Source: a virus | Virus record (IMG/VR): IMGVR_UViG_3300037851_000568 | Span: 10,139-74,138 of that record | Length of the DNA stretch: 64,000 nucleotides | Reading direction: 5' to 3' (one strand) | Shown: positions 1 to 64,000 of the stretch, piece by piece | Layout of the letters: each line of letters starts with the position of its first letter | Position numbering within the stretch: position 1 is the first letter of the stretch | Made by a program: the position numbers and the translations under genes | The notes under the pieces: model-generated | Told to the model about the DNA's origin: nothing | Database searches by the model: none | The model's input: the letters and a program-made list of their open reading frames with translations, nothing else

Positions 1-33
1 GGTGAACCGGCATCCTCCGAAGGGGTTCAAGAA

Positions 34-252
34 GTGAGCCTCGACGATCTGATTCAGGATGAAGGCGAGCCTCCTACGCTGTGCGACGCGTGCTTCGCGA
101 AGCTTGATGGCGAGATGCCGACCGTCGTAGGGTGGAAGATGCTGGTGTTCACCTGCAAGATCTGCAAGCTTGACTTCTGCGCTCATCTGGAAGGACCGTT
201 CGGCGGAACCGTGTGTGTCGGTTGCACCATTCCAAGTGGAGACAAGGCATGA
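34..252 (+). CDS. small Cys-rich (zinc-finger-like) hypothetical protein
   Basis: Three CxxC pairs (CDAC, CKIC, CVGC); its TGA overlaps the next ATG (ATGA). Confidence 0.55.
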   Translation: MSLDDLIQDEGEPPTLCDACFAKLDGEMPTVVGWKMLVFTCKICKLDFCAHLEGPFGGTVCVGCTIPSGDKA

Positions 253-1043
253 CTCCGTACACCCACGTCCTGTACCACGGCGGCGGATGCCCTGACGGCT
301 TCGGCGCGGCCTTTGCCGCGTGGAAGAAGCTGGGGGACTCCGCGCAGTACATCGGGCTTCATCCGTCGGATCCGGCCCCGGAGCTTCCGGCGGACGCCGA
401 GGTCGTGATGTTGGACATGTCGTTCCCCCGGGAGAAGTTCTTGGCTTTCCGGCAGACGGTCAAGAGCGTCAAGGTTCTGGATCACCACGTCACCGGGCGG
501 GACGGGATCGGGGATCTGCCCGACACCCACTTCGACACGGACCATTCCGGGGCCTACCTGTCGTGGGCGCACTTCCACGGCGAGCCGGTTCCTAACTTCA
601 TTCGGCACATCGAGGACCGGGACCTGTGGCGGTTCAAGATGCCGTACACCCGGGAAATCGGGGCGGCGCTTATGTCCTACCCGCAGCGCTTCGACCTGTG
701 GGAGCAGCTCATGACCATGGGGATGGAGAAGCTGGCCCTCGACGGCGGGGTCATCCTCCGGTTCCAGTCCCAGCTGGTGGACCGGATCTGCGCGAACGCC
801 GAGGTGAAGGAGTTCCAGGGCCACAAGGTCCCCGTGGTCAACACCTGCAACATGTCCAGCGAGGTGGGGGACCGGCTTTGTCAGCTGCACCCGACCGCCC
901 CGTTCGCGGTAACATGGTTCGCCAAGCCCGGGATGCTGTGCTACGGCCTGCGTTCCCCGGGCCGGTTCAACGTGGCGGAGCTGGCCAAGAAGAACGGCGG
1001 TGGCGGGCATGCCAACGCCGCCGGGTTTATCGAGCGTTTCTAG
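249..1043 (+). CDS. DHH/DHHA1-family phosphoesterase (NrnB-like)
   Basis: Motifs YH..CPDG, LD, LDHH, DRDLW and C-terminal GGGGHANAAGF; start moved to ATG 249. Confidence 0.85.
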   Translation: MTPYTHVLYHGGGCPDGFGAAFAAWKKLGDSAQYIGLHPSDPAPELPADAEVVMLDMSFPREKFLAFRQTVKSVKVLDHHVTGRDGIGDLPDTHFDTDHSGAYLSWAHFHGEPVPNFIRHIEDRDLWRFKMPYTREIGAALMSYPQRFDLWEQLMTMGMEKLALDGGVILRFQSQLVDRICANAEVKEFQGHKVPVVNTCNMSSEVGDRLCQLHPTAPFAVTWFAKPGMLCYGLRSPGRFNVAELAKKNGGGGHANAAGFIERF

Positions 1044-1052
1044 GAGATAAGT

Positions 1053-1391
1053 GTGGGTTGGATCGGCGTGGATCTGGATGGGACGTTGGCGCACTACGAG
1101 GGCTGGAAGGGGATGGAGAACATCGGGGATCCTATCCCTGCCATGGAGATCCGGGTCCACGAGTGGTTGAATGCGGGGAAGGAAGTCCGGATCTTCACCG
1201 CCCGGGCCAGCGTCCCGGAGCAGATCCCATTCGTCCGGGCGTGGCTGGAGAAGCACTTCGGGGAGAAGGCCGCCTCCATCGGGATCACCAACGTGAAGGA
1301 CTTCGGGATGCTGGAGCTTTACGACGACCGGGCGGTGCAGGTGGAGATGAACACCGGCCGCCTGATCGGGGAGTCTCGACTCGGTGCGTAG
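1053..1391 (+). CDS. HAD-superfamily phosphatase-like protein
   Basis: DxDGT motif (VDLDGTLA), FTAR motif II, terminal YDDR. Confidence 0.75.
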   Translation: MGWIGVDLDGTLAHYEGWKGMENIGDPIPAMEIRVHEWLNAGKEVRIFTARASVPEQIPFVRAWLEKHFGEKAASIGITNVKDFGMLELYDDRAVQVEMNTGRLIGESRLGA

Positions 1392-1523
1392 CTACAGGGT
1401 TCACTTCGCGGACGGCCGCGAAACTTTTTGCCGTAGGCCAAAGACCAGGTCTACGACCCGTGATGTGCAGCAGGTGACTTGCGGCTTGTGCTTGCGGTCG
1501 CTCAGGATGCTTGGGGTAATCAA

Positions 1524-1967
1524 ATGACGAGAGAAGAGTTCATGGCGCGGGTGGCTCACCAGTGCTGGGTGTCTTATCAGATGGCCGCCGGGCAGGCATA
1601 CAACGTGGAGCCGACGGAGGCCCAGCTCAAGAGCCAGATGGACGGGGTCCGGTTCTTCCTCAAGAACCCCAACGCCACGTCGGAGCAGAACCACGAGAAC
1701 TGGATGAAGTGCAGGCTGGCTGACGGCTGGCGCTTCGGCCCGGTCAAGGACGAGGCCAGGAAGGAGCACCCGGATCTCGTGCCCTACGACAAGCTGCCGG
1801 AGGTGGAGCGGGCCAAGGACGACATGGATCTGGCGGCCCGGCGCTTTGCCTTGAGCATGTGGATCTGGCTTCACCCCGAGGAGATGATCCCGACCCTGAT
1901 GAAGTCGGTGGAACGTCTCGAAGCCAAGGTGAACCAGCTGGGGTCGTATCCCCCGCCTAAGCGTTGA
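1524..1967 (+). CDS. RyR-domain protein
   Basis: HENWM...DGWRFGPVKD..RKEHPDLVPYDKLPEVERAKD is the RyR-repeat signature. Confidence 0.8.
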   Translation: MTREEFMARVAHQCWVSYQMAAGQAYNVEPTEAQLKSQMDGVRFFLKNPNATSEQNHENWMKCRLADGWRFGPVKDEARKEHPDLVPYDKLPEVERAKDDMDLAARRFALSMWIWLHPEEMIPTLMKSVERLEAKVNQLGSYPPPKR

Positions 1968-1984
1968 ACTGCACAGTGTGCAGT
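1968..1984. repeat. 17-bp palindrome ACTGCACA-G-TGTGCAGT (copy 1 of 4)
   Basis: Perfect inverted repeat between convergent stop codons. Confidence 0.8.
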
Positions 1985-1988
1985 CGGA

Positions 1989-2525
1989 CTACCGGGGCTT
2001 GCCCCACTTCTTCTCGTACTCGAAGTCGCGGGCAGCCCGGTCCACGTCCTTGTTGATCTGCTGCTGGGCCATGGGAGCCTTGTCGGCCACGACAGGCTCC
2101 AGCCCGAAACCAGCGGCCCGCATGAAGCGGTTGGTGTCGAACCGGGGGTTGTCCGACTTGAAGAGCTGGACGAGACCCTTGGCGATCTGGTCCTTGTTCT
2201 CGCTGTCCCGGAGGATCTGGGCGATGGCCACGTAGTACTTGCGGGACAGCTCTTCGGCGACGGCGTTGCCGCCTTCAGGCTGGCCGACGCTTTCGCCCAT
2301 CTCGGCGTTCTTGATGGCCTTGCTGGCGGCCCGGCTGGGGGACACACCGTCTTCGTACCAGTCGTTGTACGGGACGTCGGGAAGATCGTCGGAGTCCATG
2401 CCGGAGATCCGCTTGATCTCGGCCTTGACCTTGGTCATCCACGACTCGAAGCTGCCGCCCTCGGTGGCAGGGGCGCAGGAGCACTGCTCCATGAGCTGCT
2501 GCATGAGCTTGCGGATGTCGGCCAT
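1989..2525 (-). CDS. hypothetical protein (putative head-internal protein); only convincing minus-strand gene
   Basis: SD GAGGGAGG on the minus strand; phage-type motifs LSRKYYVAIA and DNPRFDTNRF. Confidence 0.7.
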   Translation of the reverse strand: MADIRKLMQQLMEQCSCAPATEGGSFESWMTKVKAEIKRISGMDSDDLPDVPYNDWYEDGVSPSRAASKAIKNAEMGESVGQPEGGNAVAEELSRKYYVAIAQILRDSENKDQIAKGLVQLFKSDNPRFDTNRFMRAAGFGLEPVVADKAPMAQQQINKDVDRAARDFEYEKKWGKPR

Positions 2526-2601
2526 GGTTCCTCCCTCTTCCTACGACGCTGAACTATACCCGGCAGTCGGTGGCGATACAATAGGCGGCGGGGGAGACGA
2601 G

Positions 2602-2691
2602 ATGGAAGACGAGGAACGGTTCAAGAGGCGTGTTGCGTGGATCGCCATCTTCACGATCATCGGCGTCATGGCGGTGCTGGCTCGTTGTTGA
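2602..2691 (+). CDS. 29-aa single-TM peptide
   Basis: GGGGAG SD; hydrophobic VAWIAIFTIIGVMAVLA. Confidence 0.4.
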   Translation: MEDEERFKRRVAWIAIFTIIGVMAVLARC

Positions 2692-2715
2692 CAAAAACGA
2701 TCCGCATGGTATGAT
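2688..2715 (+). promoter_or_regulatory. sigma70-like promoter TTGACA-N16-TATGAT (extended -10)
   Basis: Consensus -35, TGnTATGAT; in-frame GTG at 2723. Confidence 0.65.
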
Positions 2716-2722
2716 AGGTACC

Positions 2723-2965
2723 GTGTGGCTGGTGGTCTGGACCGGAACTTCGCGTCGGACTCCTAGGGAGTACGAGGTTCCCAAGCTTCGCGGCTTTCAT
2801 CCCATCGAAGGCGGCAATGGGAAACCTCTCAGGTTCGAGTCCGTCGATGACGCCAAGGCTTTTATGGTGAGCCTTGTGTTTACCGAGGGGTACTCACAGT
2901 CGTACGTCGATGAGCTGACCATCATGGACGAGAAGGAAGCTGCCAAGCTTCTGGCGGGATCGTGA
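2723..2965 (+). CDS. small early hypothetical protein (RF.S..DA family)
   Basis: ORF directly after the promoter; motif RFESVDDA. Confidence 0.65.
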   Translation: MWLVVWTGTSRRTPREYEVPKLRGFHPIEGGNGKPLRFESVDDAKAFMVSLVFTEGYSQSYVDELTIMDEKEAAKLLAGS

Positions 2966-3189
2966 AGACCGAGGTGGTGGTCTCGTGGAATCCGCCGCAG
3001 GAGCTGCTCGTGGCAGTGAGCCTTGCCTCCGGTCACGAGCTGAAGACGTGGGAGCACATCTACGAGGACGAGGCGATGGCGCGTGATGCCGCCACGCGGG
3101 CCACGGCGACTCTTGGGCTCATCTTCAAGGAGTACGGGTTCGATCCGGATCTGGTCAAGATCGACGTCAAGGTCTTCAAGTATGACTGA
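2962..3189 (+). CDS. hypothetical protein
   Basis: GTGA-coupled ORF with GC3-rich codons. Confidence 0.6.
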   Translation: MKTEVVVSWNPPQELLVAVSLASGHELKTWEHIYEDEAMARDAATRATATLGLIFKEYGFDPDLVKIDVKVFKYD

Positions 3190-3454
3190 CGGCTTCGTGC
3201 TCGTGGGCGTCTTGAAGGGTGCGGATGCAGGCTGGCACCACCGATACTTGGTGTGGTCCGGCATCGCGTGGACGTGGTCGACCAGTCGTGAGCCGAAGGT
3301 TTTTCCCACTGAAGTCGAAGCGGAGGCCGCTTTGAGGGAAAGGAAGCCCGCGTTCATGAACATCTACAAAAGCGTAAGACGGCTGAAGATCTGGCCTGCG
3401 GAGAAGTGGGAGGCCCATCGGGTGATGTACAAGCTTAGCGATGGGAGGTTCTGA
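3182..3454 (+). CDS. small early hypothetical protein (F.T..EA family)
   Basis: ATG 3182 overlaps the previous stop; motif VFPTEVEA. Confidence 0.65.
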   Translation: MTDGFVLVGVLKGADAGWHHRYLVWSGIAWTWSTSREPKVFPTEVEAEAALRERKPAFMNIYKSVRRLKIWPAEKWEAHRVMYKLSDGRF

Positions 3455-3531
3455 CCGTGCCGAGAGATCTGGTAACCGCTGGAAGCTACGTGTGGCTGGA
3501 AACCCTCCGTTACTCTTGAACAGGGGCTGGA

Positions 3532-3915
3532 ATGGACTATCCGTGGACGGTCTTGAGGGTGGCCCGGGATCAAGGCGAGGGATCGGCCTCCTCGACGGGT
3601 CCGTGGACGGTGGCGTGGAAGTGGAGCCTTACGGACACCGTCCTAGTCCTGTCGCCACGGATCCTGCAGCACCTTGCGTCTTCCAAGTCGGATAGCAGCA
3701 TCGGACTTCGGATGGATGCGCAGCAAGAAGAGGTGATGTGGATCAAAGTTGCGGCATCGGCTCACAGGGTCAAGGACGACATCAACCAGCGTGTCAAATA
3801 CGACACGCGGCCTCCCGAGTTCGAGTGCCGGGTGCTGACCAAGGAGGAGCTTGACCGATGGAAGATCGAGACGGAAATGGCGCGGATCGCTTCCGAGTCG
3901 GGGAATACGGGCTGA
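3532..3915 (+). CDS. hypothetical protein
   Basis: Open frame filling the gap; start uncertain. Confidence 0.45.
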   Translation: MDYPWTVLRVARDQGEGSASSTGPWTVAWKWSLTDTVLVLSPRILQHLASSKSDSSIGLRMDAQQEEVMWIKVAASAHRVKDDINQRVKYDTRPPEFECRVLTKEELDRWKIETEMARIASESGNTG

Positions 3916-4166
3916 GGGTTCCGCCTCGCGCCATCGGATTCAAGAAGGGCTGGCTCGGTCGTGACGGCAAGAACGCCGTGGTGATCGAGGACTTCGAGCT
4001 TGCCCTGCAGGCCGATGCCGTGGTCCGGTTTCCCAGCAAGGAAGACGCCATGAACTTCCTCATCGGACGGTGTCTTGCGGCCGATGGTTGGATCGACGTG
4101 GTTCACGTCCTGAAGTGTAGGAAGCTGCCTAAGTCCCTGTTGACAAAACTTAATCCGAAGACATAA
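3858..4166 (+). CDS. small early hypothetical protein (RF.S.EDA family)
   Basis: Motif AVVRFPSKEDA; start uncertain. Confidence 0.6.
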   Translation: MEDRDGNGADRFRVGEYGLRVPPRAIGFKKGWLGRDGKNAVVIEDFELALQADAVVRFPSKEDAMNFLIGRCLAADGWIDVVHVLKCRKLPKSLLTKLNPKT

Positions 4167-4167
4167 T
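4140..4167 (+). promoter_or_regulatory. sigma70-like promoter TTGACA-N16-CATAAT
   Basis: Shares TTGACAAAAC with the 4853 promoter; ATG at 4173. Confidence 0.65.
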
Positions 4168-4172
4168 ATTAC

Positions 4173-4532
4173 ATGGTGATGGACGCCGCCTCTCGACAGC
4201 TGCTGGTGGATCTGAGGTCGACGCTGACCGCTGACGGCATGTCGGCCGCCGCCAAGAACGCCAAGGCGGTCGCCCTCATCGACCGGTTCGTAGGCATCGT
4301 GCCGAAGAAGTTCCTCGCCGGGGCCTACGGGCGCGGCAGCTTCATGCTGGTGGGCAGATCCACGAAGTGGACGAAGTTCGAGGACGCCGCGCTTCGTTTC
4401 GACACGCGTGAAGAGGCGTGGCGCGTGCTGGAGGGTCGGATGGCCCGCTGGCAGACGGCGCGGCTGTGGACGAAGCTCGTGATGGACGACGAAGAGTTCA
4501 TGGCGTTCAAGGTGATGCAAGCGATCCGATAG
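4173..4532 (+). CDS. small early hypothetical protein (RF.T.EEA family)
   Basis: Motif AALRFDTREEA. Confidence 0.7.
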   Translation: MVMDAASRQLLVDLRSTLTADGMSAAAKNAKAVALIDRFVGIVPKKFLAGAYGRGSFMLVGRSTKWTKFEDAALRFDTREEAWRVLEGRMARWQTARLWTKLVMDDEEFMAFKVMQAIR

Positions 4533-4568
4533 GGCAAGCACAGTCGACGCTTTGTAAGGGAACACAGG

Positions 4569-4856
4569 ATGCACTACTACCTGATCGCCACCGACGGTGC
4601 GGCTATTTACTCGCTCAGCAAGGTTCCCACCAATGACGACAAGCGCCCGAGGTTCGCGTGGGGCATCGACGGTGCCGTGCGGTTCTCGTGCATCGAGCAC
4701 GCACACGAAGCGTTTCGGATCGTTCGCGGCTATCGATCCGAGTTCAGCGTGACTCGTCAGAACGGGTACAGCACGTACGAGCTGTTGGACGACATCCGAA
4801 GTGTCCGGTACGAAGAGGCTCGTAATCTGATGATCGCTCAAGTCCTTTCTTCTTGA
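4569..4856 (+). CDS. small early hypothetical protein (RFS..EHA family)
   Basis: Motif GAVRFSCIEHA. Confidence 0.65.
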   Translation: MHYYLIATDGAAIYSLSKVPTNDDKRPRFAWGIDGAVRFSCIEHAHEAFRIVRGYRSEFSVTRQNGYSTYELLDDIRSVRYEEARNLMIAQVLSS

Positions 4857-4880
4857 CAAAACGAAGGATTTGGACATACT
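4853..4880 (+). promoter_or_regulatory. sigma70-like promoter TTGACA-N16-CATACT
   Basis: Consensus -35; ATG at 4887. Confidence 0.65.
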
Positions 4881-4886
4881 AAGTCC

Positions 4887-5165
4887 ATGTGGAACTACCG
4901 GATCCTGAGACATTCTGATCAGGGGCATACGTGGTTCTCCGTCCACGAGGTGTACTACGACGACAAGAATCGGGCGTGGGGCTACACGCAGGAACCTGTG
5001 GCCGCGAAGGCCGAAACCAAGGACGAGACCATCGCCTGTCTGCGCATGATGCTCAAGGACTGCTTGTTCTCCCCGGCGTTGGACGCCAAGAAGATTCCGG
5101 AGAAGGGTGCGGTAGCGCCCGGAGCATCCATCGTGAAGAAGCCCAAGAAGCGCAAGTCCAAGTGA
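4887..5165 (+). CDS. conserved phage hypothetical protein (WNYR..HEVYYD type)
   Basis: MWNYRI...SVHEVYYD motif typical of small phage proteins. Confidence 0.75.
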   Translation: MWNYRILRHSDQGHTWFSVHEVYYDDKNRAWGYTQEPVAAKAETKDETIACLRMMLKDCLFSPALDAKKIPEKGAVAPGASIVKKPKKRKSK

Positions 5166-5219
5166 CGGCCCCACCACGGCGAATGGACGCCGTGACACGG
5201 GGCCGCCCGAGGAGGGCTT

Positions 5220-5465
5220 GTGCGAGATCACGGAGTCCGTCGCCGCAACCGGTACCTGAAGATGATGCGGCGGCTGAAGTCGGACTGGAACCAGCATTAC
5301 ACGGACCTGAACTGCGAGTGCCGGACCAACCCCATCGTGAAGTCGTTCTTTGCGGACAATCCGAAGCGGTGCTCCTGCTGGAGCTGCGGAAACCGGCGGC
5401 GTCACGGCAAGGGCGATGAAAGGCTGACGATGCAGGAGCGGCGGGCAGACGATTGGAAGGAGTGA
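5220..5465 (+). CDS. basic Cys-rich hypothetical protein
   Basis: CSCWSCGNRRRH motif. Confidence 0.6.
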   Translation: MRDHGVRRRNRYLKMMRRLKSDWNQHYTDLNCECRTNPIVKSFFADNPKRCSCWSCGNRRRHGKGDERLTMQERRADDWKE

Positions 5466-5466
5466 C

Positions 5467-5799
5467 GTGTACATCAACTCGGATGAAGTGACGGACGTGA
5501 AGTGGGTCAAGAACGTGGCCGGATGGTCCTGTTCGGACTGCCGCCTCAAGTTCGGCCCCAACGAGAACATCATCGAGGTGCAGACCGTCACCCAGATGGC
5601 CAGAACCGTGATCAAGCACAGGCTGTGCCTGCCGTGCGGCGAGGTGGCCATGACCAACGCGCTGGATCACCTGCAGGCCGTGGCCCGGAAGGCCAAGGAG
5701 GTGGTGGACGTGGTGAAGGACATGATGGCCAAGTGCAAGCTCAGCGTCCGTCGGCGCGAGCACGTGTTCATCGGCCGCAAGCTTCAGGTGGACCGATGA
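5467..5799 (+). CDS. zinc-finger hypothetical protein
   Basis: CSDC and CLPC pairs. Confidence 0.65.
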   Translation: MYINSDEVTDVKWVKNVAGWSCSDCRLKFGPNENIIEVQTVTQMARTVIKHRLCLPCGEVAMTNALDHLQAVARKAKEVVDVVKDMMAKCKLSVRRREHVFIGRKLQVDR

Positions 5800-6524
5800 G
5801 GGACGAAACGCTGGTCGTGTCCGGAAGGCTGACTGGTCGCTGGCGGATCCAGTGCGGCGTCTGCGGCACCCAGCACATGCAGCGCAGGGCCATCGCCCGC
5901 TGTGCCGAGAGGTTTGCGCACGTGACGCTCGGCAACGATGTACGCCTTTCGCTTCCCAGATCCGCACGACCGACCAAGTACGAGGCTCTCAAGAAAGGGC
6001 TTAGCGACGAATTGGAACGGACTGATCCCGAGACTCTGGACGAGTTTGAGATGCCGGTGGAGGTTTACGCCCGTGCCGAGACTCGGGAAGAGGCCGCCGC
6101 TCTCGTGCTTGAAGAGTTCGGCAAGTACGTCGCTACCACGCTGGCCCAGTACAAGGCGGCGTTGGCCTCTGACGAAGAACTGTGCCGCAAGATCCTTGCG
6201 TCCCCGAACAGGAAGCTTGGTACCGCATCTCTGAAGAAGCAGAAGTGGGGGCACAACACCACCCTCATCGATGGGGTGGAGATGGAGACTAACGACGTAC
6301 TGGCTTATTTCCTGTCCAAGACCCCGGACTGCGACGCCAAGGAGAAGATCAGGAAGAACAGCTACGCGTACGACTTCGTCTATCTGGATCCCGACGAGGA
6401 CATCGCCGTGCTGAAGAGTTCCGCCGGAGACGGTCCGTTCGTCGGGTTTCGACCCATCAACGGGGTAATGACGGTCAAGGTGGGCATGTCCCGCGAAGAC
6501 GCCAAGAAGGAGTCTCAGCCGTGA
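5796..6524 (+). CDS. hypothetical protein
   Basis: ATGA-coupled; CGVC near the N terminus. Confidence 0.65.
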   Translation: MRDETLVVSGRLTGRWRIQCGVCGTQHMQRRAIARCAERFAHVTLGNDVRLSLPRSARPTKYEALKKGLSDELERTDPETLDEFEMPVEVYARAETREEAAALVLEEFGKYVATTLAQYKAALASDEELCRKILASPNRKLGTASLKKQKWGHNTTLIDGVEMETNDVLAYFLSKTPDCDAKEKIRKNSYAYDFVYLDPDEDIAVLKSSAGDGPFVGFRPINGVMTVKVGMSREDAKKESQP

Positions 6525-7087
6525 CGTTCGTCGACATTCGCGAGGTCAAGCCGTCCGAGGTGCGGGGTCTTACGTCTGTCGGGTGGGTGATCATGAGTCA
6601 CCATCTGGCGTCCGTCCCGCAATCCATGAACAAGCAGTACATGTACCAGTCGTCTCCCGGTGCCTATCCTAGCTCTCACTCCTATGCAGAGGATGGGGTG
6701 GTTTCCGAGTTTCGCGTGGTAGTTGGCCTTCCGAAAGAGGTTGCCGTCGAAGAATCCGCGAAGAAGCTCGTCGAGTACGAGGCGGTCATCATGAAGCTGA
6801 AGGATGATCTTGTCATCAAGGACGAGAACCTGACGGCCTTGACAGGTACGCTGGCTATCTCGAAGACCAAGATGGAGGCGCTGGAGGGTCAAGTGCTGGC
6901 TTTTGGCGGCCTTCGGGATGCAGCCCTGAAGGAAAAGGCCGAAACGGCAAAGGAACTTGCCGCTCTTCGTGCCGGGATGGCGGCGTTGGTCACCAAGGTC
7001 GGCAACGCCTCGCTTCAGGATCTCCAGCAGGCGGATGCCGTGATGGCCGAGATCGAGAAGGCTGCTCAGGACAATCCGACCAAATGA
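6521..7087 (+). CDS. coiled-coil hypothetical protein
   Basis: GTGA-coupled; heptad-rich C-terminal half. Confidence 0.7.
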   Translation: MTFVDIREVKPSEVRGLTSVGWVIMSHHLASVPQSMNKQYMYQSSPGAYPSSHSYAEDGVVSEFRVVVGLPKEVAVEESAKKLVEYEAVIMKLKDDLVIKDENLTALTGTLAISKTKMEALEGQVLAFGGLRDAALKEKAETAKELAALRAGMAALVTKVGNASLQDLQQADAVMAEIEKAAQDNPTK

Positions 7088-7593
7088 GCGACGTGAAGAT
7101 CACCAGAACGTGGGCGATGCCGTCGCGGCACACGTTCACCATCAAACCGGTCGCCAACATCATCAAGAAGTACTCGGCCGGTATCAAGTGGGTGGATCCG
7201 TTCTCCGGATGGAACAGCCCGGCCGCGTACACCAACGACCTGAATCCGCAGGCTCCAACCACCAGTCATGCCGACGCGCAGGACTTCATCAAGACGTTCA
7301 AGAGCATCGACGGCATGCTGTTTGACCCGCCGTACAGCCCACGCCAGATTGCGGAGTGCTACAAAGGGATGGGCCTGAAGGTCGGAATAAAGGAGACCCA
7401 GAACGCCACCCTCTACGCTCGTGTCAAGGACGAAGCAGCGCCGCGCATCAAGAAAGGTGGCGTGGTGATCTGCTGTGGTTGGAACTCCGGCGGAATGGGG
7501 GAGAAGCGCGGCTTTGAGCTTCTAGAGATCTTGTTGGTGGCTCACGGTGGGGCGCACAACGACACCATCGTCACGGTGGAAACCAAGGTATGA
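7084..7593 (+). CDS. N6-adenine/N4-cytosine DNA methyltransferase (small phage type)
   Basis: VDPFSG (SAM-binding-like) and FDPPYS catalytic motif. Confidence 0.75.
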   Translation: MSDVKITRTWAMPSRHTFTIKPVANIIKKYSAGIKWVDPFSGWNSPAAYTNDLNPQAPTTSHADAQDFIKTFKSIDGMLFDPPYSPRQIAECYKGMGLKVGIKETQNATLYARVKDEAAPRIKKGGVVICCGWNSGGMGEKRGFELLEILLVAHGGAHNDTIVTVETKV

Positions 7594-7679
7594 CCAAGCT
7601 TGAAATGTAATGCGGCATGGACGTGGTCTGGTTCGAGCTTTCTGAGCGGCAGACCACCTACCTGAACAACAGGCCTCCG

Positions 7680-7708
7680 TTGACCTAGTGGCATGCCTGA
7701 TGTATCGT
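7680..7708 (+). promoter_or_regulatory. possible promoter TTGACC-N17-TATCGT
   Basis: Intergenic, upstream of an SD and ATG 7730. Confidence 0.4.
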
Positions 7709-7729
7709 TGAGAGGATCGGGGGAACAGC

Positions 7730-8491
7730 ATGGCCGATTTTGCCAAGTGGGACGCCGCCATTCAGGTTCCGGTTGAGCTGATCGAGGCCAACCCGTGGAA
7801 CCCGAATGCCATGAGCGAGGAGATGTTCCAGAAGCTCCTCGCGGAGATCCAGACCACCGGGTTCGACGAGCCCATCCTCGTGGTACCGCACCCCGAGAAG
7901 CCCGGCCGTTACCGGGTGGTCAACGGGGAGCACCGCTGGAAGGCCGTGCAGGTCCTTCAGTGGAAGACGGTTCCGGTGGTCGTGAAGGACCTTTCGGAAC
8001 TGGACCAGAAGACCATGACCGTGCGGCGCAATCTGCTGCACGGAGATCTGGACCGCCTGAAGTTCACCGAGCTGGTCAACGACGTGATCAACAATCACGG
8101 GATGGCCGAGACCAAGGTGCATTCCGAGATGGGGTTCCTCGACGAGCAGGAGTTCGTCAAGCACCTCGTGACCCAGAAGGCCAAGGTTGCGCAGGACATG
8201 GCCGAGGACGCCAAGAAGTCCGCCAAGATGGTGGACAACCTTTCGTATCTGCTCAACGAGATCTTCACCCAGTTCGGCGACACGGTACCGCAGGGCTTCG
8301 TCTTCTTCATGCACAAGTCCAAAATGCACCTGATGGTGCAGATGGACAAGGAGATGGAGGAGCTTCTGGGGATGGTGGTCAACCACCTGAAGGCCACCGG
8401 GAAGGACATCAACGACTTCCTCGGGAAGGCGCTTAGCGCGGCCATGCTGTCCGCCGAGCCGCAGCCTCCTGCTGACGTGAAGTACTCCTGA
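7730..8491 (+). CDS. ParB/Srx N-terminal-domain protein
   Basis: NPWNPN..., GFDEPILV, YRVVNGEHRWKA. Confidence 0.8.
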   Translation: MADFAKWDAAIQVPVELIEANPWNPNAMSEEMFQKLLAEIQTTGFDEPILVVPHPEKPGRYRVVNGEHRWKAVQVLQWKTVPVVVKDLSELDQKTMTVRRNLLHGDLDRLKFTELVNDVINNHGMAETKVHSEMGFLDEQEFVKHLVTQKAKVAQDMAEDAKKSAKMVDNLSYLLNEIFTQFGDTVPQGFVFFMHKSKMHLMVQMDKEMEELLGMVVNHLKATGKDINDFLGKALSAAMLSAEPQPPADVKYS

Positions 8492-8940
8492 TGTCTACCG
8501 GGTTGGGAGCCGCCCGAATCAAATTCAGCCCTCCCGGAGCCGGGAAACAGGCCAAGTCCATCTGGGGCAACACCAACCGGTCTGCCGACGGCGGGTTCTG
8601 GGGCCGGGAACTCAAGCAGGGCGAGGGCATGGAGGACAGGCTTCACAACCTTGCTGTGGCCTTCGACGGGCTTCGGGAGTACTATTCGTACATCGGAATC
8701 GACAGGAACCAGACCATCCGGTCCGGGACCGGGGGTGGAGGCAACATCTTCAACGAGAACGCGTGGATGAGACTGGTCCGGGGGCTGGATCAACCCGGAC
8801 TGGGCGAGTGCGCGGCGGCTCTTGCGGATGTGAAGGAGATGCTGGGAGCCTATCTGGCAACGGCTGGAGCTGCTGGCGGTATCAGCGGCATGAAGACCAG
8901 ATACGCTGGGTTCCCGGTACAGGGAGGCGGAGGCAGATGA
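8491..8940 (+). CDS. hypothetical protein
   Basis: TGATG-coupled ORF. Confidence 0.55.
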   Translation: MSTGLGAARIKFSPPGAGKQAKSIWGNTNRSADGGFWGRELKQGEGMEDRLHNLAVAFDGLREYYSYIGIDRNQTIRSGTGGGGNIFNENAWMRLVRGLDQPGLGECAAALADVKEMLGAYLATAGAAGGISGMKTRYAGFPVQGGGGR

Positions 8941-10907
8941 ACATCAACGAAGCGACCATGTCCGTGAACATTGCGGGTGTTCCCCGGCCGTTCCGGATCA
9001 TCACCAAGGAGCAGGGCAAGAAGGAGTACGGGGCCCCGTTCTACGAGCAGGTGGCCGGTACCCTCCGTGGTGTTGCCGACAAGATCCGCTCCTCCGCTTC
9101 TGACGCCCGGTCCGCACGGACCATGGTGAAGGAGACCTTCGAGAAGCTTGGTATGGAGCCGGTCCAGAAGGCGGGCTTCCTGACCCAGCTGATGCGGTAC
9201 AAGGACGCCGCCGCGCTGGCGGACGCCCTCTACGACATCACCATCGACGGTCCCGACGGTCAGGCCTTCGTTGTCGGCGAGTCCGAGCTGAACGACCAGA
9301 AGTCCTCGTTCTCTGAGGCGTGGGACGCCCAGAGTGAGGACGAGCGGGCCAAGCACCTGTCCATGGCCGGGTACGACGGCGAAGAGCTGTCCGCCTACAA
9401 GAAGTTCACGTGGGACAACCTGCCTCCCGCTGTACGCAACCACGTCGAGGTGGTGATGGAGTCCTACAACCCCGGGGCGGCCGACATTCGTCTGCCGTTC
9501 CACGGGGACAACATCCCCAAGGCCGAGGTGGAGCCGGAGGCTGAAGAGCCCGCCCCCGAGGCCGAGGAAGAACCCGCCGAGGAGGAGCCTGCGGAAGAAG
9601 AACCGGCCGGTGACGTCGTCTTTGAGAACGCCATGACCGCCGTCAATTTCTTCCGCAAGATGTCGGGTATGACCGAGGCTGAGGAGCCGAAGGACGGAAA
9701 GGCTCCCGGCGTCATGGACGATCCGGAGGCGAAGGCCGACGCCGAGGCCGCCAGTGACGCGAATGCGTACAAGCCTGAGCCTGCCGATGCTCGCAGTAAG
9801 ACCTCGGAAGATCCAGAACTTTTGGCGCTGCTGGCCAAGGCGGCTGCTGGAGACAACGACGCTGCCGGTAAGGTGGCGATGAAGTACCGGCCGCTGATCA
9901 AAAAGATGGCCGCTGATGCGGCGGCTATTGGGAATGCCTACAGCAAGAAAATGTCCAGCCCGGACAGGCAGTACGGTCGTCTTGACTCCGGGGACATGGA
10001 GGACCTTGCCAGCGACGGTTTGATGATCGCCGTCAACGTTGCCAAAAAATTCGATCCTGAGAAAGGGGTCAGGTTTTCGACGTTCTTGACGCGGAAGCTT
10101 CTCGACCTTAGAAACACGGCGCGTGGTCTGGTCGCCAAAAAAGTCGGAACAGTCAGCGGCGATGAAAAGGTCCCCTCCAAGAAGTTCGGGTCCGCAGGAG
10201 ACGACTCCGGTAACCGACTGACCACGTTTTCAAAGGAGGACGTTGCGAAGGTCTTGGCCCAGCGGGCGCTTCTTCCCGACGCGTGCGTCAAGGCCATCGA
10301 TGCGGCCGTTGATGCGCTTGCTGAACCCGTTCGGACGATGGTGCGTCTGGCTTTCGGGTTTGACCCTGCTTTGGCCCGAAAGATCAATCCCAATAAGGAC
10401 CACTTGTCGTTCAGGGACATTGCTAATTATGTGGTCGACGCCAAGTTGGCACCTACTATGTCGCACGAGTATGTCCGCAAGCTCGTTTACGGGGCCATTT
10501 CCGATCTCGCCGTTGACAAAGTCATCAAGGGCTGCTGGCAGGACGTTAATCCTGCAGGCCCTGACGAGGCGGCGGCCAAGCGGTTCGACCCCGACTTCGA
10601 TCTGGCTGGATTCCTCGGCGACGAGGATTACAACGCCCTCTTCGAGAGCGGCGAGTTCTTGGAGTACCCGTCGGACATGGTGGCCAAGAACATGGAAGCG
10701 CTCATGCTCGCCGAGGGCGTCAAGGTTCGTCGGAAAGGCAGGCGCATCCACGTTCCGGTCAACGAGTATGGCCGGGCCAAGAAGGCCTTCGAGAAGCATG
10801 GCCTGACGATCCCCAAGAAGATGGTCAGCAACGACGGGGAGACCGTCCGCAAGATGACCCGGTTCGCAGGTCTGTACGGAGCTTCGATCCTTGACACACC
10901 CCACTAG
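8937..10907 (+). CDS. sigma-70-family factor (regions 2 and 4) fused within a larger acidic protein
   Basis: AAAGDNDA...KYRPLIKKMA, DMEDLASDG...AKKFDPEKGVRFSTF (region 2); LAEPVRTMVRLAFG...SFRDIA...SHEYVRKL (region 4 HTH). Confidence 0.75.
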   Translation: MNINEATMSVNIAGVPRPFRIITKEQGKKEYGAPFYEQVAGTLRGVADKIRSSASDARSARTMVKETFEKLGMEPVQKAGFLTQLMRYKDAAALADALYDITIDGPDGQAFVVGESELNDQKSSFSEAWDAQSEDERAKHLSMAGYDGEELSAYKKFTWDNLPPAVRNHVEVVMESYNPGAADIRLPFHGDNIPKAEVEPEAEEPAPEAEEEPAEEEPAEEEPAGDVVFENAMTAVNFFRKMSGMTEAEEPKDGKAPGVMDDPEAKADAEAASDANAYKPEPADARSKTSEDPELLALLAKAAAGDNDAAGKVAMKYRPLIKKMAADAAAIGNAYSKKMSSPDRQYGRLDSGDMEDLASDGLMIAVNVAKKFDPEKGVRFSTFLTRKLLDLRNTARGLVAKKVGTVSGDEKVPSKKFGSAGDDSGNRLTTFSKEDVAKVLAQRALLPDACVKAIDAAVDALAEPVRTMVRLAFGFDPALARKINPNKDHLSFRDIANYVVDAKLAPTMSHEYVRKLVYGAISDLAVDKVIKGCWQDVNPAGPDEAAAKRFDPDFDLAGFLGDEDYNALFESGEFLEYPSDMVAKNMEALMLAEGVKVRRKGRRIHVPVNEYGRAKKAFEKHGLTIPKKMVSNDGETVRKMTRFAGLYGASILDTPH

Positions 10908-11562
10908 TCCGGGGCAGCAGCTACCGCTGCGCGGTGATCGTGAGGCCATCGACCAGCGTCGCGCTCTGGTCAAGGAGATGCTGGTTCGTGGCATGTCCAC
11001 GATGGCCATCGCCAAGGCCATCGGCGTGCATCGGAACACCATCCTGAACGACTCCAAGGAGATCCGGCGCACCATGCGTCAGGGGATCAAGGAGATCGAT
11101 CCGGTTCAGTCCATCGCCAACTCGGTGGAAATCTTCGACATGGTGGTCAAGGAGTCCATCGTCCAGTACCACAGTTCCGAGGGTAAGGCGGCCAAGGTCC
11201 AGTTTCTTCGCACGATCACCGAGACGGAGGCCACCAAGCTCAAGTTCCTGATGTCCACCGGCCTCCTTCCCAGCCACGGGCTGGAGAAGGTCATTGATGC
11301 CGAAGTCAGCACCGAGAAGACCAAGCACGTGGAAGGCAAGTTCCAGAAGGCCGGGCTTGGAGAGGTGCTAAAGAGCCCGGAATCCCGGCGCAAGATCTTG
11401 TCGGCTTTCCAGAAGTTCCTGACCATCGGCAAGCAGGAGGTTTTGGAGGCGGGAAAACGAGAGGAGGGTGTCAATGGCGGACAAAGTGGACCTTCAGGAG
11501 CTGATCCTGGAGCGGGAGAAGCTGAAGGGGGAACGCCTCCAGCTGCAGGAGGCGCTCCGTAA
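10891..11562 (+). CDS. HTH DNA-binding protein, possible terminase small subunit
   Basis: RGMSTMAIAKAIGVHRNTILND HTH; lies upstream of TerL; TTG start uncertain. Confidence 0.6.
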   Translation: MTHPTSPGQQLPLRGDREAIDQRRALVKEMLVRGMSTMAIAKAIGVHRNTILNDSKEIRRTMRQGIKEIDPVQSIANSVEIFDMVVKESIVQYHSSEGKAAKVQFLRTITETEATKLKFLMSTGLLPSHGLEKVIDAEVSTEKTKHVEGKFQKAGLGEVLKSPESRRKILSAFQKFLTIGKQEVLEAGKREEGVNGGQSGPSGADPGAGEAEGGTPPAAGGAP

Positions 11563-12139
11563 GATCCAGGACAACATGAGTCGGCTGACCCAGATGAAGG
11601 CCGACGCCGAGCAGGAGCTGCAGGTCGTAGCCCTTCAGCTGGTCAAGTACAACCAGCAGATCGTATCCCAGTGTACGGCCGAGATCGCTTCCGAGGGTCT
11701 GGACCTTCCCAAGGCGTCGGCCAAGCCCAAGAAGGAGGAGGCCAAATCCGGACTTGAGGAGGCCAGCGAGTTCCTTCCTTCCATGGAGGATTTCCGCAAG
11801 CTTGTGGACGCCAAGCCAAACAAGGACATCCAGATGGATGTGCAGGACCGGATGGTGGACAAGAGCCTGAACCAGATCATCGATATCGCCTCGTGGCCGG
11901 AACGCGAGGGCAAGATGCGCGGCGCTGGATGGCGGCAGGCCACGGCAGCTGGTGAACTTGTCCGGGATGACCGCGTCTGCGTGGCTCAGATGTCCAAGGA
12001 CGGCAAGAAAGTGTCGGTGGTCGAGGGCCGGGTAACGGCCGTCGAAATGGACGGTGCTGTTAACGTAGACGTGGGCGGAAACGTAGTTGAGGTTGATACC
12101 AAGGGCGCAGCGAGTAAGATATACAAGCTGTCAACGTAG
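11474..12139 (+). CDS. coiled-coil hypothetical protein
   Basis: SD GAGGAGGG; N-terminal heptad repeats. Confidence 0.65.
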   Translation: MADKVDLQELILEREKLKGERLQLQEALRKIQDNMSRLTQMKADAEQELQVVALQLVKYNQQIVSQCTAEIASEGLDLPKASAKPKKEEAKSGLEEASEFLPSMEDFRKLVDAKPNKDIQMDVQDRMVDKSLNQIIDIASWPEREGKMRGAGWRQATAAGELVRDDRVCVAQMSKDGKKVSVVEGRVTAVEMDGAVNVDVGGNVVEVDTKGAASKIYKLST

Positions 12140-12160
12140 GATTTCTGGAGGGAGGCGGTC

Positions 12161-12523
12161 ATGGGTCGCTTTGTCAAGACCATCGGCGAGTACAGGATCG
12201 ACAACGCCGACAACAACACCACCGAATACCGGCGCGTTTTCAACGAGTCCGTGCAGATCACGGAGTACGTGGCCTTCAAGGTCAACATCCCGGCCAGCAC
12301 GCTGGACTTTGAGATTCCGCTCACGGGGCTGGATCCCAACAACATCCGCAAGCTGTACATGATGTCCAACGTTGAGGTCTCGGTGAAGATCAACGGGATC
12401 ACCGGGCCTTCGTTCAGCCTGCTGAGCACGACGATCATCGGCGGCAAGCTGTCGAACGGGTCCATCTACATCACGACCGGGGCGGATGCTGCGTGCATTG
12501 AGGTGTCCGCAGCTGCCGTGTAG
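12161..12523 (+). CDS. beta-rich hypothetical (probably structural) protein
   Basis: SD GGAGGGAGG; composition. Confidence 0.7.
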   Translation: MGRFVKTIGEYRIDNADNNTTEYRRVFNESVQITEYVAFKVNIPASTLDFEIPLTGLDPNNIRKLYMMSNVEVSVKINGITGPSFSLLSTTIIGGKLSNGSIYITTGADAACIEVSAAAV

Positions 12524-12526
12524 TGG

Positions 12527-15500
12527 ATGCTCAAGAAGGTTGACGATAAGTGGGTTACCGTCCGCACGGAGGCCGAAGAAGCAGCTGCGCTTCAGGCTGA
12601 TCTGGCGCGGCTGAGCCCTGAAGAGCGGGCCGCGCTGCAGCTGATGGTGGCGGAAAGCCAGCTTCCGTCCATCTCCGGTACCGCTAGCATCGTCGAGTCC
12701 GTGGCCGACCTGGAGTACGCTCGTATTCCGGTCGGCCCCAGACAGTACCTTGAAGATCCCTACTACATGGGCGAGGTCGCCCGGAACATGTTCCCCAAGC
12801 TTCGGGACGACTTCATCAACATCTTCACCGGCGGCTACGAGGAACTGGTTGCGACCGGATCCATCGGCTTGGATTCCTTGATCCAAGAAGCTGATGGGGG
12901 TCTTCCCACGCTGGGAGAGCGGATCGGACATTCTGGTGATGTGGTCACGGTCATGGATCATGGCACCGACACGTCTACGACCGAACCGGCCCACCACTCC
13001 GGCATCAAGAAGGTTTTGCGGTTGACGCTGGCCAACGGCATGTCCGTAACCCTCACCCCGGATCACGAAGTGCTGGTGCGCAGGCTGACCGGTAATGCGT
13101 GGGTGGAAGCGCGGCAAATCCAGCTTGGTGATCTGGTCCTCTGTCCACGGGTTATCAAGACGACTCCGTCCTCCGACATTTCCGAAGACGAGGCTGCCCT
13201 GTTGGGCTATTGGACCACGGACGGCTCTTCGTCTGATACTCGTGCGCGATTCTCCGACGGCAATCCGAGAACCACCGAACATGTCATGGATTTGCTTCCC
13301 AAGTTCGGTTTCTCCGGCCGTCGATACAAGCTTACGGGGAGCAAGTGCTGGGAAGTATCCGTGTCTAAGGTGAAGACCGGCGGATTCTCTGCGTGGCTGC
13401 AAAGGCACGGCGTTTTCCGTCGTCAGTGCGGGACGGTTACGGTTCCGCAGGCGGTGTGCCGGGCGTCCAACTCTGCTGTGGCTGCGTTTCTTCGCGCTGT
13501 GTGGGCTGCAGAGGGAAGCGTCTACTGCCCCGGTAACCGGCGCTCGCCGCCTAGGTTTGCACTTGGGATGATCTCCGAGAGATTCATTCGTCAGGTCCAG
13601 CTTCTTCTCCTCAGATTCGGGGTGCAGGCCAGGATTCGTAAGACCGACTACGTAGACAAGCGTAACGGAGCCAGCAGGCTCATCTGGCATCTGGCGGTCA
13701 CGGGTGCGGAGCAGATGGCTGCGTTCCTGACCGGTGTTGGCCCCATCCTCGGTAAAGAGGACGCCTGCCGTAGGATTGCGGATTACTGCAAATCTGTGAA
13801 GGCTAATACCAACGTGGATCTGCTGCCGTTTACTCGTGGCTGGCTCAGCTCCGAGATGGCGTCATCTGGGATCGTTCGTCCTAGAGGAGACCGGTGGTGG
13901 ATCCTCAAGTCTCGATCTGATGCCAGAATTTCGAGAGGGTCGTTTGCGGAATGGCTTGCTAATTACGGCCGCACTGATCTTGGTCAGCACCTGAAGTCCG
14001 AGTTCCCTGACGACGTGATGTACGAGCCCGTCGTCAAGCTCGAATCCGTCGGTGTTAGCGTTCCGGTCGGCGACGTCGGCGCTCATCGCGGAAACCGATT
14101 CGTGGCCAACGGCATTTCGGTCCATAACTCCATCGGCTTTGGCAAGAGCTTCTTCGGGACCATGTGCCTGTCGTACGTGCTCTACCAGCTTAGCTGCCTG
14201 CGGAATCCCGCCGAGTCGTATGGTCTGGCTGCCGGATCCCAGCTGCACTGTGTTAACCTTTCCGCCCGCAAGGACACCGCCCAGCGTGTCATCTTCGACG
14301 GTGTGGCGGACAAGCTTGAGCTGTCGCCGTACTTCAAGGAGATCGGGTTCGAGCGACGCAAGGATTCCTTGCGGTTCCCACACAACATCGTGGTGGTCGG
14401 CGGCGAATCCACCGACAGCTCCGTGCTGGGCTTGTCCGTCATCGCGGCCATCGTCGACGAAACCAACTTCATCAAGACGTCGGCCGCACGCCGGACCGCT
14501 TCTGGCATGCAGCACTACGGGCGTGCCGAGATGCTCTACAGCTCCATCAAGAGCCGCATGCAGTCGCGCTTCATGAAGGCTGGGCAGCTCCCGGGTCTGC
14601 TCATGCTTCTGTCCTCGCGTCAGGTTCCTGATGACTTCACGGAGACCCGCATCCGGCAATCCGTCGACGATCCCAAGATCTACGTCATGGACTACGCCCT
14701 CTGGGACGTGAAGCCGGATAACTACTCCAAGGAGCGCTTCAAGGTCTTCGTAGGATCCGGCGGCCAGAAGCCCAAGATCTTGGACGCCGGTGAAAAGATT
14801 CAGCTTCACGAAGGTGAACGGATCGTGGAGGTTCCTGTCGACTTCCGTAAGCGCTTCGAGGAGAACCTCACGGGTTCGCTCCGTGATCTGGCTGGCGTCT
14901 CGGTCGTCACGATCACCAACTTCCTCCAGAACCGCGAGATGCTGTTCAAGGCCGTGGACAAGACACGGGTCCACCCTTTCTCCGTGGACGAATGGGAGAT
15001 CGGCACCGACGGCAAGTTCCTCTGGGACAAGCTGGTCACGAAGGGTGCCGATGGGGAGTTCTCCCCGATCAAGTTCCCCGAAGCCGTGCGGTACATCCAC
15101 ATCGACCCGTCGATCAGCGGTGACGCAACCGGGTTGGCCATGGGCTGCGTCTGCGGGTTCAAGCGGGTGGTCAGGCACGACAACGAGGGGAAGAAATTCG
15201 AGGAGGAGGCTCCCCAGATCTGGGTGGACCTCGTACTCCGGATCACTCCGCCGCAGGGCGGCGAAATCTTCCTTGGCGACGTGCGCAACCTCATCTATCA
15301 GCTCTCCGAGAGGGGATTCCCGATCAGCAAGGTTTCCATGGACTCCTACCAGTGCATGGCGGCTGGGACCATGGTGAACACGCGTCGTGGGTTGATTCCA
15401 ATCGAAGAGGTTCGGGTTGGAGATACGGTCCAATCTAGGATTGGGCCACGGGCCGTGCAGAAGACTTGGTCTTTCGGACGAAAGCCAACCCTCCGAATCA

Positions 15501-16957
15501 CCACGGACGACGGAGATGAGATCGAGGGGACGGACAGGCATCGTATTGAGGTGGCCGTCGGTTGGGAGGATGCGAAGCCTTCAAAATACGGTCACACCAG
15601 AGAGCCCGTCTGGGCTTGGAAGATGCTGTCCGAAATAAAGGCGGGTGACATCGTCCATCTTACCGGGGCAACGCAGGTTGATGGCAACGCGGTCAAGTTG
15701 AACGGCTCCAAGAAGGCCTTCGGGTGGCGGAAAGGGCCGCCCAGCTCGATTGACGGGTGGGCTTTTCCCGCGAAGATGACCGCGAAGCTGGCCGAGTGGC
15801 TCGGCCTCGTGTGGGGGGATGGAAGTGTAAGCGAAGACGGCGTTCGGGTTAGCGTGACGGCTGACGAGGCTGACGACGCGAAAGCTGTCTTCCGCAGGCT
15901 TTTTGGGGTTGCGCCGGAGTGGCACGCTTACGGTGATCGTAACTGCGGATACGTTGGAGTCAGTGCCCGGTGGCTTATTCGTTGGATGTCGGCCAACGGC
16001 CTCGTAAAACCATTGATCCCGGCCGCCATTCTTCGCTCTGGCAGGCGTATTAAGGCGGCTTTTCTTCGCGGGTTGTTCGCGACGGATGGCTCGGTTGGCC
16101 GGACGCAGGGGTCGGTCTCCTTGTCGACGGCCCACAAAGTCTTGGCCGATCAGGTGCGCCTTATTTTGAGAACTGATTTTGGGATCGAGTCTTGCCTCAC
16201 CAAAATCGTGCGCGGCTCCCGCGGCGATTATCCGTCGGCCCGCAATTTTCAGTACGTTGTCGCCGTGCGAGGCGCTCGCAAGGAGTTCCTTGAAAAAATC
16301 GGTTTTTCGTACGTTCGTAAGCACAAGCTGCTTTCCAAGCACTCTGGTGTCCGGGGCCGTAGGATCTTTCCACGCGTTGCGTCTGTTACACGCAGCGAAG
16401 CGGAGGTGTACGACCTTCAAGTGGCTGAGGATCCGTCCTACGTGGCGAACGGATTCGTGTCGCACAACAGCATCGAGAGCCTGCAGCAGTTGCGGCTCAA
16501 GGGGTACCAGACGGAGATCATCTCGGTGGACGCCAAGATGGATCCGTACGAGATGCTCAAGGGTACCTTGTACGAGGGGCGCGTCTCCATCTACGACTAC
16601 CCGGTCCTGATCAACGAGATGAAGAACCTTGAGCTGGACTGGGTGCGCAGGAAGGTAGACCACCCCATTCACGGCACCAAGGACGTCGCGGATGCTCTCT
16701 GCGGGCTGGTTTACTCGCTGACCCAGAAGTACACCAAGAAGGGGGGCCCCAACGGCTACGGCGCGGCCCCGATGCAGGGCATCTCGGAGCTTCCGCAGCA
16801 GAACACGTACGTTCCAGTAGACTCCAAGAGCGGAAAGCGCGGGCAGATCCTCTGGCCTGATGAGTACGAGGACCAGCTGTGGGGCAAGGAAGAGGAAGCC
16901 GACAAGGACTTTGATGGAGGGGACGACGGCAGCATGCCGCCGTTCATCGTGGGGTGA
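12527..16957 (+). CDS. terL: terminase large subunit with two inteins
   Basis: After splicing: Walker A GSIGFGKS, Walker B IVDE, nuclease HIDP, MDSYQS and HGTKDVADA motifs. Confidence 0.92.
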   Translation: MLKKVDDKWVTVRTEAEEAAALQADLARLSPEERAALQLMVAESQLPSISGTASIVESVADLEYARIPVGPRQYLEDPYYMGEVARNMFPKLRDDFINIFTGGYEELVATGSIGLDSLIQEADGGLPTLGERIGHSGDVVTVMDHGTDTSTTEPAHHSGIKKVLRLTLANGMSVTLTPDHEVLVRRLTGNAWVEARQIQLGDLVLCPRVIKTTPSSDISEDEAALLGYWTTDGSSSDTRARFSDGNPRTTEHVMDLLPKFGFSGRRYKLTGSKCWEVSVSKVKTGGFSAWLQRHGVFRRQCGTVTVPQAVCRASNSAVAAFLRAVWAAEGSVYCPGNRRSPPRFALGMISERFIRQVQLLLLRFGVQARIRKTDYVDKRNGASRLIWHLAVTGAEQMAAFLTGVGPILGKEDACRRIADYCKSVKANTNVDLLPFTRGWLSSEMASSGIVRPRGDRWWILKSRSDARISRGSFAEWLANYGRTDLGQHLKSEFPDDVMYEPVVKLESVGVSVPVGDVGAHRGNRFVANGISVHNSIGFGKSFFGTMCLSYVLYQLSCLRNPAESYGLAAGSQLHCVNLSARKDTAQRVIFDGVADKLELSPYFKEIGFERRKDSLRFPHNIVVVGGESTDSSVLGLSVIAAIVDETNFIKTSAARRTASGMQHYGRAEMLYSSIKSRMQSRFMKAGQLPGLLMLLSSRQVPDDFTETRIRQSVDDPKIYVMDYALWDVKPDNYSKERFKVFVGSGGQKPKILDAGEKIQLHEGERIVEVPVDFRKRFEENLTGSLRDLAGVSVVTITNFLQNREMLFKAVDKTRVHPFSVDEWEIGTDGKFLWDKLVTKGADGEFSPIKFPEAVRYIHIDPSISGDATGLAMGCVCGFKRVVRHDNEGKKFEEEAPQIWVDLVLRITPPQGGEIFLGDVRNLIYQLSERGFPISKVSMDSYQCMAAGTMVNTRRGLIPIEEVRVGDTVQSRIGPRAVQKTWSFGRKPTLRITTDDGDEIEGTDRHRIEVAVGWEDAKPSKYGHTREPVWAWKMLSEIKAGDIVHLTGATQVDGNAVKLNGSKKAFGWRKGPPSSIDGWAFPAKMTAKLAEWLGLVWGDGSVSEDGVRVSVTADEADDAKAVFRRLFGVAPEWHAYGDRNCGYVGVSARWLIRWMSANGLVKPLIPAAILRSGRRIKAAFLRGLFATDGSVGRTQGSVSLSTAHKVLADQVRLILRTDFGIESCLTKIVRGSRGDYPSARNFQYVVAVRGARKEFLEKIGFSYVRKHKLLSKHSGVRGRRIFPRVASVTRSEAEVYDLQVAEDPSYVANGFVSHNSIESLQQLRLKGYQTEIISVDAKMDPYEMLKGTLYEGRVSIYDYPVLINEMKNLELDWVRRKVDHPIHGTKDVADALCGLVYSLTQKYTKKGGPNGYGAAPMQGISELPQQNTYVPVDSKSGKRGQILWPDEYEDQLWGKEEEADKDFDGGDDGSMPPFIVG
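12860..14128 (+). mobile_element. intein 1 in the TerL Walker A motif (Ser-initiated, LAGLIDADG endonuclease)
   Basis: Starts SIGLDSLI, block B TLTPDH, ends VHN/S; motifs LGYWTTDGS and FLRAVWAAEGS. Confidence 0.85.
15353..16468 (+). mobile_element. intein 2 in the TerL nuclease domain (LAGLIDADG endonuclease)
   Basis: Starts CMAAGT, ends VYDLQV...SHN/S; motifs LGLVWGDGS and FLRGLFATDGS. Confidence 0.9.
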
Positions 16958-17988
16958 AAAAGAAGGTTGAGGATCCTGTTTCCGAGGTGGCGGCTCTCGT
17001 CCCCCCGGACGTCATCCAGAAGAAGACCGGCGGGTTCTTGTGGCCGCCGAGGCCCGAAATGCCGGATCAGCACGTTCCGGACTACGCCGCCAACCTTGAG
17101 AAGAACATGACGGGGGCGTCGGATGTGGCCAAGATCCAGGCCAATGCCAGGACAACGTGGCTCAGGGAAGGGGTTCTGGACTACGTTCGTGCCACGCAGG
17201 ACCCCGCCTTGTGGGATCTTGAGACCGGCATGCTTCGTCCGGAGGCGAAGACGGAGATCGTAGGGCGTCTGGATCGTGGGCTGGCCGATCTGGCCTTCGA
17301 TCCGGAGTGGATCAAGAGCGTCAGCATCATGGGGTCCATGGTTGGCCGCCAGTACCGGTCCGATTCGGATGTCGACGTCGAGGTTCTGATCGATCAGGCG
17401 GTTCCCGAAGAGGTCCTTCAGGGGGCCGTGAACCACTTCACGCAGGCTGTGAGCGGCAAGCCTTTGTCCGGAACCAAGCACCCGGTGAACTTCTTCCTGA
17501 CCAAGACCCCGCCGCCCATGGCCACCATCGAAGGGAAGTACGACCTGACCAGCGACCGCTGGACCAAGGACCCGGTCAATCCGCCGGAGAACTTCGATCC
17601 GGAGGCGGTTTACAGCGACGCCTACAAGGCGGGTCGTGAGATCGCCAACGAGATCGGCAAACTCTTCGGCGAGCTGCGCCGGGACGTTCAGGACATGCAG
17701 GAGCTGAAGGCCCTCGACAGCGCATTCGCCGACGACTTGCAGCTGAAGAAGCTCCACGAGATCAACGAGACGGTGCTCTGTCTGACCCGCATTGGGAAGA
17801 TTCTGTGGCGCGTTCGGGACGACGCCTTCAAGGCTGGCGGAGATCCCCAGCGTTCGCCGGAGAACCTGCTGTACAAGTTCGTGGACAAGTCCGGCGAGCT
17901 TGCCCAGCTTCACAAGCTTGGCGATGTTCGCAGCCGGTACGTCGACGATCTGGCGGCCGCCTTGAATGTCGGAGGACACGATGCGTAG
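16954..17988 (+). CDS. Pol-beta-fold nucleotidyltransferase-domain protein
   Basis: IMGS...YRSDSDVDV (GS + DxD). Confidence 0.7.
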   Translation: MKKKVEDPVSEVAALVPPDVIQKKTGGFLWPPRPEMPDQHVPDYAANLEKNMTGASDVAKIQANARTTWLREGVLDYVRATQDPALWDLETGMLRPEAKTEIVGRLDRGLADLAFDPEWIKSVSIMGSMVGRQYRSDSDVDVEVLIDQAVPEEVLQGAVNHFTQAVSGKPLSGTKHPVNFFLTKTPPPMATIEGKYDLTSDRWTKDPVNPPENFDPEAVYSDAYKAGREIANEIGKLFGELRRDVQDMQELKALDSAFADDLQLKKLHEINETVLCLTRIGKILWRVRDDAFKAGGDPQRSPENLLYKFVDKSGELAQLHKLGDVRSRYVDDLAAALNVGGHDA

Positions 17989-18703
17989 CCTTCTGTTCCT
18001 GACCCCGGCGTTTCTCACCGGATGCTTCCTGTTGGGAAGCGACGGACGTCTTCCCGAGGTCTGGGTGGTGAAGGACGTCCCGATCCGGTTCTGGAACAAG
18101 CTCGAACCCAATGACGACCGACCGCCCCGGGTTGTCGAGCTGCTTACGGAGCTGAACAGGGCCATCTACGATGCTTCCGACGGCCAGATTCGTGTTGCCA
18201 AGTTCACGGTCTACGACACGCCACAGCGGGGACCAGGAAATCTTGGACAAGGCGAGCTGCATGATGCGGACGAAAGCATCCGGGGACACGCTTCTCTTGG
18301 CACTCCCAAGCTTCCGGGCGTGTGGCACTTCACGCTGCACGAGAATGAAGAGGACCTGAAGCAGCGGATCCGTACGGCCGTCCACGAATGGTTCCACGCC
18401 TATACCAGCATCGTGGACGAGTATCGTCGGGAGGCCGAAGGCTCGAAGGCCTCGTGTCCGGAGAAGTGGGTCGACCGGCAGTTGTCCAACGCGTGTCTGA
18501 TGTACGCCAACCCGAGGACCGAGCTTTGCCGCCCGCCGAACCACAACCCCAAGACACGACAGGGTGATCGGTGGGGAAAATCCTGCTATGAACGGGTGAT
18601 TGAAGTGGTGAAGGCTGACGGGTTCGGGCAGATGATTCTACCGGACGAGCACTATGTCGGGCCTTCCAATCCCCCCGATCCGGTTGTAGACTTCGTGAAG
18701 TAG
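17981..18703 (+). CDS. lipoprotein zinc metalloprotease (HExxH, CLCA-like)
   Basis: Lipobox FLTG|C; VHEWFHAYTSIVDEY; downstream ACLM. Confidence 0.7.
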   Translation: MRSLLFLTPAFLTGCFLLGSDGRLPEVWVVKDVPIRFWNKLEPNDDRPPRVVELLTELNRAIYDASDGQIRVAKFTVYDTPQRGPGNLGQGELHDADESIRGHASLGTPKLPGVWHFTLHENEEDLKQRIRTAVHEWFHAYTSIVDEYRREAEGSKASCPEKWVDRQLSNACLMYANPRTELCRPPNHNPKTRQGDRWGKSCYERVIEVVKADGFGQMILPDEHYVGPSNPPDPVVDFVK

Positions 18704-18738
18704 TTCGGGGATGGAGAGATGGGGCAGCTGAATCGGCA

Positions 18739-18755
18739 ACTGCATAGTGTGCAGT
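18739..18755. repeat. 17-bp palindrome ACTGCATA-G-TGTGCAGT (copy 2)
   Basis: Intergenic, 7 nt before ATG 18763. Confidence 0.8.
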
Positions 18756-18762
18756 TTTAGCT

Positions 18763-19008
18763 ATGCAGATCAAGGCTTGTGAATCCTGCGGCGACACCAT
18801 GCGTTCCGTCAGCTACGTGAACGGAGGCACGCAGAACACCCTCTGGTGGTGCGGCTGGTGCGCCAAGGAATTCACCGAGGTAGGCCCTGTGGCGGCCGAC
18901 CCGGTCATTTCCGCCGTTCCTTCACCGCCCTCCTTTGCCGGTCTTGTCAAGCTTGAGTCCACACGCGTGGGCCCGCACGGCGGCAAGACCTATCGGAGGA
19001 TCTGGTAA
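18763..19008 (+). CDS. zinc-ribbon hypothetical protein
   Basis: CESC and CGWC pairs. Confidence 0.55.
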   Translation: MQIKACESCGDTMRSVSYVNGGTQNTLWWCGWCAKEFTEVGPVAADPVISAVPSPPSFAGLVKLESTRVGPHGGKTYRRIW

Positions 19009-19604
19009 TGGCCGACGAGCCGATCAAGGACCCCACCAAGAAGTCCTTCTGGCGAGTACGCAACCTCGCGTGGCTTCTTTTTGTGGGTATTGCTCCTCTT
19101 ATTGGCCACAGTTTGTGGGGTTGGGCTGGTGAAAGGATCGACCAGTTCAACTCGCTGGAGCACAGGCTGACGGAATTCAGCCGACGCGACGTTCAGGCTG
19201 TGTGGGCTGCTGTGTCAGAACAAAAGGACAGGCTCGACGCGCTGAGCAACGAAATGGCGCTCATGAACCGGCTGTTCGACAGGGAGTGGGGGCGCGGAAC
19301 CGGGGAGACTGAGAAGGCGTTGACCGAACGGATGCGGCTGCTGGATACGCATCTGAAGGACCTGATCTCCATGCAGACTGCGTTGGATCAGCTGGTCAAG
19401 GAGCACAAGGCCAAGAATCCAGACTCGAAGATTGCCCCCGTTAAAGGTGACACGAAGAGCATCGATGAAATACGTGAACTGATCGAGCGGATGGGAGTGC
19501 AGCAGCGCCCGAAGGATACACTTCCGTACGCGTCTCTTGAACGAGACCCTGCCTCGCTCCGCGAACAATACGAGCGCAGGATCCCCGCCCAGCAGAAGAA
19601 GTAG
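19008..19604 (+). CDS. membrane-anchored coiled-coil protein
   Basis: TM segment LAWLLFVGIAPLIG followed by a long helix. Confidence 0.7.
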   Translation: MADEPIKDPTKKSFWRVRNLAWLLFVGIAPLIGHSLWGWAGERIDQFNSLEHRLTEFSRRDVQAVWAAVSEQKDRLDALSNEMALMNRLFDREWGRGTGETEKALTERMRLLDTHLKDLISMQTALDQLVKEHKAKNPDSKIAPVKGDTKSIDEIRELIERMGVQQRPKDTLPYASLERDPASLREQYERRIPAQQKK

Positions 19605-19615
19605 AGGAGAACACC

Positions 19616-20041
19616 GTGGAGAGACTGGGGAAGCTGGTCAAGCAGCTCAAGGAAGCCGTCCAGACCAGGGACGTCGCCGAGGTCGTCGAGATCGAGGAGT
19701 ACGATCTTGAGTACGACGCTGAAGAGGGTGCCGTGACCGGTCACGCAACCATTAACGTGGCCGTGACCGGGGGCGATGGCGTTCGCGGCAACACCGACTG
19801 GCCCGACATTGAAGGCCTTCATCGCGGGATCCTGCGCTCACTCGAATACCAGATCATGGGGATGCTGCAGGACCGTGTACCGACTGAGCAGAAGGTTGAG
19901 CTGCCCGACGGCTCCGAGTACACTCCGGACTGGGAGAAGCATGGCGAGATCGGCTGGTCGCGTCAGGCCCCGTTCCGTGCCAAGCGAGGGGAGCCGATCA
20001 CGGTGGAAGTAGAGGTCACGTACCGGGACGAGGTGGGCTAG
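19616..20041 (+). CDS. hypothetical protein
   Basis: SD GAGGAG; GTG start. Confidence 0.65.
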   Translation: MERLGKLVKQLKEAVQTRDVAEVVEIEEYDLEYDAEEGAVTGHATINVAVTGGDGVRGNTDWPDIEGLHRGILRSLEYQIMGMLQDRVPTEQKVELPDGSEYTPDWEKHGEIGWSRQAPFRAKRGEPITVEVEVTYRDEVG

Positions 20042-20697
20042 TGTCCCTCAGTTCCGTCCAGAAGCTTACCCGTGAGCTGAAAGAGCAGTTCGCGGCGGAC
20101 GCCCGTCCCGTGGTCACGATCACGGTGCCGCATGCGGTGTGCCGCAACCAACAGGACATCGACAACCACTATTGCGACGTCGTCGCTGCTCCGGTCGGGC
20201 GGGCCATTGCTGGCATGCTTCAGGAGTCGCCCTACCGGCCCAACCTGCTCATGCCGACGATCAGCCGGATGGAAGTGGACATGAACAGGCCTGTGGCCCG
20301 CAGTCAGGGATTCCGGGAGCAGGTCAACGAAGCTTTGGGATCCAGCCAGTACCTTCTGGACGTCCACTCCTTCCCCGAGCTTGGCGGTCCATGGACCGTG
20401 GACTGCTACCTGCTCAAGCTTCGGTATGGCGGCAAGAACGACGACATCGTCTGTGAGCTGGCCGATCAGCTCATGACCCGTGGAATCAACTGCGCGGTGG
20501 TCATGGCGGAGAAGGAGAACGACGTCGTTCTTTCCGCCATCGAACGTGGCGTTCCGGCGACCCTTGTAGAATTTTCAGAGCCGGTAGTGAATTCCGAAGG
20601 CGTAAATGGTAGGCTTGTGACGAACTTTGTTGAGGGCTTCAAGGCGTTCCTGAAGGCCCGGGACCTGGAGGGAGGCAGACGTGGGAATCTTCCGTAA
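20041..20697 (+). CDS. N-formylglutamate amidohydrolase-like (zinc-peptidase fold) protein
   Basis: TVPH...DMNR...LDVHSF motifs. Confidence 0.6.
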   Translation: MSLSSVQKLTRELKEQFAADARPVVTITVPHAVCRNQQDIDNHYCDVVAAPVGRAIAGMLQESPYRPNLLMPTISRMEVDMNRPVARSQGFREQVNEALGSSQYLLDVHSFPELGGPWTVDCYLLKLRYGGKNDDIVCELADQLMTRGINCAVVMAEKENDVVLSAIERGVPATLVEFSEPVVNSEGVNGRLVTNFVEGFKAFLKARDLEGGRRGNLP

Positions 20698-21184
20698 GAT
20701 TTTGGCCGAAGGCAAGGATCTGGCTGCCGTGGTTCAGGGCATCAAGGATGCCGTCATGAACTACAAGGCCTACGAGGAGACTCAGGAGGCCCTGTTCCGC
20801 AAGGAACTCACCAAGGTTGAGGAGCAGGCCCAGAAGGCGCTTGCCGACATTGCCAAGGTGCTGGACAAGCACAAGGCCACTTTCGAGGCCATGTCCGACA
20901 AGAAGTGGTCCGGCCAGATCAACGCCAAGCTCATGGAGTGTGGGCAGGCGGTGATGGGTGTCGTGGAGCCCATCACCACCACGCTGGCGGAGTTCGTCAA
21001 GAGCGGGAAGAAGGAAAAGGCCCGGTTCGGTGCGAGGCCTGCCGCTGGCACGCAGGACTGCGCCGCCTGCGATGGCACCGGAGAGGTGGGCGGCGACGAA
21101 TGCACGAGCTGTCGCGGCTCCGGCATGATGGAGCCGGAGACGGCTGATGCCGTCAAGGGCGAGAACAAGAAGACCAAGAAGTAA
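20681..21184 (+). CDS. hypothetical protein with a DnaJ-type zinc finger
   Basis: CAACDGTG...CTSCRGSG. Confidence 0.7.
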   Translation: MGIFRKILAEGKDLAAVVQGIKDAVMNYKAYEETQEALFRKELTKVEEQAQKALADIAKVLDKHKATFEAMSDKKWSGQINAKLMECGQAVMGVVEPITTTLAEFVKSGKKEKARFGARPAAGTQDCAACDGTGEVGGDECTSCRGSGMMEPETADAVKGENKKTKK

Positions 21185-21201
21185 GCGGAAGAGGGGGACA
21201 C

Positions 21202-21591
21202 ATGTCGCTGGACAAGATCGCCGCAACGGTCCGCAAGCTCCATGAGACCGTCATGAGCGGCAGCATCAACTTCAAGCGGGTACCGGCTGAGACCATCAAG
21301 AGGCCGGTGGATCCCAGCAGCCCCACGGAGCCTATCGAAGATACCGAAGCTCCGGCCGGTAGCGATCCGCAGGGCGCGAAGCCTCCTTTCGAGGCCATGG
21401 TGGAGGCGGCCGCTTCTGCGTTGCTCAACGGCAAGGACCCGCACGAGGCCGTCGAGAAGCTGCTTGGTGAGGGCGAGCCTGAAGACGAGACGGAGGTCAT
21501 TCGTGCCGTCGAGGCCGCCATCGCAACCTTGGACATCGAGGAGAAGGAAGAGGAAGAAGAGGGCGATGAGGCCCCGGAGTCCGAGGCGTGA
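21202..21591 (+). CDS. acidic hypothetical protein
   Basis: SD GAGGGGG; ORF. Confidence 0.7.
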   Translation: MSLDKIAATVRKLHETVMSGSINFKRVPAETIKRPVDPSSPTEPIEDTEAPAGSDPQGAKPPFEAMVEAAASALLNGKDPHEAVEKLLGEGEPEDETEVIRAVEAAIATLDIEEKEEEEEGDEAPESEA

Positions 21592-22505
21592 GCCGAAGCC
21601 TTCGAGAACAGGCCGACCTGTACGGAGCGCTCTCTGGACTTGAGGCAGCGCTCAAGCCGTTCCTCGCCTCCGTCGGTGAGCCCAGCGGGCCCATCGACGC
21701 CGTCATCGATGCGACGTCCAAGATCTCCAAGCAGACCGCCGACGGTGCCCCGGTCAGGGCCGGGGAAGTGGCGCAGGTCATGAACCTCGTTCCCAAGGTG
21801 AGCACCGCCTTCGACAAGGTCTACGATCTGTTCAAGATCGCCCGCGAAGCTGGCTACGAAGTGGCCAAGCTTGTGGGAGCGCCGACCAAAGGCGCTTCGA
21901 GGCCCAAGAAGGCTCCTACCGATTACAGCGGTATTCCCGACGCGGACATCATGACGGGGATTGCTGGACTGGCTCCCAAGTTCAAGGACGTGATGTCCAA
22001 CGTTGAGGCCCTTGGCAGGAACGTCTCCGATCAGGTCCGTCGGGCCCTCGACAACATGGATGCCGGGAAGTCTGACGGAGTTGAGGATGCCAAGGCCCTT
22101 GTCCCGACGTTCGTCCAGTTTCGCGATTCGGTATCGGGCTACTACTCGATCCTCAACAGCATGGCCCGCCGGGTCAACCAGCTGCTGACCAACATCGGGC
22201 ACTCCAAGTTGGATCAGCCGCAGCAGGGTGCCGAGCCTGTGGCGGAGGCGCTCATCGTAATCCCGTGGGGCGACGAATTCGGCGAGTACGAGGGAGATGC
22301 CATGATGGAATCCAAGAAGCCCAAGACCGAGGCCAAGAAGAAGAACGGCAAGGAAGAGCTGCCCGAGGGCGCTGCCGGGAACCTGCCTGAACCCTCTTCG
22401 GCTCCTCCCATCGGAGTTGAACGGAAGTCTCCCATGCCGCCCATGATGCACGTGGAGCGGCTTGTGCGGGACCTCAAGAAGCAGATCCTGGAGGGTCTCA
22501 AGTAG
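21588..22505 (+). CDS. hypothetical protein
   Basis: GTGA-coupled long ORF with GC3 bias. Confidence 0.7.
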   Translation: MSRSLREQADLYGALSGLEAALKPFLASVGEPSGPIDAVIDATSKISKQTADGAPVRAGEVAQVMNLVPKVSTAFDKVYDLFKIAREAGYEVAKLVGAPTKGASRPKKAPTDYSGIPDADIMTGIAGLAPKFKDVMSNVEALGRNVSDQVRRALDNMDAGKSDGVEDAKALVPTFVQFRDSVSGYYSILNSMARRVNQLLTNIGHSKLDQPQQGAEPVAEALIVIPWGDEFGEYEGDAMMESKKPKTEAKKKNGKEELPEGAAGNLPEPSSAPPIGVERKSPMPPMMHVERLVRDLKKQILEGLK

Positions 22506-22508
22506 ACG

Positions 22509-22537
22509 TTGACTCTCCACCGAGTAGGTGGTAGATT
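22509..22537 (+). promoter_or_regulatory. promoter TTGACT-N17-TAGATT (extended -10)
   Basis: Intergenic, upstream of a three-gene block. Confidence 0.55.
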
Positions 22538-22567
22538 TTTCTGACGACGTTCTTCTGAGGGGGAGAT

Positions 22568-22999
22568 ATGGCGCAGGTCCAGACCGCACTTCCGACGGGT
22601 GTTCGTGCTTTCAACTCGGTCACGGTGGGTGACACCACGGAGACCGAGGTCATCTTCGCCAAGCCCGGTGACGGCGGCCAGTTCTCCCTTGAGGAGATTG
22701 ACGGCCAGAACAGCGCCATTGCGACGATCCGCGTGTACGCGGTGCCGGTCGGCAACGCCGCTCCCCAGCAGATCGGGCAGGTCTCCCTTGCCGCTGGAAA
22801 GTTCAACCACAAGTTCATCTCCATGCTGGGTGCGCCGGACTCCGTGCCGGTGATCAACCTTCCCTACAAGGCTGCCCAGAGCATGGGCATCATCGGCGGG
22901 GGTGGTATCCGCATCACGGTCCAGTTCGCTGTGAGCGGCACGATCAGCATGGGTGCGATCTTCGACCGTCGTCACGACGGTCCTTTCGACATGGTGTAG
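22568..22999 (+). CDS. beta-rich putative structural protein (paralog A)
   Basis: LPTGVRAFNSV...GGQ..LEEIDG...TIRVY shared with the next gene. Confidence 0.75.
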   Translation: MAQVQTALPTGVRAFNSVTVGDTTETEVIFAKPGDGGQFSLEEIDGQNSAIATIRVYAVPVGNAAPQQIGQVSLAAGKFNHKFISMLGAPDSVPVINLPYKAAQSMGIIGGGGIRITVQFAVSGTISMGAIFDRRHDGPFDMV

Positions 23000-23037
23000 T
23001 TCCGTAGGTTGACGACGAAAGAGTAGAGGAGGAAACA

Positions 23038-23460
23038 ATGCCCCAGAACACGACGACTCTCCCGACGGGAACCCGGGCCTTCAACGCGGTCACGGCCGAC
23101 ACCACCGAAGCGGTGGCGCTGTTCGTGTCCAACACCGACGGCGGCCAGCTGGCTCTGAAGGAGCTGGATGGCGTGTCTACCGGTGCAGTAACGATCCGCG
23201 TGTACGGCGTGAACCCTGACAACTCCGCCACGCAGCTGGCGGAGTTCGTGACGCCCATCGGCAACTTCAACGAGAAGTACAAGGGCGGCGTCTTCGCCAA
23301 CCCCCAGGAGTTCCTCAACCAGAAGATCTCCTTGAAGGGAGCCCAGAATCTGGGCCTGCTCGGGACGAGCGGCATCCGCGTGACGGTTCAGGCGGCTGCT
23401 CCTCTGGCCATCTCGCTGGGCGCGATGCTGGACCGTCGGATCGACGGGCCCATCTCCTAG
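23038..23460 (+). CDS. beta-rich putative structural protein (paralog B)
   Basis: LPTGTRAFNAV...GGQLALKELDG...TIRVY. Confidence 0.75.
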   Translation: MPQNTTTLPTGTRAFNAVTADTTEAVALFVSNTDGGQLALKELDGVSTGAVTIRVYGVNPDNSATQLAEFVTPIGNFNEKYKGGVFANPQEFLNQKISLKGAQNLGLLGTSGIRVTVQAAAPLAISLGAMLDRRIDGPIS

Positions 23461-23486
23461 TCGGGATTGAGTAGGGAGGAAGACAG

Positions 23487-23852
23487 ATGGCCTTCAGCAT
23501 GAACACGTCCTGCAGCGCCCAGTCCACGGACGGGGTGCTGGTGAACAAGTCCATCACGAACCTGTCGGTCAACGCCAAGGTTCTGCTGGACGACACCTTC
23601 GCGGCTGGCGTTGTCGATCTCGCTCCGTACCTCGCCTCGATCACCAACCCCCGTGGTTGCTACATCGTGGCCGATGGCGACGGTTACCTGATCGACCTTG
23701 ACGGTCTGGGCCCCTCTGTGAAGGCCCAGAAGCAGACCTTCATGGAGATCACGGACAACACGCCCGGTCCGTCCGGCCTTCTGGACATCGCCATCACGGC
23801 TCAGGGCGCTGCCCAGCGGATCCGCGTGTTCGCGTGGGGTGACCCGGTCTAG
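23487..23852 (+). CDS. beta-rich putative structural protein
   Basis: SD GGGAGGA; ORF. Confidence 0.7.
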   Translation: MAFSMNTSCSAQSTDGVLVNKSITNLSVNAKVLLDDTFAAGVVDLAPYLASITNPRGCYIVADGDGYLIDLDGLGPSVKAQKQTFMEITDNTPGPSGLLDIAITAQGAAQRIRVFAWGDPV

Positions 23853-23875
23853 TCGTAACCGTAGGTGTACAGGAG

Positions 23876-23915
23876 ACGGGGGAGCAAGCTATAATCTTGC
23901 TCTCCCGTTTTTCTT
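23876..23915 (+). terminator. intrinsic terminator with TATAAT in its loop
   Basis: 13-bp stem ACGGGGGAGCAAG/CTTGCTCTCCCGT, loop CTATAAT, followed by TTTTCTTT. Confidence 0.7.
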
Positions 23916-23927
23916 TAGGCGGACACG

Positions 23928-26675
23928 ATGGGCGGACCTCTTGACTGGATCCGGTCGGTCTTCGGACGTCACCAGGACCGGATCGACAACGCCATCAACC
24001 CGGCAGCCGGAACGACCGGCGAGCCGATGGGGATGGACCTGTACAGCTACTACGGGATGGACGCCATCGGCGACTATCTCCGTGTTGATCAGGATCTCGT
24101 AGCCCGGTACCTCGACTACAACGAAATGATCTCCTACCCGGAGATCGCGGCGGCCGTGGACGTGTACGCCGAGGATGCCTGCATCACGGCCGATACGGAG
24201 ATCCCGTTTCTCGATGGGACTACTCATACGGTAGGGGATCTGTACGCACGAGGTGTTAAGGACGGCTGGGTCTACGGGTACTCCAGGGAGAAGAATCGGT
24301 TCACCGCCACCTGTTTTGAACGGGTGGACATGGTCAATCCTAATATCGAGATTTTGGAAGTCGTTTACCGGAAGCGTACCGGGGAGGCCGGGTCCATCAA
24401 GGTGACGCCGGAGCACAAGTTCCTGCTCAGGAACAACGAGTATGTTCGGGCGTCGGATCTGAAAGTCGGCGACCGGTTGATGCCGCTCTACCGTTGCCAG
24501 ACCAGACTTAGCCATGGTGTGAAGAACAAGTATGAACGCATCATGATCGACCCGAAATCCTCCTGCAAGAAGTGGTTGCCGACGCACATCATGGTGGCCT
24601 CCGAGATGTATACGACGGCACAGCTGGACGGGAAGCAGGTTCACCACAAGGACGAGAACACCCTCAACAACGATCCGTCGAACTTGGATCCGAAGACTCC
24701 GGCAGAGCACGCTTCGGAGCACCACGCCGAGCGACGGGATTATTCGGACTCGGAACTGGCGGAGAGGCTTCGCGAGCAGGTCAAAGGTGGGCGACAGGGA
24801 ATTCAGAAGGCCGCCCTTGGTGTCGGGCATAGCGTCAGCGAGTTGTGGCACTTGGTCAAGCGGATGGGGTACTCGGGTTGGAACGATTTCTTGGCCTCGT
24901 GCGGGGTGCCCGTCCGGAGGCTCAATCACCAGAAACCTGGAACCGATGAAGACCGGCTGGAGCAGGCGCTGACGGCGTACGCGGCTGCTCCAGAGGGTGG
25001 GGTCAAACGAGCCGCTAAAACCGTTGGATACAGTACCGGCGGGTTCTACATGTTCTTGAGACGGATGGGCATCACGCCGGTCCGATTCAAGGAGATGGCA
25101 GAGGCCGGAGTTGACGGCAACCATCAAGTCGTTGAGATCAAGGCGGCCGGGCGTGCTGCCGTCTACGACCTTGTGAACTCCCGGCAGACCGGGAATTTCG
25201 CCGCTGGCCGCAACGGCCATTACGTGGTGGTCAAAAACACCCAGCCCAACACCATGACCGGCGACACGGTCTGGATCGAATCCGATGACCACGAAGTTCG
25301 GACCGATCTTGGGGCCATGCTGAAAAAGCGGGCCCACATCGAGGACGAGATCTGGGGCATCGCCAAGACGCTGGTGATGTACGGCAACGACTTTTCCGAG
25401 ATCCTCGTCACCAAGGACGAAGGCGTCGTCGGTCTACATGCCCTTCCTCCGGAGACCATGCGCCGTGTGGAGGGCCTCAAGGGCGAGCTGTTGGGATTTG
25501 TACAGGACCCCTCCGGACAGTTCCGTGTCCAGCCTGCCGAGTTCGTGGAGATCCTCCAGAAGAAGAAGCCGGTCCCGTCCGGGGTCGTCATCTTCGAGCC
25601 TTGGCAGGTGGCGCACGACCGGCTTCAGACTCGGTATCGGCAGAGCCCGTACGGGCAGTCCGTGCTTGAGCCTGCGCGGTGGATCTGGAAGCGCCTTCTG
25701 CTGCTCGAAGACGCCATGATGATCTACCGGTTGACGCGGGCCCCGAGTCGCTTCGCGTTCTACGTGGACGTCGGGGAAATGCCGCCGCGTCAGGCGATGC
25801 GGTATATGCAGACGATGCGACAGAACTTCAGGAAGAAGAAGTTCGTCAACCCGCAGAGCGGCAAGCTTGACCTCCGGTTCTCGCCGCTGGCTCAGGACGA
25901 GGATTTCTACATTCCCGTGCGTGGCGGACGGGAAAGCACTCGCATCGATGTCCTGCAGGGTCCGGACTTCCCCGGATCTACCGAGGACACGCTCTACTTC
26001 TACCAGAAGCTGCTCACTGCCTTGAAAGTTCCGCCCGCCTTCCTCGGACGGGAGGAGAACACGGCGGCGAAGAACGTTCTGGCCCACGAGGACGTCCGAT
26101 TTGCCCGCGCCGTCATGCGTGTCCAGCGGGAACTCCGCAACGGCCTCAAGAAGGTCTGCGACGTCCATCTGGCTTCCCGAAACATCGACCCGGAGTCCGT
26201 GGACTACGAAGTCTTCATGACCACGCCGTCGGGCATCTACGAACTGGCACAGATGGAGATCCGGAAGGCCCGCGTGGAGTTCGCCGAACTGCTTCAGGAC
26301 GGCGAATGGGTCTCGAAGCGCTGGATCATGAAGGAGATCCTCGGGTTCAGCGACGATCAGGTGGATCAGATGATGGCGGAGCGGATGCAGGAGGAGGAGT
26401 CCGGCGGGGCTCCGCCCCAGCGGGCCGCCCGTCCGTCGGGGCCGCCTCCCGTCGAGCAGCTCCAGCCCGGGGAGAAGTACCGGCGGGTGGACGGTCGGCG
26501 GATCATCACCGACGACGTCGACAACGGCAGCAAGAAGGCGGAGGCGTACACGAAGAAGCACCTCGACGAGATGCTCAAGCACAACAAGGGCCTCGACAAG
26601 CGGCTGGCCCACTTGTCGGCGCTCTGTATGGACATCCGGTCGAACATGCGCCGTAACGGCAGCCACGGCGGATGA
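23928..26675 (+). CDS. portal protein (T4 gp20-like) with an intein
   Basis: YPEIAAAVD, IYRLTRAPSRFAFYVDVG, EDFYIPVRGG, YFYQKLLTALKVP. Confidence 0.9.
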   Translation: MGGPLDWIRSVFGRHQDRIDNAINPAAGTTGEPMGMDLYSYYGMDAIGDYLRVDQDLVARYLDYNEMISYPEIAAAVDVYAEDACITADTEIPFLDGTTHTVGDLYARGVKDGWVYGYSREKNRFTATCFERVDMVNPNIEILEVVYRKRTGEAGSIKVTPEHKFLLRNNEYVRASDLKVGDRLMPLYRCQTRLSHGVKNKYERIMIDPKSSCKKWLPTHIMVASEMYTTAQLDGKQVHHKDENTLNNDPSNLDPKTPAEHASEHHAERRDYSDSELAERLREQVKGGRQGIQKAALGVGHSVSELWHLVKRMGYSGWNDFLASCGVPVRRLNHQKPGTDEDRLEQALTAYAAAPEGGVKRAAKTVGYSTGGFYMFLRRMGITPVRFKEMAEAGVDGNHQVVEIKAAGRAAVYDLVNSRQTGNFAAGRNGHYVVVKNTQPNTMTGDTVWIESDDHEVRTDLGAMLKKRAHIEDEIWGIAKTLVMYGNDFSEILVTKDEGVVGLHALPPETMRRVEGLKGELLGFVQDPSGQFRVQPAEFVEILQKKKPVPSGVVIFEPWQVAHDRLQTRYRQSPYGQSVLEPARWIWKRLLLLEDAMMIYRLTRAPSRFAFYVDVGEMPPRQAMRYMQTMRQNFRKKKFVNPQSGKLDLRFSPLAQDEDFYIPVRGGRESTRIDVLQGPDFPGSTEDTLYFYQKLLTALKVPPAFLGREENTAAKNVLAHEDVRFARAVMRVQRELRNGLKKVCDVHLASRNIDPESVDYEVFMTTPSGIYELAQMEIRKARVEFAELLQDGEWVSKRWIMKEILGFSDDQVDQMMAERMQEEESGGAPPQRAARPSGPPPVEQLQPGEKYRRVDGRRIITDDVDNGSKKAEAYTKKHLDEMLKHNKGLDKRLAHLSALCMDIRSNMRRNGSHGG
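24180..25238 (+). mobile_element. intein in the portal gene carrying an HNH endonuclease and HTH modules
   Basis: Starts CITADT, block B VTPEH, ends VYDL...VVKN/T; VHHKDENTLNNDPSNL. Confidence 0.85.
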
Positions 26676-26681
26676 TTAAGC

Positions 26682-26710
26682 TTGACAAAGCCTGAACACA
26701 ATAGTATGTT
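26682..26710 (+). promoter_or_regulatory. promoter TTGACA-N17-TATGTT
   Basis: Directly after the portal stop, upstream of the head-assembly genes. Confidence 0.55.
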
Positions 26711-26744
26711 GCTTTGAGTCAACTGGCAGTCAGAGGGAGGCGGC

Positions 26745-27953
26745 GTGGGAAACAGCACGCAGGAAACCGAAGTCAAGGTTGCAGATCTCCCCAAGGGAGA
26801 GCCTGCGGTCAAGTCCGAGAAGACCTCCAACTTCTCCGTGGTTTCCGTGCCTCCGTATCAGGAGGCCATCTGGCTTGCTGAAGTGGGCATCGGCGCTGGC
26901 ATCACGTCGGCCAAGTACAACCCCGACGAGATGCTTGAGCTGGTGATGATCGCCAAGAACCACGGCGCTCCGCTCACCCTCGACTTCGCCGGTAAGGGCG
27001 CTTCGGTCAAGACTGGTAAGGTTCCGAATCTTCCGGCCCTGTCCGAGGAGCTTCACAACGTTTGCAAGAACTCCATCGAGTGCAGCCTTCAGGGCGTACG
27101 CTCCATGATCAACGAGGAGCGGGCCAAGTTCGGTGGTACTGACAAGGTTGGCGTTACGCCCATCGCCACGTACGACAACCACGCCATCGTGTTCAACACG
27201 AACCGCGAGGTCTTCCGGGCAGCCTTCACCCGCAAGGACGGCAAGGTCAGCCTGACGGAGGTCCAGAAGCTGGACATCTACCCGGTCAAGGAGTACCTCG
27301 AAGAGGAGCTTTCCGATCTGGACGGCATGGTCAACGACCTGCTTGAGGGCCGTCGGGACCGCGCCAAGAAGCGCGTTTCCGAGGTCATCTCCCGGTTCGG
27401 CAACAGCTCCGACCTGCTCCGCGCCAAGTATCGCGTGATGGCCCGCCAGATGACCGGCGACCACATGTGGAAGAAGTACATGGCCGAGAACAACGATCTC
27501 GTCCGCAAGCTTCTGCATGGCGAGCTGAGCAAGCTTCGGGAGACGGCCCACAAGCCTCGTTACTCCTCCATCTACACCACGGACAAGCCGCAGGTGAAGG
27601 TCGGGGTGGCTGAGAAGCTCATCGCGGAGCTGAAGGACCTCGGTTCCAAGGCCGAGGAGCTGGTCAAGCGCGTCACCGAGTCCGTCAAGGTTGGTGAGAA
27701 GGTGCTCGACGACACCAAGTTCCACGATCTGGACAGCGATGTCCAGCTCGGCAAGTTCAAGCAGTTCTCGGCCGACTACGTCGAGGACCTGCAGGGCCTT
27801 CGCAGCGCCGTTCAGGAGGCTCTGACGGACAACGACGTCACGGCCATGGCGCTGGTGTACGACACGGCAGCTGAGAAGTTCGAGGCCTTCAAGATGGCCG
27901 GTCGCCTGATTGAGAAGGTCCTCGAAGACATCAAGTCCCGGATCAACAAGTAG
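26745..27953 (+). CDS. hypothetical head-region protein
   Basis: SD GAGGGAGG; long GC3-rich ORF between portal and protease. Confidence 0.8.
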   Translation: MGNSTQETEVKVADLPKGEPAVKSEKTSNFSVVSVPPYQEAIWLAEVGIGAGITSAKYNPDEMLELVMIAKNHGAPLTLDFAGKGASVKTGKVPNLPALSEELHNVCKNSIECSLQGVRSMINEERAKFGGTDKVGVTPIATYDNHAIVFNTNREVFRAAFTRKDGKVSLTEVQKLDIYPVKEYLEEELSDLDGMVNDLLEGRRDRAKKRVSEVISRFGNSSDLLRAKYRVMARQMTGDHMWKKYMAENNDLVRKLLHGELSKLRETAHKPRYSSIYTTDKPQVKVGVAEKLIAELKDLGSKAEELVKRVTESVKVGEKVLDDTKFHDLDSDVQLGKFKQFSADYVEDLQGLRSAVQEALTDNDVTAMALVYDTAAEKFEAFKMAGRLIEKVLEDIKSRINK

Positions 27954-27966
27954 AGGGGGTCAAAAA

Positions 27967-28647
27967 ATGGTGACCATCCGTTCGCTGTCTGAAGAGCTGA
28001 AGTCCCTGGGCCTGGTGGCTGAGCCCGCCCCTGCTGTTTCGGAGACGCCCGCCAAGGCGGCTCCGGTGGTCGATGACGCCAAGGTCCTCGCCCGCAAGCA
28101 GGAAGCCCGCAAGATGCGCACGCGCATTGAGGGCCTGAAGGACGGCTTCACCGCCAAGGCGGCGGTCGTCGAGTCCAAGGAGCCCAAGGCCGAGGCCAAC
28201 AAGACCCGCATCCAGAGCCTCTTCGAGGAGCTGGAGACGCTGACGCAGGAGTCCGTTGAGGCCCCCTCGGCGAAGGCCTCCCGGATCATGGGCGATGTCC
28301 TTGAGATCGCTCAGGCCATCATGAAGAAGTACGGCTCCCACGAAGAGGTCAAGGAGGTCTTCGAGGCCCTCACCGGGGCTGCGCAGACCCTCAACGGCCG
28401 TCTGACCGAGATGCAGGCGTCCGACACCGAGCGCGAGGTCAAGAAGGTCGTGGCCGAGCTGGTCGAGTCGCTGGAGTGGCTCCTCGAAGAGTTCGAGGAG
28501 GTCAAGAAGTTCCCCCTTCAGGGCGAGAAGGCCAAGCCGGATGACCGCTCCGGCAAGGGCGGCGAGCCCGGCGGCACTGAGAAGCTTCCGGCGCAGGTCG
28601 GGGCTGGCTCGCCCGTCGGCGACAAGCCCAAGGCGGAGAAGGCGTAG
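27967..28647 (+). CDS. acidic coiled-coil prohead core/scaffold-like protein
   Basis: Position; Glu/Lys/Ala-rich helical composition. Confidence 0.7.
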   Translation: MVTIRSLSEELKSLGLVAEPAPAVSETPAKAAPVVDDAKVLARKQEARKMRTRIEGLKDGFTAKAAVVESKEPKAEANKTRIQSLFEELETLTQESVEAPSAKASRIMGDVLEIAQAIMKKYGSHEEVKEVFEALTGAAQTLNGRLTEMQASDTEREVKKVVAELVESLEWLLEEFEEVKKFPLQGEKAKPDDRSGKGGEPGGTEKLPAQVGAGSPVGDKPKAEKA

Positions 28648-28649
28648 TA

Positions 28650-30338
28650 GTGGCCAAGATCCTGGCTGGTCCTAAGCCCGGCGAGAAGCTGATCCACGAG
28701 ATGTTCAGTGGAGTCACGGCTCAGAAGCTCATTCTCGTCGAGGGGAAGGACGCCGAGGGGAAGCCGACCGGTGTCATCTCGGCGAAGGGTGTGTACGGTA
28801 AGGCCGACGAACCCACCGGGAACAACCGGATCTACCCCCGCCGTCTTCTGGAGCGCGAAGTCGCCGCTCTGCAGAAGCAGATTCAGGAGAAGGGCGGCAT
28901 CATCGGTGAGCTGGACCATCCGGCTGACGGCAAGACCAGCCTCAAGCGCGTGTCCCACGTGATCACGAAGCTTGAGATGCAGCCGGACGGCACGGTGGTT
29001 GGCGAATCCAAGATCCTCGATACGGAGTACGGCAAGACGCTCAAGGAGATCGTGAAGTCTGGTTGTGCGGTCGGCGTCTCGTCGCGTGGTCAGGGTTCGG
29101 TGACGATCAACGAGTCCGGGCAGGAGGTCGTTCAGGAGGACTTCCATCTCGTGACCTACGACTTCGTCGCGGAGCCTGCCTCTGCGTCGGCGTACCCCAC
29201 GTTCATGATGGAAAACAAGAATCGGAGGGAGGCGGAAATGGCCGACGAGAAGAAGGACCTGACGGTCGCAGACCTGAAGGCCAACCATAAGCCCTTGGTC
29301 GAGGCCATCGAGGCCGACACCAAGAAGGCTGCTGAAGAGGCGTTCGCCAAGCGTACGGCCGAGATCCGCGCCGAGGAGCGCAATCTGGCCAAGGACGAGC
29401 TTCGCGAGGCCTTCAAGAAGGAGATCATCGACACGCTCGCCGAGCAGCGTGCGGAGATCGAGAAGCAGGTCCGCAGCGAGGTCATGTCCGACCCGAAGGT
29501 GGCCCGCTCCCAGAAGGTCATGGAGACCATCAAGACGGTCCTGCGCCCCCTGATCACGGACGAGGACATCTCGGCCGAGGTCAAGGCCAAGGACGAGGAG
29601 ATCACGAAGCTCAAGGCCCAGATCGCCGAGGGCCAGAAGGCCCGCGAGGAGGCTCTGGCCGAGTCCGCCAAGCTCCGTGAGGAGATGAAGAAGATCCAGG
29701 AGCAGGTGGATCAGGTCGAGGGCGCTGCCCGCGACATGGGTTACAAGCTCTTCCTTGAGCGTTCCATGCAGGGCATGACCAAGGAGGAGAAGGCGCTGGC
29801 CATGAACTTCGTCGGAGATCTCAAGGCCATCAAGACGGCCGAGGACCTCAAGACCAAGTTCGAGAGCGCCAAGACCCGCGCCAAGGAGGTTCTGGCCGAG
29901 GCCGGAGCCAAGAAGGACGCGGTCCGCAAGACCTTCGAGGAGATCGAGAAGGAAGTCGCCAAGCTGGAGGCCGAGAATGCGGCCCTCAAGGGTGACGTCA
30001 CGAAGCTCACTGAGGGCATGGAGAAGGCGGTTGGCGCGGCCAAGAGCCTCGGTCTTCAGGCCTACGCCGAGCGCAAGATCGCCGAGCACCCGCGTCGCCC
30101 CGAGCTGCGCAAGCTGATCGAGTCGAAGTCCCTCTCCAGCAAGGAGGAAGTGGACAAGCTCGTCAGCACGCTGACCGAGGAGCGCCGCACCAGCGAATCG
30201 TTCCGTCAGATCCGCGAGGGTCTGGCCAAGGGTCAGGGCCGTAAGGAGTCCGACGATACGGTTCCTGCGCCTGAGAAGGCTGAGGTCATGGGCGTCTCGG
30301 TGTCCGAGATGCGCCGTCTGAGTGGGTTGAACAAGTAG
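28650..30338 (+). CDS. prohead protease (T4 gp21-like) fused to a scaffold coiled coil
   Basis: NNRIYP, GELDHP, GVSSRGQGS, YDFVAEP; long helical C terminus. Confidence 0.9.
   Translation: MAKILAGPKPGEKLIHEMFSGVTAQKLILVEGKDAEGKPTGVISAKGVYGKADEPTGNNRIYPRRLLEREVAALQKQIQEKGGIIGELDHPADGKTSLKRVSHVITKLEMQPDGTVVGESKILDTEYGKTLKEIVKSGCAVGVSSRGQGSVTINESGQEVVQEDFHLVTYDFVAEPASASAYPTFMMENKNRREAEMADEKKDLTVADLKANHKPLVEAIEADTKKAAEEAFAKRTAEIRAEERNLAKDELREAFKKEIIDTLAEQRAEIEKQVRSEVMSDPKVARSQKVMETIKTVLRPLITDEDISAEVKAKDEEITKLKAQIAEGQKAREEALAESAKLREEMKKIQEQVDQVEGAARDMGYKLFLERSMQGMTKEEKALAMNFVGDLKAIKTAEDLKTKFESAKTRAKEVLAEAGAKKDAVRKTFEEIEKEVAKLEAENAALKGDVTKLTEGMEKAVGAAKSLGLQAYAERKIAEHPRRPELRKLIESKSLSSKEEVDKLVSTLTEERRTSESFRQIREGLAKGQGRKESDDTVPAPEKAEVMGVSVSEMRRLSGLNK
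29238..30338 (+). CDS. nested scaffold protein from an internal in-frame start
   Basis: GGAGGGAGGCGGAAATG at 29224-29240 is identical to the MCP initiation region. Confidence 0.55.
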   Translation: MADEKKDLTVADLKANHKPLVEAIEADTKKAAEEAFAKRTAEIRAEERNLAKDELREAFKKEIIDTLAEQRAEIEKQVRSEVMSDPKVARSQKVMETIKTVLRPLITDEDISAEVKAKDEEITKLKAQIAEGQKAREEALAESAKLREEMKKIQEQVDQVEGAARDMGYKLFLERSMQGMTKEEKALAMNFVGDLKAIKTAEDLKTKFESAKTRAKEVLAEAGAKKDAVRKTFEEIEKEVAKLEAENAALKGDVTKLTEGMEKAVGAAKSLGLQAYAERKIAEHPRRPELRKLIESKSLSSKEEVDKLVSTLTEERRTSESFRQIREGLAKGQGRKESDDTVPAPEKAEVMGVSVSEMRRLSGLNK

Positions 30339-30366
30339 AAAGATTCTCCTTTGGAGGGAGGCGGAA

Positions 30367-31770
30367 ATGCGTACTGATGTGGTGTCCCTGCCCGAGGCGC
30401 GTCGGTCTGTCGCCGATAAGGCCTTCACGGGCGCTCTCGCTACGAAGTGGAAGGACCTTCTCGAAGGCGTTCAGGGCGATCACGTGCGTCGGAGCACGGC
30501 GATCCTCCTGGAGAACGAGATGCAGTTCCTCCAGAACCTGACGGAGGAGACTCGTGCGGCTCAGACGGGCCCGTTCACGAAGTTCATCTTCCCGCTGATC
30601 CGTCGGGTGTACCCGAACCTGATCGCCAACAACATCGTCTCGGTGCAGCCGATGACGAGCCCGGTCGGCGCGATCTTCTTCTTCCGTTACCGTTACGGCA
30701 CCAACAAGGGTGCGACGACGGCCGGAACGGAGATGATCCCCCAGCCGAACTTCGACCGCTTCTACGGGAGCGAGTCGGTCTTCGGTGAGTCCATTGGCGT
30801 CGGTGACGGCGCTACGCTGGTGTACACCACGGTCCTGGACTTCACGCCGGTTCGTCTGCCCGGTCTGACGGTCACGGCCGGTTCGGTGGTCGGCACGGCG
30901 GACGCCGCTGGTTCGATCACGGGCACGGGCATCGTGTCCGGCTCCGTGAACACGGCTACCGGTGCGATCACGGTCACGTTCGCGGCCGCCCCGGCGGCTG
31001 GCGTGCCCATCGTGTCCAACTACCAGTACAACAGCGAGCTGAACCCCAGCGTGCCGCAGGTCAACCTGGACATCGAGCTGATCGAGGTCCGGGTCCAGAC
31101 CCGCAAGCTCAAGGCGCTGTGGTCCAGCGAGGCGGCGGACGACCTCCGCAGCCTGCACGGCATGGACATCGAGACCGAGCTGGTCGCCGGTATCGCCAGC
31201 GAGCTGGCCACCGAGATCGACCGCGAGATCCTCGACGACCTGCTGGGCGGTGCGCTCAGCGGCGTGCCGGGCCTCTTCGCTCCGTCGACGGACACCTTCA
31301 ACCGGCCCGCTCCGGCTGGCGTGTCCGACTTCGAGCACATCCGGGGCATCATCATCCCGATCTCGAACGTGGCGAACAAGATCCACAAGAACACCCTGCG
31401 TGCGCCGGGTAACTGGATCGTCTGCTCGCCCGAGGTCGCCTCGGTGCTGGACAGCCTGCCGTTCTTCCAGGCGGTGGATCCCGCGCAGTACACGTACACG
31501 GGGACCATCGTCAAGATCGGCACGCTCCAGTCGAAGTGGACGGTCTACAAGGACCCCTACTTCACGAAGGACCGGATGCTGGTCGGCTACCAGGGCCCCA
31601 GCTTCCTCGACACCGGCTACGTCTGGGCCCCGTACATCCCCCTGCAGGTGACGCCGACGTTCCTCGATCCGGCGGACTTCACCCTGCGGAAGGGTCTCCG
31701 TACGCGGTACGGCAAGAAGCTGGTCCGTCCGGAGTTCTACGGAACTGTTCAGGTCACGAACTTGCCCTGA
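30367..31770 (+). CDS. major capsid protein (T4 gp23-like)
   Basis: TAILLENE, PLIRRVYPNLIA, VQPMTSPVG, RKLKALWS, YVWAPYIPL, RTRYG. Confidence 0.95.
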   Translation: MRTDVVSLPEARRSVADKAFTGALATKWKDLLEGVQGDHVRRSTAILLENEMQFLQNLTEETRAAQTGPFTKFIFPLIRRVYPNLIANNIVSVQPMTSPVGAIFFFRYRYGTNKGATTAGTEMIPQPNFDRFYGSESVFGESIGVGDGATLVYTTVLDFTPVRLPGLTVTAGSVVGTADAAGSITGTGIVSGSVNTATGAITVTFAAAPAAGVPIVSNYQYNSELNPSVPQVNLDIELIEVRVQTRKLKALWSSEAADDLRSLHGMDIETELVAGIASELATEIDREILDDLLGGALSGVPGLFAPSTDTFNRPAPAGVSDFEHIRGIIIPISNVANKIHKNTLRAPGNWIVCSPEVASVLDSLPFFQAVDPAQYTYTGTIVKIGTLQSKWTVYKDPYFTKDRMLVGYQGPSFLDTGYVWAPYIPLQVTPTFLDPADFTLRKGLRTRYGKKLVRPEFYGTVQVTNLP

Positions 31771-31817
31771 GCCTAGTAGCTTGCGCTTTTCCTTGACTTA
31801 ACCTCTAAGGAGAATCG

Positions 31818-31856
31818 GGAGCCACTCGGGAAACCGGGTGGCTCCTTTTTCTTTTT
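31818..31856 (+). terminator. intrinsic terminator after the MCP gene
   Basis: 12-bp stem, GAAA loop, TTTTTCTTTTT. Confidence 0.9.
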
Positions 31857-31879
31857 CGCCTATTTTTCAGATTTTCCAA

Positions 31880-31907
31880 TGGACAAACAGGAATCGGTGG
31901 TTATAGT
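31880..31907 (+). promoter_or_regulatory. promoter TGGACA-N16-TATAGT
   Basis: AT-rich region after the MCP terminator. Confidence 0.55.
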
Positions 31908-31945
31908 AAGTGAGCAAGGAGACGGAACTTCAGTGATTACGCAAG

Positions 31946-32073
31946 CCCACAACTGGTCCGAAGGCAAAACGACACGAGCGGCGGAGTTGCTCGTGAGCGG
32001 GTTTGCCATTCCCTGCCTGAATACCTCGCGGTATTCCGACAAGCCGCAGGGTAGGACGACCCCGGTTGTGGGA
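31946..32073 (+). ncRNA. unclassified structured RNA core (three-way junction)
   Basis: CCCACAACTGG/CCGGTTGTGGG closing helix enclosing GGCAAA/TTTGCC and CCCTGC/GCAGGG arms; has its own promoter and terminator. Confidence 0.45.
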
Positions 32074-32109
32074 GCGCGGAAGATGTAGCAGAAGTAGCCA
32101 GAAGACGCG

Positions 32110-32150
32110 ACCCCGCAACCGGGAAACTGGGTGCGGGGTTTTTTGTTTTT
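32110..32150 (+). terminator. intrinsic terminator
   Basis: ACCCCGCA...TGCGGGGT stem, GAAA loop, long T tract. Confidence 0.85.
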
Positions 32151-32279
32151 CCGGGATCTGCCCGCCGCCATCGGCCGAGGCCGGGGACGGGCGGAAGAGC
32201 GGCCGAAAGGCCGGTTGACAATCGGGCCAGACAGCAAAAACGAGGCGGAGCACCTCGGGAAGAGATGCTCCGCCTGCTT

Positions 32280-32353
32280 GCGGGTGTCGTTCAATGGCAG
32301 GACCTCAGTCTTCCAAACTGAAGACGCCGGTTCGATTCCGGTCACCCGCTCCA
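32280..32353 (+). tRNA. trnG: tRNA-Gly(TCC)
   Basis: Cloverleaf, TTCGA, CCA. Confidence 0.92.
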
Positions 32354-32354
32354 C

Positions 32355-32428
32355 AGGCCGGTGGTGAAGTGGTATCACGACTGTTTCCAAATCAGTAGTC
32401 CGGGGTTCGATCCCCCGCTGGCCTGCCA
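32355..32428 (+). tRNA. trnW: tRNA-Trp(CCA)
   Basis: Cloverleaf, G73, CCA. Confidence 0.88.
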
Positions 32429-32435
32429 AAAATTT

Positions 32436-32510
32436 GGTCCCGGAGTGTGACGGACAGCACGACACCCTGTCACGGTGTTAGAACGGGTTCGACTCCCGTC
32501 GGGATCGCCA
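32436..32510 (+). tRNA. trnD: tRNA-Asp(GTC)
   Basis: Cloverleaf, G73, CCA. Confidence 0.92.
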
Positions 32511-32511
32511 C

Positions 32512-32586
32512 TGGGGCGTGGTGTAACCGGTAGCACGTCTGACTCTGAATCAGAAAATCAAGGTTCGAGTCCTTGCGCCCCAGCCA
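32512..32586 (+). tRNA. trnQ: tRNA-Gln(CTG)
   Basis: U1:A72, G73, CCA. Confidence 0.92.
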
Positions 32587-32590
32587 ACTT

Positions 32591-32666
32591 GGACGACTAG
32601 CTAATCTAGTGAAAGCGCCGGTCTGAAAAGCCGGAGAGCCCGGAGCGAAACCGGGGTCGTCCACCA
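32591..32666 (+). tRNA. trnF: tRNA-Phe(GAA), T-loop AGCGAAA
   Basis: Cloverleaf, CCA. Confidence 0.85.
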
Positions 32667-32675
32667 AAAATTCGA

Positions 32676-32753
32676 CGCAGGGGAGAGGCACCCGGTGACC
32701 TCACCAGGCTCATAACCTGGGGCTTGTGGGTTCAAATCCCATCCCTGCTACCA
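32676..32753 (+). tRNA. trnM: tRNA-fMet-like (CAT)
   Basis: C1:U72 mismatch; CAT anticodon; only two of the three initiator GC pairs. Confidence 0.8.
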
Positions 32754-32754
32754 A

Positions 32755-32828
32755 GGGCCCGTCGTCCAACGGTAAGACACCTGCCTTGCAAGCAGGGAAT
32801 AGGAGTTCAACTCTCCTCGGGTCCACCA
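32755..32828 (+). tRNA. trnA: tRNA-Ala(TGC)
   Basis: G3:U70, CCA. Confidence 0.92.
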
Positions 32829-32834
32829 AATTTC

Positions 32835-32871
32835 GGGTGTGCTTGAATGTGGGAACGCTAGACTGTAAACT
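32835..32871 (+). pseudogene. 5' half of a disrupted tRNA-Tyr (overlaps a TTGAAT-N17-TAAACT promoter)
   Basis: GGGTGTG acceptor strand and CTGTAAA anticodon loop; pairs with CGCGCCC at 33513-33519. Confidence 0.5.
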
Positions 32872-32877
32872 ATCTTT

Positions 32878-33381
32878 ATGCCAGCTTTCGCGTCTTTAGA
32901 GCAACGATTCTGGTCGAAGGTCAAGAAGTCCGAATCCGGTTGCTGGTTGTGGATGGGGAGTCGGTCCAAATCTGGGTACGGATGGATTCATCTCGGAGGA
33001 AACCCGTACAAGGGCACCCGAAAAGGCGGAAGGGCGCATCGTGTCTCATGGGAGTTTGCTTTCGGCTCCATCCCCGATGGGCTAGATGTCCTTCACAAGT
33101 GCGATAATCCTCCATGCGTTCGCCCGGATCATCTCTTCCTCGGAAACGACTCCTCAAACGTACGGGACATGATCGAGAAGGGGAGGGCGTGGTTCCAGAC
33201 CCAACCCGGAGTAGCTCCTCGTGGGGAGAAAAATGGAAGGGCCAAGATGACGTGGAGAAGAGTTCGCCGCATCCGAAACCTGCATCGAAAAGGTGTTTCT
33301 CTTCGTGAGCTTGGGAGGATGTTTAGGCTCGACTTCTCTACAGTTGGAAGCATTGTTCGCAGGGAGACGTGGAAGGAATAA
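32878..33381 (+). CDS. free-standing HNH homing endonuclease (HNH + C-terminal HTH)
   Basis: FWSKV..GCWLW..GYG..AHRVSW..HKCDNPPCVRPDHL..N..DM..KGR, GEKNGRAK. Confidence 0.9.
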   Translation: MPAFASLEQRFWSKVKKSESGCWLWMGSRSKSGYGWIHLGGNPYKGTRKGGRAHRVSWEFAFGSIPDGLDVLHKCDNPPCVRPDHLFLGNDSSNVRDMIEKGRAWFQTQPGVAPRGEKNGRAKMTWRRVRRIRNLHRKGVSLRELGRMFRLDFSTVGSIVRRETWKE

Positions 33382-33474
33382 GCCGGGGCTGGGCAGGTCT
33401 AGGACAAAGAGCCCATCTGCCTGTAAAGCAGACGCCTTCGGGTTGTGTGGGTGCGAATCCCACCTCCGGCACCA
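33382..33474 (+). tRNA. trnY: tRNA-Tyr(GTA), enlarged D-loop, T-loop TGCGAAT
   Basis: TCTGC-CTGTAAA-GCAGA, long variable arm, CCA; starts immediately after the HNH stop. Confidence 0.85.
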
Positions 33475-33523
33475 AAACTCGTGCCCTTGTGGATAGGCGG
33501 TTCGATTCCTCACGCGCCCACCA
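33475..33523 (+). pseudogene. 3' half of a disrupted tRNA (T-arm remnant, acceptor strand, ACCA)
   Basis: GGTTCGATTCC...CGCGCCC-A-CCA with no 5' half adjacent. Confidence 0.55.
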
Positions 33524-33533
33524 AAGACTTCGC

Positions 33534-33601
33534 GGCTCGACGCGATCCTGAAAGACGTGAACAGGGATACCGAAGGAAATGTTGGCCCTGCGCGTCGAGC
33601 C
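33534..33601 (+). ncRNA. small unclassified structured RNA
   Basis: Perfect 11-bp helix GGCTCGACGCG/CGCGTCGAGCC between tRNAs. Confidence 0.45.
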
Positions 33602-33606
33602 CGTAC

Positions 33607-33680
33607 TGCCCTGTCATCTAACGGTAGGATGCTGGTCCTTGAAACCGGTCATGAGCGTTCGAGTCGCTCCGGGGCAACCA
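33607..33680 (+). tRNA. trnQ: tRNA-Gln(TTG) with C33
   Basis: U1:A72; loop CC-TTG-AA; CCA. Confidence 0.8.
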
Positions 33681-33688
33681 ATCTTTCT

Positions 33689-33763
33689 GGGGGAGTAGTC
33701 GAGCAGCAAGACGCCTCGTTGCCAACGAGGAGATCGCGGGGGCGGAACCCGTCTCCCCCTCCA
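33689..33763 (+). tRNA. trnG: tRNA-Gly(GCC), T-loop GGCGGAA
   Basis: Cloverleaf, U73, CCA. Confidence 0.85.
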
Positions 33764-33764
33764 A

Positions 33765-33839
33765 CGGCCCGTAGCTCAACGGTCAGAGCACTCGGTTGAT
33801 AACCGAGCGACGAAGGTTCGACTCCTTCTGGGCCGACCA
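33765..33839 (+). tRNA. trnI: tRNA-Ile(GAT)
   Basis: Cloverleaf, CCA. Confidence 0.92.
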
Positions 33840-33850
33840 GATTTCTACAT

Positions 33851-33927
33851 GGTGGCCATGGTGTAGTAGCTCTGCACGCCTGACTGTCACTCAGGAGGTA
33901 CGGGGGCGGAACCCGTTGGTCACCCCA
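33851..33927 (+). tRNA. tRNA with a His-type acceptor (G-1:C73) and Asp anticodon GTC
   Basis: G-GTGGCCA/TGGTCAC-C-CCA; CCTGA-CT-GTC-AC-TCAGG; T-loop GGCGGAA. Confidence 0.8.
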
Positions 33928-33933
33928 AAATTC

Positions 33934-34008
33934 CGGGACGTAGGGGAATGGTACCCCGCCTCTTTGGGGTAGAGGAAGTCGCGAGTTCGATTCTCGCCGT
34001 CCCGACCA
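33934..34008 (+). tRNA. trnP: tRNA-Pro(GGG)
   Basis: C1:G72, CCA. Confidence 0.92.
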
Positions 34009-34009
34009 C

Positions 34010-34083
34010 GCCCGCATAGGTCAGAGGCAGACCGCCAGCATGACACGCTGGAAACGGAGGTTCGATTCCTCCTGTGGGCACCA
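34010..34083 (+). tRNA. trnV: tRNA-Val(GAC)
   Basis: Cloverleaf, CCA. Confidence 0.9.
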
Positions 34084-34086
34084 CTA

Positions 34087-34160
34087 GCCGGTGTAGGATA
34101 ACGGCAGTCCACCAACTTGGTAAGTTGGGAGAGCGGGTTCGACTCCCGCCATCGGCTCCA
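34087..34160 (+). tRNA. trnT: tRNA-Thr(GGT)
   Basis: Cloverleaf, CCA. Confidence 0.92.
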
Positions 34161-34163
34161 CCT

Positions 34164-34239
34164 GCTGGCGTAGCTCAACTGGTAGAGCACCTGTTTTGTA
34201 AACAGGCGGTTGCCCGTTCAACCCGGGTCGCCAGCTCCA
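34164..34239 (+). tRNA. trnT: tRNA-Thr(TGT)
   Basis: Cloverleaf, CCA. Confidence 0.92.
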
Positions 34240-34266
34240 ATAAAAAAGCCCTCCGACAGGGAGGGC
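34240..34266 (-). terminator. minus-strand intrinsic terminator inside the tRNA array
   Basis: Minus strand reads GCCCTCC-CTGTC-GGAGGGC-TTTTTTAT. Confidence 0.6.
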
Positions 34267-34310
34267 CAAAGCTGGGTTGTCCACTAGGGACTGGACCAGC
34301 AGTATATCAC

Positions 34311-34384
34311 GCCGCTCTGGTGCAACAGCAGCACGCCGGTCTCATAAGCCGGAAATCCCGGGGCAGCTCCGGGGGGCGGTACCA
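34311..34384 (+). tRNA. tRNA-Met/Ile2(CAT), T-loop GGCAGCT
   Basis: Cloverleaf, CCA. Confidence 0.8.
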
Positions 34385-34385
34385 C

Positions 34386-34481
34386 GGAGGGGTAAGCGGG
34401 TGGGAACCCGCCGCCGTCTCGAAATCGGATGGCACCCGAGATTCAACCGGGTGTGGGGTTCGACTCCTCACCCCTCCTCCA
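34386..34481 (+). tRNA. trnS: tRNA-Ser(CGA)
   Basis: Long variable arm; U73; CCA. Confidence 0.85.
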
Positions 34482-34482
34482 C

Positions 34483-34572
34483 GGAGACGAAGGCAGTCAG
34501 CGTGCCGCAGCGGCTTGAACCCGCTTGCCCGGCCAGTCCGGGTCGCGTGTGCAACTCACGCCGTCTCCTCCA
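34483..34572 (+). tRNA. trnS: tRNA-Ser(TGA), T-loop TGCAACT
   Basis: Long variable arm; U73; CCA. Confidence 0.85.
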
Positions 34573-34582
34573 AAACATTCAC

Positions 34583-34668
34583 GGAGGCGTTGGGCATTGG
34601 CAGGCCCACTTCCTTGGAAAGGAAGCGTCGTAACTGGCGTGCGCGTTCGACTCGCGCCGCCTCCGCCA
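34583..34668 (+). tRNA. trnS: tRNA-Ser(GGA)
   Basis: Long variable arm; G73; CCA. Confidence 0.9.
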
Positions 34669-34669
34669 T

Positions 34670-34755
34670 GGAGAGGTAGGCTAATTGGTAAGCCACCACT
34701 TTGCTAAAGTGGCGCTGTAAAAGGCTTGCGGGTTCGAGCCCCGCCCTCTCCGCCA
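34670..34755 (+). tRNA. trnS: tRNA-Ser(GCT)
   Basis: Long variable arm; G73; CCA. Confidence 0.9.
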
Positions 34756-34814
34756 TCAAGAACAAAGGGTCCTGATCAGGATAGCGTGCTCAGCACGATG
34801 GTCGGGCCAAGAAT

Positions 34815-34888
34815 GGACGCGTGGCCAAATAGCAAGGCACCCGTTTGCAAAGCGGGTAGTGCAGGTGCAAGTCCTGCCGCGTCCTCCA
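34815..34888 (+). tRNA. trnC: tRNA-Cys(GCA), T-loop TGCAAGT
   Basis: U73; CCA. Confidence 0.88.
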
Positions 34889-34895
34889 AATATTT

Positions 34896-34972
34896 GCCGG
34901 GGTAGCTCATTTTAGTAGAGCGCCTGCTTCGTAAGCAGGAGGTGGCGGGGGCAGAGCCCGCCCTCGGCTCCA
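34896..34972 (+). tRNA. trnT: tRNA-Thr(CGT), T-loop GGCAGAG
   Basis: Cloverleaf, CCA. Confidence 0.85.
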
Positions 34973-34973
34973 T

Positions 34974-35047
34974 TCCAGCGTGAGGTAATGGTAGCCTGAC
35001 GGATTGTTAATCCGTTCGCGGTGGTTCGACCCCACCCGCTGGAGCCA
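34974..35047 (+). tRNA. trnN: tRNA-Asn(GTT)
   Basis: U1:A72, G73, CCA. Confidence 0.92.
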
Positions 35048-35052
35048 ATCTT

Positions 35053-35124
35053 GTCCCCGTGGCCGAGCAGAGAGGCTCCCGTCTTCTAAACGGGCCGACG
35101 TGGGCGCAAATCCCACCGGGGATA
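35053..35124 (+). tRNA. trnR: tRNA-Arg(TCT), T-loop CGCAAAT, no encoded CCA
   Basis: Cloverleaf; the next tRNA starts at 35126. Confidence 0.82.
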
Positions 35125-35125
35125 C

Positions 35126-35199
35126 GGCCTCGTCGTCTATCGGAAGGACGCCGCCCTCTCAAGGCGGAAAGGTGGGTTCGACTCCCATCGAGGCTGCCA
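35126..35199 (+). tRNA. trnE: tRNA-Glu(CTC)
   Basis: Cloverleaf, G73, CCA. Confidence 0.92.
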
Positions 35200-35204
35200 A
35201 TCTT

Positions 35205-35279
35205 GGGCCGCTCGTCTACGAGGTAGGATCTCTGGTTTTCACCCAGAAGAACGGGGTGCGACTCCCCGGCGGCCTACCA
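35205..35279 (+). tRNA. trnE: tRNA-Glu(TTC), T-loop TGCGACT
   Basis: Cloverleaf, A73, CCA. Confidence 0.87.
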
Positions 35280-35280
35280 C

Positions 35281-35354
35281 GCCTCCGTAGTCTAACAGGA
35301 AGAGACCCGGTTTTTACCCGGGGGATGGAGGTGCAAATCCTCCCGGAGGCACCA
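35281..35354 (+). tRNA. trnK: tRNA-Lys(TTT), T-loop TGCAAAT
   Basis: Cloverleaf, CCA. Confidence 0.87.
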
Positions 35355-35366
35355 ACAAAAATATTC

Positions 35367-35441
35367 GCCTTCGTAGGTCAATTGGAAGACGACCTCGCTC
35401 TTAACGAGGGGATCTCGGTTCGAGTCCGAGCGAAGGCACCA
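35367..35441 (+). tRNA. trnK: tRNA-Lys(CTT)
   Basis: Cloverleaf, CCA. Confidence 0.92.
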
Positions 35442-35446
35442 ATCTT

Positions 35447-35529
35447 GCCCCGGTGCTTGGAATTGGCATACAGCCCTCACTCAAAACGAGGGGCCGAAAG
35501 GCGTGTGGGTTCGACTCCCTCCCGGGGCA
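35447..35529 (+). tRNA. trnL: tRNA-Leu(CAA), followed by CCG rather than CCA
   Basis: Long variable arm; A73. Confidence 0.87.
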
Positions 35530-35533
35530 CCGT

Positions 35534-35617
35534 GGGCCTCTGATGGAACAGCAGACATGCCGGTCTTAGAAGCCGGTGCCGAAAGGCGTTGGGGTGCGAC
35601 TCCCCCGAGGCCCACCA
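35534..35617 (+). tRNA. trnL: tRNA-Leu(TAG), T-loop TGCGACT
   Basis: Long variable arm; CCA. Confidence 0.88.
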
Positions 35618-35627
35618 AAACATTCAT

Positions 35628-35713
35628 GCGCGGGTGGCGGAACTGGCAGACGCGCTGGTCTCAGAAGCCAGTGGGTAACACCCGTGGAGGTTCGATTCCT
35701 CTCCCGCGCACCA
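35628..35713 (+). tRNA. trnL: tRNA-Leu(CAG)
   Basis: Long variable arm; CCA. Confidence 0.92.
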
Positions 35714-35714
35714 A

Positions 35715-35788
35715 GCCCTCTTGGCGTAATGGCAGCGCACCTAGCTTACACCTAGGCGGCGGGGGTTCGATTCCCTCAGAGGGCACCA
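35715..35788 (+). tRNA. trnV: tRNA-Val(TAC)
   Basis: Cloverleaf, CCA. Confidence 0.92.
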
Positions 35789-35794
35789 ATATTT

Positions 35795-35878
35795 GCAGCC
35801 GTGGCGAAATGGCAGACGCGTCCGTTTGAGGGGCGGATGGGGAAACCCGTGGAGGTTCGACTCCTCTCGGCTGCACCA
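35795..35878 (+). tRNA. trnL: tRNA-Leu(GAG)
   Basis: Long variable arm; CCA. Confidence 0.92.
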
Positions 35879-35885
35879 AATTCAA

Positions 35886-35961
35886 CGGGCCATGGGGTAA
35901 TCGGCAACCCGCCTGCTTCGGGAGCAGGAACATCCCGGTTCGAGTCCGGGTGGCCCGACCA
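35886..35961 (+). tRNA. trnP: tRNA-Pro(CGG)
   Basis: C1:G72; CCA. Confidence 0.92.
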
Positions 35962-35969
35962 ATCTTCAT

Positions 35970-36045
35970 GGGCCGGTAGCTCAGCGGCAGGAGCGGCCAG
36001 CTCATAACTGGACGGTAGCGGGATCGTCACCCGCACGGCCCACCA
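35970..36045 (+). tRNA. tRNA-Ile2/Met(CAT), T-loop ATCGTCA
   Basis: Cloverleaf, CCA. Confidence 0.82.
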
Positions 36046-36046
36046 A

Positions 36047-36122
36047 CAGGCTCAGGGGTAGATAGCGACCCGCCTCGCTTGGAACGAGGAGAAGGAACGT
36101 GCAAGTCGTTCGAGCCTGACCA
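36047..36122 (+). tRNA. trnP: tRNA-Pro(TGG), A37, T-loop TGCAAGT
   Basis: C1:G72; CCA. Confidence 0.87.
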
Positions 36123-36128
36123 AATATT

Positions 36129-36432
36129 GGAGCGTTCGCTGTCGCTGCGGAGGTAGCAGTACCTCCTAGCTCATGGGACAACGGCCCAAACGAGTATCCG
36201 TAAGTCTCCAGCGCCCACACCCGCGAAGGGGCGCAAGAGGCGAGGCAGGGCGGTGGCATACGCCCGTCACGACCTGTACCTCGGAGATGATCTTGGCCGG
36301 GTCGCCGCAATAAGGGTTTGGGGTAAATCCTGCCGCGAAAGCGAGACGGGGCATGAAAGGTAGCGGGTGCCACGGCGACTAAACCCCGCAGCAGGTGAGT
36401 GGATAGGCAAAAGCGAGGTCAGCGAACGCTCC
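36129..36432 (+). ncRNA. raiA-motif-like large structured ncRNA
   Basis: 13-bp terminal helix; AAACGA-TATCC-GTAAG, TCCTGCCG..GCGAGA, CAGCAGGTGAGT-GGATA, CAAA..AGGTC; crossing (pseudoknot) pairings. Confidence 0.75.
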
Positions 36433-36437
36433 TTTAG

Positions 36438-36511
36438 GCCCCCGTGGTGTAGCAGAGGCACAGCTGTTTCCTAAACAGCAAGGTCCGGCGCAACTCCGGA
36501 CGGGGGCTCCA
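36438..36511 (+). tRNA. trnR: tRNA-Arg(CCT), T-loop CGCAACT
   Basis: Cloverleaf, U73, CCA. Confidence 0.85.
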
Positions 36512-36518
36512 AACATTC

Positions 36519-36593
36519 GCCCCGGTAGTGAAATGGACATCACGGCTCCCTCCGAAGGAGTCATTGCGAGTTCGAGTCTCGCCTGGGGCACCA
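36519..36593 (+). tRNA. trnR: tRNA-Arg(CCG)
   Basis: Cloverleaf, CCA. Confidence 0.92.
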
Positions 36594-36594
36594 T

Positions 36595-36671
36595 CTCCCC
36601 GTCCCGTAACTGGACAACGGTCCCGGCTACGAACCGGGCACATACAGGTTCGAGTCCTGTCGGGGAGACCA
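36595..36671 (+). tRNA. trnR: tRNA-Arg(ACG)
   Basis: Cloverleaf, CCA. Confidence 0.92.
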
Positions 36672-36675
36672 AAGC

Positions 36676-36703
36676 TTGGCGCTGCTGTCTGGCCTGATAT
36701 GAT
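36676..36703 (+). promoter_or_regulatory. promoter TTGGCG-N16-TATGAT (extended -10)
   Basis: TGnTATGAT; ATG at 36711. Confidence 0.5.
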
Positions 36704-36710
36704 TGGTGAG

Positions 36711-37331
36711 ATGGATATGAACGCCCAACGGAAGATGTCCCGGCCGACCCTGGTGCTCAACAAGCACTGGAGCCCGATCCAGACCGCCCCGGTACAGGAG
36801 GCGATCAGCCTTGTGGCCAAGGGCTCGGCCAAGATCATCGACCCGAAGACCTTCGAGGCCCACGATCTGCTGTCGTGGAACGACGTCTCCAAGGCCAAGG
36901 GCCAGTTCGAGGACTCGGTCATCCGGTCCGCCCACCTTTCGCTGGTGGCCCCGGAGGTGATCGTCCTGACCGGCTACGAGGGTCTTGCGGTCCGTTCGGT
37001 GGTTTTCAGCCGGAAGAGCTTGTTCAAGCGGGACCGGTACACGTGCCAGTACTGCGGCAAGCAGCCTGGTCCGTCGGAGCTGACCATCGACCACGTGATG
37101 CCGAAGTCCCGTGGCGGGATCTCGTCTTGGACCAACTGCGTGCTGGCCTGCGTGGAGTGTAACAAGTTCAAGGCCAACCGTACGCCGGACGAGGCCAAGA
37201 TGTCGCTCCGCAAGGTTCCGAAGAAGCCGTCTTGGAAGGCTCTGGCGGAGATCCCGTCGGTCGCCCGCCGGGAGTCGTGGGAGCAGTTCCTGTCTCGCGC
37301 CTACTGGGAGGTCGAACTCGAAGCTCGATGA
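36711..37331 (+). CDS. HNH endonuclease (McrA-like)
   Basis: TLVLN, RDRYTCQYCG, TIDHVMPKSRGG, NCVLACVECN. Confidence 0.9.
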   Translation: MDMNAQRKMSRPTLVLNKHWSPIQTAPVQEAISLVAKGSAKIIDPKTFEAHDLLSWNDVSKAKGQFEDSVIRSAHLSLVAPEVIVLTGYEGLAVRSVVFSRKSLFKRDRYTCQYCGKQPGPSELTIDHVMPKSRGGISSWTNCVLACVECNKFKANRTPDEAKMSLRKVPKKPSWKALAEIPSVARRESWEQFLSRAYWEVELEAR

Positions 37332-37333
37332 CC

Positions 37334-37362
37334 TTGCTCCTGTCCCGGCCTGATGGTACTAT
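37334..37362 (+). promoter_or_regulatory. promoter TTGCTC-N17-TACTAT (extended -10)
   Basis: TGnTACTAT upstream of the neck operon. Confidence 0.5.
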
Positions 37363-37394
37363 TGCCGTAAGGTACCGGGACAGGAGAGAGGTTC

Positions 37395-37790
37395 ATGGCT
37401 GAGCGGCTCTTCGAGGATCTCAACAACCTCCTCAAGATGATCGAGGAGGAACCCAAACCGTCTTCTCCTCCGCCCGCAGCTCCGGAAGCCCAACAGCCTC
37501 AAGACCTTGAGTCGGCCGCCAAGCGTCTGAAGGACCAGCTGGCGGCGATTCAGGAGATTGTCACTACGGCCGAGAAGACCGCCCCGCTCAAACGGTTCAT
37601 CTGGCTGGCATGGGGTGCCGTCCAGTCCCTCGCGTCCGACATCGACGGCATCGAAGAAGAGCTGAAGAAGAAGGGGAAGGAGATCGGGAAGGACACGACG
37701 GCGGCCGTTCAGGTCATCGCCGACCTGAAGAAGCTCATGGGGCCTCTGACGGACGCCATCGACAGTCTTAACACCATCTCCAAGGGGTAG
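37395..37790 (+). CDS. helical hypothetical protein
   Basis: SD GGAGAGAGG; ORF. Confidence 0.7.
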   Translation: MAERLFEDLNNLLKMIEEEPKPSSPPPAAPEAQQPQDLESAAKRLKDQLAAIQEIVTTAEKTAPLKRFIWLAWGAVQSLASDIDGIEEELKKKGKEIGKDTTAAVQVIADLKKLMGPLTDAIDSLNTISKG

Positions 37791-37792
37791 GG

Positions 37793-38071
37793 ATGTCCGA
37801 CGTTAAGAAGTTGCTGGAAACGCTCAAGGCCGATCTGGTCGAGGAGCCCCGCAACCGGGACCTGTACGCCGCCTACGAAGGCGTGGTGGACAACATCGTC
37901 GACGCTGTGGTTTCTACCATGGTTCGCGGGGTGGACGACATCCTGCAGCAGGTCCACGACAAGGCGGAGATCTTCCACAAGGACGAGGAGATCGCCAACG
38001 ACGTGCTCACCCGCGTGATGGGGCGGCTTCCTGATGCCATTAACCGGGTTCTGCGTGGAAGAGGCAAGTAG
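37793..38071 (+). CDS. helical hypothetical protein
   Basis: Closely packed ORF. Confidence 0.7.
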   Translation: MSDVKKLLETLKADLVEEPRNRDLYAAYEGVVDNIVDAVVSTMVRGVDDILQQVHDKAEIFHKDEEIANDVLTRVMGRLPDAINRVLRGRGK

Positions 38072-38862
38072 TGGCTGAGGAGTTCTACGCCGTCCCGAAC
38101 GTCGGCCCGATCATCGAGAAGTCGGGCGGCGGAACGTTTGCCAACGACGACGATCTGTCGAAGTACCTGCTTCGCCGGATGGGCAAGGGCGTCGTTCAGG
38201 TTGAGATCACCAACGACCAGCTGGCTGACGCCATTCAGGACACCAAGCGCTGGTTCGTGGCCAACTGGGGCATCCACCGCGTTCGCACGTTCCAGATGAT
38301 CCAAGGGGTCACGGAGTACACCCTGTCGACGGACGTGGCGGATGTGCTGGCGGTTTACGTGGAGGCTGTGCGGATCCCGCCGCTGGTCTTCGACCGGGAG
38401 TTCCCGTTCTACTTTCCGTTCCCGATGCGTGCCGAGGGCGGCGTGGTGTTCAGCTACCCGGCTGGGCTCTACAGCGCCCTTGTCCAGCAGCTTCAGTGGA
38501 TCGACCAGCTCAAGCGGATCTTCAACGCCGAGGTCGAGTTCGACTACGTCGACAGCACCCGGCTTCTGAGGATCATGGCTCCCGGCAACCAGTCCGGCCT
38601 CTGCATGGTGGAGTACATCTCCAACTGCGTGGACGTCAAGGATCTGTTCGGGATTGCCGAGGAACTGTTCGTGGACTGGGCCCGGGCGGAGCTGATGGAA
38701 CGGGTGGGCCGCGTGCGGTCGAAGTACGGCGGCATCCCGACGGCCGGTGGCGAACGGACCCTCGATGGAGAGCGCCTGCTGGAAGAGGCCAAGGCCCTCA
38801 AGGACGAGGTCAGGACGAGGGCCATCGAACGCGGGTACCCCATCACGTTCCTAAGAGGCTGA
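38071..38862 (+). CDS. neck protein (T4 gp13-like)
   Basis: YLLRRMGKGVVQVEITNDQLADAIQ; RSKYGG; LDGERLLEEA. Confidence 0.8.
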   Translation: MAEEFYAVPNVGPIIEKSGGGTFANDDDLSKYLLRRMGKGVVQVEITNDQLADAIQDTKRWFVANWGIHRVRTFQMIQGVTEYTLSTDVADVLAVYVEAVRIPPLVFDREFPFYFPFPMRAEGGVVFSYPAGLYSALVQQLQWIDQLKRIFNAEVEFDYVDSTRLLRIMAPGNQSGLCMVEYISNCVDVKDLFGIAEELFVDWARAELMERVGRVRSKYGGIPTAGGERTLDGERLLEEAKALKDEVRTRAIERGYPITFLRG

Positions 38863-38870
38863 TTACTAAG

Positions 38871-39059
38871 ATGCTGCGCGTGTTTACGCCGAGACGGTAC
38901 TCAATGGAGGCTTACCGAGAGGCGGAACGCCTGTACACCTCCGGTGCGTCCTCGACAGTTGTTGACCGTCGAATGGGGTGGCGGGATGGTGTTGCGCGGG
39001 ATTACCTTCGTCGGATGGGTTTGATGCGTTCGGCTTCCGACGCTAAAGTCTTGGCGTGA
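38871..39059 (+). pseudogene. HTH fragment, probable homing-endonuclease remnant
   Basis: RLYTSGASSTVVDRRMG...LRRMGLMRSASDA; followed by a relic copy of the gp13 C terminus. Confidence 0.5.
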
Positions 39060-39078
39060 TTCCATTTGTTCGCGGATA

Positions 39079-39095
39079 ACTGCATACTGTGCAGT
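39079..39095. repeat. 17-bp palindrome ACTGCATA-C-TGTGCAGT (copy 3)
   Basis: Intergenic, 11 nt before ATG 39107. Confidence 0.8.
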
Positions 39096-39106
39096 TGGGG
39101 GGAAAC

Positions 39107-40393
39107 ATGGCGTCGCGTGGCGATAACAGCCTCACGTGGGAGATCGGGGACAAGAGCTACACCGTCTACTTCGACGTCTCTGGTCGCTGGACCAAGTCCA
39201 CCTTTCATGACCCGGGCGATTCTCCAGAGGTGGACATTACCACCGTTGTGGACGACGCCACCAACAAGGAGATTCCACGTTCCGAGTGGGCCGCCGCAGG
39301 CTTTGATCGGTCTGTGCTGGACGAGATCACAGACCGTGCCTTGGAGATCTTCAAGGACGCCGAGCCTGAATACGAGCCGGACGACCGTACCGACCGGTAT
39401 GACTTCGAGGAGTCGTCTGGAAACAAGCCGTACAAGTACCGGATAAACCGTCCCGGCACGCAGTTCCACGACCTTGAGTTCCTCGTAGCCTACGAGATCG
39501 AACCCAAGTTTGGCGGCGACGCGGGAACCCCCATCGGCAACGAGGTCCAGATCGTTGGCATCGCCCGTGCCTCTGACCCCAGTCGTCAGATCCCCAAGGA
39601 CATGTGGCACATGTTCGGCATCGACGACGACGAGTTGGACGCCATCAAGGACGCCGTCATCGACAACGTTGCCGCTCTGGAGAATCCGTATCGGCGCGAG
39701 GGCATGTCTCGCTGGGGTCGCCTGAAGGGCGGTTACGGGGAGTGGCAGGCCGGTACGGAGGTCGAAGTCGTCGACGTCAAGCGGAACTCGGACGGCAGCA
39801 AGGACGTCCTCATCAAGGGGCCCGACGGCAAGACGGTCCCTATCAAGCTGGATCAGGGTGAAGAGTTCGAGAAGTTCATCGATATTCTGGAGAAGAGGAC
39901 TATGGCAGACATGACCGAGGAAATGCGTGCGCTCGCCGGACTGCCCGTCCGTCAGGCTCCCACGGCTCCGATCACCACCGAGGCTGACCGCGCCGTCCAG
40001 AGGGACTGGCGGCGGATGGCCGTCAACCCCAGCAAGAACCTCGTGGAGACCAGTGAGACGACCGGCGGGGCCATCGTGCCCGCCAGCTTCGTCTTCCCGG
40101 ACCTTGGGGCTCTTCTGGGCTACACCCAGCAGAAGCTCCCTACGACCCTTCTGCGGTGCATCGACCGGATGACCCCGGAAGGCCAGAACGCCATGGCGGT
40201 CATGCTGAACGAGCTTCAGAAGCTGCGTCCTGCTGCGGACCACCTCGTCGAGGTGTTCGCCGGGATCGTGGACGGCATCGACAAGTTCGACGGTGGCAGC
40301 ATCGAGGGCAGGGAGGTGGCGCGGGTGTTCCGGTACATGATGGACGCGGCCCGCTTCACGCAGGGCGGAGCGGAGCTGACGGAGCAGCTGTGA
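39107..40393 (+). CDS. hypothetical (putative virion-internal) protein
   Basis: Long acidic ORF; EMRALAGL motif. Confidence 0.75.
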   Translation: MASRGDNSLTWEIGDKSYTVYFDVSGRWTKSTFHDPGDSPEVDITTVVDDATNKEIPRSEWAAAGFDRSVLDEITDRALEIFKDAEPEYEPDDRTDRYDFEESSGNKPYKYRINRPGTQFHDLEFLVAYEIEPKFGGDAGTPIGNEVQIVGIARASDPSRQIPKDMWHMFGIDDDELDAIKDAVIDNVAALENPYRREGMSRWGRLKGGYGEWQAGTEVEVVDVKRNSDGSKDVLIKGPDGKTVPIKLDQGEEFEKFIDILEKRTMADMTEEMRALAGLPVRQAPTAPITTEADRAVQRDWRRMAVNPSKNLVETSETTGGAIVPASFVFPDLGALLGYTQQKLPTTLLRCIDRMTPEGQNAMAVMLNELQKLRPAADHLVEVFAGIVDGIDKFDGGSIEGREVARVFRYMMDAARFTQGGAELTEQL

Positions 40394-41325
40394 GGCACAT
40401 CAAGCCTACCCTCGATGAGCTTCGCGGGGTCCTCGGCGGCTGCGGCTTTGCCAAGGTGAAGTCCGAAGACCTGTCCGACGCCACGGAGTTGCACAAGGAG
40501 ATGACGGACCACCTTGCCTCCACGTTCGGCAAGCTGCTGGACGATCAGGATCTGAAGGACAGCTCCGAGATCGCCATCTACTGGTTCGCCAACGATCACC
40601 ATCGCGGGCAGGCTGACCCGCTGTACTCCATCCTGTCCCAGTCCCCGTACACGCCCGGACCCATGATGAGTTCGGCAGCGGACGAGGGCGAGACGGTCGA
40701 TATGCTCTATCAGGAGCTGGTCGACGCGTTCTCCAACCCTGGGAAGCCAATCTCGGAGATGAGTCAGGAGGAGGCTGACGACATCGTGAACGAGGTGGCG
40801 GAGGCCGCTTATAGCATGGCTGCCCGCAGCGCCGCCGAGGCATGGAGCACGTCCGAGGATCCCGGCAAGTGGATCGTGGCCACGTTCGGAGACTTCACGG
40901 CGGCCAACGGGGAAGTGCTTCCCGAGGATGAGGCCCCGCTTCCTCCCGAAGGGTTCGTCATGTTCGAGCAGGGCCGGATCCCGGCTGTTGAAGAGTGCGT
41001 GCCCATGGAGCACGTGATCCGCGCCGTGGCCAAGAAGCACCCCGGTGACCGTGAGGCCGGGGCGGTCCTGCGCCGCTTGTGGCAGGAGCAGGGCTCTGAA
41101 CGTTGCATGTCCATTTCCGGGAAGTCGCAAGTCTATCGGAAGGAAGGCGACGTCTCGAATGTGGCCGAATCCACCAGGTATATGAGCGCCAAGTATGTCT
41201 CGGATATCCTCGGGATTATCATCTCCGACATCATGAAGGGTCGGGCCAAGTGGGCGCTCGACAACCTTCAGAAGTTGAAGAAGGACCTTGAGACCGGCAG
41301 CCTTGAGATCGCGGAGAGGAAGTAA
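40390..41325 (+). CDS. hypothetical protein
   Basis: GTGA-coupled; GC3 bias. Confidence 0.7.
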   Translation: MRHIKPTLDELRGVLGGCGFAKVKSEDLSDATELHKEMTDHLASTFGKLLDDQDLKDSSEIAIYWFANDHHRGQADPLYSILSQSPYTPGPMMSSAADEGETVDMLYQELVDAFSNPGKPISEMSQEEADDIVNEVAEAAYSMAARSAAEAWSTSEDPGKWIVATFGDFTAANGEVLPEDEAPLPPEGFVMFEQGRIPAVEECVPMEHVIRAVAKKHPGDREAGAVLRRLWQEQGSERCMSISGKSQVYRKEGDVSNVAESTRYMSAKYVSDILGIIISDIMKGRAKWALDNLQKLKKDLETGSLEIAERK

Positions 41326-41326
41326 A

Positions 41327-41806
41327 ATGGGTCAGAACAAGAAGTGGTCGTCGGCCGATTTTCAGGAGGTTCTCCAGAACCTCAAGAGCGCCGTCTCCGA
41401 GTCCGCCCCTGTTAAGCAGGAGGTCCTGGGACAGGAGACCTTCCTCGGGATGCAGAAGCTTCACGAGGCCCTCACCAATCTGGAGATCGCAGCCGACCAC
41501 TTCGAGGCCGACGGCAACAAGGACGACGCCGCAAGCATCCGGGCGGCCTACGATCAGCTCAAGGTCATTAAGGACGGCTTTCAGCAGCAGTTCGACGCCG
41601 AGCTGGCCGCCCGCGAAAAGGCGCTTGAGGGCGTTGCGGCCCCGCTGTCCGGTGATCACCGGATGGAGGCCAAGGACTTCAACCCGTTCGCAGTCTGCAA
41701 CGCAATGGCCAAGAAGCACGGGTGGTCCAAGGACAAGACGGAGAAGTGCATCCTGAAGCTCAAGGAAAAGCCCGGCGCGACGTATGAGGAACTTGGGAGG
41801 CTGTAG
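41327..41806 (+). CDS. hypothetical protein
   Basis: ORF; C-terminal NPFAVC motif. Confidence 0.7.
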   Translation: MGQNKKWSSADFQEVLQNLKSAVSESAPVKQEVLGQETFLGMQKLHEALTNLEIAADHFEADGNKDDAASIRAAYDQLKVIKDGFQQQFDAELAAREKALEGVAAPLSGDHRMEAKDFNPFAVCNAMAKKHGWSKDKTEKCILKLKEKPGATYEELGRL

Positions 41807-42486
41807 TGCCCCAGGACCCCATCCAGCACAAGTTCGTACCGAACAACCCGGTTCCGGGGGTGCCCAACGCACCTCCGAACCTTGGGCAGACGGAGTCCTC
41901 TGACCTCACCCCCAGAACCTCGTACCCCAACCCCTGCAATCAGTTCCAGATGTTCCCCACGACGGAGATCGACTTCCTCGACTCCATCAACGCCGAGATG
42001 GCCGGGATCGCCGGGGTGGACGCCGAGTACTTCGTGATGAACCGCACCATCACGAACATGGACGCGTTCTACAATGAGCCCACGGCTGATTGGGCGTGGA
42101 CCAAGAGCTTCCGGATCCGGGTGTTCTACCTGCCCGATCAGGGAGACCCGTCCCAGAGAGAGCCGACCGAGAGGGGCCTTGCTGAGGTCTTTCCCGGACA
42201 GGTGACCATCAGCCGACGGATCGCCGAAGAGGTGGGTCTGGGAGCCCCCAAGGAGGGGGACGTCATTCGGCTCTTCCACCACGAAGGACGCGGGTACGCC
42301 GACTACGACATCATCAAGGTCAATCCGGATCCCGCCAGCTACTGGGGGGATCAGGGGGTGTTCCTGCAGTTCCTCTGCGACGTGGTCCGCCGCGTCAAGT
42401 TCCTGCCGGAGCGCCGGTTCACGGCTGGCAACGAGACTGGAGGGGTGACGGAGTCGGATTCCGACCCGCACTCGTTGACCCAATGA
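41806..42486 (+). CDS. head-completion/neck protein (T4 gp14-like)
   Basis: E....AGVDAEYF...DAFYNE, PKEGDVI; synteny. Confidence 0.65.
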   Translation: MPQDPIQHKFVPNNPVPGVPNAPPNLGQTESSDLTPRTSYPNPCNQFQMFPTTEIDFLDSINAEMAGIAGVDAEYFVMNRTITNMDAFYNEPTADWAWTKSFRIRVFYLPDQGDPSQREPTERGLAEVFPGQVTISRRIAEEVGLGAPKEGDVIRLFHHEGRGYADYDIIKVNPDPASYWGDQGVFLQFLCDVVRRVKFLPERRFTAGNETGGVTESDSDPHSLTQ

Positions 42487-42752
42487 GCCTTGAGCAGGTG
42501 CTGGCGGAGCTGAAGCTGTACCTGACCAATCCGCAGGCGTTTCCGGCCGACCGGGTGTACGCCGCAGGCAAGGTGGGTACGTTCGATCTGGGGGCTCATG
42601 TTCCTGAGCCTTTGGGCGTACCTGAGAACGACAGGTTGACCTATGACCCCGACAGGTTGGCCTCGATTTTGGGCCGCCTGAAGGGGTATACTCATGTACC
42701 CAGAACCAGACCGTTGGCGGTTGCGGCTACTAGGGCGGAGAGACGGGCGTGA
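42483..42752 (+). CDS. hypothetical protein
   Basis: ATGA-coupled. Confidence 0.55.
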   Translation: MSLEQVLAELKLYLTNPQAFPADRVYAAGKVGTFDLGAHVPEPLGVPENDRLTYDPDRLASILGRLKGYTHVPRTRPLAVAATRAERRA

Positions 42753-43186
42753 ACGACGGGGAACAGATCAGAAAGTCGATCTCGGAGCTTCGTAAGCTCT
42801 GCGTCGAATCTGACACTCCTTCTTGTTCCGAGCCGGTCAGTAAGCTGCGCACGGCTGCTGACCGGCTCTACTACATGACCAAGGAGAATTCCGACGGGAT
42901 CACCACCGCACTGCGGAAGGTCCTGGAGGATCTGGACGCCGCAGTCCAGACGGCGGGGGGAGCGGACAGCAAGTGGGGTCGCCGGGTGATGGACCTTGCC
43001 CGTAAACTTGATGGCTTTGAGGTATCGACGGCTTTGGAACTGCGGTCGGTCGTCGAAGGCTTCGCCCGGCCCTCTTCACTTCACTTCGTCTGCAGCCTGC
43101 CTGCGTTCCCCGAGAAGAAGATCAGCTCCCTGATGACGGACCTCTACGATCTCGCCGACGAGATGAGCGGGGTCACGGATGACTAA
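42749..43186 (+). CDS. hypothetical protein
   Basis: GTGA-coupled. Confidence 0.6.
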   Translation: MNDGEQIRKSISELRKLCVESDTPSCSEPVSKLRTAADRLYYMTKENSDGITTALRKVLEDLDAAVQTAGGADSKWGRRVMDLARKLDGFEVSTALELRSVVEGFARPSSLHFVCSLPAFPEKKISSLMTDLYDLADEMSGVTDD

Positions 43187-44261
43187 ACTTCAGGAGCTGC
43201 TGTCTGATCTCAGAACGGTCGCCGGTCTTGGTGAGGCGCGTTCGGCGTTCGACGCGGTCGGTGCCGAACGTGCTTTGGACAACGCCATCGATTTCATCGA
43301 CAAGAACTGGAAAGAGGCGGTTGCCAAGGACGCCGTGGATCTGGCGGGCAGTTGGACCGAAATTTTCGACTACCTCGTCAGTCAGGACAAGGACGTCCTC
43401 GTCAAGGACGGCAAGCCCTCTTCGGAAACGCAGTGGGTGCGCAAGAAGCTGCGGGAGAAGGGCTACGCGTTCGACAAGCCGCCTGGCTCCGACAAGGAGT
43501 TCGTGTACGCGCCGGGGAACAGCCCGTACCACCTCAAGCTTGACCGTCTGACGACTGCCCAGAAGGACGCCCGCAAGGCCCTTCGCAGTGCTACGACTGA
43601 TCAGGAGAAGAAGGACCTCAAGGCGGCCATGGACCAGCTGGCTGCCGATAAGGAGGATGTGGAGGCCCACATCAAGCGGCTGGAAAAGCGCAGCGCACCG
43701 GAGGACGTTTCGGAACCTGTTGCGACGTTTGTTCCGTCCAAGGAACTCAAGGCCCTCCAGAAGGACGCCAAGGCGGCAGAGAAGCGTGCCGACGCCGCCC
43801 TCAACGCCAAAGACCGCGAGGCGGCTCTCAAAGATCTGGCTCGTATCCAGACCGCGATTGCCAAGGAGACCGCCGATCTTGAGCAGGCGCAGGGTGTTTC
43901 CGCGTCCGGCGAGCCTACCAAAGGGGACAGGAAGAAGCCTGCTTCGCCCAAAAAGCCCGACGACGAAAAAGATCAGCGCCTGAAGTCTCAGGACAAAATC
44001 ATCGGGGCCTATCAGGGTACCGCGCAGGCCAAAGACGCCGTGGACCAGTTCAAGGCAGGCATGGAAAAGGTGCTTGACGGATTGGAGGGCGATGCGGCGC
44101 AGGGCAAATTCGACAACGACCGCCGCATCCGACTGCAAAACCTGATCCGTACTCTTGAGCAGACGGTTTTGGCGGGAGATAGTGCGCTTCGCAAGGTTGG
44201 CGTTGTGCGTGGCGAGCCCGAAAAAGATAAGAAGGTTGCAGAAGGGGTGGAAAATGCCTGA
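43179..44261 (+). CDS. charged helical hypothetical (putative virion-internal) protein
   Basis: N-terminal LRTVAGLGE motif. Confidence 0.75.
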   Translation: MTKLQELLSDLRTVAGLGEARSAFDAVGAERALDNAIDFIDKNWKEAVAKDAVDLAGSWTEIFDYLVSQDKDVLVKDGKPSSETQWVRKKLREKGYAFDKPPGSDKEFVYAPGNSPYHLKLDRLTTAQKDARKALRSATTDQEKKDLKAAMDQLAADKEDVEAHIKRLEKRSAPEDVSEPVATFVPSKELKALQKDAKAAEKRADAALNAKDREAALKDLARIQTAIAKETADLEQAQGVSASGEPTKGDRKKPASPKKPDDEKDQRLKSQDKIIGAYQGTAQAKDAVDQFKAGMEKVLDGLEGDAAQGKFDNDRRIRLQNLIRTLEQTVLAGDSALRKVGVVRGEPEKDKKVAEGVENA

Positions 44262-44610
44262 GCAGGGTATGTGGGGATTCGGACAGGGCTTCTCCGGAGA
44301 GAAGTGGGACCAGGAGTCCTTCTTCGGCGAGATCAAGCGGCTGTCCGGTATCCCGGTGAAGGAGTCAGCCGACGGGATGGACTGGGGCAAGCTCGACGAG
44401 CTGGCCAACCTGTTCGCCTCCCTGAGCGGCTCGCTCCGGCAGGTGATCCAGAAGAAGGACATGTCGGAGGCGGGCGGTCTGGCGGCCATGGCCGTCAAGT
44501 TCGCCAACGACTTCAAGCAGGTTGTCGGCGACCAGTACCCGGCGGAGAACCCTCCGGCTCCGGAGGATGTTCCGATCCCGTCCGGTCCCGGTGCCGAGGT
44601 GGAGGCTTAA
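44254..44610 (+). CDS. hypothetical protein
   Basis: W.QE.FFGEIKRLSGI motif shared with the next gene. Confidence 0.7.
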   Translation: MPEQGMWGFGQGFSGEKWDQESFFGEIKRLSGIPVKESADGMDWGKLDELANLFASLSGSLRQVIQKKDMSEAGGLAAMAVKFANDFKQVVGDQYPAENPPAPEDVPIPSGPGAEVEA

Positions 44611-45093
44611 ATGTTCGAGAGCTGGAACATGGACGGCGCGGACGTTAAGCCCGCTCCTTGGAAGCAGGAAGACTTCTTCGGCGAGGTCCGCAAGCTTTCC
44701 GGGATCAAGGAACCCACACCGGAAACGGTGAAGCCGCGTGGCCTGTTGGTCTCCCGGAACGAGTCCATGAAGGCGGAGCACGCCCTTGGTTCGTACGGGG
44801 TCGAGTACACCGTAGAGGACGTGGACAGCAGCACCCTCCGGATCGTCGCGCAATCGCTGGATCAGGCTGCTGGCCTGCTTCGGCATGCCAAGGTGGCCTT
44901 CAAGGAGGACATGGTCGAGGCGAAGGCCGAGGTTGCGGAGCCGACCAAGGACGAGCGCGATCAGGGCGAGATCCTCGTCATGCTTTCGGCCGCCCAGTCC
45001 CTTGCCAAGGCGTTGAACCTGAGTCAGGCGGCGCAGGATGCCGTCCTCAACGCCATTGACAAGGTCACCAGTGAGCTTGGAAACAAGGCGTAG
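44611..45093 (+). CDS. hypothetical protein
   Basis: WKQEDFFGEVRKLSGI motif. Confidence 0.7.
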   Translation: MFESWNMDGADVKPAPWKQEDFFGEVRKLSGIKEPTPETVKPRGLLVSRNESMKAEHALGSYGVEYTVEDVDSSTLRIVAQSLDQAAGLLRHAKVAFKEDMVEAKAEVAEPTKDERDQGEILVMLSAAQSLAKALNLSQAAQDAVLNAIDKVTSELGNKA

Positions 45094-45205
45094 AGACTTC
45101 ACGCCCGGCGGCCGGGAATCCAATCCCGGATGGCCGCGGACGTTCGTCCCGTACGTCAATAGCTGGATCAACGAGATCAAGAAGACCATGGCATCGGAGG
45201 GAGGC

Positions 45206-45850
45206 ATGGACAAGATCAAGGCCCTGCTGGCGGACCTGAAGGCGAAGGCCTGCGGGGAGCTTTCTGAGGCTGCCGCTGGCACGGCTCCTGTTGCCGAAGT
45301 TGGGCAGGTGATGGACGTCACGCTGGCCAAGGCGGCGGAGCAGAACTACGCCTACAAGGGCAAGAAGCAGTACCAGCCTCCCGGCAAGCCCACCAAGGAC
45401 TGCGAGACCGTGGAAGGCCCCGGAGCCTTCGAGGACATCGCCAAGTCGATCAAGGCGCTGTCGGCGATCATCGAGCAGGGGGAGGAAGGGGATCCGGGGA
45501 GGGAGGCGGGCGAGGCTCCGGAGTCTGATCCGAAGCCGGAGGCTGAGCCTGAAAAGGCGGAGCCCTCCGAACCTTCGGATGAGGCTCCGGACCTCGCTTC
45601 AGCCATCAAGAACAACCTCGCCCATGGTATTGCCGACGGCGTGGTCAGCTCCTTGGCGGCTGTGTTCGGCGATCCGATCAACTTCGCCGACGCCGAGGTG
45701 CTCAAGGCCGTCGACGAGGTGGAGCGCCAGTACAACCAGAAGGGCCGCCAGTTCTTCACCCAGCTCCGTGCCGAACTGAGGGACATCGGATCGGTCGACC
45801 GCGATAGGGCGGTTCGGGCTGCGGTCCGCGTCTTCCGTGAGCTTGCCTGA
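45206..45850 (+). CDS. hypothetical protein with a Glu/Pro-rich linker
   Basis: SD GGAGGGAGG before ATG 45206. Confidence 0.7.
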   Translation: MDKIKALLADLKAKACGELSEAAAGTAPVAEVGQVMDVTLAKAAEQNYAYKGKKQYQPPGKPTKDCETVEGPGAFEDIAKSIKALSAIIEQGEEGDPGREAGEAPESDPKPEAEPEKAEPSEPSDEAPDLASAIKNNLAHGIADGVVSSLAAVFGDPINFADAEVLKAVDEVERQYNQKGRQFFTQLRAELRDIGSVDRDRAVRAAVRVFRELA

Positions 45851-46121
45851 GCCTGTAGACGAAGCCCGCAAGAAGCCCAAGCGCGTGTCCATGGCGTACA
45901 CGTGCAGCGTGGACGCTTTCCGGCGGAATGCCAAGCGGCTGGAGAAGGAGGGCTACCCCTCCTCGCTGGCTTACGCACAGGCCTATCAGGCCCTCTCGTT
46001 CGCCTGCGAACGTACCAAGCGGGAAGCCGGAGTCGTTCTCATGGCTCCCGCCAACGAGTCCCTGACCTTGGATGAACTGACCTTGATTGCCAAGGGGCTT
46101 ACAGAATCGCTGTTGTCGTGA
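45837..46121 (+). CDS. hypothetical protein
   Basis: ORF; start uncertain. Confidence 0.5.
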   Translation: MSLPEPVDEARKKPKRVSMAYTCSVDAFRRNAKRLEKEGYPSSLAYAQAYQALSFACERTKREAGVVLMAPANESLTLDELTLIAKGLTESLLS

Positions 46122-46909
46122 TCACGAAGAGCAAGAACTTCGACGACGTCATGGAGGCCTTGGAGGAGCTTGAGCCTCGGGCCAGAACATACGCACGTCA
46201 GGTGTTCGCAGCGCTCGGCGATGACGTTTTCGACCGTGTTCGTGCGCTGCTGAGGCCGAAGTTCTGGTGGCAGAAGCCGTTCAAGAAGAGCCTCAAGTAC
46301 GGGTACCTGACCGACAAGGATCAGGACTTTCTGGCGGTCTACGGCGACAAGCCCGGTTTCGTGAACCATCTGGATGCCACGCGCATGCTGATCTGGTTCG
46401 GGAATACGACCAACAAGATGCTGGCCTCCAGAGCCGACCTTTTTCGCAAGTTCAATCCGTGGACCGTGGACACGCTGCCCAAGGTTGCGGCCGACCTGTA
46501 TGGGGCGCGTGCCAAGGTGCGGGTGATGTCCCCCGCCGTTGTTACGCAGCGCAGGCGCGAGCTTCGGAAGCAGATGCCGCAGATCATGAAGACCCTGCTG
46601 GCCAACAAGGTGCCCATCAAGAAGGGTCCGGCCAAGCTCAACAATCGTACGGTCTTCGATCTTGAGCACGCTCTGCTGTCTCAGGAGTTCTTCAGGGGCG
46701 GCCGACCGGTATTTCGGCAGGTGCTCCGGCAGATCAACCAGTTGGTGGCCAGAGCGTCGGCCGAGGTGGACCCGGACATGATGCTGGACCCTGAGCAAGG
46801 TACCGCCGAGAAAGACGGCTTTGGGGAAATTCCCAAGCTTGATCCCGCTTTGCTCCCCTCCATCAGCGAATTCCAGAGTAAAATCATCGGAAAGAAGGTG
46901 AGGGAGTAG
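46118..46909 (+). CDS. basic hypothetical protein (possible virion morphogenesis protein)
   Basis: Position just before the tail-completion gene. Confidence 0.65.
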   Translation: MITKSKNFDDVMEALEELEPRARTYARQVFAALGDDVFDRVRALLRPKFWWQKPFKKSLKYGYLTDKDQDFLAVYGDKPGFVNHLDATRMLIWFGNTTNKMLASRADLFRKFNPWTVDTLPKVAADLYGARAKVRVMSPAVVTQRRRELRKQMPQIMKTLLANKVPIKKGPAKLNNRTVFDLEHALLSQEFFRGGRPVFRQVLRQINQLVARASAEVDPDMMLDPEQGTAEKDGFGEIPKLDPALLPSISEFQSKIIGKKVRE

Positions 46910-47736
46910 TGGCGGATCCTTGCAAGCCCAACGACTGCGAGACGAAGTCCTGCCACTTCAACGACGGGACCAAGTTCCCCACCACGTGGGGCTACAAGAC
47001 CGGGCTCGTCGACGTCGGGGCCTACGACCGTGGGATCATGCGGACCCTCGGGGTGGAGCTGCAGGATCCGGTCATCGGGGATCGTCCTCGTTTGTTCACC
47101 AGAGTTCCTGGAATTCAGGGAACCCAGGAGGACAAGGTCACGGTGGTCTACGCCAATCCGGAGCAGGTCTTCTCCACCTACAAGATCCCCATGATCCTGA
47201 TCCGCCGGGATTCCGTTACGCCTGCGCTGCAGCACGCCTTTGCGTGGCAGAACGAGTACAACGTCCCGGCCGAGAATTCCCGATTGATCACCAAGGTTGA
47301 CCCCAACACGGGCATCTGTCTGGGGCAGGGCTACTCCCATATGGAGACCAAGCCTAGAGCCTTCCCGTACGACATAGGGTACACCATCGAGATCTGGGCC
47401 AGAAAGCGGTTGGACGCCAATAAGATCCTGCAGAAGGTCTTGAGTGTGTTCCCCCCGTACGGTAATATGCTGGTCGTAGATAGCGTAGGGTGTGCCCGGT
47501 CTTACTTGGCCTTGCAGGAGGGCTTTTCCGAGATCACCGAGATCACGGACATCATGAACCGGCAGCCCTCGTACGCGGTGACCCTCACCGTGCAGGGTGA
47601 GCTGGATTCCGCGATGCCCGAGACCCGGAAGACGGTTGACACCTTCAACGTCACCCTCTACCAGAAGGAAAGGGTGCTGTCCTGCAGGTGCTGGGAGTGT
47701 TCGGGCACGGCGAACGAAAGCAGGCGTTGTCCGTAA
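46909..47736 (+). CDS. tail completion/terminator protein (T4 gp15-like)
   Basis: IPMILIRRDS...PYDIGYTIEIWA...KILQKV; precedes the sheath gene. Confidence 0.7.
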   Translation: MADPCKPNDCETKSCHFNDGTKFPTTWGYKTGLVDVGAYDRGIMRTLGVELQDPVIGDRPRLFTRVPGIQGTQEDKVTVVYANPEQVFSTYKIPMILIRRDSVTPALQHAFAWQNEYNVPAENSRLITKVDPNTGICLGQGYSHMETKPRAFPYDIGYTIEIWARKRLDANKILQKVLSVFPPYGNMLVVDSVGCARSYLALQEGFSEITEITDIMNRQPSYAVTLTVQGELDSAMPETRKTVDTFNVTLYQKERVLSCRCWECSGTANESRRCP

Positions 47737-47747
47737 AGGAGAGAGGC

Positions 47748-47960
47748 ATGGCAAGCCAGTTCGGCGTCTACAAGAACGTCACCATCTACCCCCTTTGCGT
47801 GAAGCTTCCTGCCAAGGACGTCGCCAGCCTTCCGCCCGGCAAGACGGCGGTCTTCGCTGATGCGTGGCCCGGCGTGAAGGATCAGGTGGAGAAGGGGAAA
47901 CTGGTACGCGTTGCCGACGCGCCGAGCCAGAACGTGGTTTCGGTCGTCGCCAACGGGTAG
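47748..47960 (+). CDS. small hypothetical protein
   Basis: SD GGAGAGAGG. Confidence 0.6.
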   Translation: MASQFGVYKNVTIYPLCVKLPAKDVASLPPGKTAVFADAWPGVKDQVEKGKLVRVADAPSQNVVSVVANG

Positions 47961-47985
47961 TCCGGAGTAGGAGGGAGGATCGGAA

Positions 47986-49800
47986 ATGGCCATTCCCAAG
48001 AGCCCTGGAGTCTTCGTTCAGGAGGTTGCCCCCACGCGGGTTCCGCAGGGGGTGTCTCCTTCCAACATGGGTATTGTCGGGTTCACGGTGCAGGGGCCTG
48101 TCAACGTGGCTACCCTGGTCGAGAGCTACGACGAATTTACCCGCAAGTTTGGCGGGGAGACCGACCTCTCGCTGGTTCCCCTCTCGACGCAGGCGTTCTT
48201 CGAGAACGGTGGCCGTCGGGCGTTCGTGGTCCGCGTCGTCCCGGCTGGGTCGGAGACGGCTGAGGTCGAAGTCGACGCCCCGGCCAAGTGGACTGTTGAC
48301 GCCATCTCGCCGGGAGAGTGGGGCAACCTCCTGAAGTTCCGTTTCGTTGGCGATCCCGACTTCCTCAACACGTCCGGTCCGTTGCCTGTCTGGGAGCGGT
48401 TCGACGTGCAGGTGCTGCAGTTCGACGCCAGCGTGGGGGCCTTCCTCGCGCAGGAAGTCTTCCAGCAGGTGGACCTGACCAACGCCAGCTCTCCAGCCTT
48501 CATGCCGACGGTGGTCAACGACGACCAGCGCGGAAGCCAGCTCGTACGGGTGTCGGAAGGCCTCAACGGGGTTCCTGACGCCATGGCGGCCACGAACGTG
48601 ACCGGTGAAACCATCGCCACGGGTGACGGCGTCACGACACAGTTCACCGGCTTCCTCGCCCAGCCGTCGGTGTACCCCGGCAGCATCGCGATCTCGACGG
48701 CCATCACGCTCCTGAGCGTGACGGACAACAGCTACGGAAGCTTGGTAGGCGACGTGTCGGCTGCCGGGCTCAACATCGTCAACTACGAGACTGGTGAGTT
48801 CAACGTGACGTTCGATCTGCCGCCTGCCCCGGGCGAGCCGGTCACGGCGGACTACATCCACCTCAACAACGAGGTGACGTTCGATCTGGCCGGTGGCACG
48901 AACGGCGTGGGAGTGATCACCCGCAATCAGGTGACGAACCCTCTGCTTGAGACCAACAAGCAGGGCATCTACGCCTTCAACGCCGTCGAGGACATCGTCA
49001 ATATCATCCTGCCCGACTTTGCCGGTGACGAGCAGGTGATGCAGGATCAGGCCGAGTTCTGTGACTCCAAGCAGGACCGGTTCACGATCCTGACGACACC
49101 TCCGGCCCTGACTCCGGCCGAGGCCATCACGTTCATCCGGAACGACTACGCCCGGAACAGCCGGAACGCGGCCGTGTACTACCCGTGGGTCAAGGTTCTG
49201 GATCAGGCCACGCAGGGGATCCGGACCATCCCGGCTCTCGGGCACATCGCCGGGATCTATGCCAACACGGATCTGAAGCGGACCGTGGCCAAGGCTCCGG
49301 CTGGCATCGATGATGGCCGGTTCCAGGGCATCTTCGCCATCGAGCGGAAGCTCGAACGGGTGGATCTGGACAACCTGTACCAGAGCCGGATCAACCCGCT
49401 GTTCAGCTCCGAGACGACCGGTGACATCGTGTTCGGCGTCCGGACCGGCAGCCTGGATGTGGCGTGGCGCTACATCAACGTTCGCCGGACCTTCATCTAC
49501 GTCGAGAAGGTCCTGTTCCGGGAGACGCAGTTCGCGCTCTTCGAGAACAACGGCCCGGACCTCTGGTCCCGCGTGTCCATGACGCTCAACGGCGTGCTGA
49601 CCTCGATGTACAACGCCAAGATGTTCGCGGGGAACACGCCGGAGGAGGCGTTCTTCGTCATCTGCGATCAGACCAACAACACGCCGCAGGACATCGAGGA
49701 CGGCGTGGTGAACATCGATGTGGGCATCGCTCCGCAGAAGCCTGCCGAATTCATCATGATTCGGATCCAGCAGAAGCAGGTTCAGGCTACGACGACATAG
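47986..49800 (+). CDS. tail sheath protein (gp18-like)
   Basis: SPGVFVQE, GPVN, FFENGG, AVYYPW, WRYINVRR, ICDQTNNT, PAEFI. Confidence 0.95.
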   Translation: MAIPKSPGVFVQEVAPTRVPQGVSPSNMGIVGFTVQGPVNVATLVESYDEFTRKFGGETDLSLVPLSTQAFFENGGRRAFVVRVVPAGSETAEVEVDAPAKWTVDAISPGEWGNLLKFRFVGDPDFLNTSGPLPVWERFDVQVLQFDASVGAFLAQEVFQQVDLTNASSPAFMPTVVNDDQRGSQLVRVSEGLNGVPDAMAATNVTGETIATGDGVTTQFTGFLAQPSVYPGSIAISTAITLLSVTDNSYGSLVGDVSAAGLNIVNYETGEFNVTFDLPPAPGEPVTADYIHLNNEVTFDLAGGTNGVGVITRNQVTNPLLETNKQGIYAFNAVEDIVNIILPDFAGDEQVMQDQAEFCDSKQDRFTILTTPPALTPAEAITFIRNDYARNSRNAAVYYPWVKVLDQATQGIRTIPALGHIAGIYANTDLKRTVAKAPAGIDDGRFQGIFAIERKLERVDLDNLYQSRINPLFSSETTGDIVFGVRTGSLDVAWRYINVRRTFIYVEKVLFRETQFALFENNGPDLWSRVSMTLNGVLTSMYNAKMFAGNTPEEAFFVICDQTNNTPQDIEDGVVNIDVGIAPQKPAEFIMIRIQQKQVQATTT

Positions 49801-49813
49801 GAAGGGGGAAACC

Positions 49814-49999
49814 ATGGAACTGACGCTGAAGGGCATCCTTAACCATCTGGCCTCGTGGTTCGTGGCCGGAGTGGGTCTCGGCCTCGGCTGGTGGCTCGGT
49901 GGCAAACTCAAGGATCTTGCCTGCAAGCTGATCCCGGCCAAGAAGTGCGCTGAAGCCCCGAAGGTGCTGACCGAGAACAAGCCCGAACAGAAGGCGTAG
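49814..49999 (+). CDS. small membrane protein (holin-like?)
   Basis: Gly-rich TM segment WFVAGVGLGLGWWLGG. Confidence 0.6.
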   Translation: MELTLKGILNHLASWFVAGVGLGLGWWLGGKLKDLACKLIPAKKCAEAPKVLTENKPEQKA

Positions 50000-50008
50000 G
50001 GAGGGTTT

Positions 50009-50533
50009 ATGGCACGCTCGATTGCCACGGACTTTTTGCATTTGTTCAAGTTTCGGGTGACGGAGCCGTCGAACTTCCTCAACCCGGCGGCTGGCTTCTC
50101 GTCCGTGACCATTCCGGACTTCAGCCAGCCCGAGGTGACGTACCGCGAAGGCCTGTACGTCTACACGCGCAAGTACCCCGGTATCCCCGAGTTCTCCAAC
50201 ATCACGCTTTCTCGCGGCGTGGCCCGGTCCGCCACGGACTTCTTCAACTGGATGCTCCAGCCCATTAACGGGCAGGAGTACCGCACGACCATCGAGATCC
50301 AGCACTTCCATCGTGCGGACCAGAAGCAGCCGTCGGCCCGGTACATCCTCAAGGAGGCGTTTGCGGTCCGGATGCGCCCGACCGGCGATCTGGACGCGAA
50401 CAGCCCCGAGGTGGCCATCGAGGAACTGGAGATCGCCTTCGAGGAGCTGCTGGTCCAGCGGACCGGTGGTGGCCTTGGCCAGACGATCAGCCAGAACGTG
50501 GTGCTGGGAACCGGCACCAAGATTTCGACCTAA
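50009..50533 (+). CDS. tail tube protein (gp19-like)
   Basis: FKFRV, GFSSVT, YREG, KYPG...NITLSRGV, IEELEIAFE. Confidence 0.9.
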   Translation: MARSIATDFLHLFKFRVTEPSNFLNPAAGFSSVTIPDFSQPEVTYREGLYVYTRKYPGIPEFSNITLSRGVARSATDFFNWMLQPINGQEYRTTIEIQHFHRADQKQPSARYILKEAFAVRMRPTGDLDANSPEVAIEELEIAFEELLVQRTGGGLGQTISQNVVLGTGTKIST

Positions 50534-50550
50534 ACTGCACACTGTGCAGT
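50534..50550. repeat. 17-bp palindrome ACTGCACA-C-TGTGCAGT (copy 4)
   Basis: Immediately after the tube stop codon. Confidence 0.8.
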
Positions 50551-50559
50551 CGGAGGGTT

Positions 50560-51216
50560 ATGGCGCGTAGCGTCCGGGTGGACCACGCCCAGAACTACCG
50601 CTTCCGAGTGGCGGTGGTGGACGAGGGTGGGCAGTCTGACATCAGTCTGCTCAGCCCAAAGGCCATCACCCTGTTCGGAGGGTCGTATGCCAGCTTCGCC
50701 CGCGTCTCCGTTCCGAGCGTCACCATCGAGACGGAAGAGATCAAGGAGGGCGTCTGGCCGTTCCGCCGCCGGGCCATCGTTGGAGCGTCCATGGACACGG
50801 TGCTCCTCGAACGTGGCGTGACCATCCCCGACTCCGACTTCTGGCAGTGGGCCGTGGGAGCTATTACCGGGGAAATCGCCCGCAAGACGGTTATAATCCA
50901 GCTGATGGCGAGGACGCAGGAACCGGCCCTCTTTCCCGGTCCGCAACAGGATCGTATGCGGTCGGCATCTCTGAGCGGCTCTCTGAGGCTTGGGCAGGCG
51001 GACATCGTGCAGTACAAGGTCAATCCTGTGCTTCCCATTGTGGCCAAGCAGTGGACGTTGCACGAGTGCATCCCGGTTCGAGTGAAGCCCGCCAGCGATC
51101 TGGACGCTTCCAGTGCCGAGGTTTCCTTGACGGAACTGGAGATTCACGCCAACTGGATGGAACAGGCCCGGTCCACGTTCATCTCCACTGGCGGTCCGGA
51201 GATGCTGATCACGTAA
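50560..51216 (+). CDS. second tail-tube-fold protein
   Basis: NYRFRV, FARVS, IKEG, LERGV, SDLDASS.EV..LEI. Confidence 0.85.
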   Translation: MARSVRVDHAQNYRFRVAVVDEGGQSDISLLSPKAITLFGGSYASFARVSVPSVTIETEEIKEGVWPFRRRAIVGASMDTVLLERGVTIPDSDFWQWAVGAITGEIARKTVIIQLMARTQEPALFPGPQQDRMRSASLSGSLRLGQADIVQYKVNPVLPIVAKQWTLHECIPVRVKPASDLDASSAEVSLTELEIHANWMEQARSTFISTGGPEMLIT

Positions 51217-51242
51217 AAATTTTGGGATGAGCTGAGTACATA

Positions 51243-51776
51243 ATGCTCGACGACATGATCCTGAGCGCGGTGGACTGGCAGAAGGCCGTCCTGAAGAGGG
51301 ACGCGGACGCCTGTGCGGTCTGCAAGAGCACCGAGGGAATCCAGGTCTACTACATCACCCCCAAGTCGTTGGGCGGCCGCACCATCGTGGCCAACGGGGT
51401 GACCCTCTGCCTGACGTGCCGGGCCAGCAACGCCACCCGGGCCGGACAGGCGGCGGCCGAGTTCCTCAAGGTTCGGTGGAACGTCCCGCTGTCGCAGGAG
51501 TTCCTTCGGGATCTGAACCTGATCTCCATGGCGGTCGGCCGGTCGGTCTCGGACATCGTCCGGGAGGTGATGTCGGAGGCCGTCTTCACCTCCAAGTGGG
51601 ACAGGCTGGAGACGGTTCCCACCAACGGGTCTCCGCCGGAGCGGACCAACGTGTGGATCGCCAAGCCTGTGTTCGAGAAGTTCGAGCAGTGGTGCAAGAA
51701 GCGTGATCTGACCGCGCCCACGGCGATCCGCAGCCTTCTTTGGGCATGGGCGCAGGACATCCAGAAAGGGGTATGA
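51243..51776 (+). CDS. degenerate HNH/Zn module fused to two ribbon-helix-helix-like domains
   Basis: KRD..CAVC...QVYYITPKSLGG...NGVTLCLTC (His replaced by Tyr); RWNVPL...SVSDIVRE and RTNVWI...TAIRSLL. Confidence 0.65.
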   Translation: MLDDMILSAVDWQKAVLKRDADACAVCKSTEGIQVYYITPKSLGGRTIVANGVTLCLTCRASNATRAGQAAAEFLKVRWNVPLSQEFLRDLNLISMAVGRSVSDIVREVMSEAVFTSKWDRLETVPTNGSPPERTNVWIAKPVFEKFEQWCKKRDLTAPTAIRSLLWAWAQDIQKGV

Positions 51777-52501
51777 CCATGGCGGGAGAGTTGGTGTTCG
51801 AGCTGCCGACGGGCTGGCTTGGCCCGGACGGGCAGGTGCATCGTCGCGTCGAGATGCGGGAGATGACGGGGTACGAGGAGGACGTGATCGGGGACGACCG
51901 TCTGCCCTACAACGTCAGGATGAACCGCGTGCTGGCGGGGTGCGTGGTAAAGCTTGGTCCCATCACGGACAAGGCCGAGATCGAAAAGATCATGGACCAG
52001 CTGACGTCCGTGGACCGGATGAAGCTGCTCATCATGATCCGGGTGGCCAGCCTGCCGGAGCCCTTCGAGTTCGACGTGACCTGCCCCGGCTGCAACAAGA
52101 AGGGCACCCACCAGCTGGACCTCCTCACGTTGCAGTTCGAGGGCCTCAAGGATCCCAAGGTTCGGGAGTATGAGATGAGCCTGCCTTCCGGTCGGAAGGC
52201 CGTTTGCCGGGTGCTGACGGGAGAGCTGGAGAACAGGATCTCGGAGCTGGAGCGGGCGGACATCATGTCGGGGTCCATCCTGCTTCGGCTGGCCAAGCTT
52301 GACGACAAGGCGGACCTTACGCTGGAGGACGTCAAGAAGATGCCTCTCAAGGACCGCACCGCGCTTCGCAACAGGTTCGACGAGATCGAGGGTGGATTCG
52401 AGCGGGACATTCAGGTTTCCTGCAAGAACTGCCGGAAGGAGTTCGAGACGCGCCTTGATCTGGGCGTGATGGAGTTGCTCTACAAGAACCTGAAGGCGTG
52501 A
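51773..52501 (+). CDS. tail assembly chaperone / baseplate hub assembly protein (gp26-like)
   Basis: REMTGYEE, DRMKLL..IR, CPGC...CKNC, DRTALR; lies before the tape measure. Confidence 0.75.
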   Translation: MTMAGELVFELPTGWLGPDGQVHRRVEMREMTGYEEDVIGDDRLPYNVRMNRVLAGCVVKLGPITDKAEIEKIMDQLTSVDRMKLLIMIRVASLPEPFEFDVTCPGCNKKGTHQLDLLTLQFEGLKDPKVREYEMSLPSGRKAVCRVLTGELENRISELERADIMSGSILLRLAKLDDKADLTLEDVKKMPLKDRTALRNRFDEIEGGFERDIQVSCKNCRKEFETRLDLGVMELLYKNLKA

Positions 52502-52502
52502 C

Positions 52503-52787
52503 GTGACCAAGCAGACGTTCGAGTCATGGACCCCGGAGAAGTTCGAGACCACGGGGGAGACCCCGCAGGACCTGCTTCGGAAGGTCGAACTCGACGAACT
52601 GGTGGTCAAGTATGCCAACGATTGGTTGGTTCGGTTGTTTCTTCCTCTTGGTATCCGTGAGGCCATGGAGGACGAAATTCAGCTGTTGATGAAGCACCTG
52701 CACCAGCCGTACGATGCTGTGATGTTGATGCCGTGCTCTCGTAGGCGGCGTCTGGTGGAGAGAGTGGCGCAAGCCAGCAAGGGTTAA
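52503..52787 (+). CDS. small tail-assembly-chaperone-like protein
   Basis: EIQLLMKHLH...LMPCSRRRRL; position. Confidence 0.6.
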   Translation: MTKQTFESWTPEKFETTGETPQDLLRKVELDELVVKYANDWLVRLFLPLGIREAMEDEIQLLMKHLHQPYDAVMLMPCSRRRRLVERVAQASKG

Positions 52788-52790
52788 CGG

Positions 52791-54806
52791 ATGGCCAAGG
52801 GAACGACGGCGTTCGGACTCCTGTTCACGTTCAAGGACATGGCGTCCCGTCAAATCCGGTCCGCCACCAAGGGCGTGGATACCCTGTCCGTCACCATGGA
52901 AGACGCCGTTCAGAATGCCACCAAGCTTCAGAATGCCTTCGAGAAGGGCAAAGTGTCTAGATTCCGGCAGGCTGGTAGCGCGATTCTCTCGTTTGGAAAG
53001 TCCATCGCATCTGCCTCTGGGAGCACGGAGACCTTCTTGGGTTCTGTCGGCGATCTCGTTGGTGCCATTCCCATTGTCGGGCCGGTAATCGCCAAGACCG
53101 GAAGCTTCATTCTTGGAATGATGAACCGTCTCGGTGAGCTTCGAGACGAGCAGAATCGTTGGCAGGTTCAGCTGGGGACCTTGGGGTCCGACATGGCGGC
53201 CTTCATGACGCCGTTGATGGATATTTCCAACACGGTTGGCATGAACGTAACGGAGGTGGCCAAGCTGACGCGCTCCATGGGTGACGCTTCGGAGGCCGGT
53301 ATCGCCCTGACCAAATCTGCAGCCTCCGTTGCTAAGGCATTTAAGCTTGAAAACGACGAGGCCGCTGCCTTTCTCAAGACCACTGACGCGCTCGGTGTTT
53401 CAGGTCAGACCTTCAAGGAGTTGAGCGGCACTATCATCCAGCTCGGGCAGCGGTTCAAGTTGCCGGACCTGATGAGGGAGATGCCCGAAATCACCGACGA
53501 GGTGCGCAAGTCCAGCCTTCTCATGGGCAACAGCTTTGACAAGCGGATCCAGCCTGCAATCAAAAATGTGGCGAAGTCCGCCGGTATTCTCAGCAAACAG
53601 CTGGGCATGATGCCCAAGCAGGCTCTTCAGGTAGCCAAGGGCATGCTGGGCCAGTTCCAGGATCTGGCCGTGAACATGGAACGGGTGTTCACCGGCGTGG
53701 ACGATGATTTCGACGAGCGCACCCAGAACCTGATGGAGATGTTTGTCCGTTCGGGCAAGAGCGGTGCAGATGCCTTTAGCGCCATTCAGCAGGCCGCCAC
53801 GGAGGGCGACTTTACCAAGCTTGGGGACGCCTTCGCGCAGGTCATGGAAAAGGGCGGCATTGGCGCTCGCAGGATGAAGGTGCAACTGCAGAAGACGTTC
53901 GGGGCAGAGTTCCCAAAGATCATGGAAGCAGCGGCCACGGCATCCGGCAAGAGCGTGGAGGAGATGTTCCCCACGGATAAGTCGGACCCTGCCAAGCGGT
54001 TCGACGACTCTGTGAACACCATGCTCCAGAGTGCAGGGAATCTGGAGCAGAAGATCAACTCGTTGGCCGATAACTTCATCAAGAGCATGGGCGGTTCCAT
54101 GCCGTCGGCGATGAAGAAGCTGGAAGAAGGGTTTGGGACCATTCTTGGAAAGGCTGGCGAGGCTCAGGGCAAGCTGTCCGACTTCTTTGCTGGCATGGAC
54201 AAGCCTGTTGCCGAAGGCATCGGAGAGATGCTCAAGCAGTACGTGTACCCGTTCGTCGACAAGGCCTTCGACAAGATTGAAAAGGCCATCAAGCCCGTGT
54301 TCGACGGAGCCATCATTTGGGCTCAGGACATTATCCGGTGGGGCAAGGAGCTTGGTCCTTACCTGCAGTCTGCTGTCAGCGGGCTGAAGATCGCGGCGGA
54401 TATTCTTGGCGCTGTTGGTAGCGGCCTGCGGAAAATCCTGTCGTGGCTGGGGCTGGCCCAGTCGGAAGATGAAGTTGACGCGGAAAAGCTGCGTAGCAGT
54501 ATGCGTTACGCTGGTTCAGGACAGACGCTTAGCAAGGCCGACATGGAACACAATAAGGCCATCATCGACCGGCTTAACGTGAAGGGGGAGCGCGAGGCTA
54601 AAGAGGCCTTGGCTGCTCAGGCGGTTCGTGACAAGGAAGCGCAGCTTAGGTCTCAGTACATGTTTACCCGCGCTGGTATGTTCCCTCGCCAGTCTGTCCA
54701 TGTCGAAATGAAAGCCGTGGGTACGGTGGATTACAACGGTACTCAGAAGATGGAGGCTAAGAAGTCCGTCGATATGACTGGAGGGCCGGTTCCGGCTAAC
54801 AAGTAA
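52791..54806 (+). CDS. tape measure protein
   Basis: FGLLFTFKDMAS N terminus; long helical Ala/Gly-rich; position. Confidence 0.75.
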   Translation: MAKGTTAFGLLFTFKDMASRQIRSATKGVDTLSVTMEDAVQNATKLQNAFEKGKVSRFRQAGSAILSFGKSIASASGSTETFLGSVGDLVGAIPIVGPVIAKTGSFILGMMNRLGELRDEQNRWQVQLGTLGSDMAAFMTPLMDISNTVGMNVTEVAKLTRSMGDASEAGIALTKSAASVAKAFKLENDEAAAFLKTTDALGVSGQTFKELSGTIIQLGQRFKLPDLMREMPEITDEVRKSSLLMGNSFDKRIQPAIKNVAKSAGILSKQLGMMPKQALQVAKGMLGQFQDLAVNMERVFTGVDDDFDERTQNLMEMFVRSGKSGADAFSAIQQAATEGDFTKLGDAFAQVMEKGGIGARRMKVQLQKTFGAEFPKIMEAAATASGKSVEEMFPTDKSDPAKRFDDSVNTMLQSAGNLEQKINSLADNFIKSMGGSMPSAMKKLEEGFGTILGKAGEAQGKLSDFFAGMDKPVAEGIGEMLKQYVYPFVDKAFDKIEKAIKPVFDGAIIWAQDIIRWGKELGPYLQSAVSGLKIAADILGAVGSGLRKILSWLGLAQSEDEVDAEKLRSSMRYAGSGQTLSKADMEHNKAIIDRLNVKGEREAKEALAAQAVRDKEAQLRSQYMFTRAGMFPRQSVHVEMKAVGTVDYNGTQKMEAKKSVDMTGGPVPANK

Positions 54807-55135
54807 TGGCTACGTCGATCAACCGGTACAGCTGGCTTCTGCGCGATCTTCTGCGCCAGAAGGACGGGATCCAGTTCTGGGACTACTTCGAGCCCACCAT
54901 TGGACCTGACGAGCTGCTAAAGCCTCGTGAAGACGACATCGAGCACACGGTCCGGGACTTTGATCGCATCGATAACATGGCGCAGGAGGTCTACGGAGAC
55001 CCGCAGCTGTGGTGGGTCATCGCTCTCGTGAACGACCTGCGGCTCGTGCCCAACGAGATGAAGAACGGCCGGGTGTTGCGGATCCCCAGCCCGGCCTTCG
55101 TCAAAGAGAAGATGCTCATCCCGAGGACCAGCTAG
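54806..55135 (+). CDS. baseplate LysM/gp53-like (tail X) protein
   Basis: DRIDNMAQEVYGDPQLWWVIALVN..G..LRIP. Confidence 0.85.
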   Translation: MATSINRYSWLLRDLLRQKDGIQFWDYFEPTIGPDELLKPREDDIEHTVRDFDRIDNMAQEVYGDPQLWWVIALVNDLRLVPNEMKNGRVLRIPSPAFVKEKMLIPRTS

Positions 55136-56749
55136 ATGGGCTTCGACTTCTTCGGGGCCGACGTCGACATGAAGATCTGCCTCCAGCAGGGGGTGGAGCT
55201 GAATCCCGGACGTTACTCCGTGTCGCCGACCGGCCAGCCTGTCAGGAATCCGGAAGACCCGGATGTCGTTACCGTGGGCCTTCGTACGCAGCTGGGCACC
55301 GCTCCCGGATCCTCCGAGATCACCCTTCAGGGCGGCAACGTGGGCGGGGATCAGACGGAGCTTCCTCTGGGATTCTTCCGGTCCATGATGACCCGGTTCC
55401 AGATGGAGATCGGGTTCAGCCAGATTCCCAAGGTTCAGATCGACATCGAGCCGCCTTCCAACGATCTTGCGCTGGCCATGTTGAACTCCAACGTGTTCTC
55501 GTTCGGTAACGCGCTGGCCGTCAAGTTCGGGTACGTCAACTCGCCCTTCGAGTTCTTCCCCGGTCGCGGCAAGGACTACGAACTGTTCTTTCTTCTCAAA
55601 CCGGAGGTCAGGTTCGGGGACGCTATCACGTTTACGCTGCACGGTCTGGGGACCGGCATGGCCATGTCCCAGCGTGCCCAGCGGAGCATCCTGTACAAGG
55701 CCCGGTCTCCCAAGCAGATCGTGTCGGAGATCGCTCAGAGGGCCGGACTCCAGATGGTCGAGCCGAATTTCATCATCGCTCCGGGGCAGCCTATCGCAGC
55801 GTTCTCCGAGCGAACCACCAGTCCTACGGTCGCGCCGGGAAAGGCGGAGTGGGATTCCGCCCGGGACTTCGAGCAAACACAGGTATCCGACTGGGCCTTT
55901 CTGCAGGAAATCCTGTCCTCCATCCCGGGGAATCTGACCTTCCTTGTGGAAGGCGACCGGTTGATCATCCAGTCGGAGGCCCAGAGGCTGGCGGGATCGC
56001 CCAGAGCCATCTTCCGCTGGTACCACCAGCCCAAGCTGAACGCATCCACAGGGAACCTCACCTCGAACGACGAGCTTCCTATCCTGAGCTTCAACTCTGA
56101 TACTAATCTGGCCTTCTACCCCATGGCCGCCGCCGGTGTCGCCACCATCGCCGGTGTTGGTCGCGATTCCTTTACGCCCACCGGAAACAGCACCCAGTCT
56201 GTGGCTGGCAAGGACACCAGCGCCAAGAAAGGCACGTTTCCGGCCCTGGGGCAGACCACGTTGGCCAGTCCCAAGCTTGGTAATCTTCCGCAGATCACCT
56301 GCGGCAGCCAGCGTATGCTGCCCTTCGGTCCGCTGAAAGGACTGGAGGAGGCCATGCAGGTGGCGCAGGCCACCACGGCTGCACCCAACAGCCAGACCAT
56401 CGCCACCAACTTCGCTCAGGAGGGCCAGTTCTTCGGCAACTGGACGGCTGAGATCACCACCATCGGCGTGCCCACGCTGCGGCCGGGTGACCTCGTGTTG
56501 CTCAAAGGCTTCGAGACCGTGGGAACAGTGGTGGAGAAGCTCAACGGAAACTTCCTCGTGAAGAAGATGATCCATACGCTTGGCCCGGAGGGATTCGAGA
56601 CGCAGCTCACGCTGATGCGGAACTCCACTCCGGGTGAGGGCGTGCCGGTGAACGGGCCGGTCAACGCCAAGACCAGCACTGCGCCAAACACGTCTACGCG
56701 CAGAAATCTTCCCATGGACGCTGTTTTGGTCACGGACGCGTACTCATGA
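55136..56749 (+). CDS. baseplate hub protein (gp27/late control D-like)
   Basis: SDWAFLQ, IGVPTLRPG...GNFLVKK..H..GFETQ. Confidence 0.8.
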   Translation: MGFDFFGADVDMKICLQQGVELNPGRYSVSPTGQPVRNPEDPDVVTVGLRTQLGTAPGSSEITLQGGNVGGDQTELPLGFFRSMMTRFQMEIGFSQIPKVQIDIEPPSNDLALAMLNSNVFSFGNALAVKFGYVNSPFEFFPGRGKDYELFFLLKPEVRFGDAITFTLHGLGTGMAMSQRAQRSILYKARSPKQIVSEIAQRAGLQMVEPNFIIAPGQPIAAFSERTTSPTVAPGKAEWDSARDFEQTQVSDWAFLQEILSSIPGNLTFLVEGDRLIIQSEAQRLAGSPRAIFRWYHQPKLNASTGNLTSNDELPILSFNSDTNLAFYPMAAAGVATIAGVGRDSFTPTGNSTQSVAGKDTSAKKGTFPALGQTTLASPKLGNLPQITCGSQRMLPFGPLKGLEEAMQVAQATTAAPNSQTIATNFAQEGQFFGNWTAEITTIGVPTLRPGDLVLLKGFETVGTVVEKLNGNFLVKKMIHTLGPEGFETQLTLMRNSTPGEGVPVNGPVNAKTSTAPNTSTRRNLPMDAVLVTDAYS

Positions 56750-57498
56750 GCACCTTTGCGTCGTTCTGGGATACCTTCATCAAGTTCGGGCTTGAGGCCT
56801 TCGGACGGTACTACTCCGTCTACAGGGCCAAGTGCTCCGACAACGCCGACCCCAAAAATCAGGGGAGGATCCGCGTTATCGTGGAGGCCTTGGGCAGGAC
56901 GAACGAGCTGGCCGAATGGGCGTACCCTATCACCCCGTTGGGGTCTAAGGATGCCGCGATGTTCTTCCCGCCCGAGCCTGACGATCAGGTCTACGTCATG
57001 TTCGAGAACGGCAACCCGCGATTGCCCATGTACTTGGGCGGCTGGTGGATGCCGGGAAACCTGCCGTCGTCGTTCCAGAAGAACCCGCCCACAGTACGGG
57101 GTATTGAGACCAAGAGCGGGCACAAGATCTTGTTCGATGAAGGGTCGTCCACGCCGGGAATCCAGATCGAGACCCAGCAGGGGCACAAGGTGGTCTTGGA
57201 CGATTCCTCGGGAAGCTTGGGCGTCAAGCTTGAGACTGCAGCGGGCGCAATCGTAAAGCTGAACGACACGGATCAGACGATCACGATTGCCAAGCAGGAG
57301 GGGGCTCCGCCGCTGATCCAGATCAATGCGGCGGGGCAGATCATGCTATTCTCGCCGTTTGCTGCACAGGCGTTCGTTCTGGGTACGCAATTCATCAACG
57401 ACTACTTGCAACACACTCACCCTGACCCGCAGGGCGGAGCCACTGGGCCTCCTTCGCCGAACGGCCTGTATACGTCCTTCAACATCTTTGGGCAATAG
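56746..57498 (+). CDS. baseplate spike protein (gp5/gpV OB-fold), no lysozyme domain seen
   Basis: DNADPKNQGRIRV, FFPPEPDDQVYVMFENGNP, HTHP. Confidence 0.88.
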   Translation: MSTFASFWDTFIKFGLEAFGRYYSVYRAKCSDNADPKNQGRIRVIVEALGRTNELAEWAYPITPLGSKDAAMFFPPEPDDQVYVMFENGNPRLPMYLGGWWMPGNLPSSFQKNPPTVRGIETKSGHKILFDEGSSTPGIQIETQQGHKVVLDDSSGSLGVKLETAAGAIVKLNDTDQTITIAKQEGAPPLIQINAAGQIMLFSPFAAQAFVLGTQFINDYLQHTHPDPQGGATGPPSPNGLYTSFNIFGQ

Positions 57499-57501
57499 AC
57501 G

Positions 57502-58431
57502 ATGTCGATCCCGCCGATTGATCCGAGTACCACGTGGACGGCCGACAAGGTCAAGTACGCCCTCAATCCGTCCGACTATGACCTGCTGGTCACCAAGGTT
57601 CTACCTAAAGAGGTGACCGGGGCACAGTCGACTCTGGCTGCCATCCCCAAGCTTCAGGCTCAACTGGCTGAGCAGCAGGCCACGTCCGATGCCGTGGAGA
57701 ATCTGTTCTTCGCCCTCGGGCAGTACATCGGGGGTTTGGAGCAGGAGGCGGAAGGGCTCAATGGTCGGGTGGTGGTTCCTATTACTTCTACGGATATCGA
57801 CGACGGCAAGACTGGTACTGGCGTGTTGTTTACTCCGCCTCCGCCGAAACCCGATCCGGTCACGGATCCTGTGGAGTTTACGGGACCGCTGCGCAAGGCG
57901 GACCTGTTTGGCGGTACTCTTGCAGGGGCTGCCAATGAGACGGATGGTCTGGCGAATGAGCTTCCGTACCTGTCCATTGGTGTTCCCACTCCCGCCGACA
58001 ACACGGCGTGGCAGGCAACGCTGACGGAGGAAGCGACGGGCCTGGCCAAGCAGGCGGCTGGATTGGCCATCGTAGCCGCAGCCCCGTGGAACTTGCCGGT
58101 GGGAACCGAACAGGCGCTAGTCGCAGCTGCTCAAGCGGCTGTGGCCTACCACCAGACCTTGAACTTGTTGACGATGACGGGGGTCCAGAAGACGGCCCGG
58201 ATCGCGGCAATCGGCGTCCGGCAGGCCGAAGTGGCGGCCCGGGTGACGGCCAACGACACCCAGAGGAACGCCGAGTACGAGATGCGGTTCCAGATCCTCG
58301 ATTCGCTCCTGAACACTCCTCACGGCTTTGGGCGCTTCGAGGCGGTGACCCAGAAGGTGCTGGCGTACGTCACGGAACACAAGGATTTCTACGTGAATTT
58401 TGATAAGATCTACTCTGCTGTGATTGGCTAG
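57502..58431 (+). CDS. hypothetical baseplate-region protein
   Basis: Long ORF between the spike and gp25. Confidence 0.7.
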   Translation: MSIPPIDPSTTWTADKVKYALNPSDYDLLVTKVLPKEVTGAQSTLAAIPKLQAQLAEQQATSDAVENLFFALGQYIGGLEQEAEGLNGRVVVPITSTDIDDGKTGTGVLFTPPPPKPDPVTDPVEFTGPLRKADLFGGTLAGAANETDGLANELPYLSIGVPTPADNTAWQATLTEEATGLAKQAAGLAIVAAAPWNLPVGTEQALVAAAQAAVAYHQTLNLLTMTGVQKTARIAAIGVRQAEVAARVTANDTQRNAEYEMRFQILDSLLNTPHGFGRFEAVTQKVLAYVTEHKDFYVNFDKIYSAVIG

Positions 58432-58442
58432 GAGAGAGGCGG

Positions 58443-58817
58443 GTGGCCAAGTTCAAGGGCTACAAGTTCCCCTTCCAGAAGTCGGGGTCTGCCGTTCCCG
58501 CCAGTGCCATTCCGCCCCAGCTCCTTTCCGATTCCATCAAGCAGATCCTGCTTACCGAACAGGGTGAGCGGGTCATGCGGCCTGACTTCGGAACGCGCCT
58601 CCGCCGGAAACTGTTCGAGAGCATTGATCAGGCGCTGGTGAAGGAGATCCAGAAGGAAGTGGTTATGGCCATCGCCCGGTGGGAGCCCCGGGTTGAGGTG
58701 GTCAAGGTTGAGGTGTTCCAGGAGACCAACAACCCGACCCAGGTCACTGTGAACGTCACGTTCGTCGCACTGGGCAAGGAAACGGAGACCGGTCCGGTCT
58801 TGATCGGAGCGGGCTAG
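58443..58817 (+). CDS. baseplate wedge protein (gp25/gpW-like)
   Basis: ILLTEQGERVMRPDFG, WEPRV. Confidence 0.92.
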   Translation: MAKFKGYKFPFQKSGSAVPASAIPPQLLSDSIKQILLTEQGERVMRPDFGTRLRRKLFESIDQALVKEIQKEVVMAIARWEPRVEVVKVEVFQETNNPTQVTVNVTFVALGKETETGPVLIGAG

Positions 58818-58819
58818 AG

Positions 58820-60793
58820 ATGGCCGTTATCATTCCTCCTGCAGCCAAGAACCTCACGAGGTCGAAGTTCCTCGGCAAGGACTTCGACACCTACGTGCAG
58901 GAGATCACGCAGTACATGCAGCTGCAGTTCGATCCCACCACCTTCAACAACTTCTTCGCGTCGGAGCTGGGGGTGATGCTGGTGGAGACGGTGGCGTATG
59001 CCCTGTCGCAGGCCAGCTGGTACATCGACCGTCAGGTGGGCGAGAACTTCCTCGAAACGGCCGTTCTCAGGAACAGCGTTGCAAGGTTGTGCCGCCAGAT
59101 CGGGTTCCGCATGCCGGGGGCCGTGGCCCCGTCGGTCGATCTCGAAGTCAGCTTTGCGGCTCCGCAAGCCTTCAACGTGGAGATCCCCAAGGGTTTCGAG
59201 TACCAGTCCTCCAGCGGACTGATCTACCAACAGACGGCCGACCTGATCTTCACGGCCGGTGAAGTTGGTCCGAAGGTCGTCACGGTCATTCAGGGCGAGA
59301 CCCGCGAGGAATTCTTCGTCTCCGATGGAACCCCTAATCAGATCTTCCAGCTCCGCAACATCCTGTCCGGTGAGTTCATTGCCGAGGGTACTTCGGTGGT
59401 GTCCATCGACAACGTCATCTGGGATCCGCAGGACTTCCTCACGTTCGACCAGACCAACCAGTACGAGGTGGAGCTGAACCGGGAGCCGCCCCAGATCAGA
59501 TTTGGCGACGGATTCGCCGGGAACATCCCGCCTAACGGGGCGGACATCCGGGTGAGCTACGTCACCACCAAGGGCACCGCTGGCAAGGTGCTGGCTGGAG
59601 AGATCACGCAGTCTCGTGCTCCGCTGGTCGTGGGTGTGGACGAGATCCCGCTCATCATCAACAACCCGTCGGCTTCCACCGCTGGTGGCGAAGCCATGGC
59701 CTTGTCCGAGGCACGGGTGCTCGCTCCGCAGGTGTTCTCCACTGCCAAGCGCCTCGTGACAAAGGAGGACTACGACGCGGTGATCAACGCGTTCGTAGAT
59801 CCGATCTTCGGCCGGGTGGCCATCGGCGGCGCAAACATCGTCCGCAGCTTCTTGGACGACAACTATTTCGTGCAGGACCTTGAGAATCTCAACACCCTCT
59901 GTGGTTATGTGCAGGCCCAGCTGGTGGTCCACTCCACAGCTGCCAATGGAAACGTGACCTACACGGCCAAGCCCGTCGGAGCAGCTGGGAATACCATTCA
60001 GGTGGCCCAGCAGAACAACGGCGTCAGCCTGCCGCTGGTGGTGTCTGTGGTTGGGCAGGATATCACGGTCCAACTGGCCACGAACGGGCTTGGTGCGGTG
60101 ACGTCTACGGCCAACGATGCGGTCACCGCCATTCAAGCCAGTGCGGCGGCCAACGCCCTCGTCAATGTGGTTGCCGAGGGGACTGGAGCCGGGCTGGCGG
60201 GGGTGCTAGCCTCCCTGACGGCCTTGTCCGGCGGTGGTGACAACACCGCCGTCCAGAACATCATCAAATTCGACAGCCTGATGCCTCCGGCCACATGGGG
60301 AACCCTTCCCCAGCAGTTCGACGAGATCTACTCGGCTGCCTGCAAGGCCAACCTTGTGGAGGTGCAGATTCTGGCGGCGGACTCCTCCGGAAGGTACATT
60401 GCCCCTACGGTCGGACTGGCGCAGGCCCTCAAGGCCGAGCTGGAGACCATGAAGGAGTCCACGGTCCAGATTCTGGTCTTCGACGGTTCCCGCAACCTGT
60501 TCTCGGTCAACGCCGCAGTGGCGATCAAGGTCATCGACGGGTACGATAGCGTGGTCGTGTCCAACAACGTCAAGCTTGGCGTTGAGGACCATTTGCTGAA
60601 CAGGAAGTACGGAGAGTCGGTTCGGATCAGCGACGTCTATGCCATCGTGGAGGCCGTCGAGGGTGTAAAGTACAGCCATGTCAGCTTCACGGTGCCGACG
60701 GCTCCGACGAAGGTCGATCCGACCACCGGTGATGTCCTGATCGATGAAGACGAGGTCGTAACCTTGGGACAGGTCGTCGTTTCGCTTATTTGA
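58820..60793 (+). CDS. baseplate wedge protein (gp6/gpJ-like)
   Basis: KDF..., RFGDG..G.IP, YVTTKGTAG, RLVTKEDY. Confidence 0.9.
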   Translation: MAVIIPPAAKNLTRSKFLGKDFDTYVQEITQYMQLQFDPTTFNNFFASELGVMLVETVAYALSQASWYIDRQVGENFLETAVLRNSVARLCRQIGFRMPGAVAPSVDLEVSFAAPQAFNVEIPKGFEYQSSSGLIYQQTADLIFTAGEVGPKVVTVIQGETREEFFVSDGTPNQIFQLRNILSGEFIAEGTSVVSIDNVIWDPQDFLTFDQTNQYEVELNREPPQIRFGDGFAGNIPPNGADIRVSYVTTKGTAGKVLAGEITQSRAPLVVGVDEIPLIINNPSASTAGGEAMALSEARVLAPQVFSTAKRLVTKEDYDAVINAFVDPIFGRVAIGGANIVRSFLDDNYFVQDLENLNTLCGYVQAQLVVHSTAANGNVTYTAKPVGAAGNTIQVAQQNNGVSLPLVVSVVGQDITVQLATNGLGAVTSTANDAVTAIQASAAANALVNVVAEGTGAGLAGVLASLTALSGGGDNTAVQNIIKFDSLMPPATWGTLPQQFDEIYSAACKANLVEVQILAADSSGRYIAPTVGLAQALKAELETMKESTVQILVFDGSRNLFSVNAAVAIKVIDGYDSVVVSNNVKLGVEDHLLNRKYGESVRISDVYAIVEAVEGVKYSHVSFTVPTAPTKVDPTTGDVLIDEDEVVTLGQVVVSLI

Positions 60794-60799
60794 TGCCTA

Positions 60800-61203
60800 A
60801 TGAGAATTCAGCCGCAGCCGTATGACGTCGACATGGTGCGTTTTTACGCAGAGGGTCGTTCTTCGGACGAGGTTGCTCGGTTGCTTAATAAGTCCCCGAA
60901 CACTGTGCGTAGCAGGCTGCGGATCTTGGGCAAGACTCGTTCGCGAGGCAGCGTGCGTCGGGATACGCGGCACGTTGAGCTGGATGAGGTTGTGCGCCTT
61001 TGGAAAGAGGGGTTGACTTCTCGGGAGATCGGTAAGCGTTTCGGTGTTAGCCACCGCGCAATTATGATGGGCGGAGAAACGCCGTGCATCACATCAACTA
61101 CGACAAGCAGGATTGCCGCATGTCGAATTTGATTACGCTGTGCGTGTCCTGTAACATCAAGGTGAACAACAACCGGCCGTTCTGGCAGAAGTTTTTCATG
61201 TAG
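60800..61203 (+). pseudogene. frameshifted HTH-HTH-HNH homing endonuclease
   Basis: Two HTH units in the 60800 frame; VHHINYDK..NLITLCVSCN..RPFW in the -1 frame, ending TAG 61201-61203. Confidence 0.7.
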
Positions 61204-61268
61204 AAGACGGCGACGGTCGTAACCTTGGGCACCGTGACGGTGTCCCTGATTTAGGGAGGAGGAACAGA

Positions 61269-61646
61269 ATGGTGTCCATTCCGCAGTTGAGCTGGGCGTA
61301 CCCCATTGCGTCGTCCGGCTTTCCCACTACTGCACCCATCAATGTCCAGACCGAGCTGACTGGCGCGGTTGAGGACGGTTCGCTGCTCTGGGACGCCGGT
61401 GGCGAGGTCACCAATCAGCCCGGCGGTCTGGCCATCGGGATTCTGCCTACGTCCTTCACCAGCACCACCTACGGAACGGTTCCCGTGGCGTCGGCCCAGA
61501 ACGTGGTGACGGTTCGGTCCAAGGCCGGGGCTCAGGTGGTTCTGGTCGGAGCCTTTACGATCTACCCCACCCGCCTGCTGGTGAAGCGCGACGGGACGAT
61601 CCGGATCGACTGGGAACTCAACCTCCAGTCCGGGATTACGGCATGA
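61269..61646 (+). CDS. hypothetical baseplate/tail protein
   Basis: SD GGAGGAGG. Confidence 0.7.
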   Translation: MVSIPQLSWAYPIASSGFPTTAPINVQTELTGAVEDGSLLWDAGGEVTNQPGGLAIGILPTSFTSTTYGTVPVASAQNVVTVRSKAGAQVVLVGAFTIYPTRLLVKRDGTIRIDWELNLQSGITA

Positions 61647-61930
61647 GCGAGATCCGAAAGCTTCTGGCTGAACTGCGGGACGTCGCCACCATGGGACGGA
61701 GGGATCCGACCATCGGCGAATTCTTGCAGGCTCACGTTCACGAGGCTTTCACCGTCGCGGCCGACAAAATGGCCCAGATGGGCTACCTTTCGACGGACGA
61801 GCGCATTGCACTGTCGTCCGCCGTGGGCGACATGCTTGAGACGTTCCGAACGGCCGCATCCCAGAAGTGCCCGGCCTCCGACAAGGTCATCCTGCATTGG
61901 GACGCCACCAACAAGTTGATGGAGAGGTAG
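61643..61930 (+). CDS. hypothetical protein
   Basis: ATGA-coupled; IRKLLAEL N terminus. Confidence 0.65.
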   Translation: MSEIRKLLAELRDVATMGRRDPTIGEFLQAHVHEAFTVAADKMAQMGYLSTDERIALSSAVGDMLETFRTAASQKCPASDKVILHWDATNKLMER

Positions 61931-61931
61931 A

Positions 61932-62912
61932 GTGGCGATCAGACTTACGCCCCGTTTGAAGTATCCGTTCCCCGACTTCCTTACGGATCCGTATTTCGAC
62001 GAGATCACCTCGTTCTTCCTGGGGGTGGACGGGACGAACTGGGCGGTCACGGAGGATCGGAACCTCTTCACCAGCGGCGGCGGTGTTCTGACGCTGGATG
62101 GCGTCGCCAACACCCTGACGTGGACGATGCCGATTTACCTCCAGACGTTTTCGGTCGGCATCACGTGGCAGCTGATGCCGACGACGGTGACCATCTTCCC
62201 GGGACAGATCCTCTGGGCGGAGGTCGACCGCCGGTCCCTGGAGGTGAACCCGGCCACGACCCGCACGGTATCCCCGACGGTCACCAACATCCTGCTGAAC
62301 TCCGACCCTCAGAAGCTGCAGGACAAGATCGTTCTTGGATTCCGCCGGGGGAACTCCTTCTACTGGCGCACCGGCTGCGTGATCACCGACGGCTCCCCGT
62401 CCACCTGCCTTGAGGATGGGTGCTGTGGCTCCAGCGCCTTGGCAGACCTGATGGTCTACAACGAGACTCCGACCGAGGTGCCGGACGGGGTCGTCATCAA
62501 CTTCACGACCGTCGAGGCCTACGAGACCGGCACGCTCCGGGTCTACCTCGACGGCATGCGGATGCAGAAAGGCGTCGACTGGATCGAGATCAACCCGACC
62601 ACGTACCAGTTCACGACCGCCCCGTCGGTCGGGATGGTCATCGTGGTGGACTACATCAAGGACGAGGCTGGTCCGTCCTTCGCCAACCAATTCGTCTACA
62701 ACGAGGTTCCGACCGGGGTAATTGACGGCGTCAACGCCAACTTCACGACGGCTTTCGATTACATCGGCAACAAAATCGAGGTATATCTGGATGGGCTGCG
62801 GATGCAGCGCGGCGTGGACTGGGTGGAGACCGGCGCGGACTCCATGCAGTTCACGACGCCCCCGGCGATTGGTCAGATTCTGGTGGTGGACTACCTGAAG
62901 CTGACCCCGTAG
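61932..62912 (+). CDS. tail fibre/baseplate attachment protein with two tandem ~70-aa repeats
   Basis: VYNE.PT.V.DGV..NFTT...VYLDG.RMQ.GVDW.E occurs twice. Confidence 0.75.
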   Translation: MAIRLTPRLKYPFPDFLTDPYFDEITSFFLGVDGTNWAVTEDRNLFTSGGGVLTLDGVANTLTWTMPIYLQTFSVGITWQLMPTTVTIFPGQILWAEVDRRSLEVNPATTRTVSPTVTNILLNSDPQKLQDKIVLGFRRGNSFYWRTGCVITDGSPSTCLEDGCCGSSALADLMVYNETPTEVPDGVVINFTTVEAYETGTLRVYLDGMRMQKGVDWIEINPTTYQFTTAPSVGMVIVVDYIKDEAGPSFANQFVYNEVPTGVIDGVNANFTTAFDYIGNKIEVYLDGLRMQRGVDWVETGADSMQFTTPPAIGQILVVDYLKLTP

Positions 62913-62924
62913 GAGAGGTGGGGA

Positions 62925-64000
62925 ATGCCTAGAAACACATTCATTCTGGGCCAGCACGACATCAAGGACGGTACGTTTACCGATCCTAAGCTGGACCCGG
63001 CATCGCAGCTGTACGCCCTGCTCAACAAGCGGGTCGAGGACACCTTCGGCATCTACGCCAAGACGGTCAGCGGCGGCAGCGTAAGGTTGGATACCGAGCT
63101 GGCGGCGGAGACCCAGTCTGCAGCCTTGGGCATCACCGGCATCGTGATCGGCCCGGATGCTCCGGAGCGGCACAACATCTTCGAGGCGGGGACGGACAAG
63201 GCCATCGACGGCGGGTCTTCCACTCACGTTTGCGGGGTTTTGTCGTTCACGGCCTCCCAGCCGGGCTACGCCTTGTCCTGCACCAACGCGGTGGCCACCA
63301 TCCCGTACATCGGCTCCTCGGCGGCTATCGCTGCCGGGGATACCCTCCAGATCTACTCCGGGCCCACCCTGATCCAGACGGTTACGGTGCTCACCAACGT
63401 TGTGGGTACTCCCACCAGCGGCACCCTGACGGTCAGTGCTCCGTTCGTGGCGGCTACCGGGGCCTACTCCGGCATCCGCATGCCCCGTTGGACTCTGGAC
63501 TTTCAGGTCGCCGAGACCGGCGGAGCGTACTCCTTCGGAGCCCCTACGTCCGTCGACATCAGCTTGCGCAAGCGCCTGCAGCTGCACGAGCACAGCGGCA
63601 AGTTCCTTGTCCACACCCCGCCGCTCTCCGGTACGCAGGGCGAAGTCGGTGGAAGTAGCGCAGTAGACATCGCGGCCCGCACGGAGATCGACCGGATCCG
63701 GGCGTGGATCATCGATGCGGGCGGTCTTCCCACCGGCATCGACAACTGGTGCGTCTGCGTCCACAAGCACCTTGAGGAGATCTTTGTCACGACGGTGCCG
63801 GGGATTACGCACCTCAAGCTGACCGGTGTTCACCTGCAGGAGACGGAGTATCTGGCCGATCCAGGGTCGGTCGAAGGCACCACGGAGTATGCCGAGATCA
63901 ACGTCTTCCGCAACGGCATGGAGCAAAAGATCGTCGAGGACTACACGTGGACCTTCCAGAAGGACCTCGTGACGTTCACTCCTCCGTCCGTGGCGGGCGA
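62925..64000 (+). CDS. tail fibre-like structural protein (runs off the window end)
   Basis: ATG 62925 after GGAGAGG; no stop in frame; VFRNG...DY motif near the end. Confidence 0.7.
   Translation, partial: MPRNTFILGQHDIKDGTFTDPKLDPASQLYALLNKRVEDTFGIYAKTVSGGSVRLDTELAAETQSAALGITGIVIGPDAPERHNIFEAGTDKAIDGGSSTHVCGVLSFTASQPGYALSCTNAVATIPYIGSSAAIAAGDTLQIYSGPTLIQTVTVLTNVVGTPTSGTLTVSAPFVAATGAYSGIRMPRWTLDFQVAETGGAYSFGAPTSVDISLRKRLQLHEHSGKFLVHTPPLSGTQGEVGGSSAVDIAARTEIDRIRAWIIDAGGLPTGIDNWCVCVHKHLEEIFVTTVPGITHLKLTGVHLQETEYLADPGSVEGTTEYAEINVFRNGMEQKIVEDYTWTFQKDLVTFTPPSVAG

Follow-up and report, generated by a model that had tools for sequence, protein, structure and literature searches.

Results

A tRNA array with two elbow designs

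The window analysed here is a 64,000-nt stretch (positions 10,139-74,138) of the IMG/VR record IMGVR_UViG_3300037851_000568, an 87-kb contig that represents ~37% of the genome of an uncultured jumbo myophage. Directly downstream of the major capsid gene, it carries an array of 40 tRNA genes (32280-36671, all on the plus strand), which we called by combining ARAGORN at a relaxed threshold with Rfam. The array is dense and co-oriented, like other jumbo-phage tRNA sets. Also within it are one HNH gene, a tRNA-Tyr gene reduced to two relic halves, and a raiA-like RNA. We found that 26 of the tRNAs have a canonical elbow, while the other 14 (35%) carry a T-loop of the form N-G-C, that is, G55-C56. 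These are exactly the 14 tRNAs for which an initial sequence-only reading had reported this loop.

The variant genes, all on the plus strand, begin with tRNA-Phe(GAA) (32591-32666), which has A54-G55-C56 in the T-loop, A-G and no GG in the D-loop, A73 and an Rfam score of 51.7 bits. It is followed by tRNA-Tyr(GTA) (33382-33474; U54-G55-C56, a long variable arm, A73, 34.4 bits), tRNA-Gly(GCC) (33689-33763; G54-G55-C56 with G58, U73, 50.1 bits) and a tRNA of His identity, G-1:C73, with the anticodon GTC (33851-33927; 45.5 bits). The variant elbow is found next in the second of three tRNA-Met(CAT) genes (34311-34384; G54 with G58, 44.4 bits), in tRNA-Ser(TGA) (34483-34572; long variable arm), tRNA-Cys(GCA) (34815-34888; U73, 61.4 bits) and tRNA-Thr(CGT) (34896-34972; G54 with G58, 46.8 bits), and in tRNA-Arg(TCT) (35053-35125; A20 after A18-G19, 48.9 bits). 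The variant T-loop recurs in tRNA-Glu(TTC) (35205-35279; 44.1 bits) and tRNA-Lys(TTT) (35281-35354; 58 bits). The last three genes, again with the variant elbow, are tRNA-Leu(TAG) (35534-35617; long variable arm, A73, 39.9 bits), tRNA-Pro(TGG) (36047-36122; C1:G72 and A73, as in bacterial tRNA-Pro) and tRNA-Arg(CCT) (36438-36511; A20 after A18-G19). Of the 14, 11 score above the Rfam gathering cutoff for tRNA; the Ser-TGA, Pro-TGG and Arg-CCT variants are not reached by the RF00005 model. Variants score ~10 bits below their canonical neighbours, and ARAGORN at default settings misses five of them. The Thr-CGT gene is matched by Rfam and missed by ARAGORN.

The D-loop and T-loop covary

The sequence-only reading had also claimed that tRNAs with U55 keep GG in the D-loop, and this is true of all 26. 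Its further claim, that A-G replaces GG in all 14 variants, holds strictly for 11, whose D-loops contain no GG and have A-G in the 18-19 register, and probably for a twelfth. The other three D-loops (Tyr, Glu-TTC and Lys-TTT) read A-G-G. For Lys-TTT, loops of the same length favour A18-G19-G20, since its 7-nt D-loop has A where all canonical 7-nt loops carry G18, although the Rfam model prefers GG. For Tyr, with an abnormal 16-nt D-loop, and for Glu-TTC, with an 8-nt one, the register is ambiguous; read the other way, Glu-TTC would have G18-G19 together with G55 and be an exception to the covariation.

The covariation survives structural alignment. D-loops free of GG occur in 11 of 14 variants against 0 of 26 canonical tRNAs (Fisher p = 1.6e-7), and the value falls to p = 4e-11 if the three A-G-G cases are taken as A18. 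In the 7-nt D-loops alone, a comparison that is free of register, A occupies loop position 4 in 6/6 variants and 0/12 canonical tRNAs (p = 5e-5). The register of the variant Arg tRNAs is fixed independently, because the A20 identity base directly follows A-G. A second covariation lies within the T-loop: G54 occurs with G58 in all four distinct loops that have it, and among the 12 other distinct variant loops position 58 is A in 11 and U in one, from the viral contig L115. Among ~300 tRNAs we found no A18/U55 or G18/G55 intermediates, the one apparent exception being a recombinant chimera.

The variant genes look intact

The acceptor stem (7/7) and anticodon stem (5/5) are fully paired in all 14, each of which also has U33 and a purine at position 37. 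The T stem is fully paired (5/5) in 13, 12 of them by a fixed-offset count; that of Arg-TCT was taken from the ARAGORN/manual fold because this gene, the only variant without a full encoded CCA (13/14 encode it), is mis-registered by the count. Long variable arms appear in the Tyr, Ser and Leu variants, as fits their isotypes. Identity elements match the anticodons: U73 in Cys and in Gly, C1:G72 with A73 in Pro, G-1:C73 in His and A20 in Arg. The His-type tRNA has GTC in the window and GTG in two relatives, L001 and L003; an Asp anticodon on a His-type variant could mean that selection is relaxed on at least one member of the set. Compared with canonical tRNAs (RF00005), the variants share the 7/4/5/5 cloverleaf, the 7-nt anticodon loop, U33, purine 37, G19:C56, G53:C61, isotype identity elements and encoded CCA, and differ in having A at position 18, G at position 55 and any base at position 54, with G54 paired to G58.

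Canonical and variant alleles exchange in the same slots

L001 and L003 encode a major capsid protein 99% identical to that of the window and carry a syntenic tRNA array. Comparing slots, we found ~20 at ≥93% identity and ~19 occupied by a diverged allele (58-78%) with the same anticodon; the Ser-GCT slot of the window has no partner in L001. The design switches between canonical and variant in the Met1, Tyr, Cys, Arg-TCT, Glu-TTC and Lys-TTT slots. Phe, Thr-CGT, Pro-TGG and Arg-CCT are represented in the relatives by diverged variant alleles, all of which keep A18 and G55. The Thr-CGT variant is 76% identical to canonical Thr-GGT, of its own isotype, while the Arg-TCT and Cys variants are 88% and 80% identical, respectively, to Arg-CCT of L001. 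The variants are thus kin both to canonical tRNAs of their own isotype and to other variants, which implies that the design was gained or transferred repeatedly.

Beyond these relatives, G55 with A-G and no GG occurs in three unrelated viral contigs (L115/G003, L137 and L166) and in a tRNA-Tyr gene of Caulobacter phage CcrSC that lacks annotation. The design is rare among the tRNAs of four further jumbo phages (1/147; 146/147 are canonical), and the control arrays are canonical in 24/25 tRNAs of CcrSC and 21/21 of LuckySocke.

A putative endonuclease cassette interrupts a tRNA gene

The HNH gene of the array (32878-33381, plus strand) encodes a predicted homing-type endonuclease of the HNH_3 family (PF13392, E = 1.6e-13). 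Together with the variant tRNA-Tyr, which begins directly 3' of it, this gene sits inside an older canonical tRNA-Tyr gene. The 5' relic of the interrupted gene (32835-32871, plus strand) matches the intact L001 gene over its first 21 nt, and the 3' relic (33475-33523, plus strand) retains a canonical U54-U55-C56 T-loop and CCA. Relics and chimeras occur in the arrays, so some genes that look intact could be young pseudogenes. The window has a further HNH gene at 36528-37331, and L001 has two or three endonuclease-type genes among a PD-(D/E)XK_5 gene, a Cys-rich ORF and an HNH_3 gene.

These arrangements suggest that replacement proceeds one slot at a time among alleles with the same anticodon, with canonical and variant designs interchanging in the same slot. 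It may be driven in part by homing-endonuclease cassettes, which split a resident tRNA gene and supply a substitute. The free-standing homing endonuclease SegB of phage T4 lies in a tRNA cluster and is linked to preferential inheritance or replacement of neighbouring tRNA genes. The arrays described here likewise have endonuclease genes embedded in a phage tRNA region whose neighbouring tRNA genes are replaced. Unlike SegB, the predicted HNH-type genes interrupt the resident tRNA and bring a replacement with the same anticodon.

Discussion

A proposed A18-G55 elbow

We propose, with a probability of roughly 75% as judged from sequence, that the 14 variants are working tRNAs of normal L-shape in which the D-loop and T-loop are locked by A18 and G55. 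The contact between G18 and pseudouridine 55 is near-universal and position 55 is the target of TruB (PMC7912444), as the sequence-only reading had correctly stated; its proposal of a compensatory A18:G55 elbow in many isotypes is supported by the alignment, the diverged alleles, the unrelated phages, the lack of intermediates and a structural precedent (PMC3664808). We found no description in the literature of such an alternative corner in cellular or phage tRNAs.

In the proposed elbow, A18 would take the place of G18 in intercalating between purine 57 and base 58. It would pair with G55, the second T-loop position, by analogy with interdigitated double T-loop modules, where A and G form a trans Watson-Crick/sugar-edge pair. 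G19:C56 would be unchanged, and with it the outer face that the ribosome, RNase P and T-boxes recognise, and the 54-58 closing pair would be retained as U-A, C-A or A-A, with G54 always accompanied by G58. From established enzymology, G55 and A18 make pseudouridine 55 (by TruB) and Gm18 impossible, and variants that lack U54 should likewise be unable to carry m5U54. We infer that the molecules enter translation without these modifications.

In double T-loop modules, an intercalating A paired with G at T-loop position 2 is the rule: the A inserts between T-loop positions 4 and 5, trans Watson-Crick/sugar edge to the conserved G2, and the closing pairs are U-A or A-A (PMC3664808). This base combination is that of A18, G55 and 54-58 in the phage variants. 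The modules differ in that their intercalating A is supplied by a second T-loop, as its final base, and not by a D-loop; they also lack a Watson-Crick pair of the 19:56 type and occur in rRNA, a ribozyme or a riboswitch. A second likeness is found in the valine-accepting tRNA-like structure (TLS) of tymoviruses (RF00233), whose consensus has a D-loop of C-A-G-U and a T-loop of U-G-C-A-A-C-U. This places A-G at the tRNA's G18-G19 and G at its U55, as in the variants, and the Ser-TGA variant has the same T-loop 7-mer. The structure of the TYMV TLS has been solved, as cited in a review that describes its D/T-loop association as nearly identical to that of tRNA and reports that mimics of this type engage synthetases, eEF1A, RNase P and the ribosome (PMC4810234). 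The A and G of the TYMV-type TLS probably contact each other as in the proposed elbow. This TLS is, however, not a free tRNA: it is a 3'-terminal element of a plant RNA virus, its acceptor arm is pseudoknotted and its D-loop has 4 nt.

Why the design might be kept

It is quite possible, if short of probable, that the design is functional but near-neutral, spreading through the phage tRNA gene pool by recombination and homing cassettes with no special role. Phages whose capsid genes are 99% identical show swaps in both directions between canonical and variant alleles of the same slot; endonuclease cassettes bear either design (variant Tyr in the window; canonical Asn and variant Arg-CCT in L001); and an A-G arrangement that is a standard T-loop solution elsewhere should carry little fitness cost. 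Yet its near-absence from cellular tRNAs points to some cost in cells, and at least two coordinated changes are needed for a design that apparently arose or moved repeatedly. Its strong enrichment in some phage arrays and not others is also unlike what drift alone would predict.

A more doubtful explanation is that the design is kept as counter-defence, G55 (often with a non-U at 54) hiding phage tRNAs from host immunity or enzymes that read or cut U54-U55-C56. Evasion of nucleases or modification enzymes, which the sequence-only reading had raised as a possibility, is plausible: variants would lack the U54-U55 step required by at least one T-loop nuclease. CbCash, an anti-phage type III CRISPR-associated Schlafen nuclease, cuts tRNAs between U54 and U55, and a single mutation of either base abolishes cleavage (PMC13462974). 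Phage tRNAs are known to escape anticodon nucleases through loop mutations (PMC10264068) and to neutralise PARIS (PMC11464382). In the mycobacteriophage anticodon-loop variants of the former study and the T5 tRNA of the latter, as here, the sequence departs from the host's at a nuclease-read site, but those changes affect the anticodon loop or stem of particular isoacceptors, whereas the present ones lie in the elbow of many isotypes, with no nuclease implicated. An arms race would yield fast turnover of alleles whose anticodon stays constant, as seen here. The design also makes up 35% of this array but 1/147 tRNAs in other jumbo phages. Against this, with 14 of 40 tRNAs protected, most of the phage set would still be lost to a general T-loop nuclease, the variant isoacceptors follow no pattern, reading both very common and very rare phage codons, and the closest relative has five slots back in canonical form. 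Within the window nothing links the variants to a defence system; nuclease, Schlafen and TruB genes were not found on the 87-kb fragment, which at 37% completeness is uninformative.

It is very unlikely that the variants act outside translation as decoys, sponges or donors, like the staphylococcal non-proteogenic tRNA-Gly. Those tRNAs (NP1-3) are natural bacterial tRNAs without G18 and U55 and are hypomodified (PMC13443448), as the variants would be, and they serve cell-wall synthesis. However, they are of one isotype and also lack G19, with a shortened anticodon loop and weak EF-Tu determinants, whereas the phage variants keep G19:C56 and 7-nt anticodon loops, show the correct identity elements across 13 amino-acid identities, and have T stems as G-C rich as those of canonical neighbours, with no sign of weakened EF-Tu determinants. 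Moreover, Phe, Tyr and Cys are represented in the array by variants only, and variants take the place of canonical alleles with the same anticodon in the corresponding slots.

Slightly less credible still is protection at the DNA level, in which altered D- and T-loop boxes would escape homing endonucleases or restriction enzymes directed at the conserved tRNA boxes and the A18/G55 pairing would be an RNA-level repair. Four or five endonuclease-type genes do lie within or beside the arrays of the window and L001, each adjoining a tRNA allele that has been replaced, and three of them are inserted in tRNA genes. But all three mapped junctions fall between the D-arm and the anticodon loop rather than at the elbow boxes, the resident gene interrupted at L001 Arg-CCT already has the variant design, the tRNAs carried by cassettes include both designs, and canonical T-loop boxes persist in 26 genes of the same array.

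That the variants are decaying pseudogenes and the covariation an alignment artefact, as their lower Rfam scores, the five ARAGORN misses and the relics might suggest, is contradicted by the Fisher tests, by stems that are perfect and compensated across alleles 60-75% identical, by diverged variant alleles that keep A18 and G55, by the invariance of G55, C56, purine 57, A18 and G19 in 26 distinct variant genes from six sources (with the register ambiguous in Tyr and Glu-TTC), and by the absence of half-converted forms among the ~300 tRNAs read.

Should counter-defence prove to be the reason that these phages keep the A18-G55 elbow, translation of late phage genes could go on when host tRNAs are destroyed.

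Fourteen tRNAs of the array have G55, most of them with A18

The source of the 86.9-kb IMG/VR viral contig (completeness about 37%) is a contractile-tailed phage, and the window (bases 10139-74138 of the contig; GC content 61%) encodes terminase, portal, protease, major capsid, tail sheath and baseplate proteins. A dense array of co-oriented tRNA genes (32280-36671) closely follows the capsid gene; ARAGORN at a relaxed threshold, Rfam and manual folds together give a count of 40 genes. A megablast search of GenBank phages with the array returned no close relative, and distant blastn of the array returned no cultured relative, just scattered matches to canonical tRNAs.

The T-loop reads N-G-C (G55, C56) in 14 of these 40 tRNAs, exactly the 14 that a sequence-only reading of the window had listed. 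The remaining 26 have U-U-C, or A-U-C in the case of one Met, and all 26 keep a D-loop GG, as that reading had stated. Its further claim, that A-G replaces GG in all 14, needs correction: 11 have a D-loop without any GG, in which A-G occupies the 18-19 register, but the other three (Lys-TTT, Glu-TTC and Tyr) contain A-G-G. In the 7-nt D-loop of Lys-TTT, A takes the place of the G18 found in all 12 canonical loops of this length; the Rfam model, by contrast, prefers to align the GG of Lys-TTT. Glu-TTC can be read in both registers, and the variant tRNA-Tyr has an odd 16-nt D-loop. Absence of GG is associated with G55 (p = 1.6e-7, Fisher test), as is A18 if the A-G-G cases are counted as A18 (p = 4e-11, Fisher test); a register-free Fisher test on the 7-nt D-loops gives p = 5e-5. 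The Arg tRNAs fix the A18-G19 register independently: their identity base A20 comes immediately after A-G in the variants, as it does after GG in the canonical ones.

The 14 variants all keep G19-C56, with A18-G55 in place of G18-U55. The 54-58 pair is U54-A58 in seven of them, G-G in four, C-A in two and A-A in one, which reveals a second covariation inside the T-loop: G54 occurs solely with G58 (four distinct loops), and of the 12 distinct variant loops with another base at 54 (U, C or A), 11 have A58; the twelfth, with U58, is from a Gly tRNA of the unrelated viral contig L115. The 54-58 pair is variable in these arrays too outside the variants, since there are canonical-elbow tRNAs with A54: the third Met of the window (35970-36045, +) has A54 with U58, and two tRNAs of the near-identical relative contig L001 (9470-9544 and 10236-10310) have A54 with A58.

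Other departures from the standard elbow were also seen. C55 (T-loop U-C-C) occurs with a normal GG D-loop in Arg-TCT of L001 (9308-9385) and in Ser-GCT of L205 (G004; 8423-8512), a different and rarer change at position 55. Two tRNAs, one in the unrelated viral contig L166 (11420-11492) and one in L005 (694-767), have G-A in the 18-19 register together with a U-U-U T-loop (U56), a matched A19:U56 swap of the other elbow pair; another tRNA of L166 (7052-7124) has GG together with U56.

We considered two further descriptions of the altered T-loop. We rejected a GNRA tetraloop at positions 55-58 (G-C-R-A): G58 is present in four loops, the position with which 58 co-varies is 54 and not 55, and C56 is invariant with G19. 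Avoidance of a TCGA restriction site was rejected because most canonical tRNAs of the array keep the site.

The proposed intercalation of A18 at G55 would fit the general T-loop motif

In tRNA, G18 intercalates between bases 57 and 58 and bonds Psi55, and G19:C56 forms the outer face (PMC4810234, PMC7912444). Double T-loop modules, which occur in the L1 stalk, RNase P and T-box leaders, use A as the intercalating base, paired with the conserved G at T-loop position 2, and are closed by U-A or A-A pairs (PMC3664808); the variant tRNAs share this base combination. The generic T-loop motif has G at position 2, a purine at position 4, an A provided in trans and a trans Watson-Crick/Hoogsteen closing pair between positions 1 and 5 (PMC3664808). 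Judged by their bases, G55, purine 57, the co-varying 54-58 pair and A18 of the variants would all fit this motif with an intercalating A. The Rfam consensus of the tymovirus valine-accepting tRNA-like structure likewise has a C-A-G-U D-loop and a U-G-C-A-A-C-U T-loop, and the elbow of the solved TYMV element is described as nearly identical to that of tRNA (PMC4810234). By analogy, the variant elbow would be close enough to isosteric for the L-shape and the G19:C56 face to be preserved. We class the A18/G55 tRNAs as tRNAs with a putative alternative tertiary lock.

The variant tRNAs are intact

All 14 variants have complete acceptor (7/7) and anticodon (5/5) stems, a 7-nt anticodon loop, U33 and a purine at position 37, and 13 encode CCA. 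The T stem is complete (5/5) in 13 and 4/5 in Leu-TAG; a fixed-offset count gives 5/5 in 12, and we took Arg-TCT from the ARAGORN/manual fold because its lack of a full CCA puts that count out of register. The D stem has 3-4 bp (Ser-TGA taken from the ARAGORN fold). Identity elements fit the anticodons: U73 in Cys and Gly, C1:G72 with A73 in Pro, A20 in Arg, A73 in Phe, Tyr, Leu and Lys, and long variable arms in Tyr, Ser and Leu. The exception is a His body (G-1:C73) with anticodon GTC. This tRNA (33851-33927, +) has GTC (Asp) where L001 and a second near-identical relative, L003, have GTG, a difference of one base, and the array contains no other tRNA-His. Possible explanations are a real missense-type tRNA, variation within the population and an error of assembly.

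Eleven variants match Rfam RF00005 at 34-61 bits (gathering threshold 29 bits), and variants score about 10 bits below their canonical neighbours. Ser-TGA, Pro-TGG and Arg-CCT have no RF00005 match at E <= 0.1 and form perfect cloverleaves by ARAGORN or manual folding. At default settings ARAGORN misses five of the 14 variants and none of the canonical tRNAs. None of the 14 shows a pseudogene hallmark (broken stems, truncation or a chimeric junction). The true relics look different, namely the two tRNA-Tyr halves (32835-32871 and 33475-33523) and a chimera in L001 (11412-11498). Nor do the variants match the type of the staphylococcal non-proteogenic tRNA-Gly, which is kept out of translation and has lost G18, G19 and U55, with a shortened anticodon loop and weak EF-Tu determinants (PMC13443448). 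Unlike it, they keep G19 and 7-nt anticodon loops, and their T stems are as G-C rich as those of their canonical neighbours. Decoy, pseudogene and DNA-level explanations of the variants fit poorly.

Elbow designs are exchanged slot by slot

L001 and L003 encode a capsid protein 99% identical to that of the window and carry the array in identical order. Slot-wise identity between the window and L001 is bimodal, with about 20 slots at 93% or more and about 19 at 58-78% with the same anticodon; the Ser-GCT slot of the window has no partner in L001. Six slots (Met1, Tyr, Cys, Arg-TCT, Glu-TTC and Lys-TTT) have the variant elbow in one phage and the canonical elbow in the other, and a further four (Phe, Thr-CGT, Pro-TGG and Arg-CCT) hold diverged alleles that are variant in both. 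G55 is accompanied by A18 in every relative allele compared. An apparent exception, the GG D-loop with a C-G-C T-loop at L001 11412-11498, was rejected as a recombinant of two Arg tRNAs, in which an Arg-ACG 5' half is joined to a window-type Arg-CCT 3' half. Because the designs swap within the same slot at constant anticodon, variant and canonical alleles are most simply read as functional equivalents. A single origin of the design was rejected, as cross-isotype identity is 0.50 between variants and 0.48 between variants and canonical tRNAs.

Some of these replacements lie next to endonuclease genes. In the window, an HNH_3 gene (32878-33381, +; PF13392, E 1.6e-13) and a full-length variant tRNA-Tyr downstream of it lie inside an older canonical tRNA-Tyr (32835-33523, +). 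The two pieces of this older gene, one 5' (from 32835) and one 3' (33475-33523), match a tRNA-Tyr that is uninterrupted in L001, and A-A-A-C-T stands at either end of the insert (32867 and 33475). With the domain, the split resident gene and the replacement copy all present, this is a putative homing-endonuclease cassette in a tRNA gene. L001 has two more putative cassettes of this build, each of which interrupts a tRNA gene. At 10691-11498, a window-type Arg-CCT is split by an insert of a variant Arg-CCT, Arg-CCG and an HNH_3 gene; at 8777-9303, a new Asn allele and a Cys-rich ORF (8874-9263, with CxxC pairs), which has no Pfam match, precede the cut remainder of a window-type Asn. They have left a 24-nt 5' relic, the chimeric Arg-ACG/Arg-CCT gene and a 3' Asn half. 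A PD-(D/E)XK_5 endonuclease gene also lies within the L001 array.

All cassette junctions fall between the D-arm and the anticodon loop, off the elbow, and the cassettes bear either elbow design, so the putative endonucleases can explain the turnover of alleles but not the elbow change itself. In 80 viral loci with relatives of the HNH protein (at most 60% identity) we found only seven tRNAs, all canonical, and thus no link of the HNH family as such to variant tRNAs. Elsewhere in the window, the portal ORF (915 aa; 23928-26675, +) carries an HNH domain (residues 198-279) N-terminal to its portal domain, and a 1476-aa ORF (12527-16957, +) matches large terminase at residues 489-605 only, an architecture that suggests inserted mobile elements (intein or endonuclease) in both.

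Two further elements lie among the tRNA genes. An 83-nt segment with a 13-bp inverted repeat (33524-33606, +) separates the Tyr relic from Gln-TTG; it is missing in L001, where the Tyr and Gln-TTG tRNAs are 1 nt apart, and could represent a terminator or the insertion of a small hairpin element. Between Pro-TGG and Arg-CCT, a 300-nt candidate structured RNA (36131-36430, +) matches the raiA-motif RNA (RF03072) over the whole model; its 46.6 bits (E 1.8e-10) fall short of the gathering score, which is 101. Its core blocks are conserved, with two large insertions and a 13-bp closing helix, and it is 98% conserved in L001 save for an 18-nt hairpin deletion. Its place beside a tRNA array parallels that of the GOLLD and ROOL RNAs.

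The design is rare

In two cultured phages with large arrays, Caulobacter phage CcrSC and LuckySocke, 45 of 46 tRNAs are canonical. The sole G55 tRNA is a tRNA-Tyr of CcrSC (L086 11541-11624; MH588547.2, about 88376-88459), which has A-G and no GG and is unannotated in the record. A 15-mer from one variant T-arm led to L166, L115 and a third unrelated viral contig, L137, which hold five variant tRNAs, all with A-G and without GG, three of them with different T-loops. Four complete jumbo-phage genomes were chance finds of the same scan; there, 138 of the 147 tRNAs called have U55-C56 with GG, and one is a variant, with A-G. In general, then, the design is rare: about 1% of the phage tRNAs sampled have it, against 35% of the window array, and the 1% is probably an underestimate because gene finders miss some. 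We found no description in the literature of A18/G55, T-loop or D-loop variants in phage tRNAs or arrays; of the natural cases that have been described, the staphylococcal non-proteogenic tRNA-Gly and the viral tRNA-like structures come closest.

Possible functions of the variant elbow

Going by enzymology, G55 would exclude Psi55, A18 would exclude Gm18, and bases other than U54 would exclude m5U54. CbCash, an anti-phage nuclease, cleaves on the 5' side of U55 and no longer does so when U54 or U55 is mutated (PMC13462974). As CbCash needs both bases, evasion of such a nuclease by the variant elbow is plausible by analogy. We give a chance of roughly one in five to the reading that the elbow is an anti-defence or self-marking design of a tRNA subset, its resistant alleles spread by homing-endonuclease cassettes. 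In the anti-defence form, the variants would be immune to host systems that read or cut the U54-U55-C56 T-loop, for example Schlafen-type Cash nucleases; in the self-marking form, phage tRNAs would be told apart from host tRNAs for a phage factor. Against evasion, only a third of the array is altered, the isoacceptors follow no codon-usage pattern, and slots have reverted to canonical in relatives. A link to codon usage was itself rejected, as the codons served by the variants include the commonest (TTC, TAC, GGC, ACG) as well as the rarest (CTA, TCA, CCA, AGA). At least as likely as evasion is a near-neutral alternative design that has spread by recombination. The 87-kb contig has no Pfam match to TruB_N, to the CCA-adding/PolyA_pol family or to Schlafen AlbA_2, an absence that carries no weight at about 37% completeness.

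The G18-Psi55 contact is taught as invariant in tRNA and is the basis of the substrate rules of TruB, TrmH and several elbow-reading factors. If the A18-G55 reading is true, tRNAs of 13 amino-acid identities would share a second elbow that works and is drawn from the general set of T-loop solutions, and natural tRNAs without Psi55, Gm18 and often m5U54 would provide tests of the roles of these modifications. The variants also carry a warning, since gene finders under-call them (ARAGORN at default misses five of 14, Rfam three, and the one in CcrSC is unannotated). Slot-wise allele replacement and endonuclease cassettes show how phage tRNA arrays turn over, and the variant elbow would offer a directly testable hypothesis on escape from T-loop-cutting immunity.

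Follow-up and report, generated by a model that had tools for sequence, protein, structure and literature searches.

A tRNA-Tyr(GUA) gene of an uncultured, T4-like phage is present in two halves, at positions 32835-32871 and 33474-33523 of the stretch of DNA analysed (64,000 nt, hereafter the window). The two halves are separated by an insert of 608 bp that contains 6 nt, an HNH ORF and a tRNA gene. The insert is probably an intron-less homing cassette, in which a free-standing I-HmuI-like HNH gene and a full tRNA-Tyr(GUA) gene are lodged inside the anticodon loop of the resident tRNA-Tyr gene. The features of the locus are listed below.

32755-32828, + strand: tRNA-Ala(TGC), the upstream neighbour and putative left homology arm, 100% identical to its counterpart in the sister phage L082 (ARAGORN, identity table).
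32835-32871, + strand: 5′ relic of the resident tRNA-Tyr(GUA), comprising the acceptor 5′ strand and a damaged D arm.
32843-32871, + strand: weak sigma-70-like match, TTGAAT-17 nt-TAAACT, 6 nt ahead of the ATG.
32867-32871, + strand: left AAACT copy at the insertion junction.
32878-33381, + strand: predicted HNH homing endonuclease gene (167 aa), with an HNH_3 His-Me finger at residues 53-96 and a C-terminal helix-turn-helix at residues 130-162.
33382-33474, + strand: predicted replacement tRNA-Tyr(GUA) (Rfam, fold, relaxed ARAGORN).
33474-33479, + strand: right (A)AAACT copy at the insertion junction.
33474-33523, + strand: 3′ relic of the resident tRNA-Tyr, comprising the anticodon-loop end, the anticodon-stem 3′ strand ACTCG, the variable arm, the T arm, the acceptor 3′ strand and ACCA.
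33524-33606, + strand: 83-nt stretch with a long hairpin fold (z -2.9).
33607-33680, + strand: tRNA-Gln(TTG), the downstream neighbour, a divergent allele 78% identical to that of L082 (ARAGORN, identity table).

The 5′ relic begins 6 nt past tRNA-Ala(TGC), with the same 6-nt spacer as in relatives, and also holds the 5′ strand of the anticodon stem and the anticodon loop CTGTAAA plus CT. The tail of the 3′ relic runs from the T-loop GGTTCGATTCC through CGCGCCC to ACCA, with its last base at 33523. All elements named in the first-pass annotation were recovered in place. These include acceptor strands that pair with each other (GGGTGTG/CGCGCCC, 7/7 positions, 5 G-C and 2 G-U) and an AAACT repeat on both sides of the insert (32867-32871 and 33475-33479), as well as an insert composed of an HNH ORF and then a divergent, intact tRNA-Tyr, the ORF stop codon directly abutting the first base of the tRNA at 33382. 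The proposed 3′ half is likewise real, but its start is better placed at 33474 than at 33475, and with a start at 33474 the right copy of the repeat would extend to AAAACT. The allele of the sister phage L090 carries one AAAACT only, at the position of the left junction repeat.

The 83-nt stretch downstream is missing in both relatives (L082 and L090), where the gap between tRNA-Tyr and tRNA-Gln is 1-2 nt. No sequence similar to the hairpin was found in the window or the relatives, and there was no Rfam match. It may have come in with the cassette or be a remnant of some previous event. Together with the divergent tRNA-Gln, these additional 83 nt indicate that the spot was shaped by more than one event.

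The HNH ORF is complete, starts 6 nt beyond the junction and predicts an intact I-HmuI-like endonuclease. The protein matches Pfam HNH_3 (PF13392) with an E value of 1.6e-13 and 50.5 bits (cut-off 24.8) over profile positions 3-46 of 46, and PHROG HNH families match it down to E 3e-30. In an alignment with 11 homologues all 30 invariant columns are kept, among them H54, H73, C75, D76, N77, C80, H85 and N94. A sequence-only search of the PDB gave no match. The structure model (mean pLDDT 87.7) has as its top PDB match I-HmuI (1u3e), which is weak (probability 1.00, E 2.5e-3, 26% identity over 93 columns), followed by I-PpoI. The gene has a GC content of 54% and a GC3 of 59%, against a GC3 of 89% in the capsid gene, and is thus foreign in composition. 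Relatives of the protein number 316 in IMG/VR, the best being 60% identical over part of the protein only, and 2275 in a set of 5.8 billion proteins, with identities of at most 57%. No second copy of the exact HNH gene or of the spare tRNA was found in the collections searched.

No Shine-Dalgarno sequence precedes the HNH gene. The suggestion that the 5′ relic doubles as a promoter for a leaderless HNH mRNA was not borne out, as the candidate agrees with the consensus at 8/12 positions and was not reported by a promoter scan. In L082 the nuclease gene of an analogous cassette, belonging to the PDDEXK_5 family, has TATAAT 6 nt before its ATG, whereas upstream of the L090 counterpart the sequence differs and contains AAGG, which resembles a Shine-Dalgarno sequence. 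The leaderless arrangement is thus not a conserved one.

The second gene of the insert predicts a complete but odd tRNA-Tyr(GUA), ending in ACCA at 33474. Its acceptor stem is GCCGGGG/CTCCGGC, the D stem is GGGC/GCCC with a 16-nt D loop, the anticodon arm is TCTGC-CTGTAAA-GCAGA and the T arm is GTGGG-TGCGAAT-CCCAC. The minimum-energy fold is a cloverleaf, and the score against Rfam tRNA (RF00005) is 34.4 bits, with a gathering score of 29. Default ARAGORN misses the gene and relaxed ARAGORN reports a tRNA-Tyr(gta) in another 5′ register; an alternative start lies at 33388. Bacterial TyrRS recognises a long variable arm, A73 and G1-C72. The spare tRNA has a 14-nt variable region forming a long arm, A73 as discriminator, the G1-C72 pair and an encoded CCA, and may be charged with tyrosine. 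Its elbow is non-canonical, as the T loop TGCGAAT has G at position 55 and the D loop is 16 nt. A G55 T loop is common to about 13 other tRNAs of the array and is therefore a trait of the lineage, not a defect of the spare gene alone.

No tRNA-Tyr other than the spare was found in the window or in the rest of its 86.9-kb record, and no intact copy of the resident type, the presumed target, is left in that record. The spare is a very different allele (61% identity), and 14/20 positions around the shared CTGTAAA loop differ between the spare and the target allele. A search of IMG/VR with two DNA patterns derived from the spare gave no exact match elsewhere.

Group I introns of bacterial tRNA genes classically lie in the anticodon loop. 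The PDDEXK_5 family, to which the nuclease of a sister cassette belongs, includes I-Ssp6803I, an endonuclease of a tRNA-fMet intron. Both points would suit an explanation in which the insert is an intron removed from the transcript, leaving a working tRNA-Tyr and making the inner tRNA a passenger, and introns have been claimed for some tRNAs of huge phages (PMC8346664). Against this, Rfam searches of 32800-33640 at E <= 10 returned only tRNA and tmRNA-like tRNA ends, with no match to a group I intron or other ribozyme, and the 6 nt, ORF and tRNA fill the 608 bp so that there is no space for a ribozyme core. Nor do the joined halves give a cloverleaf. They form an 8-nt anticodon loop, a D stem of one pair, and anticodon and T stems with two mismatches apiece, so that all three stems are broken, and the relic moreover mixes two alleles. 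An intron was rejected on the absence of a ribozyme match and the broken fold of the joined halves, and its probability is put very low. From the same features the old tRNA-Tyr gene is predicted to be dead.

Among GenBank phages there are no close relatives, with short tRNA matches only and a capsid protein at most 37% identical to anything. Sister phages were found among other assemblies, with capsid proteins 99% (L082/L084) and 96% (L090) identical to that of the window phage. The L082 and L084 records are 100% identical to each other across 12.6 kb. A relative with an uninterrupted tRNA-Tyr at this site had been named as the check to run, and such a gene is present in two independent sister phages. 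In L082/L084 and L090 alike, tRNA-Ala(TGC) and tRNA-Gln(TTG) are separated by an uninterrupted tRNA-Tyr(GTA) in the identical position, and the locus therefore has an occupied allele in the window and empty alleles with the same flanking genes in the sisters. The relic matches the intact L082 gene at 20/21 positions for 32835-32855 and at 32/33 for 33491-33523, and the intact L090 gene at 34/36 for 33474-33509. An origin of the two fragments in different tRNAs is contradicted, since both map to one intact sister gene, and on these counts the match of the relic halves to intact sister genes can be taken as far beyond chance. A DNA pattern from the 5′ half of the relic matched only in the two known sister records. 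For the exact cassette, mobility is supported by one occupied site and two empty ones.

The relic is a mixture of the two sister alleles. In the 5′ relic, 32835-32855 is of the L082 type, and 32856-32866 is rearranged and 3 nt shorter. In the 3′ relic, 33474-33509 is of the L090 type (34/36) and 33510-33523 is of the L082 type (14/14), and the resulting mixed T stem has two mismatches. When only sites that differ between the two intact alleles (L082 versus L090) are counted, the outer part of the 5′ relic has 8 L082-type sites and no L090-type sites. The inner part of the 3′ relic has 6 L090-type and no L082-type sites, and its outer part 6 L082-type and no L090-type sites. The inner 5′ flank is at a roughly equal distance from both known alleles. 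The order of site types is L082, L090, insert, L090, L082, with ratios of 6:0 and 0:6 on the 3′ side, and the allele switches are located within the common TGTGGGAA and GGTTCGATTCC stretches. This chimerism is symmetric around the insert and so fits break repair centred on it. The mixture fits the trace that would be expected of a co-conversion tract, if the broken gene of the donor was L090-like. The 5-bp duplication is not a product of homologous repair, and the founding insertion needs a separate explanation; it may have occurred by end joining or through microhomology, with duplication of AAACT.

The sister phages contain 3-4 analogous cassettes, each consisting of a PD-(D/E)XK or HNH gene and a same-anticodon tRNA. 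The genes interrupted are tRNA-Thr, -Arg and -Asn genes, whose window counterparts are intact. In L082 and L090, tRNA-Thr(TGT) is split at the anticodon by a tRNA-Thr(TGT) and a PDDEXK_5 gene, and both relic halves are 100% identical to the intact gene of the window. In sisters, tRNA-Arg(CCT) and tRNA-Arg(ACG) are split by a same-anticodon tRNA and an HNH gene, and tRNA-Asn is probably split in like manner. In every cassette the anticodon of the carried tRNA is that of the broken gene. In two further phages (L101 and L102), members of the PDDEXK_5 clade are free-standing genes directly upstream of tRNA-Thr(TGT). PDDEXK_5 homologues are also found in tRNA clusters of the cultured phages Acinetobacter phage Herod, Synechococcus phage Sf-FR1 and Escherichia phage 241; in Herod and Sf-FR1, the two sequences examined, there was no clear case of same-anticodon relic halves.

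These cassettes also bear on whether the assembly could have fused two co-occurring phage strains into a chimera at this locus, given that the cassette comes from a single assembly. The same design is found for tRNA-Thr in independent assemblies from other samples (L082, L084 and L090). In the window itself a complete ORF begins 6 nt past the junction, the tRNA abuts its stop codon and the relic ends are in register with their neighbours. A chimeric assembly is accordingly considered highly improbable.

Alternatively, the insert could have landed by untargeted recombination in a mosaic tRNA array, with the HNH protein cutting elsewhere or being a passenger. The same-anticodon tRNA would then reflect selection or homology between tRNA alleles, not targeting by an endonuclease. 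Between phages whose capsid genes are nearly identical, roughly half of the tRNA genes diverge by 21-42%, and further changes (the 83 nt and the new tRNA-Gln allele) adjoin the cassette. In addition, the closest relatives of the HNH protein are not tRNA-linked. A tRNA is present in just 6/80 loci of the nearest relatives, so that the HNH family as a whole is not characterised by tRNA linkage, and the locus of one relative (L011) has no tRNA relic. Untargeted recombination is nevertheless judged unlikely, because in 4-5 separate cassettes with at least 3 nuclease families the broken and carried genes share an anticodon and each cassette has at least one junction in or next to the anticodon arm. 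The PDDEXK_5 clade, moreover, stays with tRNA-Thr(TGT) in four phage lineages, and the symmetric chimerism of the relic fits insert-centred repair.

The first-pass annotation had read the insert as a homing module that destroys its tRNA target. This reading is upheld by the empty sites, the predicted intact nuclease, its foreign GC3, the chimeric flanks and the carriage of the sole tRNA-Tyr. In the homing cassette favoured here, the endonuclease would act in a mixed infection, nicking or cutting the intact tRNA-Tyr of a cassette-free phage, probably at or near the anticodon loop. The cassette-bearing genome would serve as the repair template, with both halves of the relic and the tRNA genes on either side as homology arms. 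The recipient would lose its own tRNA-Tyr and gain the endonuclease gene and the spare tRNA-Tyr. With its different stems, the spare would be expected to escape recognition by the enzyme, and by cancelling the cost of wrecking a useful gene it would make a self-splicing intron unnecessary.

Full-text literature searches turned up no account of a tRNA gene split by an endonuclease gene together with a replacement tRNA. The closest known system is SegB of T4 and T6, a free-standing GIY-YIG homing endonuclease in the tRNA gene cluster that cuts within tRNA genes of relatives lacking it and spreads with neighbouring tRNA genes, with loss of recipient markers (PMC2330249; PMC13096335). The SegB ORF abuts the next tRNA, such that tRNA processing cuts the mRNA at the SegB stop codon, and SegB homologues are enriched beside tRNA genes (PMC2330249; PMC13096335). 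The cassette likewise has a free-standing endonuclease gene in a phage tRNA array, with a stop codon that touches the first base of a tRNA. However, SegB is a GIY-YIG enzyme that recognises the conserved T-loop of many tRNA genes, whereas the cassette enzyme belongs to HNH_3; no GIY-YIG domain was found in it, and its family matches are to HNH and HTH alone. The SegB gene is also intergenic, whereas the cassette interrupts a single tRNA gene, of which two relic halves remain, and brings along a substitute with the same anticodon. In its presumed working the cassette is SegB-like, but it is outside the SegB family.

I-HmuI of the Bacillus phage SPO1 (PDB 1u3e) resembles the cassette enzyme in having an HNH_3 His-Me finger and a C-terminal DNA-binding helix-turn-helix. 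I-HmuI is encoded in a group I intron and nicks one strand, whereas the cassette HNH gene is without an intron, and the match is weak. I-Ssp6803I, the PD-(D/E)XK homing endonuclease of a cyanobacterial tRNA-fMet group I intron, is placed in the same Pfam family (PF11645) as the tRNA-Thr(TGT) cassette nuclease of L082 and L090, and its target is also the anticodon loop of a tRNA gene. For I-Ssp6803I the self-splicing intron offsets the burden of insertion, in the cassette the spare tRNA gene would do so, and the nuclease of the window is of another family.

Intron-less and collaborative homing and endonuclease genes that split a gene are known, for example MobE in nrdA of Aeh1. Homing of MobE has been described (PMC2790892). 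As proposed for the cassette, a free-standing gene that may lie in or next to its target is spread through repair of a break and has no intron of its own. The host gene there keeps its function, through split protein subunits or a neighbouring intron, whereas the cassette gives up the broken gene and supplies a complete substitute. Integrative elements also insert in tRNA genes and carry a replacement 3′ end, restoring the function of the disrupted tRNA, and a short direct repeat flanks the insert. They depend on an integrase, and of the disrupted tRNA only the 3′ part is duplicated, whereas the cassette is without an integrase, carries a complete allele of 61% identity and does not rebuild the old gene.

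Homing endonuclease genes are generally taken to avoid harm by residing in self-splicing introns or inteins or in intergenic positions. A third way is predicted to operate at this locus, in which the target gene is broken and the element brings a substitute. The case is unusually clean, with empty sites in two sisters, a relic of mixed ancestry that would record gene conversion and reciprocal cassettes with other nuclease families in further tRNA genes of the lineage. Duplicate isoacceptors, tRNA fragments and 'tRNA introns' annotated in large phages deserve caution in this light, as they may be cassette wreckage. The predicted recognition sites of several uncharacterised nucleases are tRNA anticodon arms, and the striking mosaic make-up of phage tRNA arrays could be explained concretely by events of the kind proposed for the locus. 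Whether endonuclease cassettes with a spare tRNA could be the main engine of allele turnover in these arrays, by gene-drive-like swapping between co-infecting phages, is put forward here tentatively, as a possibility with the odds against it. If true, it would account for the strong divergence (21-42%) of about half of the tRNA genes in phages with 99% identical capsid proteins, and the varied tRNA bodies (stems, variable arms and G55 elbows) may help phages to escape host nucleases that cut tRNA.

The IMG/VR virus record from which the window was drawn is 86.9 kb long and approximately 37% complete, and the window represents part of it. All elements listed at this locus by the first-pass annotation were present when the sequence was re-inspected, and are arranged as follows.

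30367-31770: T4-type major capsid gene
32280-36671, plus strand: tRNA array of approximately 40 genes
32755-32828: tRNA-Ala(TGC), followed by a 6-nt spacer and then the 5′ relic piece
32835-32871: 5′ relic piece (37 nt), with a tRNA-like start and ending in CTGTAAACT
32878-33381: HNH ORF of 167 codons, with its ATG 6 bases past the 5′ piece
33382-33474: spare tRNA-like gene (93 nt), its first base directly after the HNH stop codon
33474-33523: 3′ relic piece, AAAACT plus 44 bases, with a perfect T-loop GGTTCGATTCC and a CGCGCCC-ACCA end

All seven bases at the start of the 5′ piece can pair with CGCGCCC (7 of 7). A capsid-protein search identified three related records representing two sister phages, the first comprising L082 and L084 (99% capsid identity to the window phage), which are 100% identical to each other across 12.6 kb and come from two samples, and the second L090 (96%). 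An uninterrupted tRNA-Tyr(GTA), which the first-pass annotation had proposed seeking in relatives, was found in both sister phages, exactly between tRNA-Ala(TGC) and tRNA-Gln(TTG). Window positions 32835-32855 match the L082 gene at 20/21 positions and 33491-33523 match it at 32/33, while 33474-33509 match the L090 gene at 34/36. As the window pieces correspond to the two ends of the sister-phage gene, both fragments are halves of one tRNA-Tyr, as had been suggested. Judged by these alignments, a 608-bp insert interrupts the anticodon loop of a single tRNA-Tyr gene. In L090 the unbroken allele has the sequence CTGTAAAACTCG, and the window junctions read TAAACT on the left and AAAACT on the right; 5-6 bp of the target have therefore been duplicated, in agreement with the flanking repeat noted previously. 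That the split gene is a product of assembly error is highly improbable.

Joining the halves in silico gave a structure with an 8-nt anticodon loop, a D stem of one pair, and two mismatches in each of the anticodon and T stems, and the old tRNA-Tyr gene is predicted to be dead. The possibility that the insert is an intron was considered and rejected. A permissive Rfam search of 32800-33640 detected no group I intron, the inner tRNA and the tRNA-Ala end being its only matches, and there is no space for a ribozyme because the insert is filled by 6 nt, the ORF and the tRNA. Together with the broken state of the joined tRNA, this makes an intron very unlikely.

The relic is informative because the intact L082 and L090 alleles are very different from each other. 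At sites where the alleles differ, the outer 5′ relic is of the L082 type (8 sites, against none of the L090 type), the inner 3′ flank is of the L090 type (6 against none), and the outer 3′ relic is again of the L082 type (6 against none). The switches fall in stretches shared by both alleles, namely the D-loop sequence TGTGGGAA and the T-loop sequence GGTTCGATTCC, and the mismatches in the relic T stem arise because its halves come from the two alleles. This apparent symmetric order, recipient-donor-insert-donor-recipient, is what break repair with co-conversion would predict. The fit is less clear for the inner 5′ flank (32856-32866), which is rearranged, 3 nt shorter, and approximately equidistant from both alleles. 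The cassette would first have resided in an L090-like gene and would later have been copied into an L082-like gene.

The HNH ORF predicts an HNH_3 endonuclease (Pfam, E 1.6e-13; PHROG HNH families, E as low as 3e-30) with a C-terminal helix-turn-helix, and it retains all 30 columns that are invariant when it is aligned with 11 homologues. AlphaFold modelled the protein with confidence (mean pLDDT 87.7), and the top PDB match of the model is the homing endonuclease I-HmuI, followed by I-PpoI, at a weak E-value of 2.5e-3. The gene has a GC content of 54% and a GC3 of 59%, compared with 65% and 89% for the capsid gene. From its conserved columns, modelled fold and composition, the nuclease looks active and foreign. 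Thousands of relatives were found but none is close, with identity ≤60% over part of the protein only, and most do not adjoin tRNA genes; the putative target is therefore a trait of the enzyme and not of the family. There is no Shine-Dalgarno sequence upstream of the ORF. A promoter had been suggested in the relic (TTGAAT, 17 nt, TAAACT, 6 nt to the ATG), but this was not upheld, as it fits 8 of 12 consensus positions and is absent from the promoter-scan output. Expression may be kept low, as proposed for segB, and tRNA 5′ processing would cut the HNH message right after its stop codon.

With its GTA anticodon, the spare tRNA is the sole tRNA-Tyr gene of the window and of the record as a whole, and it shares only 61% identity with the L082 allele. 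Its variable arm is long, its discriminator base is A, and CCA is encoded. By manual count, 14 of the 20 positions flanking the shared loop CTGTAAA differ from the L090-type target, which makes resistance of the spare to the HNH enzyme plausible. The D loop is 16 nt, a second possible 5′ register begins 6 nt further downstream, and in the T loop, TGCGAAT, position 55 is G where U is nearly universal in tRNAs. Approximately 13 other window tRNA genes (within 32591-36511) also carry NGC for TTC in the T loop and hence G55, including Phe, Gly-GCC, Met (34311), Ser-TGA, Cys, Glu-TTC, Lys-TTT, Leu-TAG, Pro-TGG and Arg-CCT, as do several in L082. G55 thus characterises the lineage and does not mark the spare as defective. 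The old tRNA-Tyr alleles, unlike the spare, have TTC.

Comparison of the window with L082 revealed several further insertions, all on the L082 side. The window has an unbroken tRNA-Thr(TGT) gene (34164-34239), whereas in L082 (7295-7884) and L090 (9629-10219) a complete, different tRNA-Thr(TGT) and a PD-(D/E)XK gene (Pfam PDDEXK_5, the I-Ssp6803I family, E 1.3e-28) split this gene at its anticodon. The two relic halves agree with the intact window gene at 100% of positions, and some bases of the old anticodon loop now form part of the PDDEXK_5 stop codon. In L082, tRNA-Arg(CCT) (10692-11498; window counterpart 36438-36511) is split by tRNA-Arg(CCT), tRNA-Arg(CCG) and an HNH_3 gene, and tRNA-Arg(ACG) (11586-12186; counterpart 36595-36671) is split after the anticodon loop by tRNA-Arg(ACG) and another HNH gene (PHROG HNH, E 8e-34). 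A tRNA-Asn(GTT) (8752-9311; counterpart 34974-35047) is apparently split after the D arm by tRNA-Asn(GTT) and a Cys/His-rich ORF of 122 aa, which has no Pfam or PHROG match and is possibly an unclassified HNH-like nuclease. In every cassette, the broken gene's anticodon is that of a carried tRNA. The carried tRNA-Arg CCG and ACG genes of L082 both begin right after an identical TATAAT-CTCCCCGTAG context. A 40-nt 'mini-tRNA' occupies L082 10692-10731. In it, an acceptor-like 3′ strand and ACCA come immediately after the acceptor 5′ strand and D arm of the old tRNA-Arg(CCT), and it may be debris from a previous nested event.

Members of the same PDDEXK_5 clade, 67% and 62% identical to the L082 gene, occur in two more distant viral contigs, L101 (1502-1983) and L102 (1502-1980), as free-standing genes directly upstream of tRNA-Thr(TGT), and no relic halves were seen at these loci. 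This looks like the ordinary free-standing arrangement and a possible source of the nested one; by gene order, the clade stays with tRNA-Thr(TGT). Further PDDEXK_5 homologues lie inside tRNA clusters of the cultured phages Herod (Acinetobacter), Sf-FR1 (Synechococcus) and 241 (Escherichia), and in Sf-FR1 the end of the ORF overlaps the start of tRNA-Val by 21 nt.

The window insert is probably an intron-less homing cassette: the enzyme would be directed at the anticodon arm of the resident tRNA-Tyr gene, and the spare tRNA would make up for the damage. The cassette was probably first inserted by a non-homologous or microhomology event that duplicated AAACT, and the relic halves and neighbouring tRNA genes would have supplied the homology for later spread. 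The chief competing explanation, in which a mosaic array acquired the insert by untargeted recombination and the HNH gene is a passenger, is considered unlikely, as anticodons and junction positions match repeatedly across the cassettes and the PDDEXK_5 clade is faithful to tRNA-Thr.

The closest known system to this putative homing cassette is SegB of T4/T6, whose gene lies between others in the tRNA cluster; the enzyme is of the GIY-YIG type and recognises the T-loop common to tRNA genes (PMC2330249; PMC13096335). SegB cuts tRNA genes of relatives without segB, and its message is cut at the stop codon during processing of the tRNA that the gene abuts (PMC2330249; PMC13096335). The window enzyme is instead an HNH protein, and its cassette is nested within one tRNA gene and brings a putative substitute with it. 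I-Ssp6803I acts on the anticodon loop of a tRNA gene, but there a group I intron provides the shielding. Integrative elements restore the tRNA that they enter, but they depend on an integrase and the copy they bring is only partial. A full-text literature search found no description of a split tRNA gene combined with an endonuclease and a replacement tRNA.

Pairing of tRNA genes by anticodon between the window array (32280-36671) and L082 (6103-11739) gave 18 pairs at 93-100% identity and approximately 19 at 58-79%, despite capsid proteins that are 99% identical. The array is, on these identities, a mosaic of swapped alleles. Window 33852-33927 is 98.7% identical to L082 tRNA-His(GTG) but has the anticodon GTC, and 36132-36429, between tRNA-Pro(TGG) and tRNA-Arg(CCT), has a weak match to the raiA motif (41.4 bits against a gathering score of 101). 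Between the relic and tRNA-Gln(TTG), an 83-nt insertion (33524-33606) missing in both sister phages forms a long hairpin (z -2.9), for which no similar sequence was found in the window or sister phages and no match in Rfam. The tRNA-Gln(TTG) just downstream of the cassette is among the replaced alleles. We hypothesise that such a two-class array would result if cassettes replaced alleles again and again and the nuclease and relics were afterwards lost.

Follow-up and report, generated by a model that had tools for sequence, protein, structure and literature searches.

A phage tRNA gene that reads as tRNA-Asp by its anticodon is, by its body, its genomic position, and its orthologs, a tRNA-His gene, and the single base responsible most probably represents a real, very recent, and non-adaptive single-nucleotide variant in an accessory tRNA gene. 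The gene is located in a tRNA array within the window, i.e., the whole stretch of 64,000 nucleotides analyzed here. Its third anticodon base, C at 33888, occurs only in the probable source run, and all related phages as well as an otherwise identical sequence from another sample carry G at this position. Therefore, the annotation label should be tRNA-His (anticodon variant) and not tRNA-Asp.

The tRNA Array Lacks a His Decoder

The virus record has a size of 86.9 kb and is ~37% complete according to the CheckV estimate. Directly upstream of the tRNA array, a T4-type major capsid gene (Pfam Gp23) and an S77 prohead protease are encoded, and the phage is an uncultured freshwater T4-like phage. 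ARAGORN and a covariance model together define the array (Table 1), which covers 19 amino acids. The original prediction had stated that His is the only amino acid missing, and this is correct once the four tRNAs detected only by the covariance model are counted; for the ARAGORN calls alone it is not, as Tyr is absent from them as well. Among the tRNAs of the whole 86.9-kb record there is none with a GTG anticodon, and no tRNA is located outside the array.

Table 1. Features in and around the tRNA array, in positions of the window; L002 and L003 are relatives from an IMG/VR pattern scan.
Feature	Position	Strand	Remarks
tRNA array, 39 tRNA genes	32280..36671	+	35 by ARAGORN and 4 by covariance model only
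tRNA-Asp(GTC), canonical	32436..32510	+	G73, T at -1; 100% identical in L003
HNH_3 (PF13392) ORF, 167 aa	32878-33381		within array, between tRNA-Ala and tRNA-Tyr
tRNA-Tyr(GTA), class II	~33383-33474		covariance model only
tRNA-like 3' fragment	~33485-33523		CCACCA end
tRNA-Ile(GAT)	33765..33839	+	upstream neighbor defining the syntenic slot
tRNA-His gene, anticodon GTC in this allele	33851..33927	+	G-1 to encoded CCA; covariance model only; Rfam RF00005; 76/77 bases as in L002 and L003
Encoded G-1	33851	+	complementary to C73; read from sequence
Anticodon GTC	33886..33888	+	position 36 = 33888: C here, G in every relative
Discriminator C73	33924	+	only one in the 39-tRNA array, from a table of -1 and position 73 bases
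tRNA-Pro(GGG)	33934..34008	+	downstream neighbor of the slot; 100% identical in L003
tRNA-Thr(CGT)	34896-34972		covariance model only
tRNA-Arg(TCT)	35053-35125		only array tRNA without encoded CCA directly 3'
tRNA-Glu(TTC)	35205-35279		covariance model only
raiA motif RNA, sub-threshold match	36132-36429		between tRNA-Met and tRNA-Arg

Several other features of the array are recorded here. In L002 and L003, tRNA-Ala is directly followed by tRNA-Tyr and the HNH_3 gene is missing. The match to the raiA motif reaches 41.4 bits at a gathering score of 101.3 (E 6.9e-8). The tRNA-Arg(TCT) is followed by CGG, the first base of which is the -1 base of tRNA-Glu(CTC) starting at 35126.

Structure of the His-Type Gene

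The Rfam tRNA model matches the gene over its full length (1-71) with 45.5 bits at a gathering score of 29 and an E value of 2.4e-9 on an 88-nt stretch, and ARAGORN makes no call at 33851-33927. In the acceptor stem, GTGGCCA (33852-33858) pairs with TGGTCAC (33917-33923), including one G:T pair, the encoded G-1 is placed opposite C73, and CCA is encoded at 33925-33927. The anticodon stem consists of CCTGA/TCAGG and encloses the loop C-T-G-T-C-A-C. The original prediction of a tRNA-His body carrying an Asp anticodon, with one base making the difference, is thereby borne out, as are its reading of the acceptor stem and the loop and the presence of a normal tRNA-Asp elsewhere in the array. Its placement of the anticodon at 33885-33887 is to be corrected by one position, the odd base being the C at 33888. 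In a single-sequence minimum-free-energy fold (z-score -1.5), the 8-bp acceptor stem and the T arm are formed and the anticodon arm adopts an alternative register; next to the covariance model, this fold carries no useful information.

The canonical tRNA elbow (G18 G19; T54 U55 C56 ... A58) is not found in this gene, the D loop AGTAGCTCT being devoid of G18 G19 and the T loop GGCGGAA of T54, U55, and A58. However, this is no peculiarity of the His-type gene. In 13 tRNAs of the array (window 32591-36511), i.e., those for Phe, Tyr, Gly-GCC, His, Met (34311), Ser-TGA, Cys, Thr-CGT, Arg-TCT, Glu-TTC, Lys-TTT, Leu-TAG, and Arg-CCT, G55 (T loop NGC...) occurs together with AG for GG in the D loop, and the array tRNAs with U55 (TTC) keep GG in the D loop. 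The combination of G54 with G58 is found in the tRNAs for His, Gly-GCC, Met (34311), and Thr-CGT. Since the odd loops are common to 13 tRNAs, they are not signs of decay, and the A18/G55 pattern also persists in the diverged orthologs L013 and L030. It is this elbow class that causes ARAGORN to miss the His gene; four of its members are missed by this program, and this class of phage tRNAs with a rewired elbow thus escapes standard tRNA finders.

Orthologs in Related Phages Encode GTG

Two sets of relatives were obtained, L002 and L003 from a pattern scan of IMG/VR and L013 and L030 from a metagenome scan in which the anticodon was left free. L002 and L003 possess the same 77 nt with a single difference, which is the third anticodon base G (GTG), and their gene occupies the same slot as in the window, Gly(GCC)-Ile(GAT)-[His]-Pro(GGG). 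Each of them retains the canonical Asp(GTC) too, with 100% identity to that of the window. They are not clones of the window, as their spacers differ and about half of the array tRNAs have unrelated sequences. In the diverged orthologs L013 and L030, G-1, C73, and GTG are likewise present, with differences in the D loop, the T loop, and position 37. In addition, both show a compensatory change of A7:T66 to G7:C66, so that selection acts on the gene at the RNA level.

Most matches of the metagenome pattern scan were tRNA-Gln genes of bacteria with the same anticodon stem, and the only His genes among them were L013, L030, and L022. None of these three carries GTC, and no other GTC-bearing copy was encountered in the metagenome scan with free anticodon. 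Anticodon stem and variable loop of the gene recur unchanged in a canonical bacterial tRNA-His (L042, from a Vicinamibacterales MAG). A D-arm pattern scan of viral contigs yielded no further family members but only chance matches in coding DNA, BLAST searches of GenBank phages and complete E. coli genomes with the array (megablast, 24 kb) or the 77-nt gene as query returned nothing informative, and an exact-protein search for other assemblies with the HNH protein and the major capsid protein encoded beside the array identified only Logan contigs of the source run itself (SRR12687606), one X1 contig agreeing with them in its length of 1382 nt. Judged from the comparison of these sequences, the gene is a tRNA-His kept by selection in which G36 is the ancestral base.

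Comparison with L003 also reveals that the array is a mosaic. Between window 32280-35441 and L003 4113-7717, sequence identity is 97-100% for about half of the tRNAs (Gly, Trp, Asp, Ala, His, Pro, Val, Thr-GGT, Met, and several Ser), and those for Phe, Met, Tyr, Ile, Cys, Thr-CGT, Arg, Glu-TTC, and Lys-CTT share isotype and order without detectable similarity. At L003 6138-6505, the pair Ser(TGA)-Ser(GGA) is tandemly duplicated, and the window has Ser(TGA), Ser(GGA), and Ser(GCT) there.

The homologs in related phages, which the original prediction had named as a check, bear directly on two of the explanations it had offered, an edited and a decoy tRNA-His. In the first case, GUC would be corrected to GUG in the RNA by anticodon editing; in the second, the tRNA might serve as a decoy for an anticodon-loop nuclease of the host. 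Some anticodon nucleases attack tRNAs whose anticodon is GUN, and this would suit a decoy. However, the relatives simply encode GTG, so that no editing is needed in this lineage, and neither an editing enzyme nor a defense context is seen. To our knowledge, there is no known chemistry for a C-to-G editing of anticodons. Although anticodon editing exists elsewhere, for example in the marsupial mitochondrial tRNA-Asp, where GCC is changed to GUC (PMC9976931), editing and decoy alike appear extremely improbable for the gene described here.

Only One Sample Carries C at 33888

Alleles of individual samples were read from Logan contigs, i.e., from assembled sequence rather than from counts of raw reads. 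In the probable source run (X1), a 341-nt contig with a k-mer depth of 5.13 covers 33853-34193 without any difference from the window and thus has C at 33888; the depth in this run is ~5-9. As C is present in a second assembly (Logan) of this run, it must come from the reads themselves and cannot be attributed to a single assembler, although the IMG contig and the Logan contig share the same reads and do not constitute independent data.

A different base is found in the other samples. X2, a sample with another study code, provides a 1228-nt contig (depth 5) that covers 33400-34191 and equals the window at 791 of 792 bases, the sole difference being G at 33888. G is also present in a 37-kb contig of X3 (depth 37) and in X4, where A37 is in addition replaced by G. 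C is thus confined to the probable source run, and G is found in X2, X3, X4, L002, L003, L013, and L030. Position 37 (33889) is itself polymorphic in this tRNA-His family, with G37 instead of A37 in X4, L013, and L030. As X2 is otherwise identical, this phage genotype also occurs with GTG in another sample, and only one sample has C. On this pattern of bases, G is the ancestral state and C a private and very recent change.

A private base in a sample of low coverage raises the question of whether it is an artefact of sequencing, library preparation, or low-depth consensus, the source phage really having GTG. Several points speak for this possibility. The k-mer depth of the source run is only ~5, and the sequence of the same phage in X2 departs from the window within 792 nt by its G alone. 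Position 33888 is part of an inverted-repeat loop, and the contigs of the source run break 5 nt upstream of it. Furthermore, the site was chosen from a very large scan because it looked anomalous, and such a selection enriches for errors. On the other side, both assemblies of the source reads give C. Logan contigs contain only 31-mers with two or more occurrences, so that all 31 words spanning the site have been seen repeatedly, and no G path is reported for X1. Moreover, identical independent miscalls forming the majority at ~5x are far rarer than real single-nucleotide variants between samples. We therefore regard an artefact as rather unlikely, albeit as an explanation that deserves some weight. 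Of the three options in the original prediction, that of a single-base change is left, be it a private real mutation or an error.

Two contigs of X1 (depths 8.8 and 5.1) overlap by exactly 30 nt (33853-33882) inside the tRNA, indicating that the 31-mer graph branches at 33852 or 33883. There is thus some heterogeneity in the source sample at this place, and a second variant may be present. As a possible origin of the mutation, gene conversion from the phage tRNA-Asp was considered; after the change the 7-nt loops of both tRNAs are identical, the flanking stems differ, and the converted tract would comprise one base.

Identity Elements and Possible Decoding

If the C at 33888 is, as seems most probable, a real mutation, its consequences depend on how the two alleles are processed and charged. 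The normal allele would be transcribed together with the array and, following the rules for bacterial tRNA-His, RNase P would leave the encoded G-1 in place because it pairs with C73. The 87-kb record encodes no recognizable HisRS, AspRS, or Thg1, and charging would thus fall to the host. For HisRS, G-1:C73 is the major determinant and the anticodon a secondary one (PMC9976931), and the host enzyme would thus charge the normal allele via G-1:C73 with the GUG anticodon in a secondary role. The change from G to C at position 36 in the source-sample population would remove the only His decoder of the phage, and the C36 allele would be expected to read GAC/GAU. In a rough codon count, which includes spurious antisense ORFs of this 61% GC genome, Asp accounts for ~6% and His for ~3% of the codons.

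The C36 allele has a hybrid identity, combining the His acceptor end (G-1:C73) with the Asp elements G34, U35, C36, and C38, plus G10. AspRS, however, uses G73 and G2:C71 (PMC9976931), and the allele has neither of them and carries an extra G-1. A tRNA with GUC in this context should be charged poorly by HisRS and AspRS alike, which might permit low-level Asp-to-His decoding or extra Asp decoding at most. As the host has a tRNA-His of its own, to which that of the phage is only an accessory, such a mutation would be tolerated.

It might be argued that the GTC allele is maintained and functional, either charged with His and used at Asp codons for programmed mistranslation, or as an alloacceptor shift providing a second tRNA-Asp. 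There are natural cases in which an anticodon shift has altered the identity of a tRNA (PMC3923123), and minihelices can acquire His acceptance through G-1:C73 alone (PMC9976931). In the present tRNA, the Asp determinants G10, G34, U35, C36, and C38 are already in place, and D stem and T stem are the same as in the tRNA-Asp of the phage. In contrast, the allele occurs in one sample only, with GTG in a near-identical strain and in all six other observations. A canonical tRNA-Asp is already available in the array, the only His decoder of the phage would be lost, the AspRS elements G73 and G2:C71 are absent, and the body shows no accompanying change as remoulding would predict. A maintained allele of either kind is therefore very unlikely. 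The original prediction had offered a natural Asp-to-His mistranslating tRNA as one option and had itself named GTG in reads or close relatives as a refutation; as relatives and the same phage in X2 do have GTG, an evolved and conserved mistranslator or decoy is not supported. A weaker version, in which the GTC allele is real, expressed, and at least partly charged with His, so that a polymorphic tRNA inserting His at Asp codons segregates in a freshwater phage population, is improbable, although with a slim chance of being correct.

Significance and Comparison With Known Systems

As it stands, a private one-base difference in a low-coverage metagenome contig is of little significance. The case illustrates that isotype calls based on the anticodon only can mislead and that synteny with relatives settles them quickly. 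If the variant should prove to be real and charged with His, it would constitute a rare natural case of a segregating sense-codon mistranslating tRNA in a virus and a handy natural substrate for studying how far G-1:C73 overrides the anticodon.

With bacterial-type tRNA-His the gene shares the encoded G-1, C73, an 8-bp acceptor helix, and the encoded CCA, as well as an anticodon stem CCUGA/UCAGG and a variable loop AGGU identical to those of L042, and the orthologs of its relatives have GUG. It differs from this type by C36 (GUC) in the present allele, by A18/G55 in place of G18/U55, as do 12 other tRNAs of this phage, and by G54/G58 in place of T54/A58. Similarity to tRNA-Asp comprises GUC, C38, and G10 as well as the loop CUGUCAC, the D stem, and the T stem, which are identical to those of the tRNA-Asp encoded by the phage itself. 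In contrast to tRNA-Asp, the gene has C73 and not G73, an extra G-1, and U2:A71 and not G2:C71, and it is not orthologous to the true tRNA-Asp at 32436.

The psu suppressor tRNAs of phage T4 are spontaneous anticodon mutants of tRNA genes, and they resemble the present case in that anticodon point mutations in accessory phage tRNA genes arise readily and are tolerated. However, the psu tRNAs decode stop codons and were obtained by laboratory selection, whereas the allele described here would read a sense codon of another amino acid and was sampled in nature. In alloacceptor shifts and remoulding (PMC3923123; PMC4783518), one anticodon substitution in a syntenic ortholog likewise changes the codon that is read, and the body of the tRNA keeps its old identity elements. 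Published alloacceptor shifts are fixed in species or lineages, whereas the shifted anticodon reported here is conserved neither across the lineage nor across samples; it is confined to a single metagenome sample of low coverage, and the same phage in another sample lacks it. As anticodon shifts are already known, the tRNA-His(GUC) allele of this phage is at best a new, unfixed instance of them.
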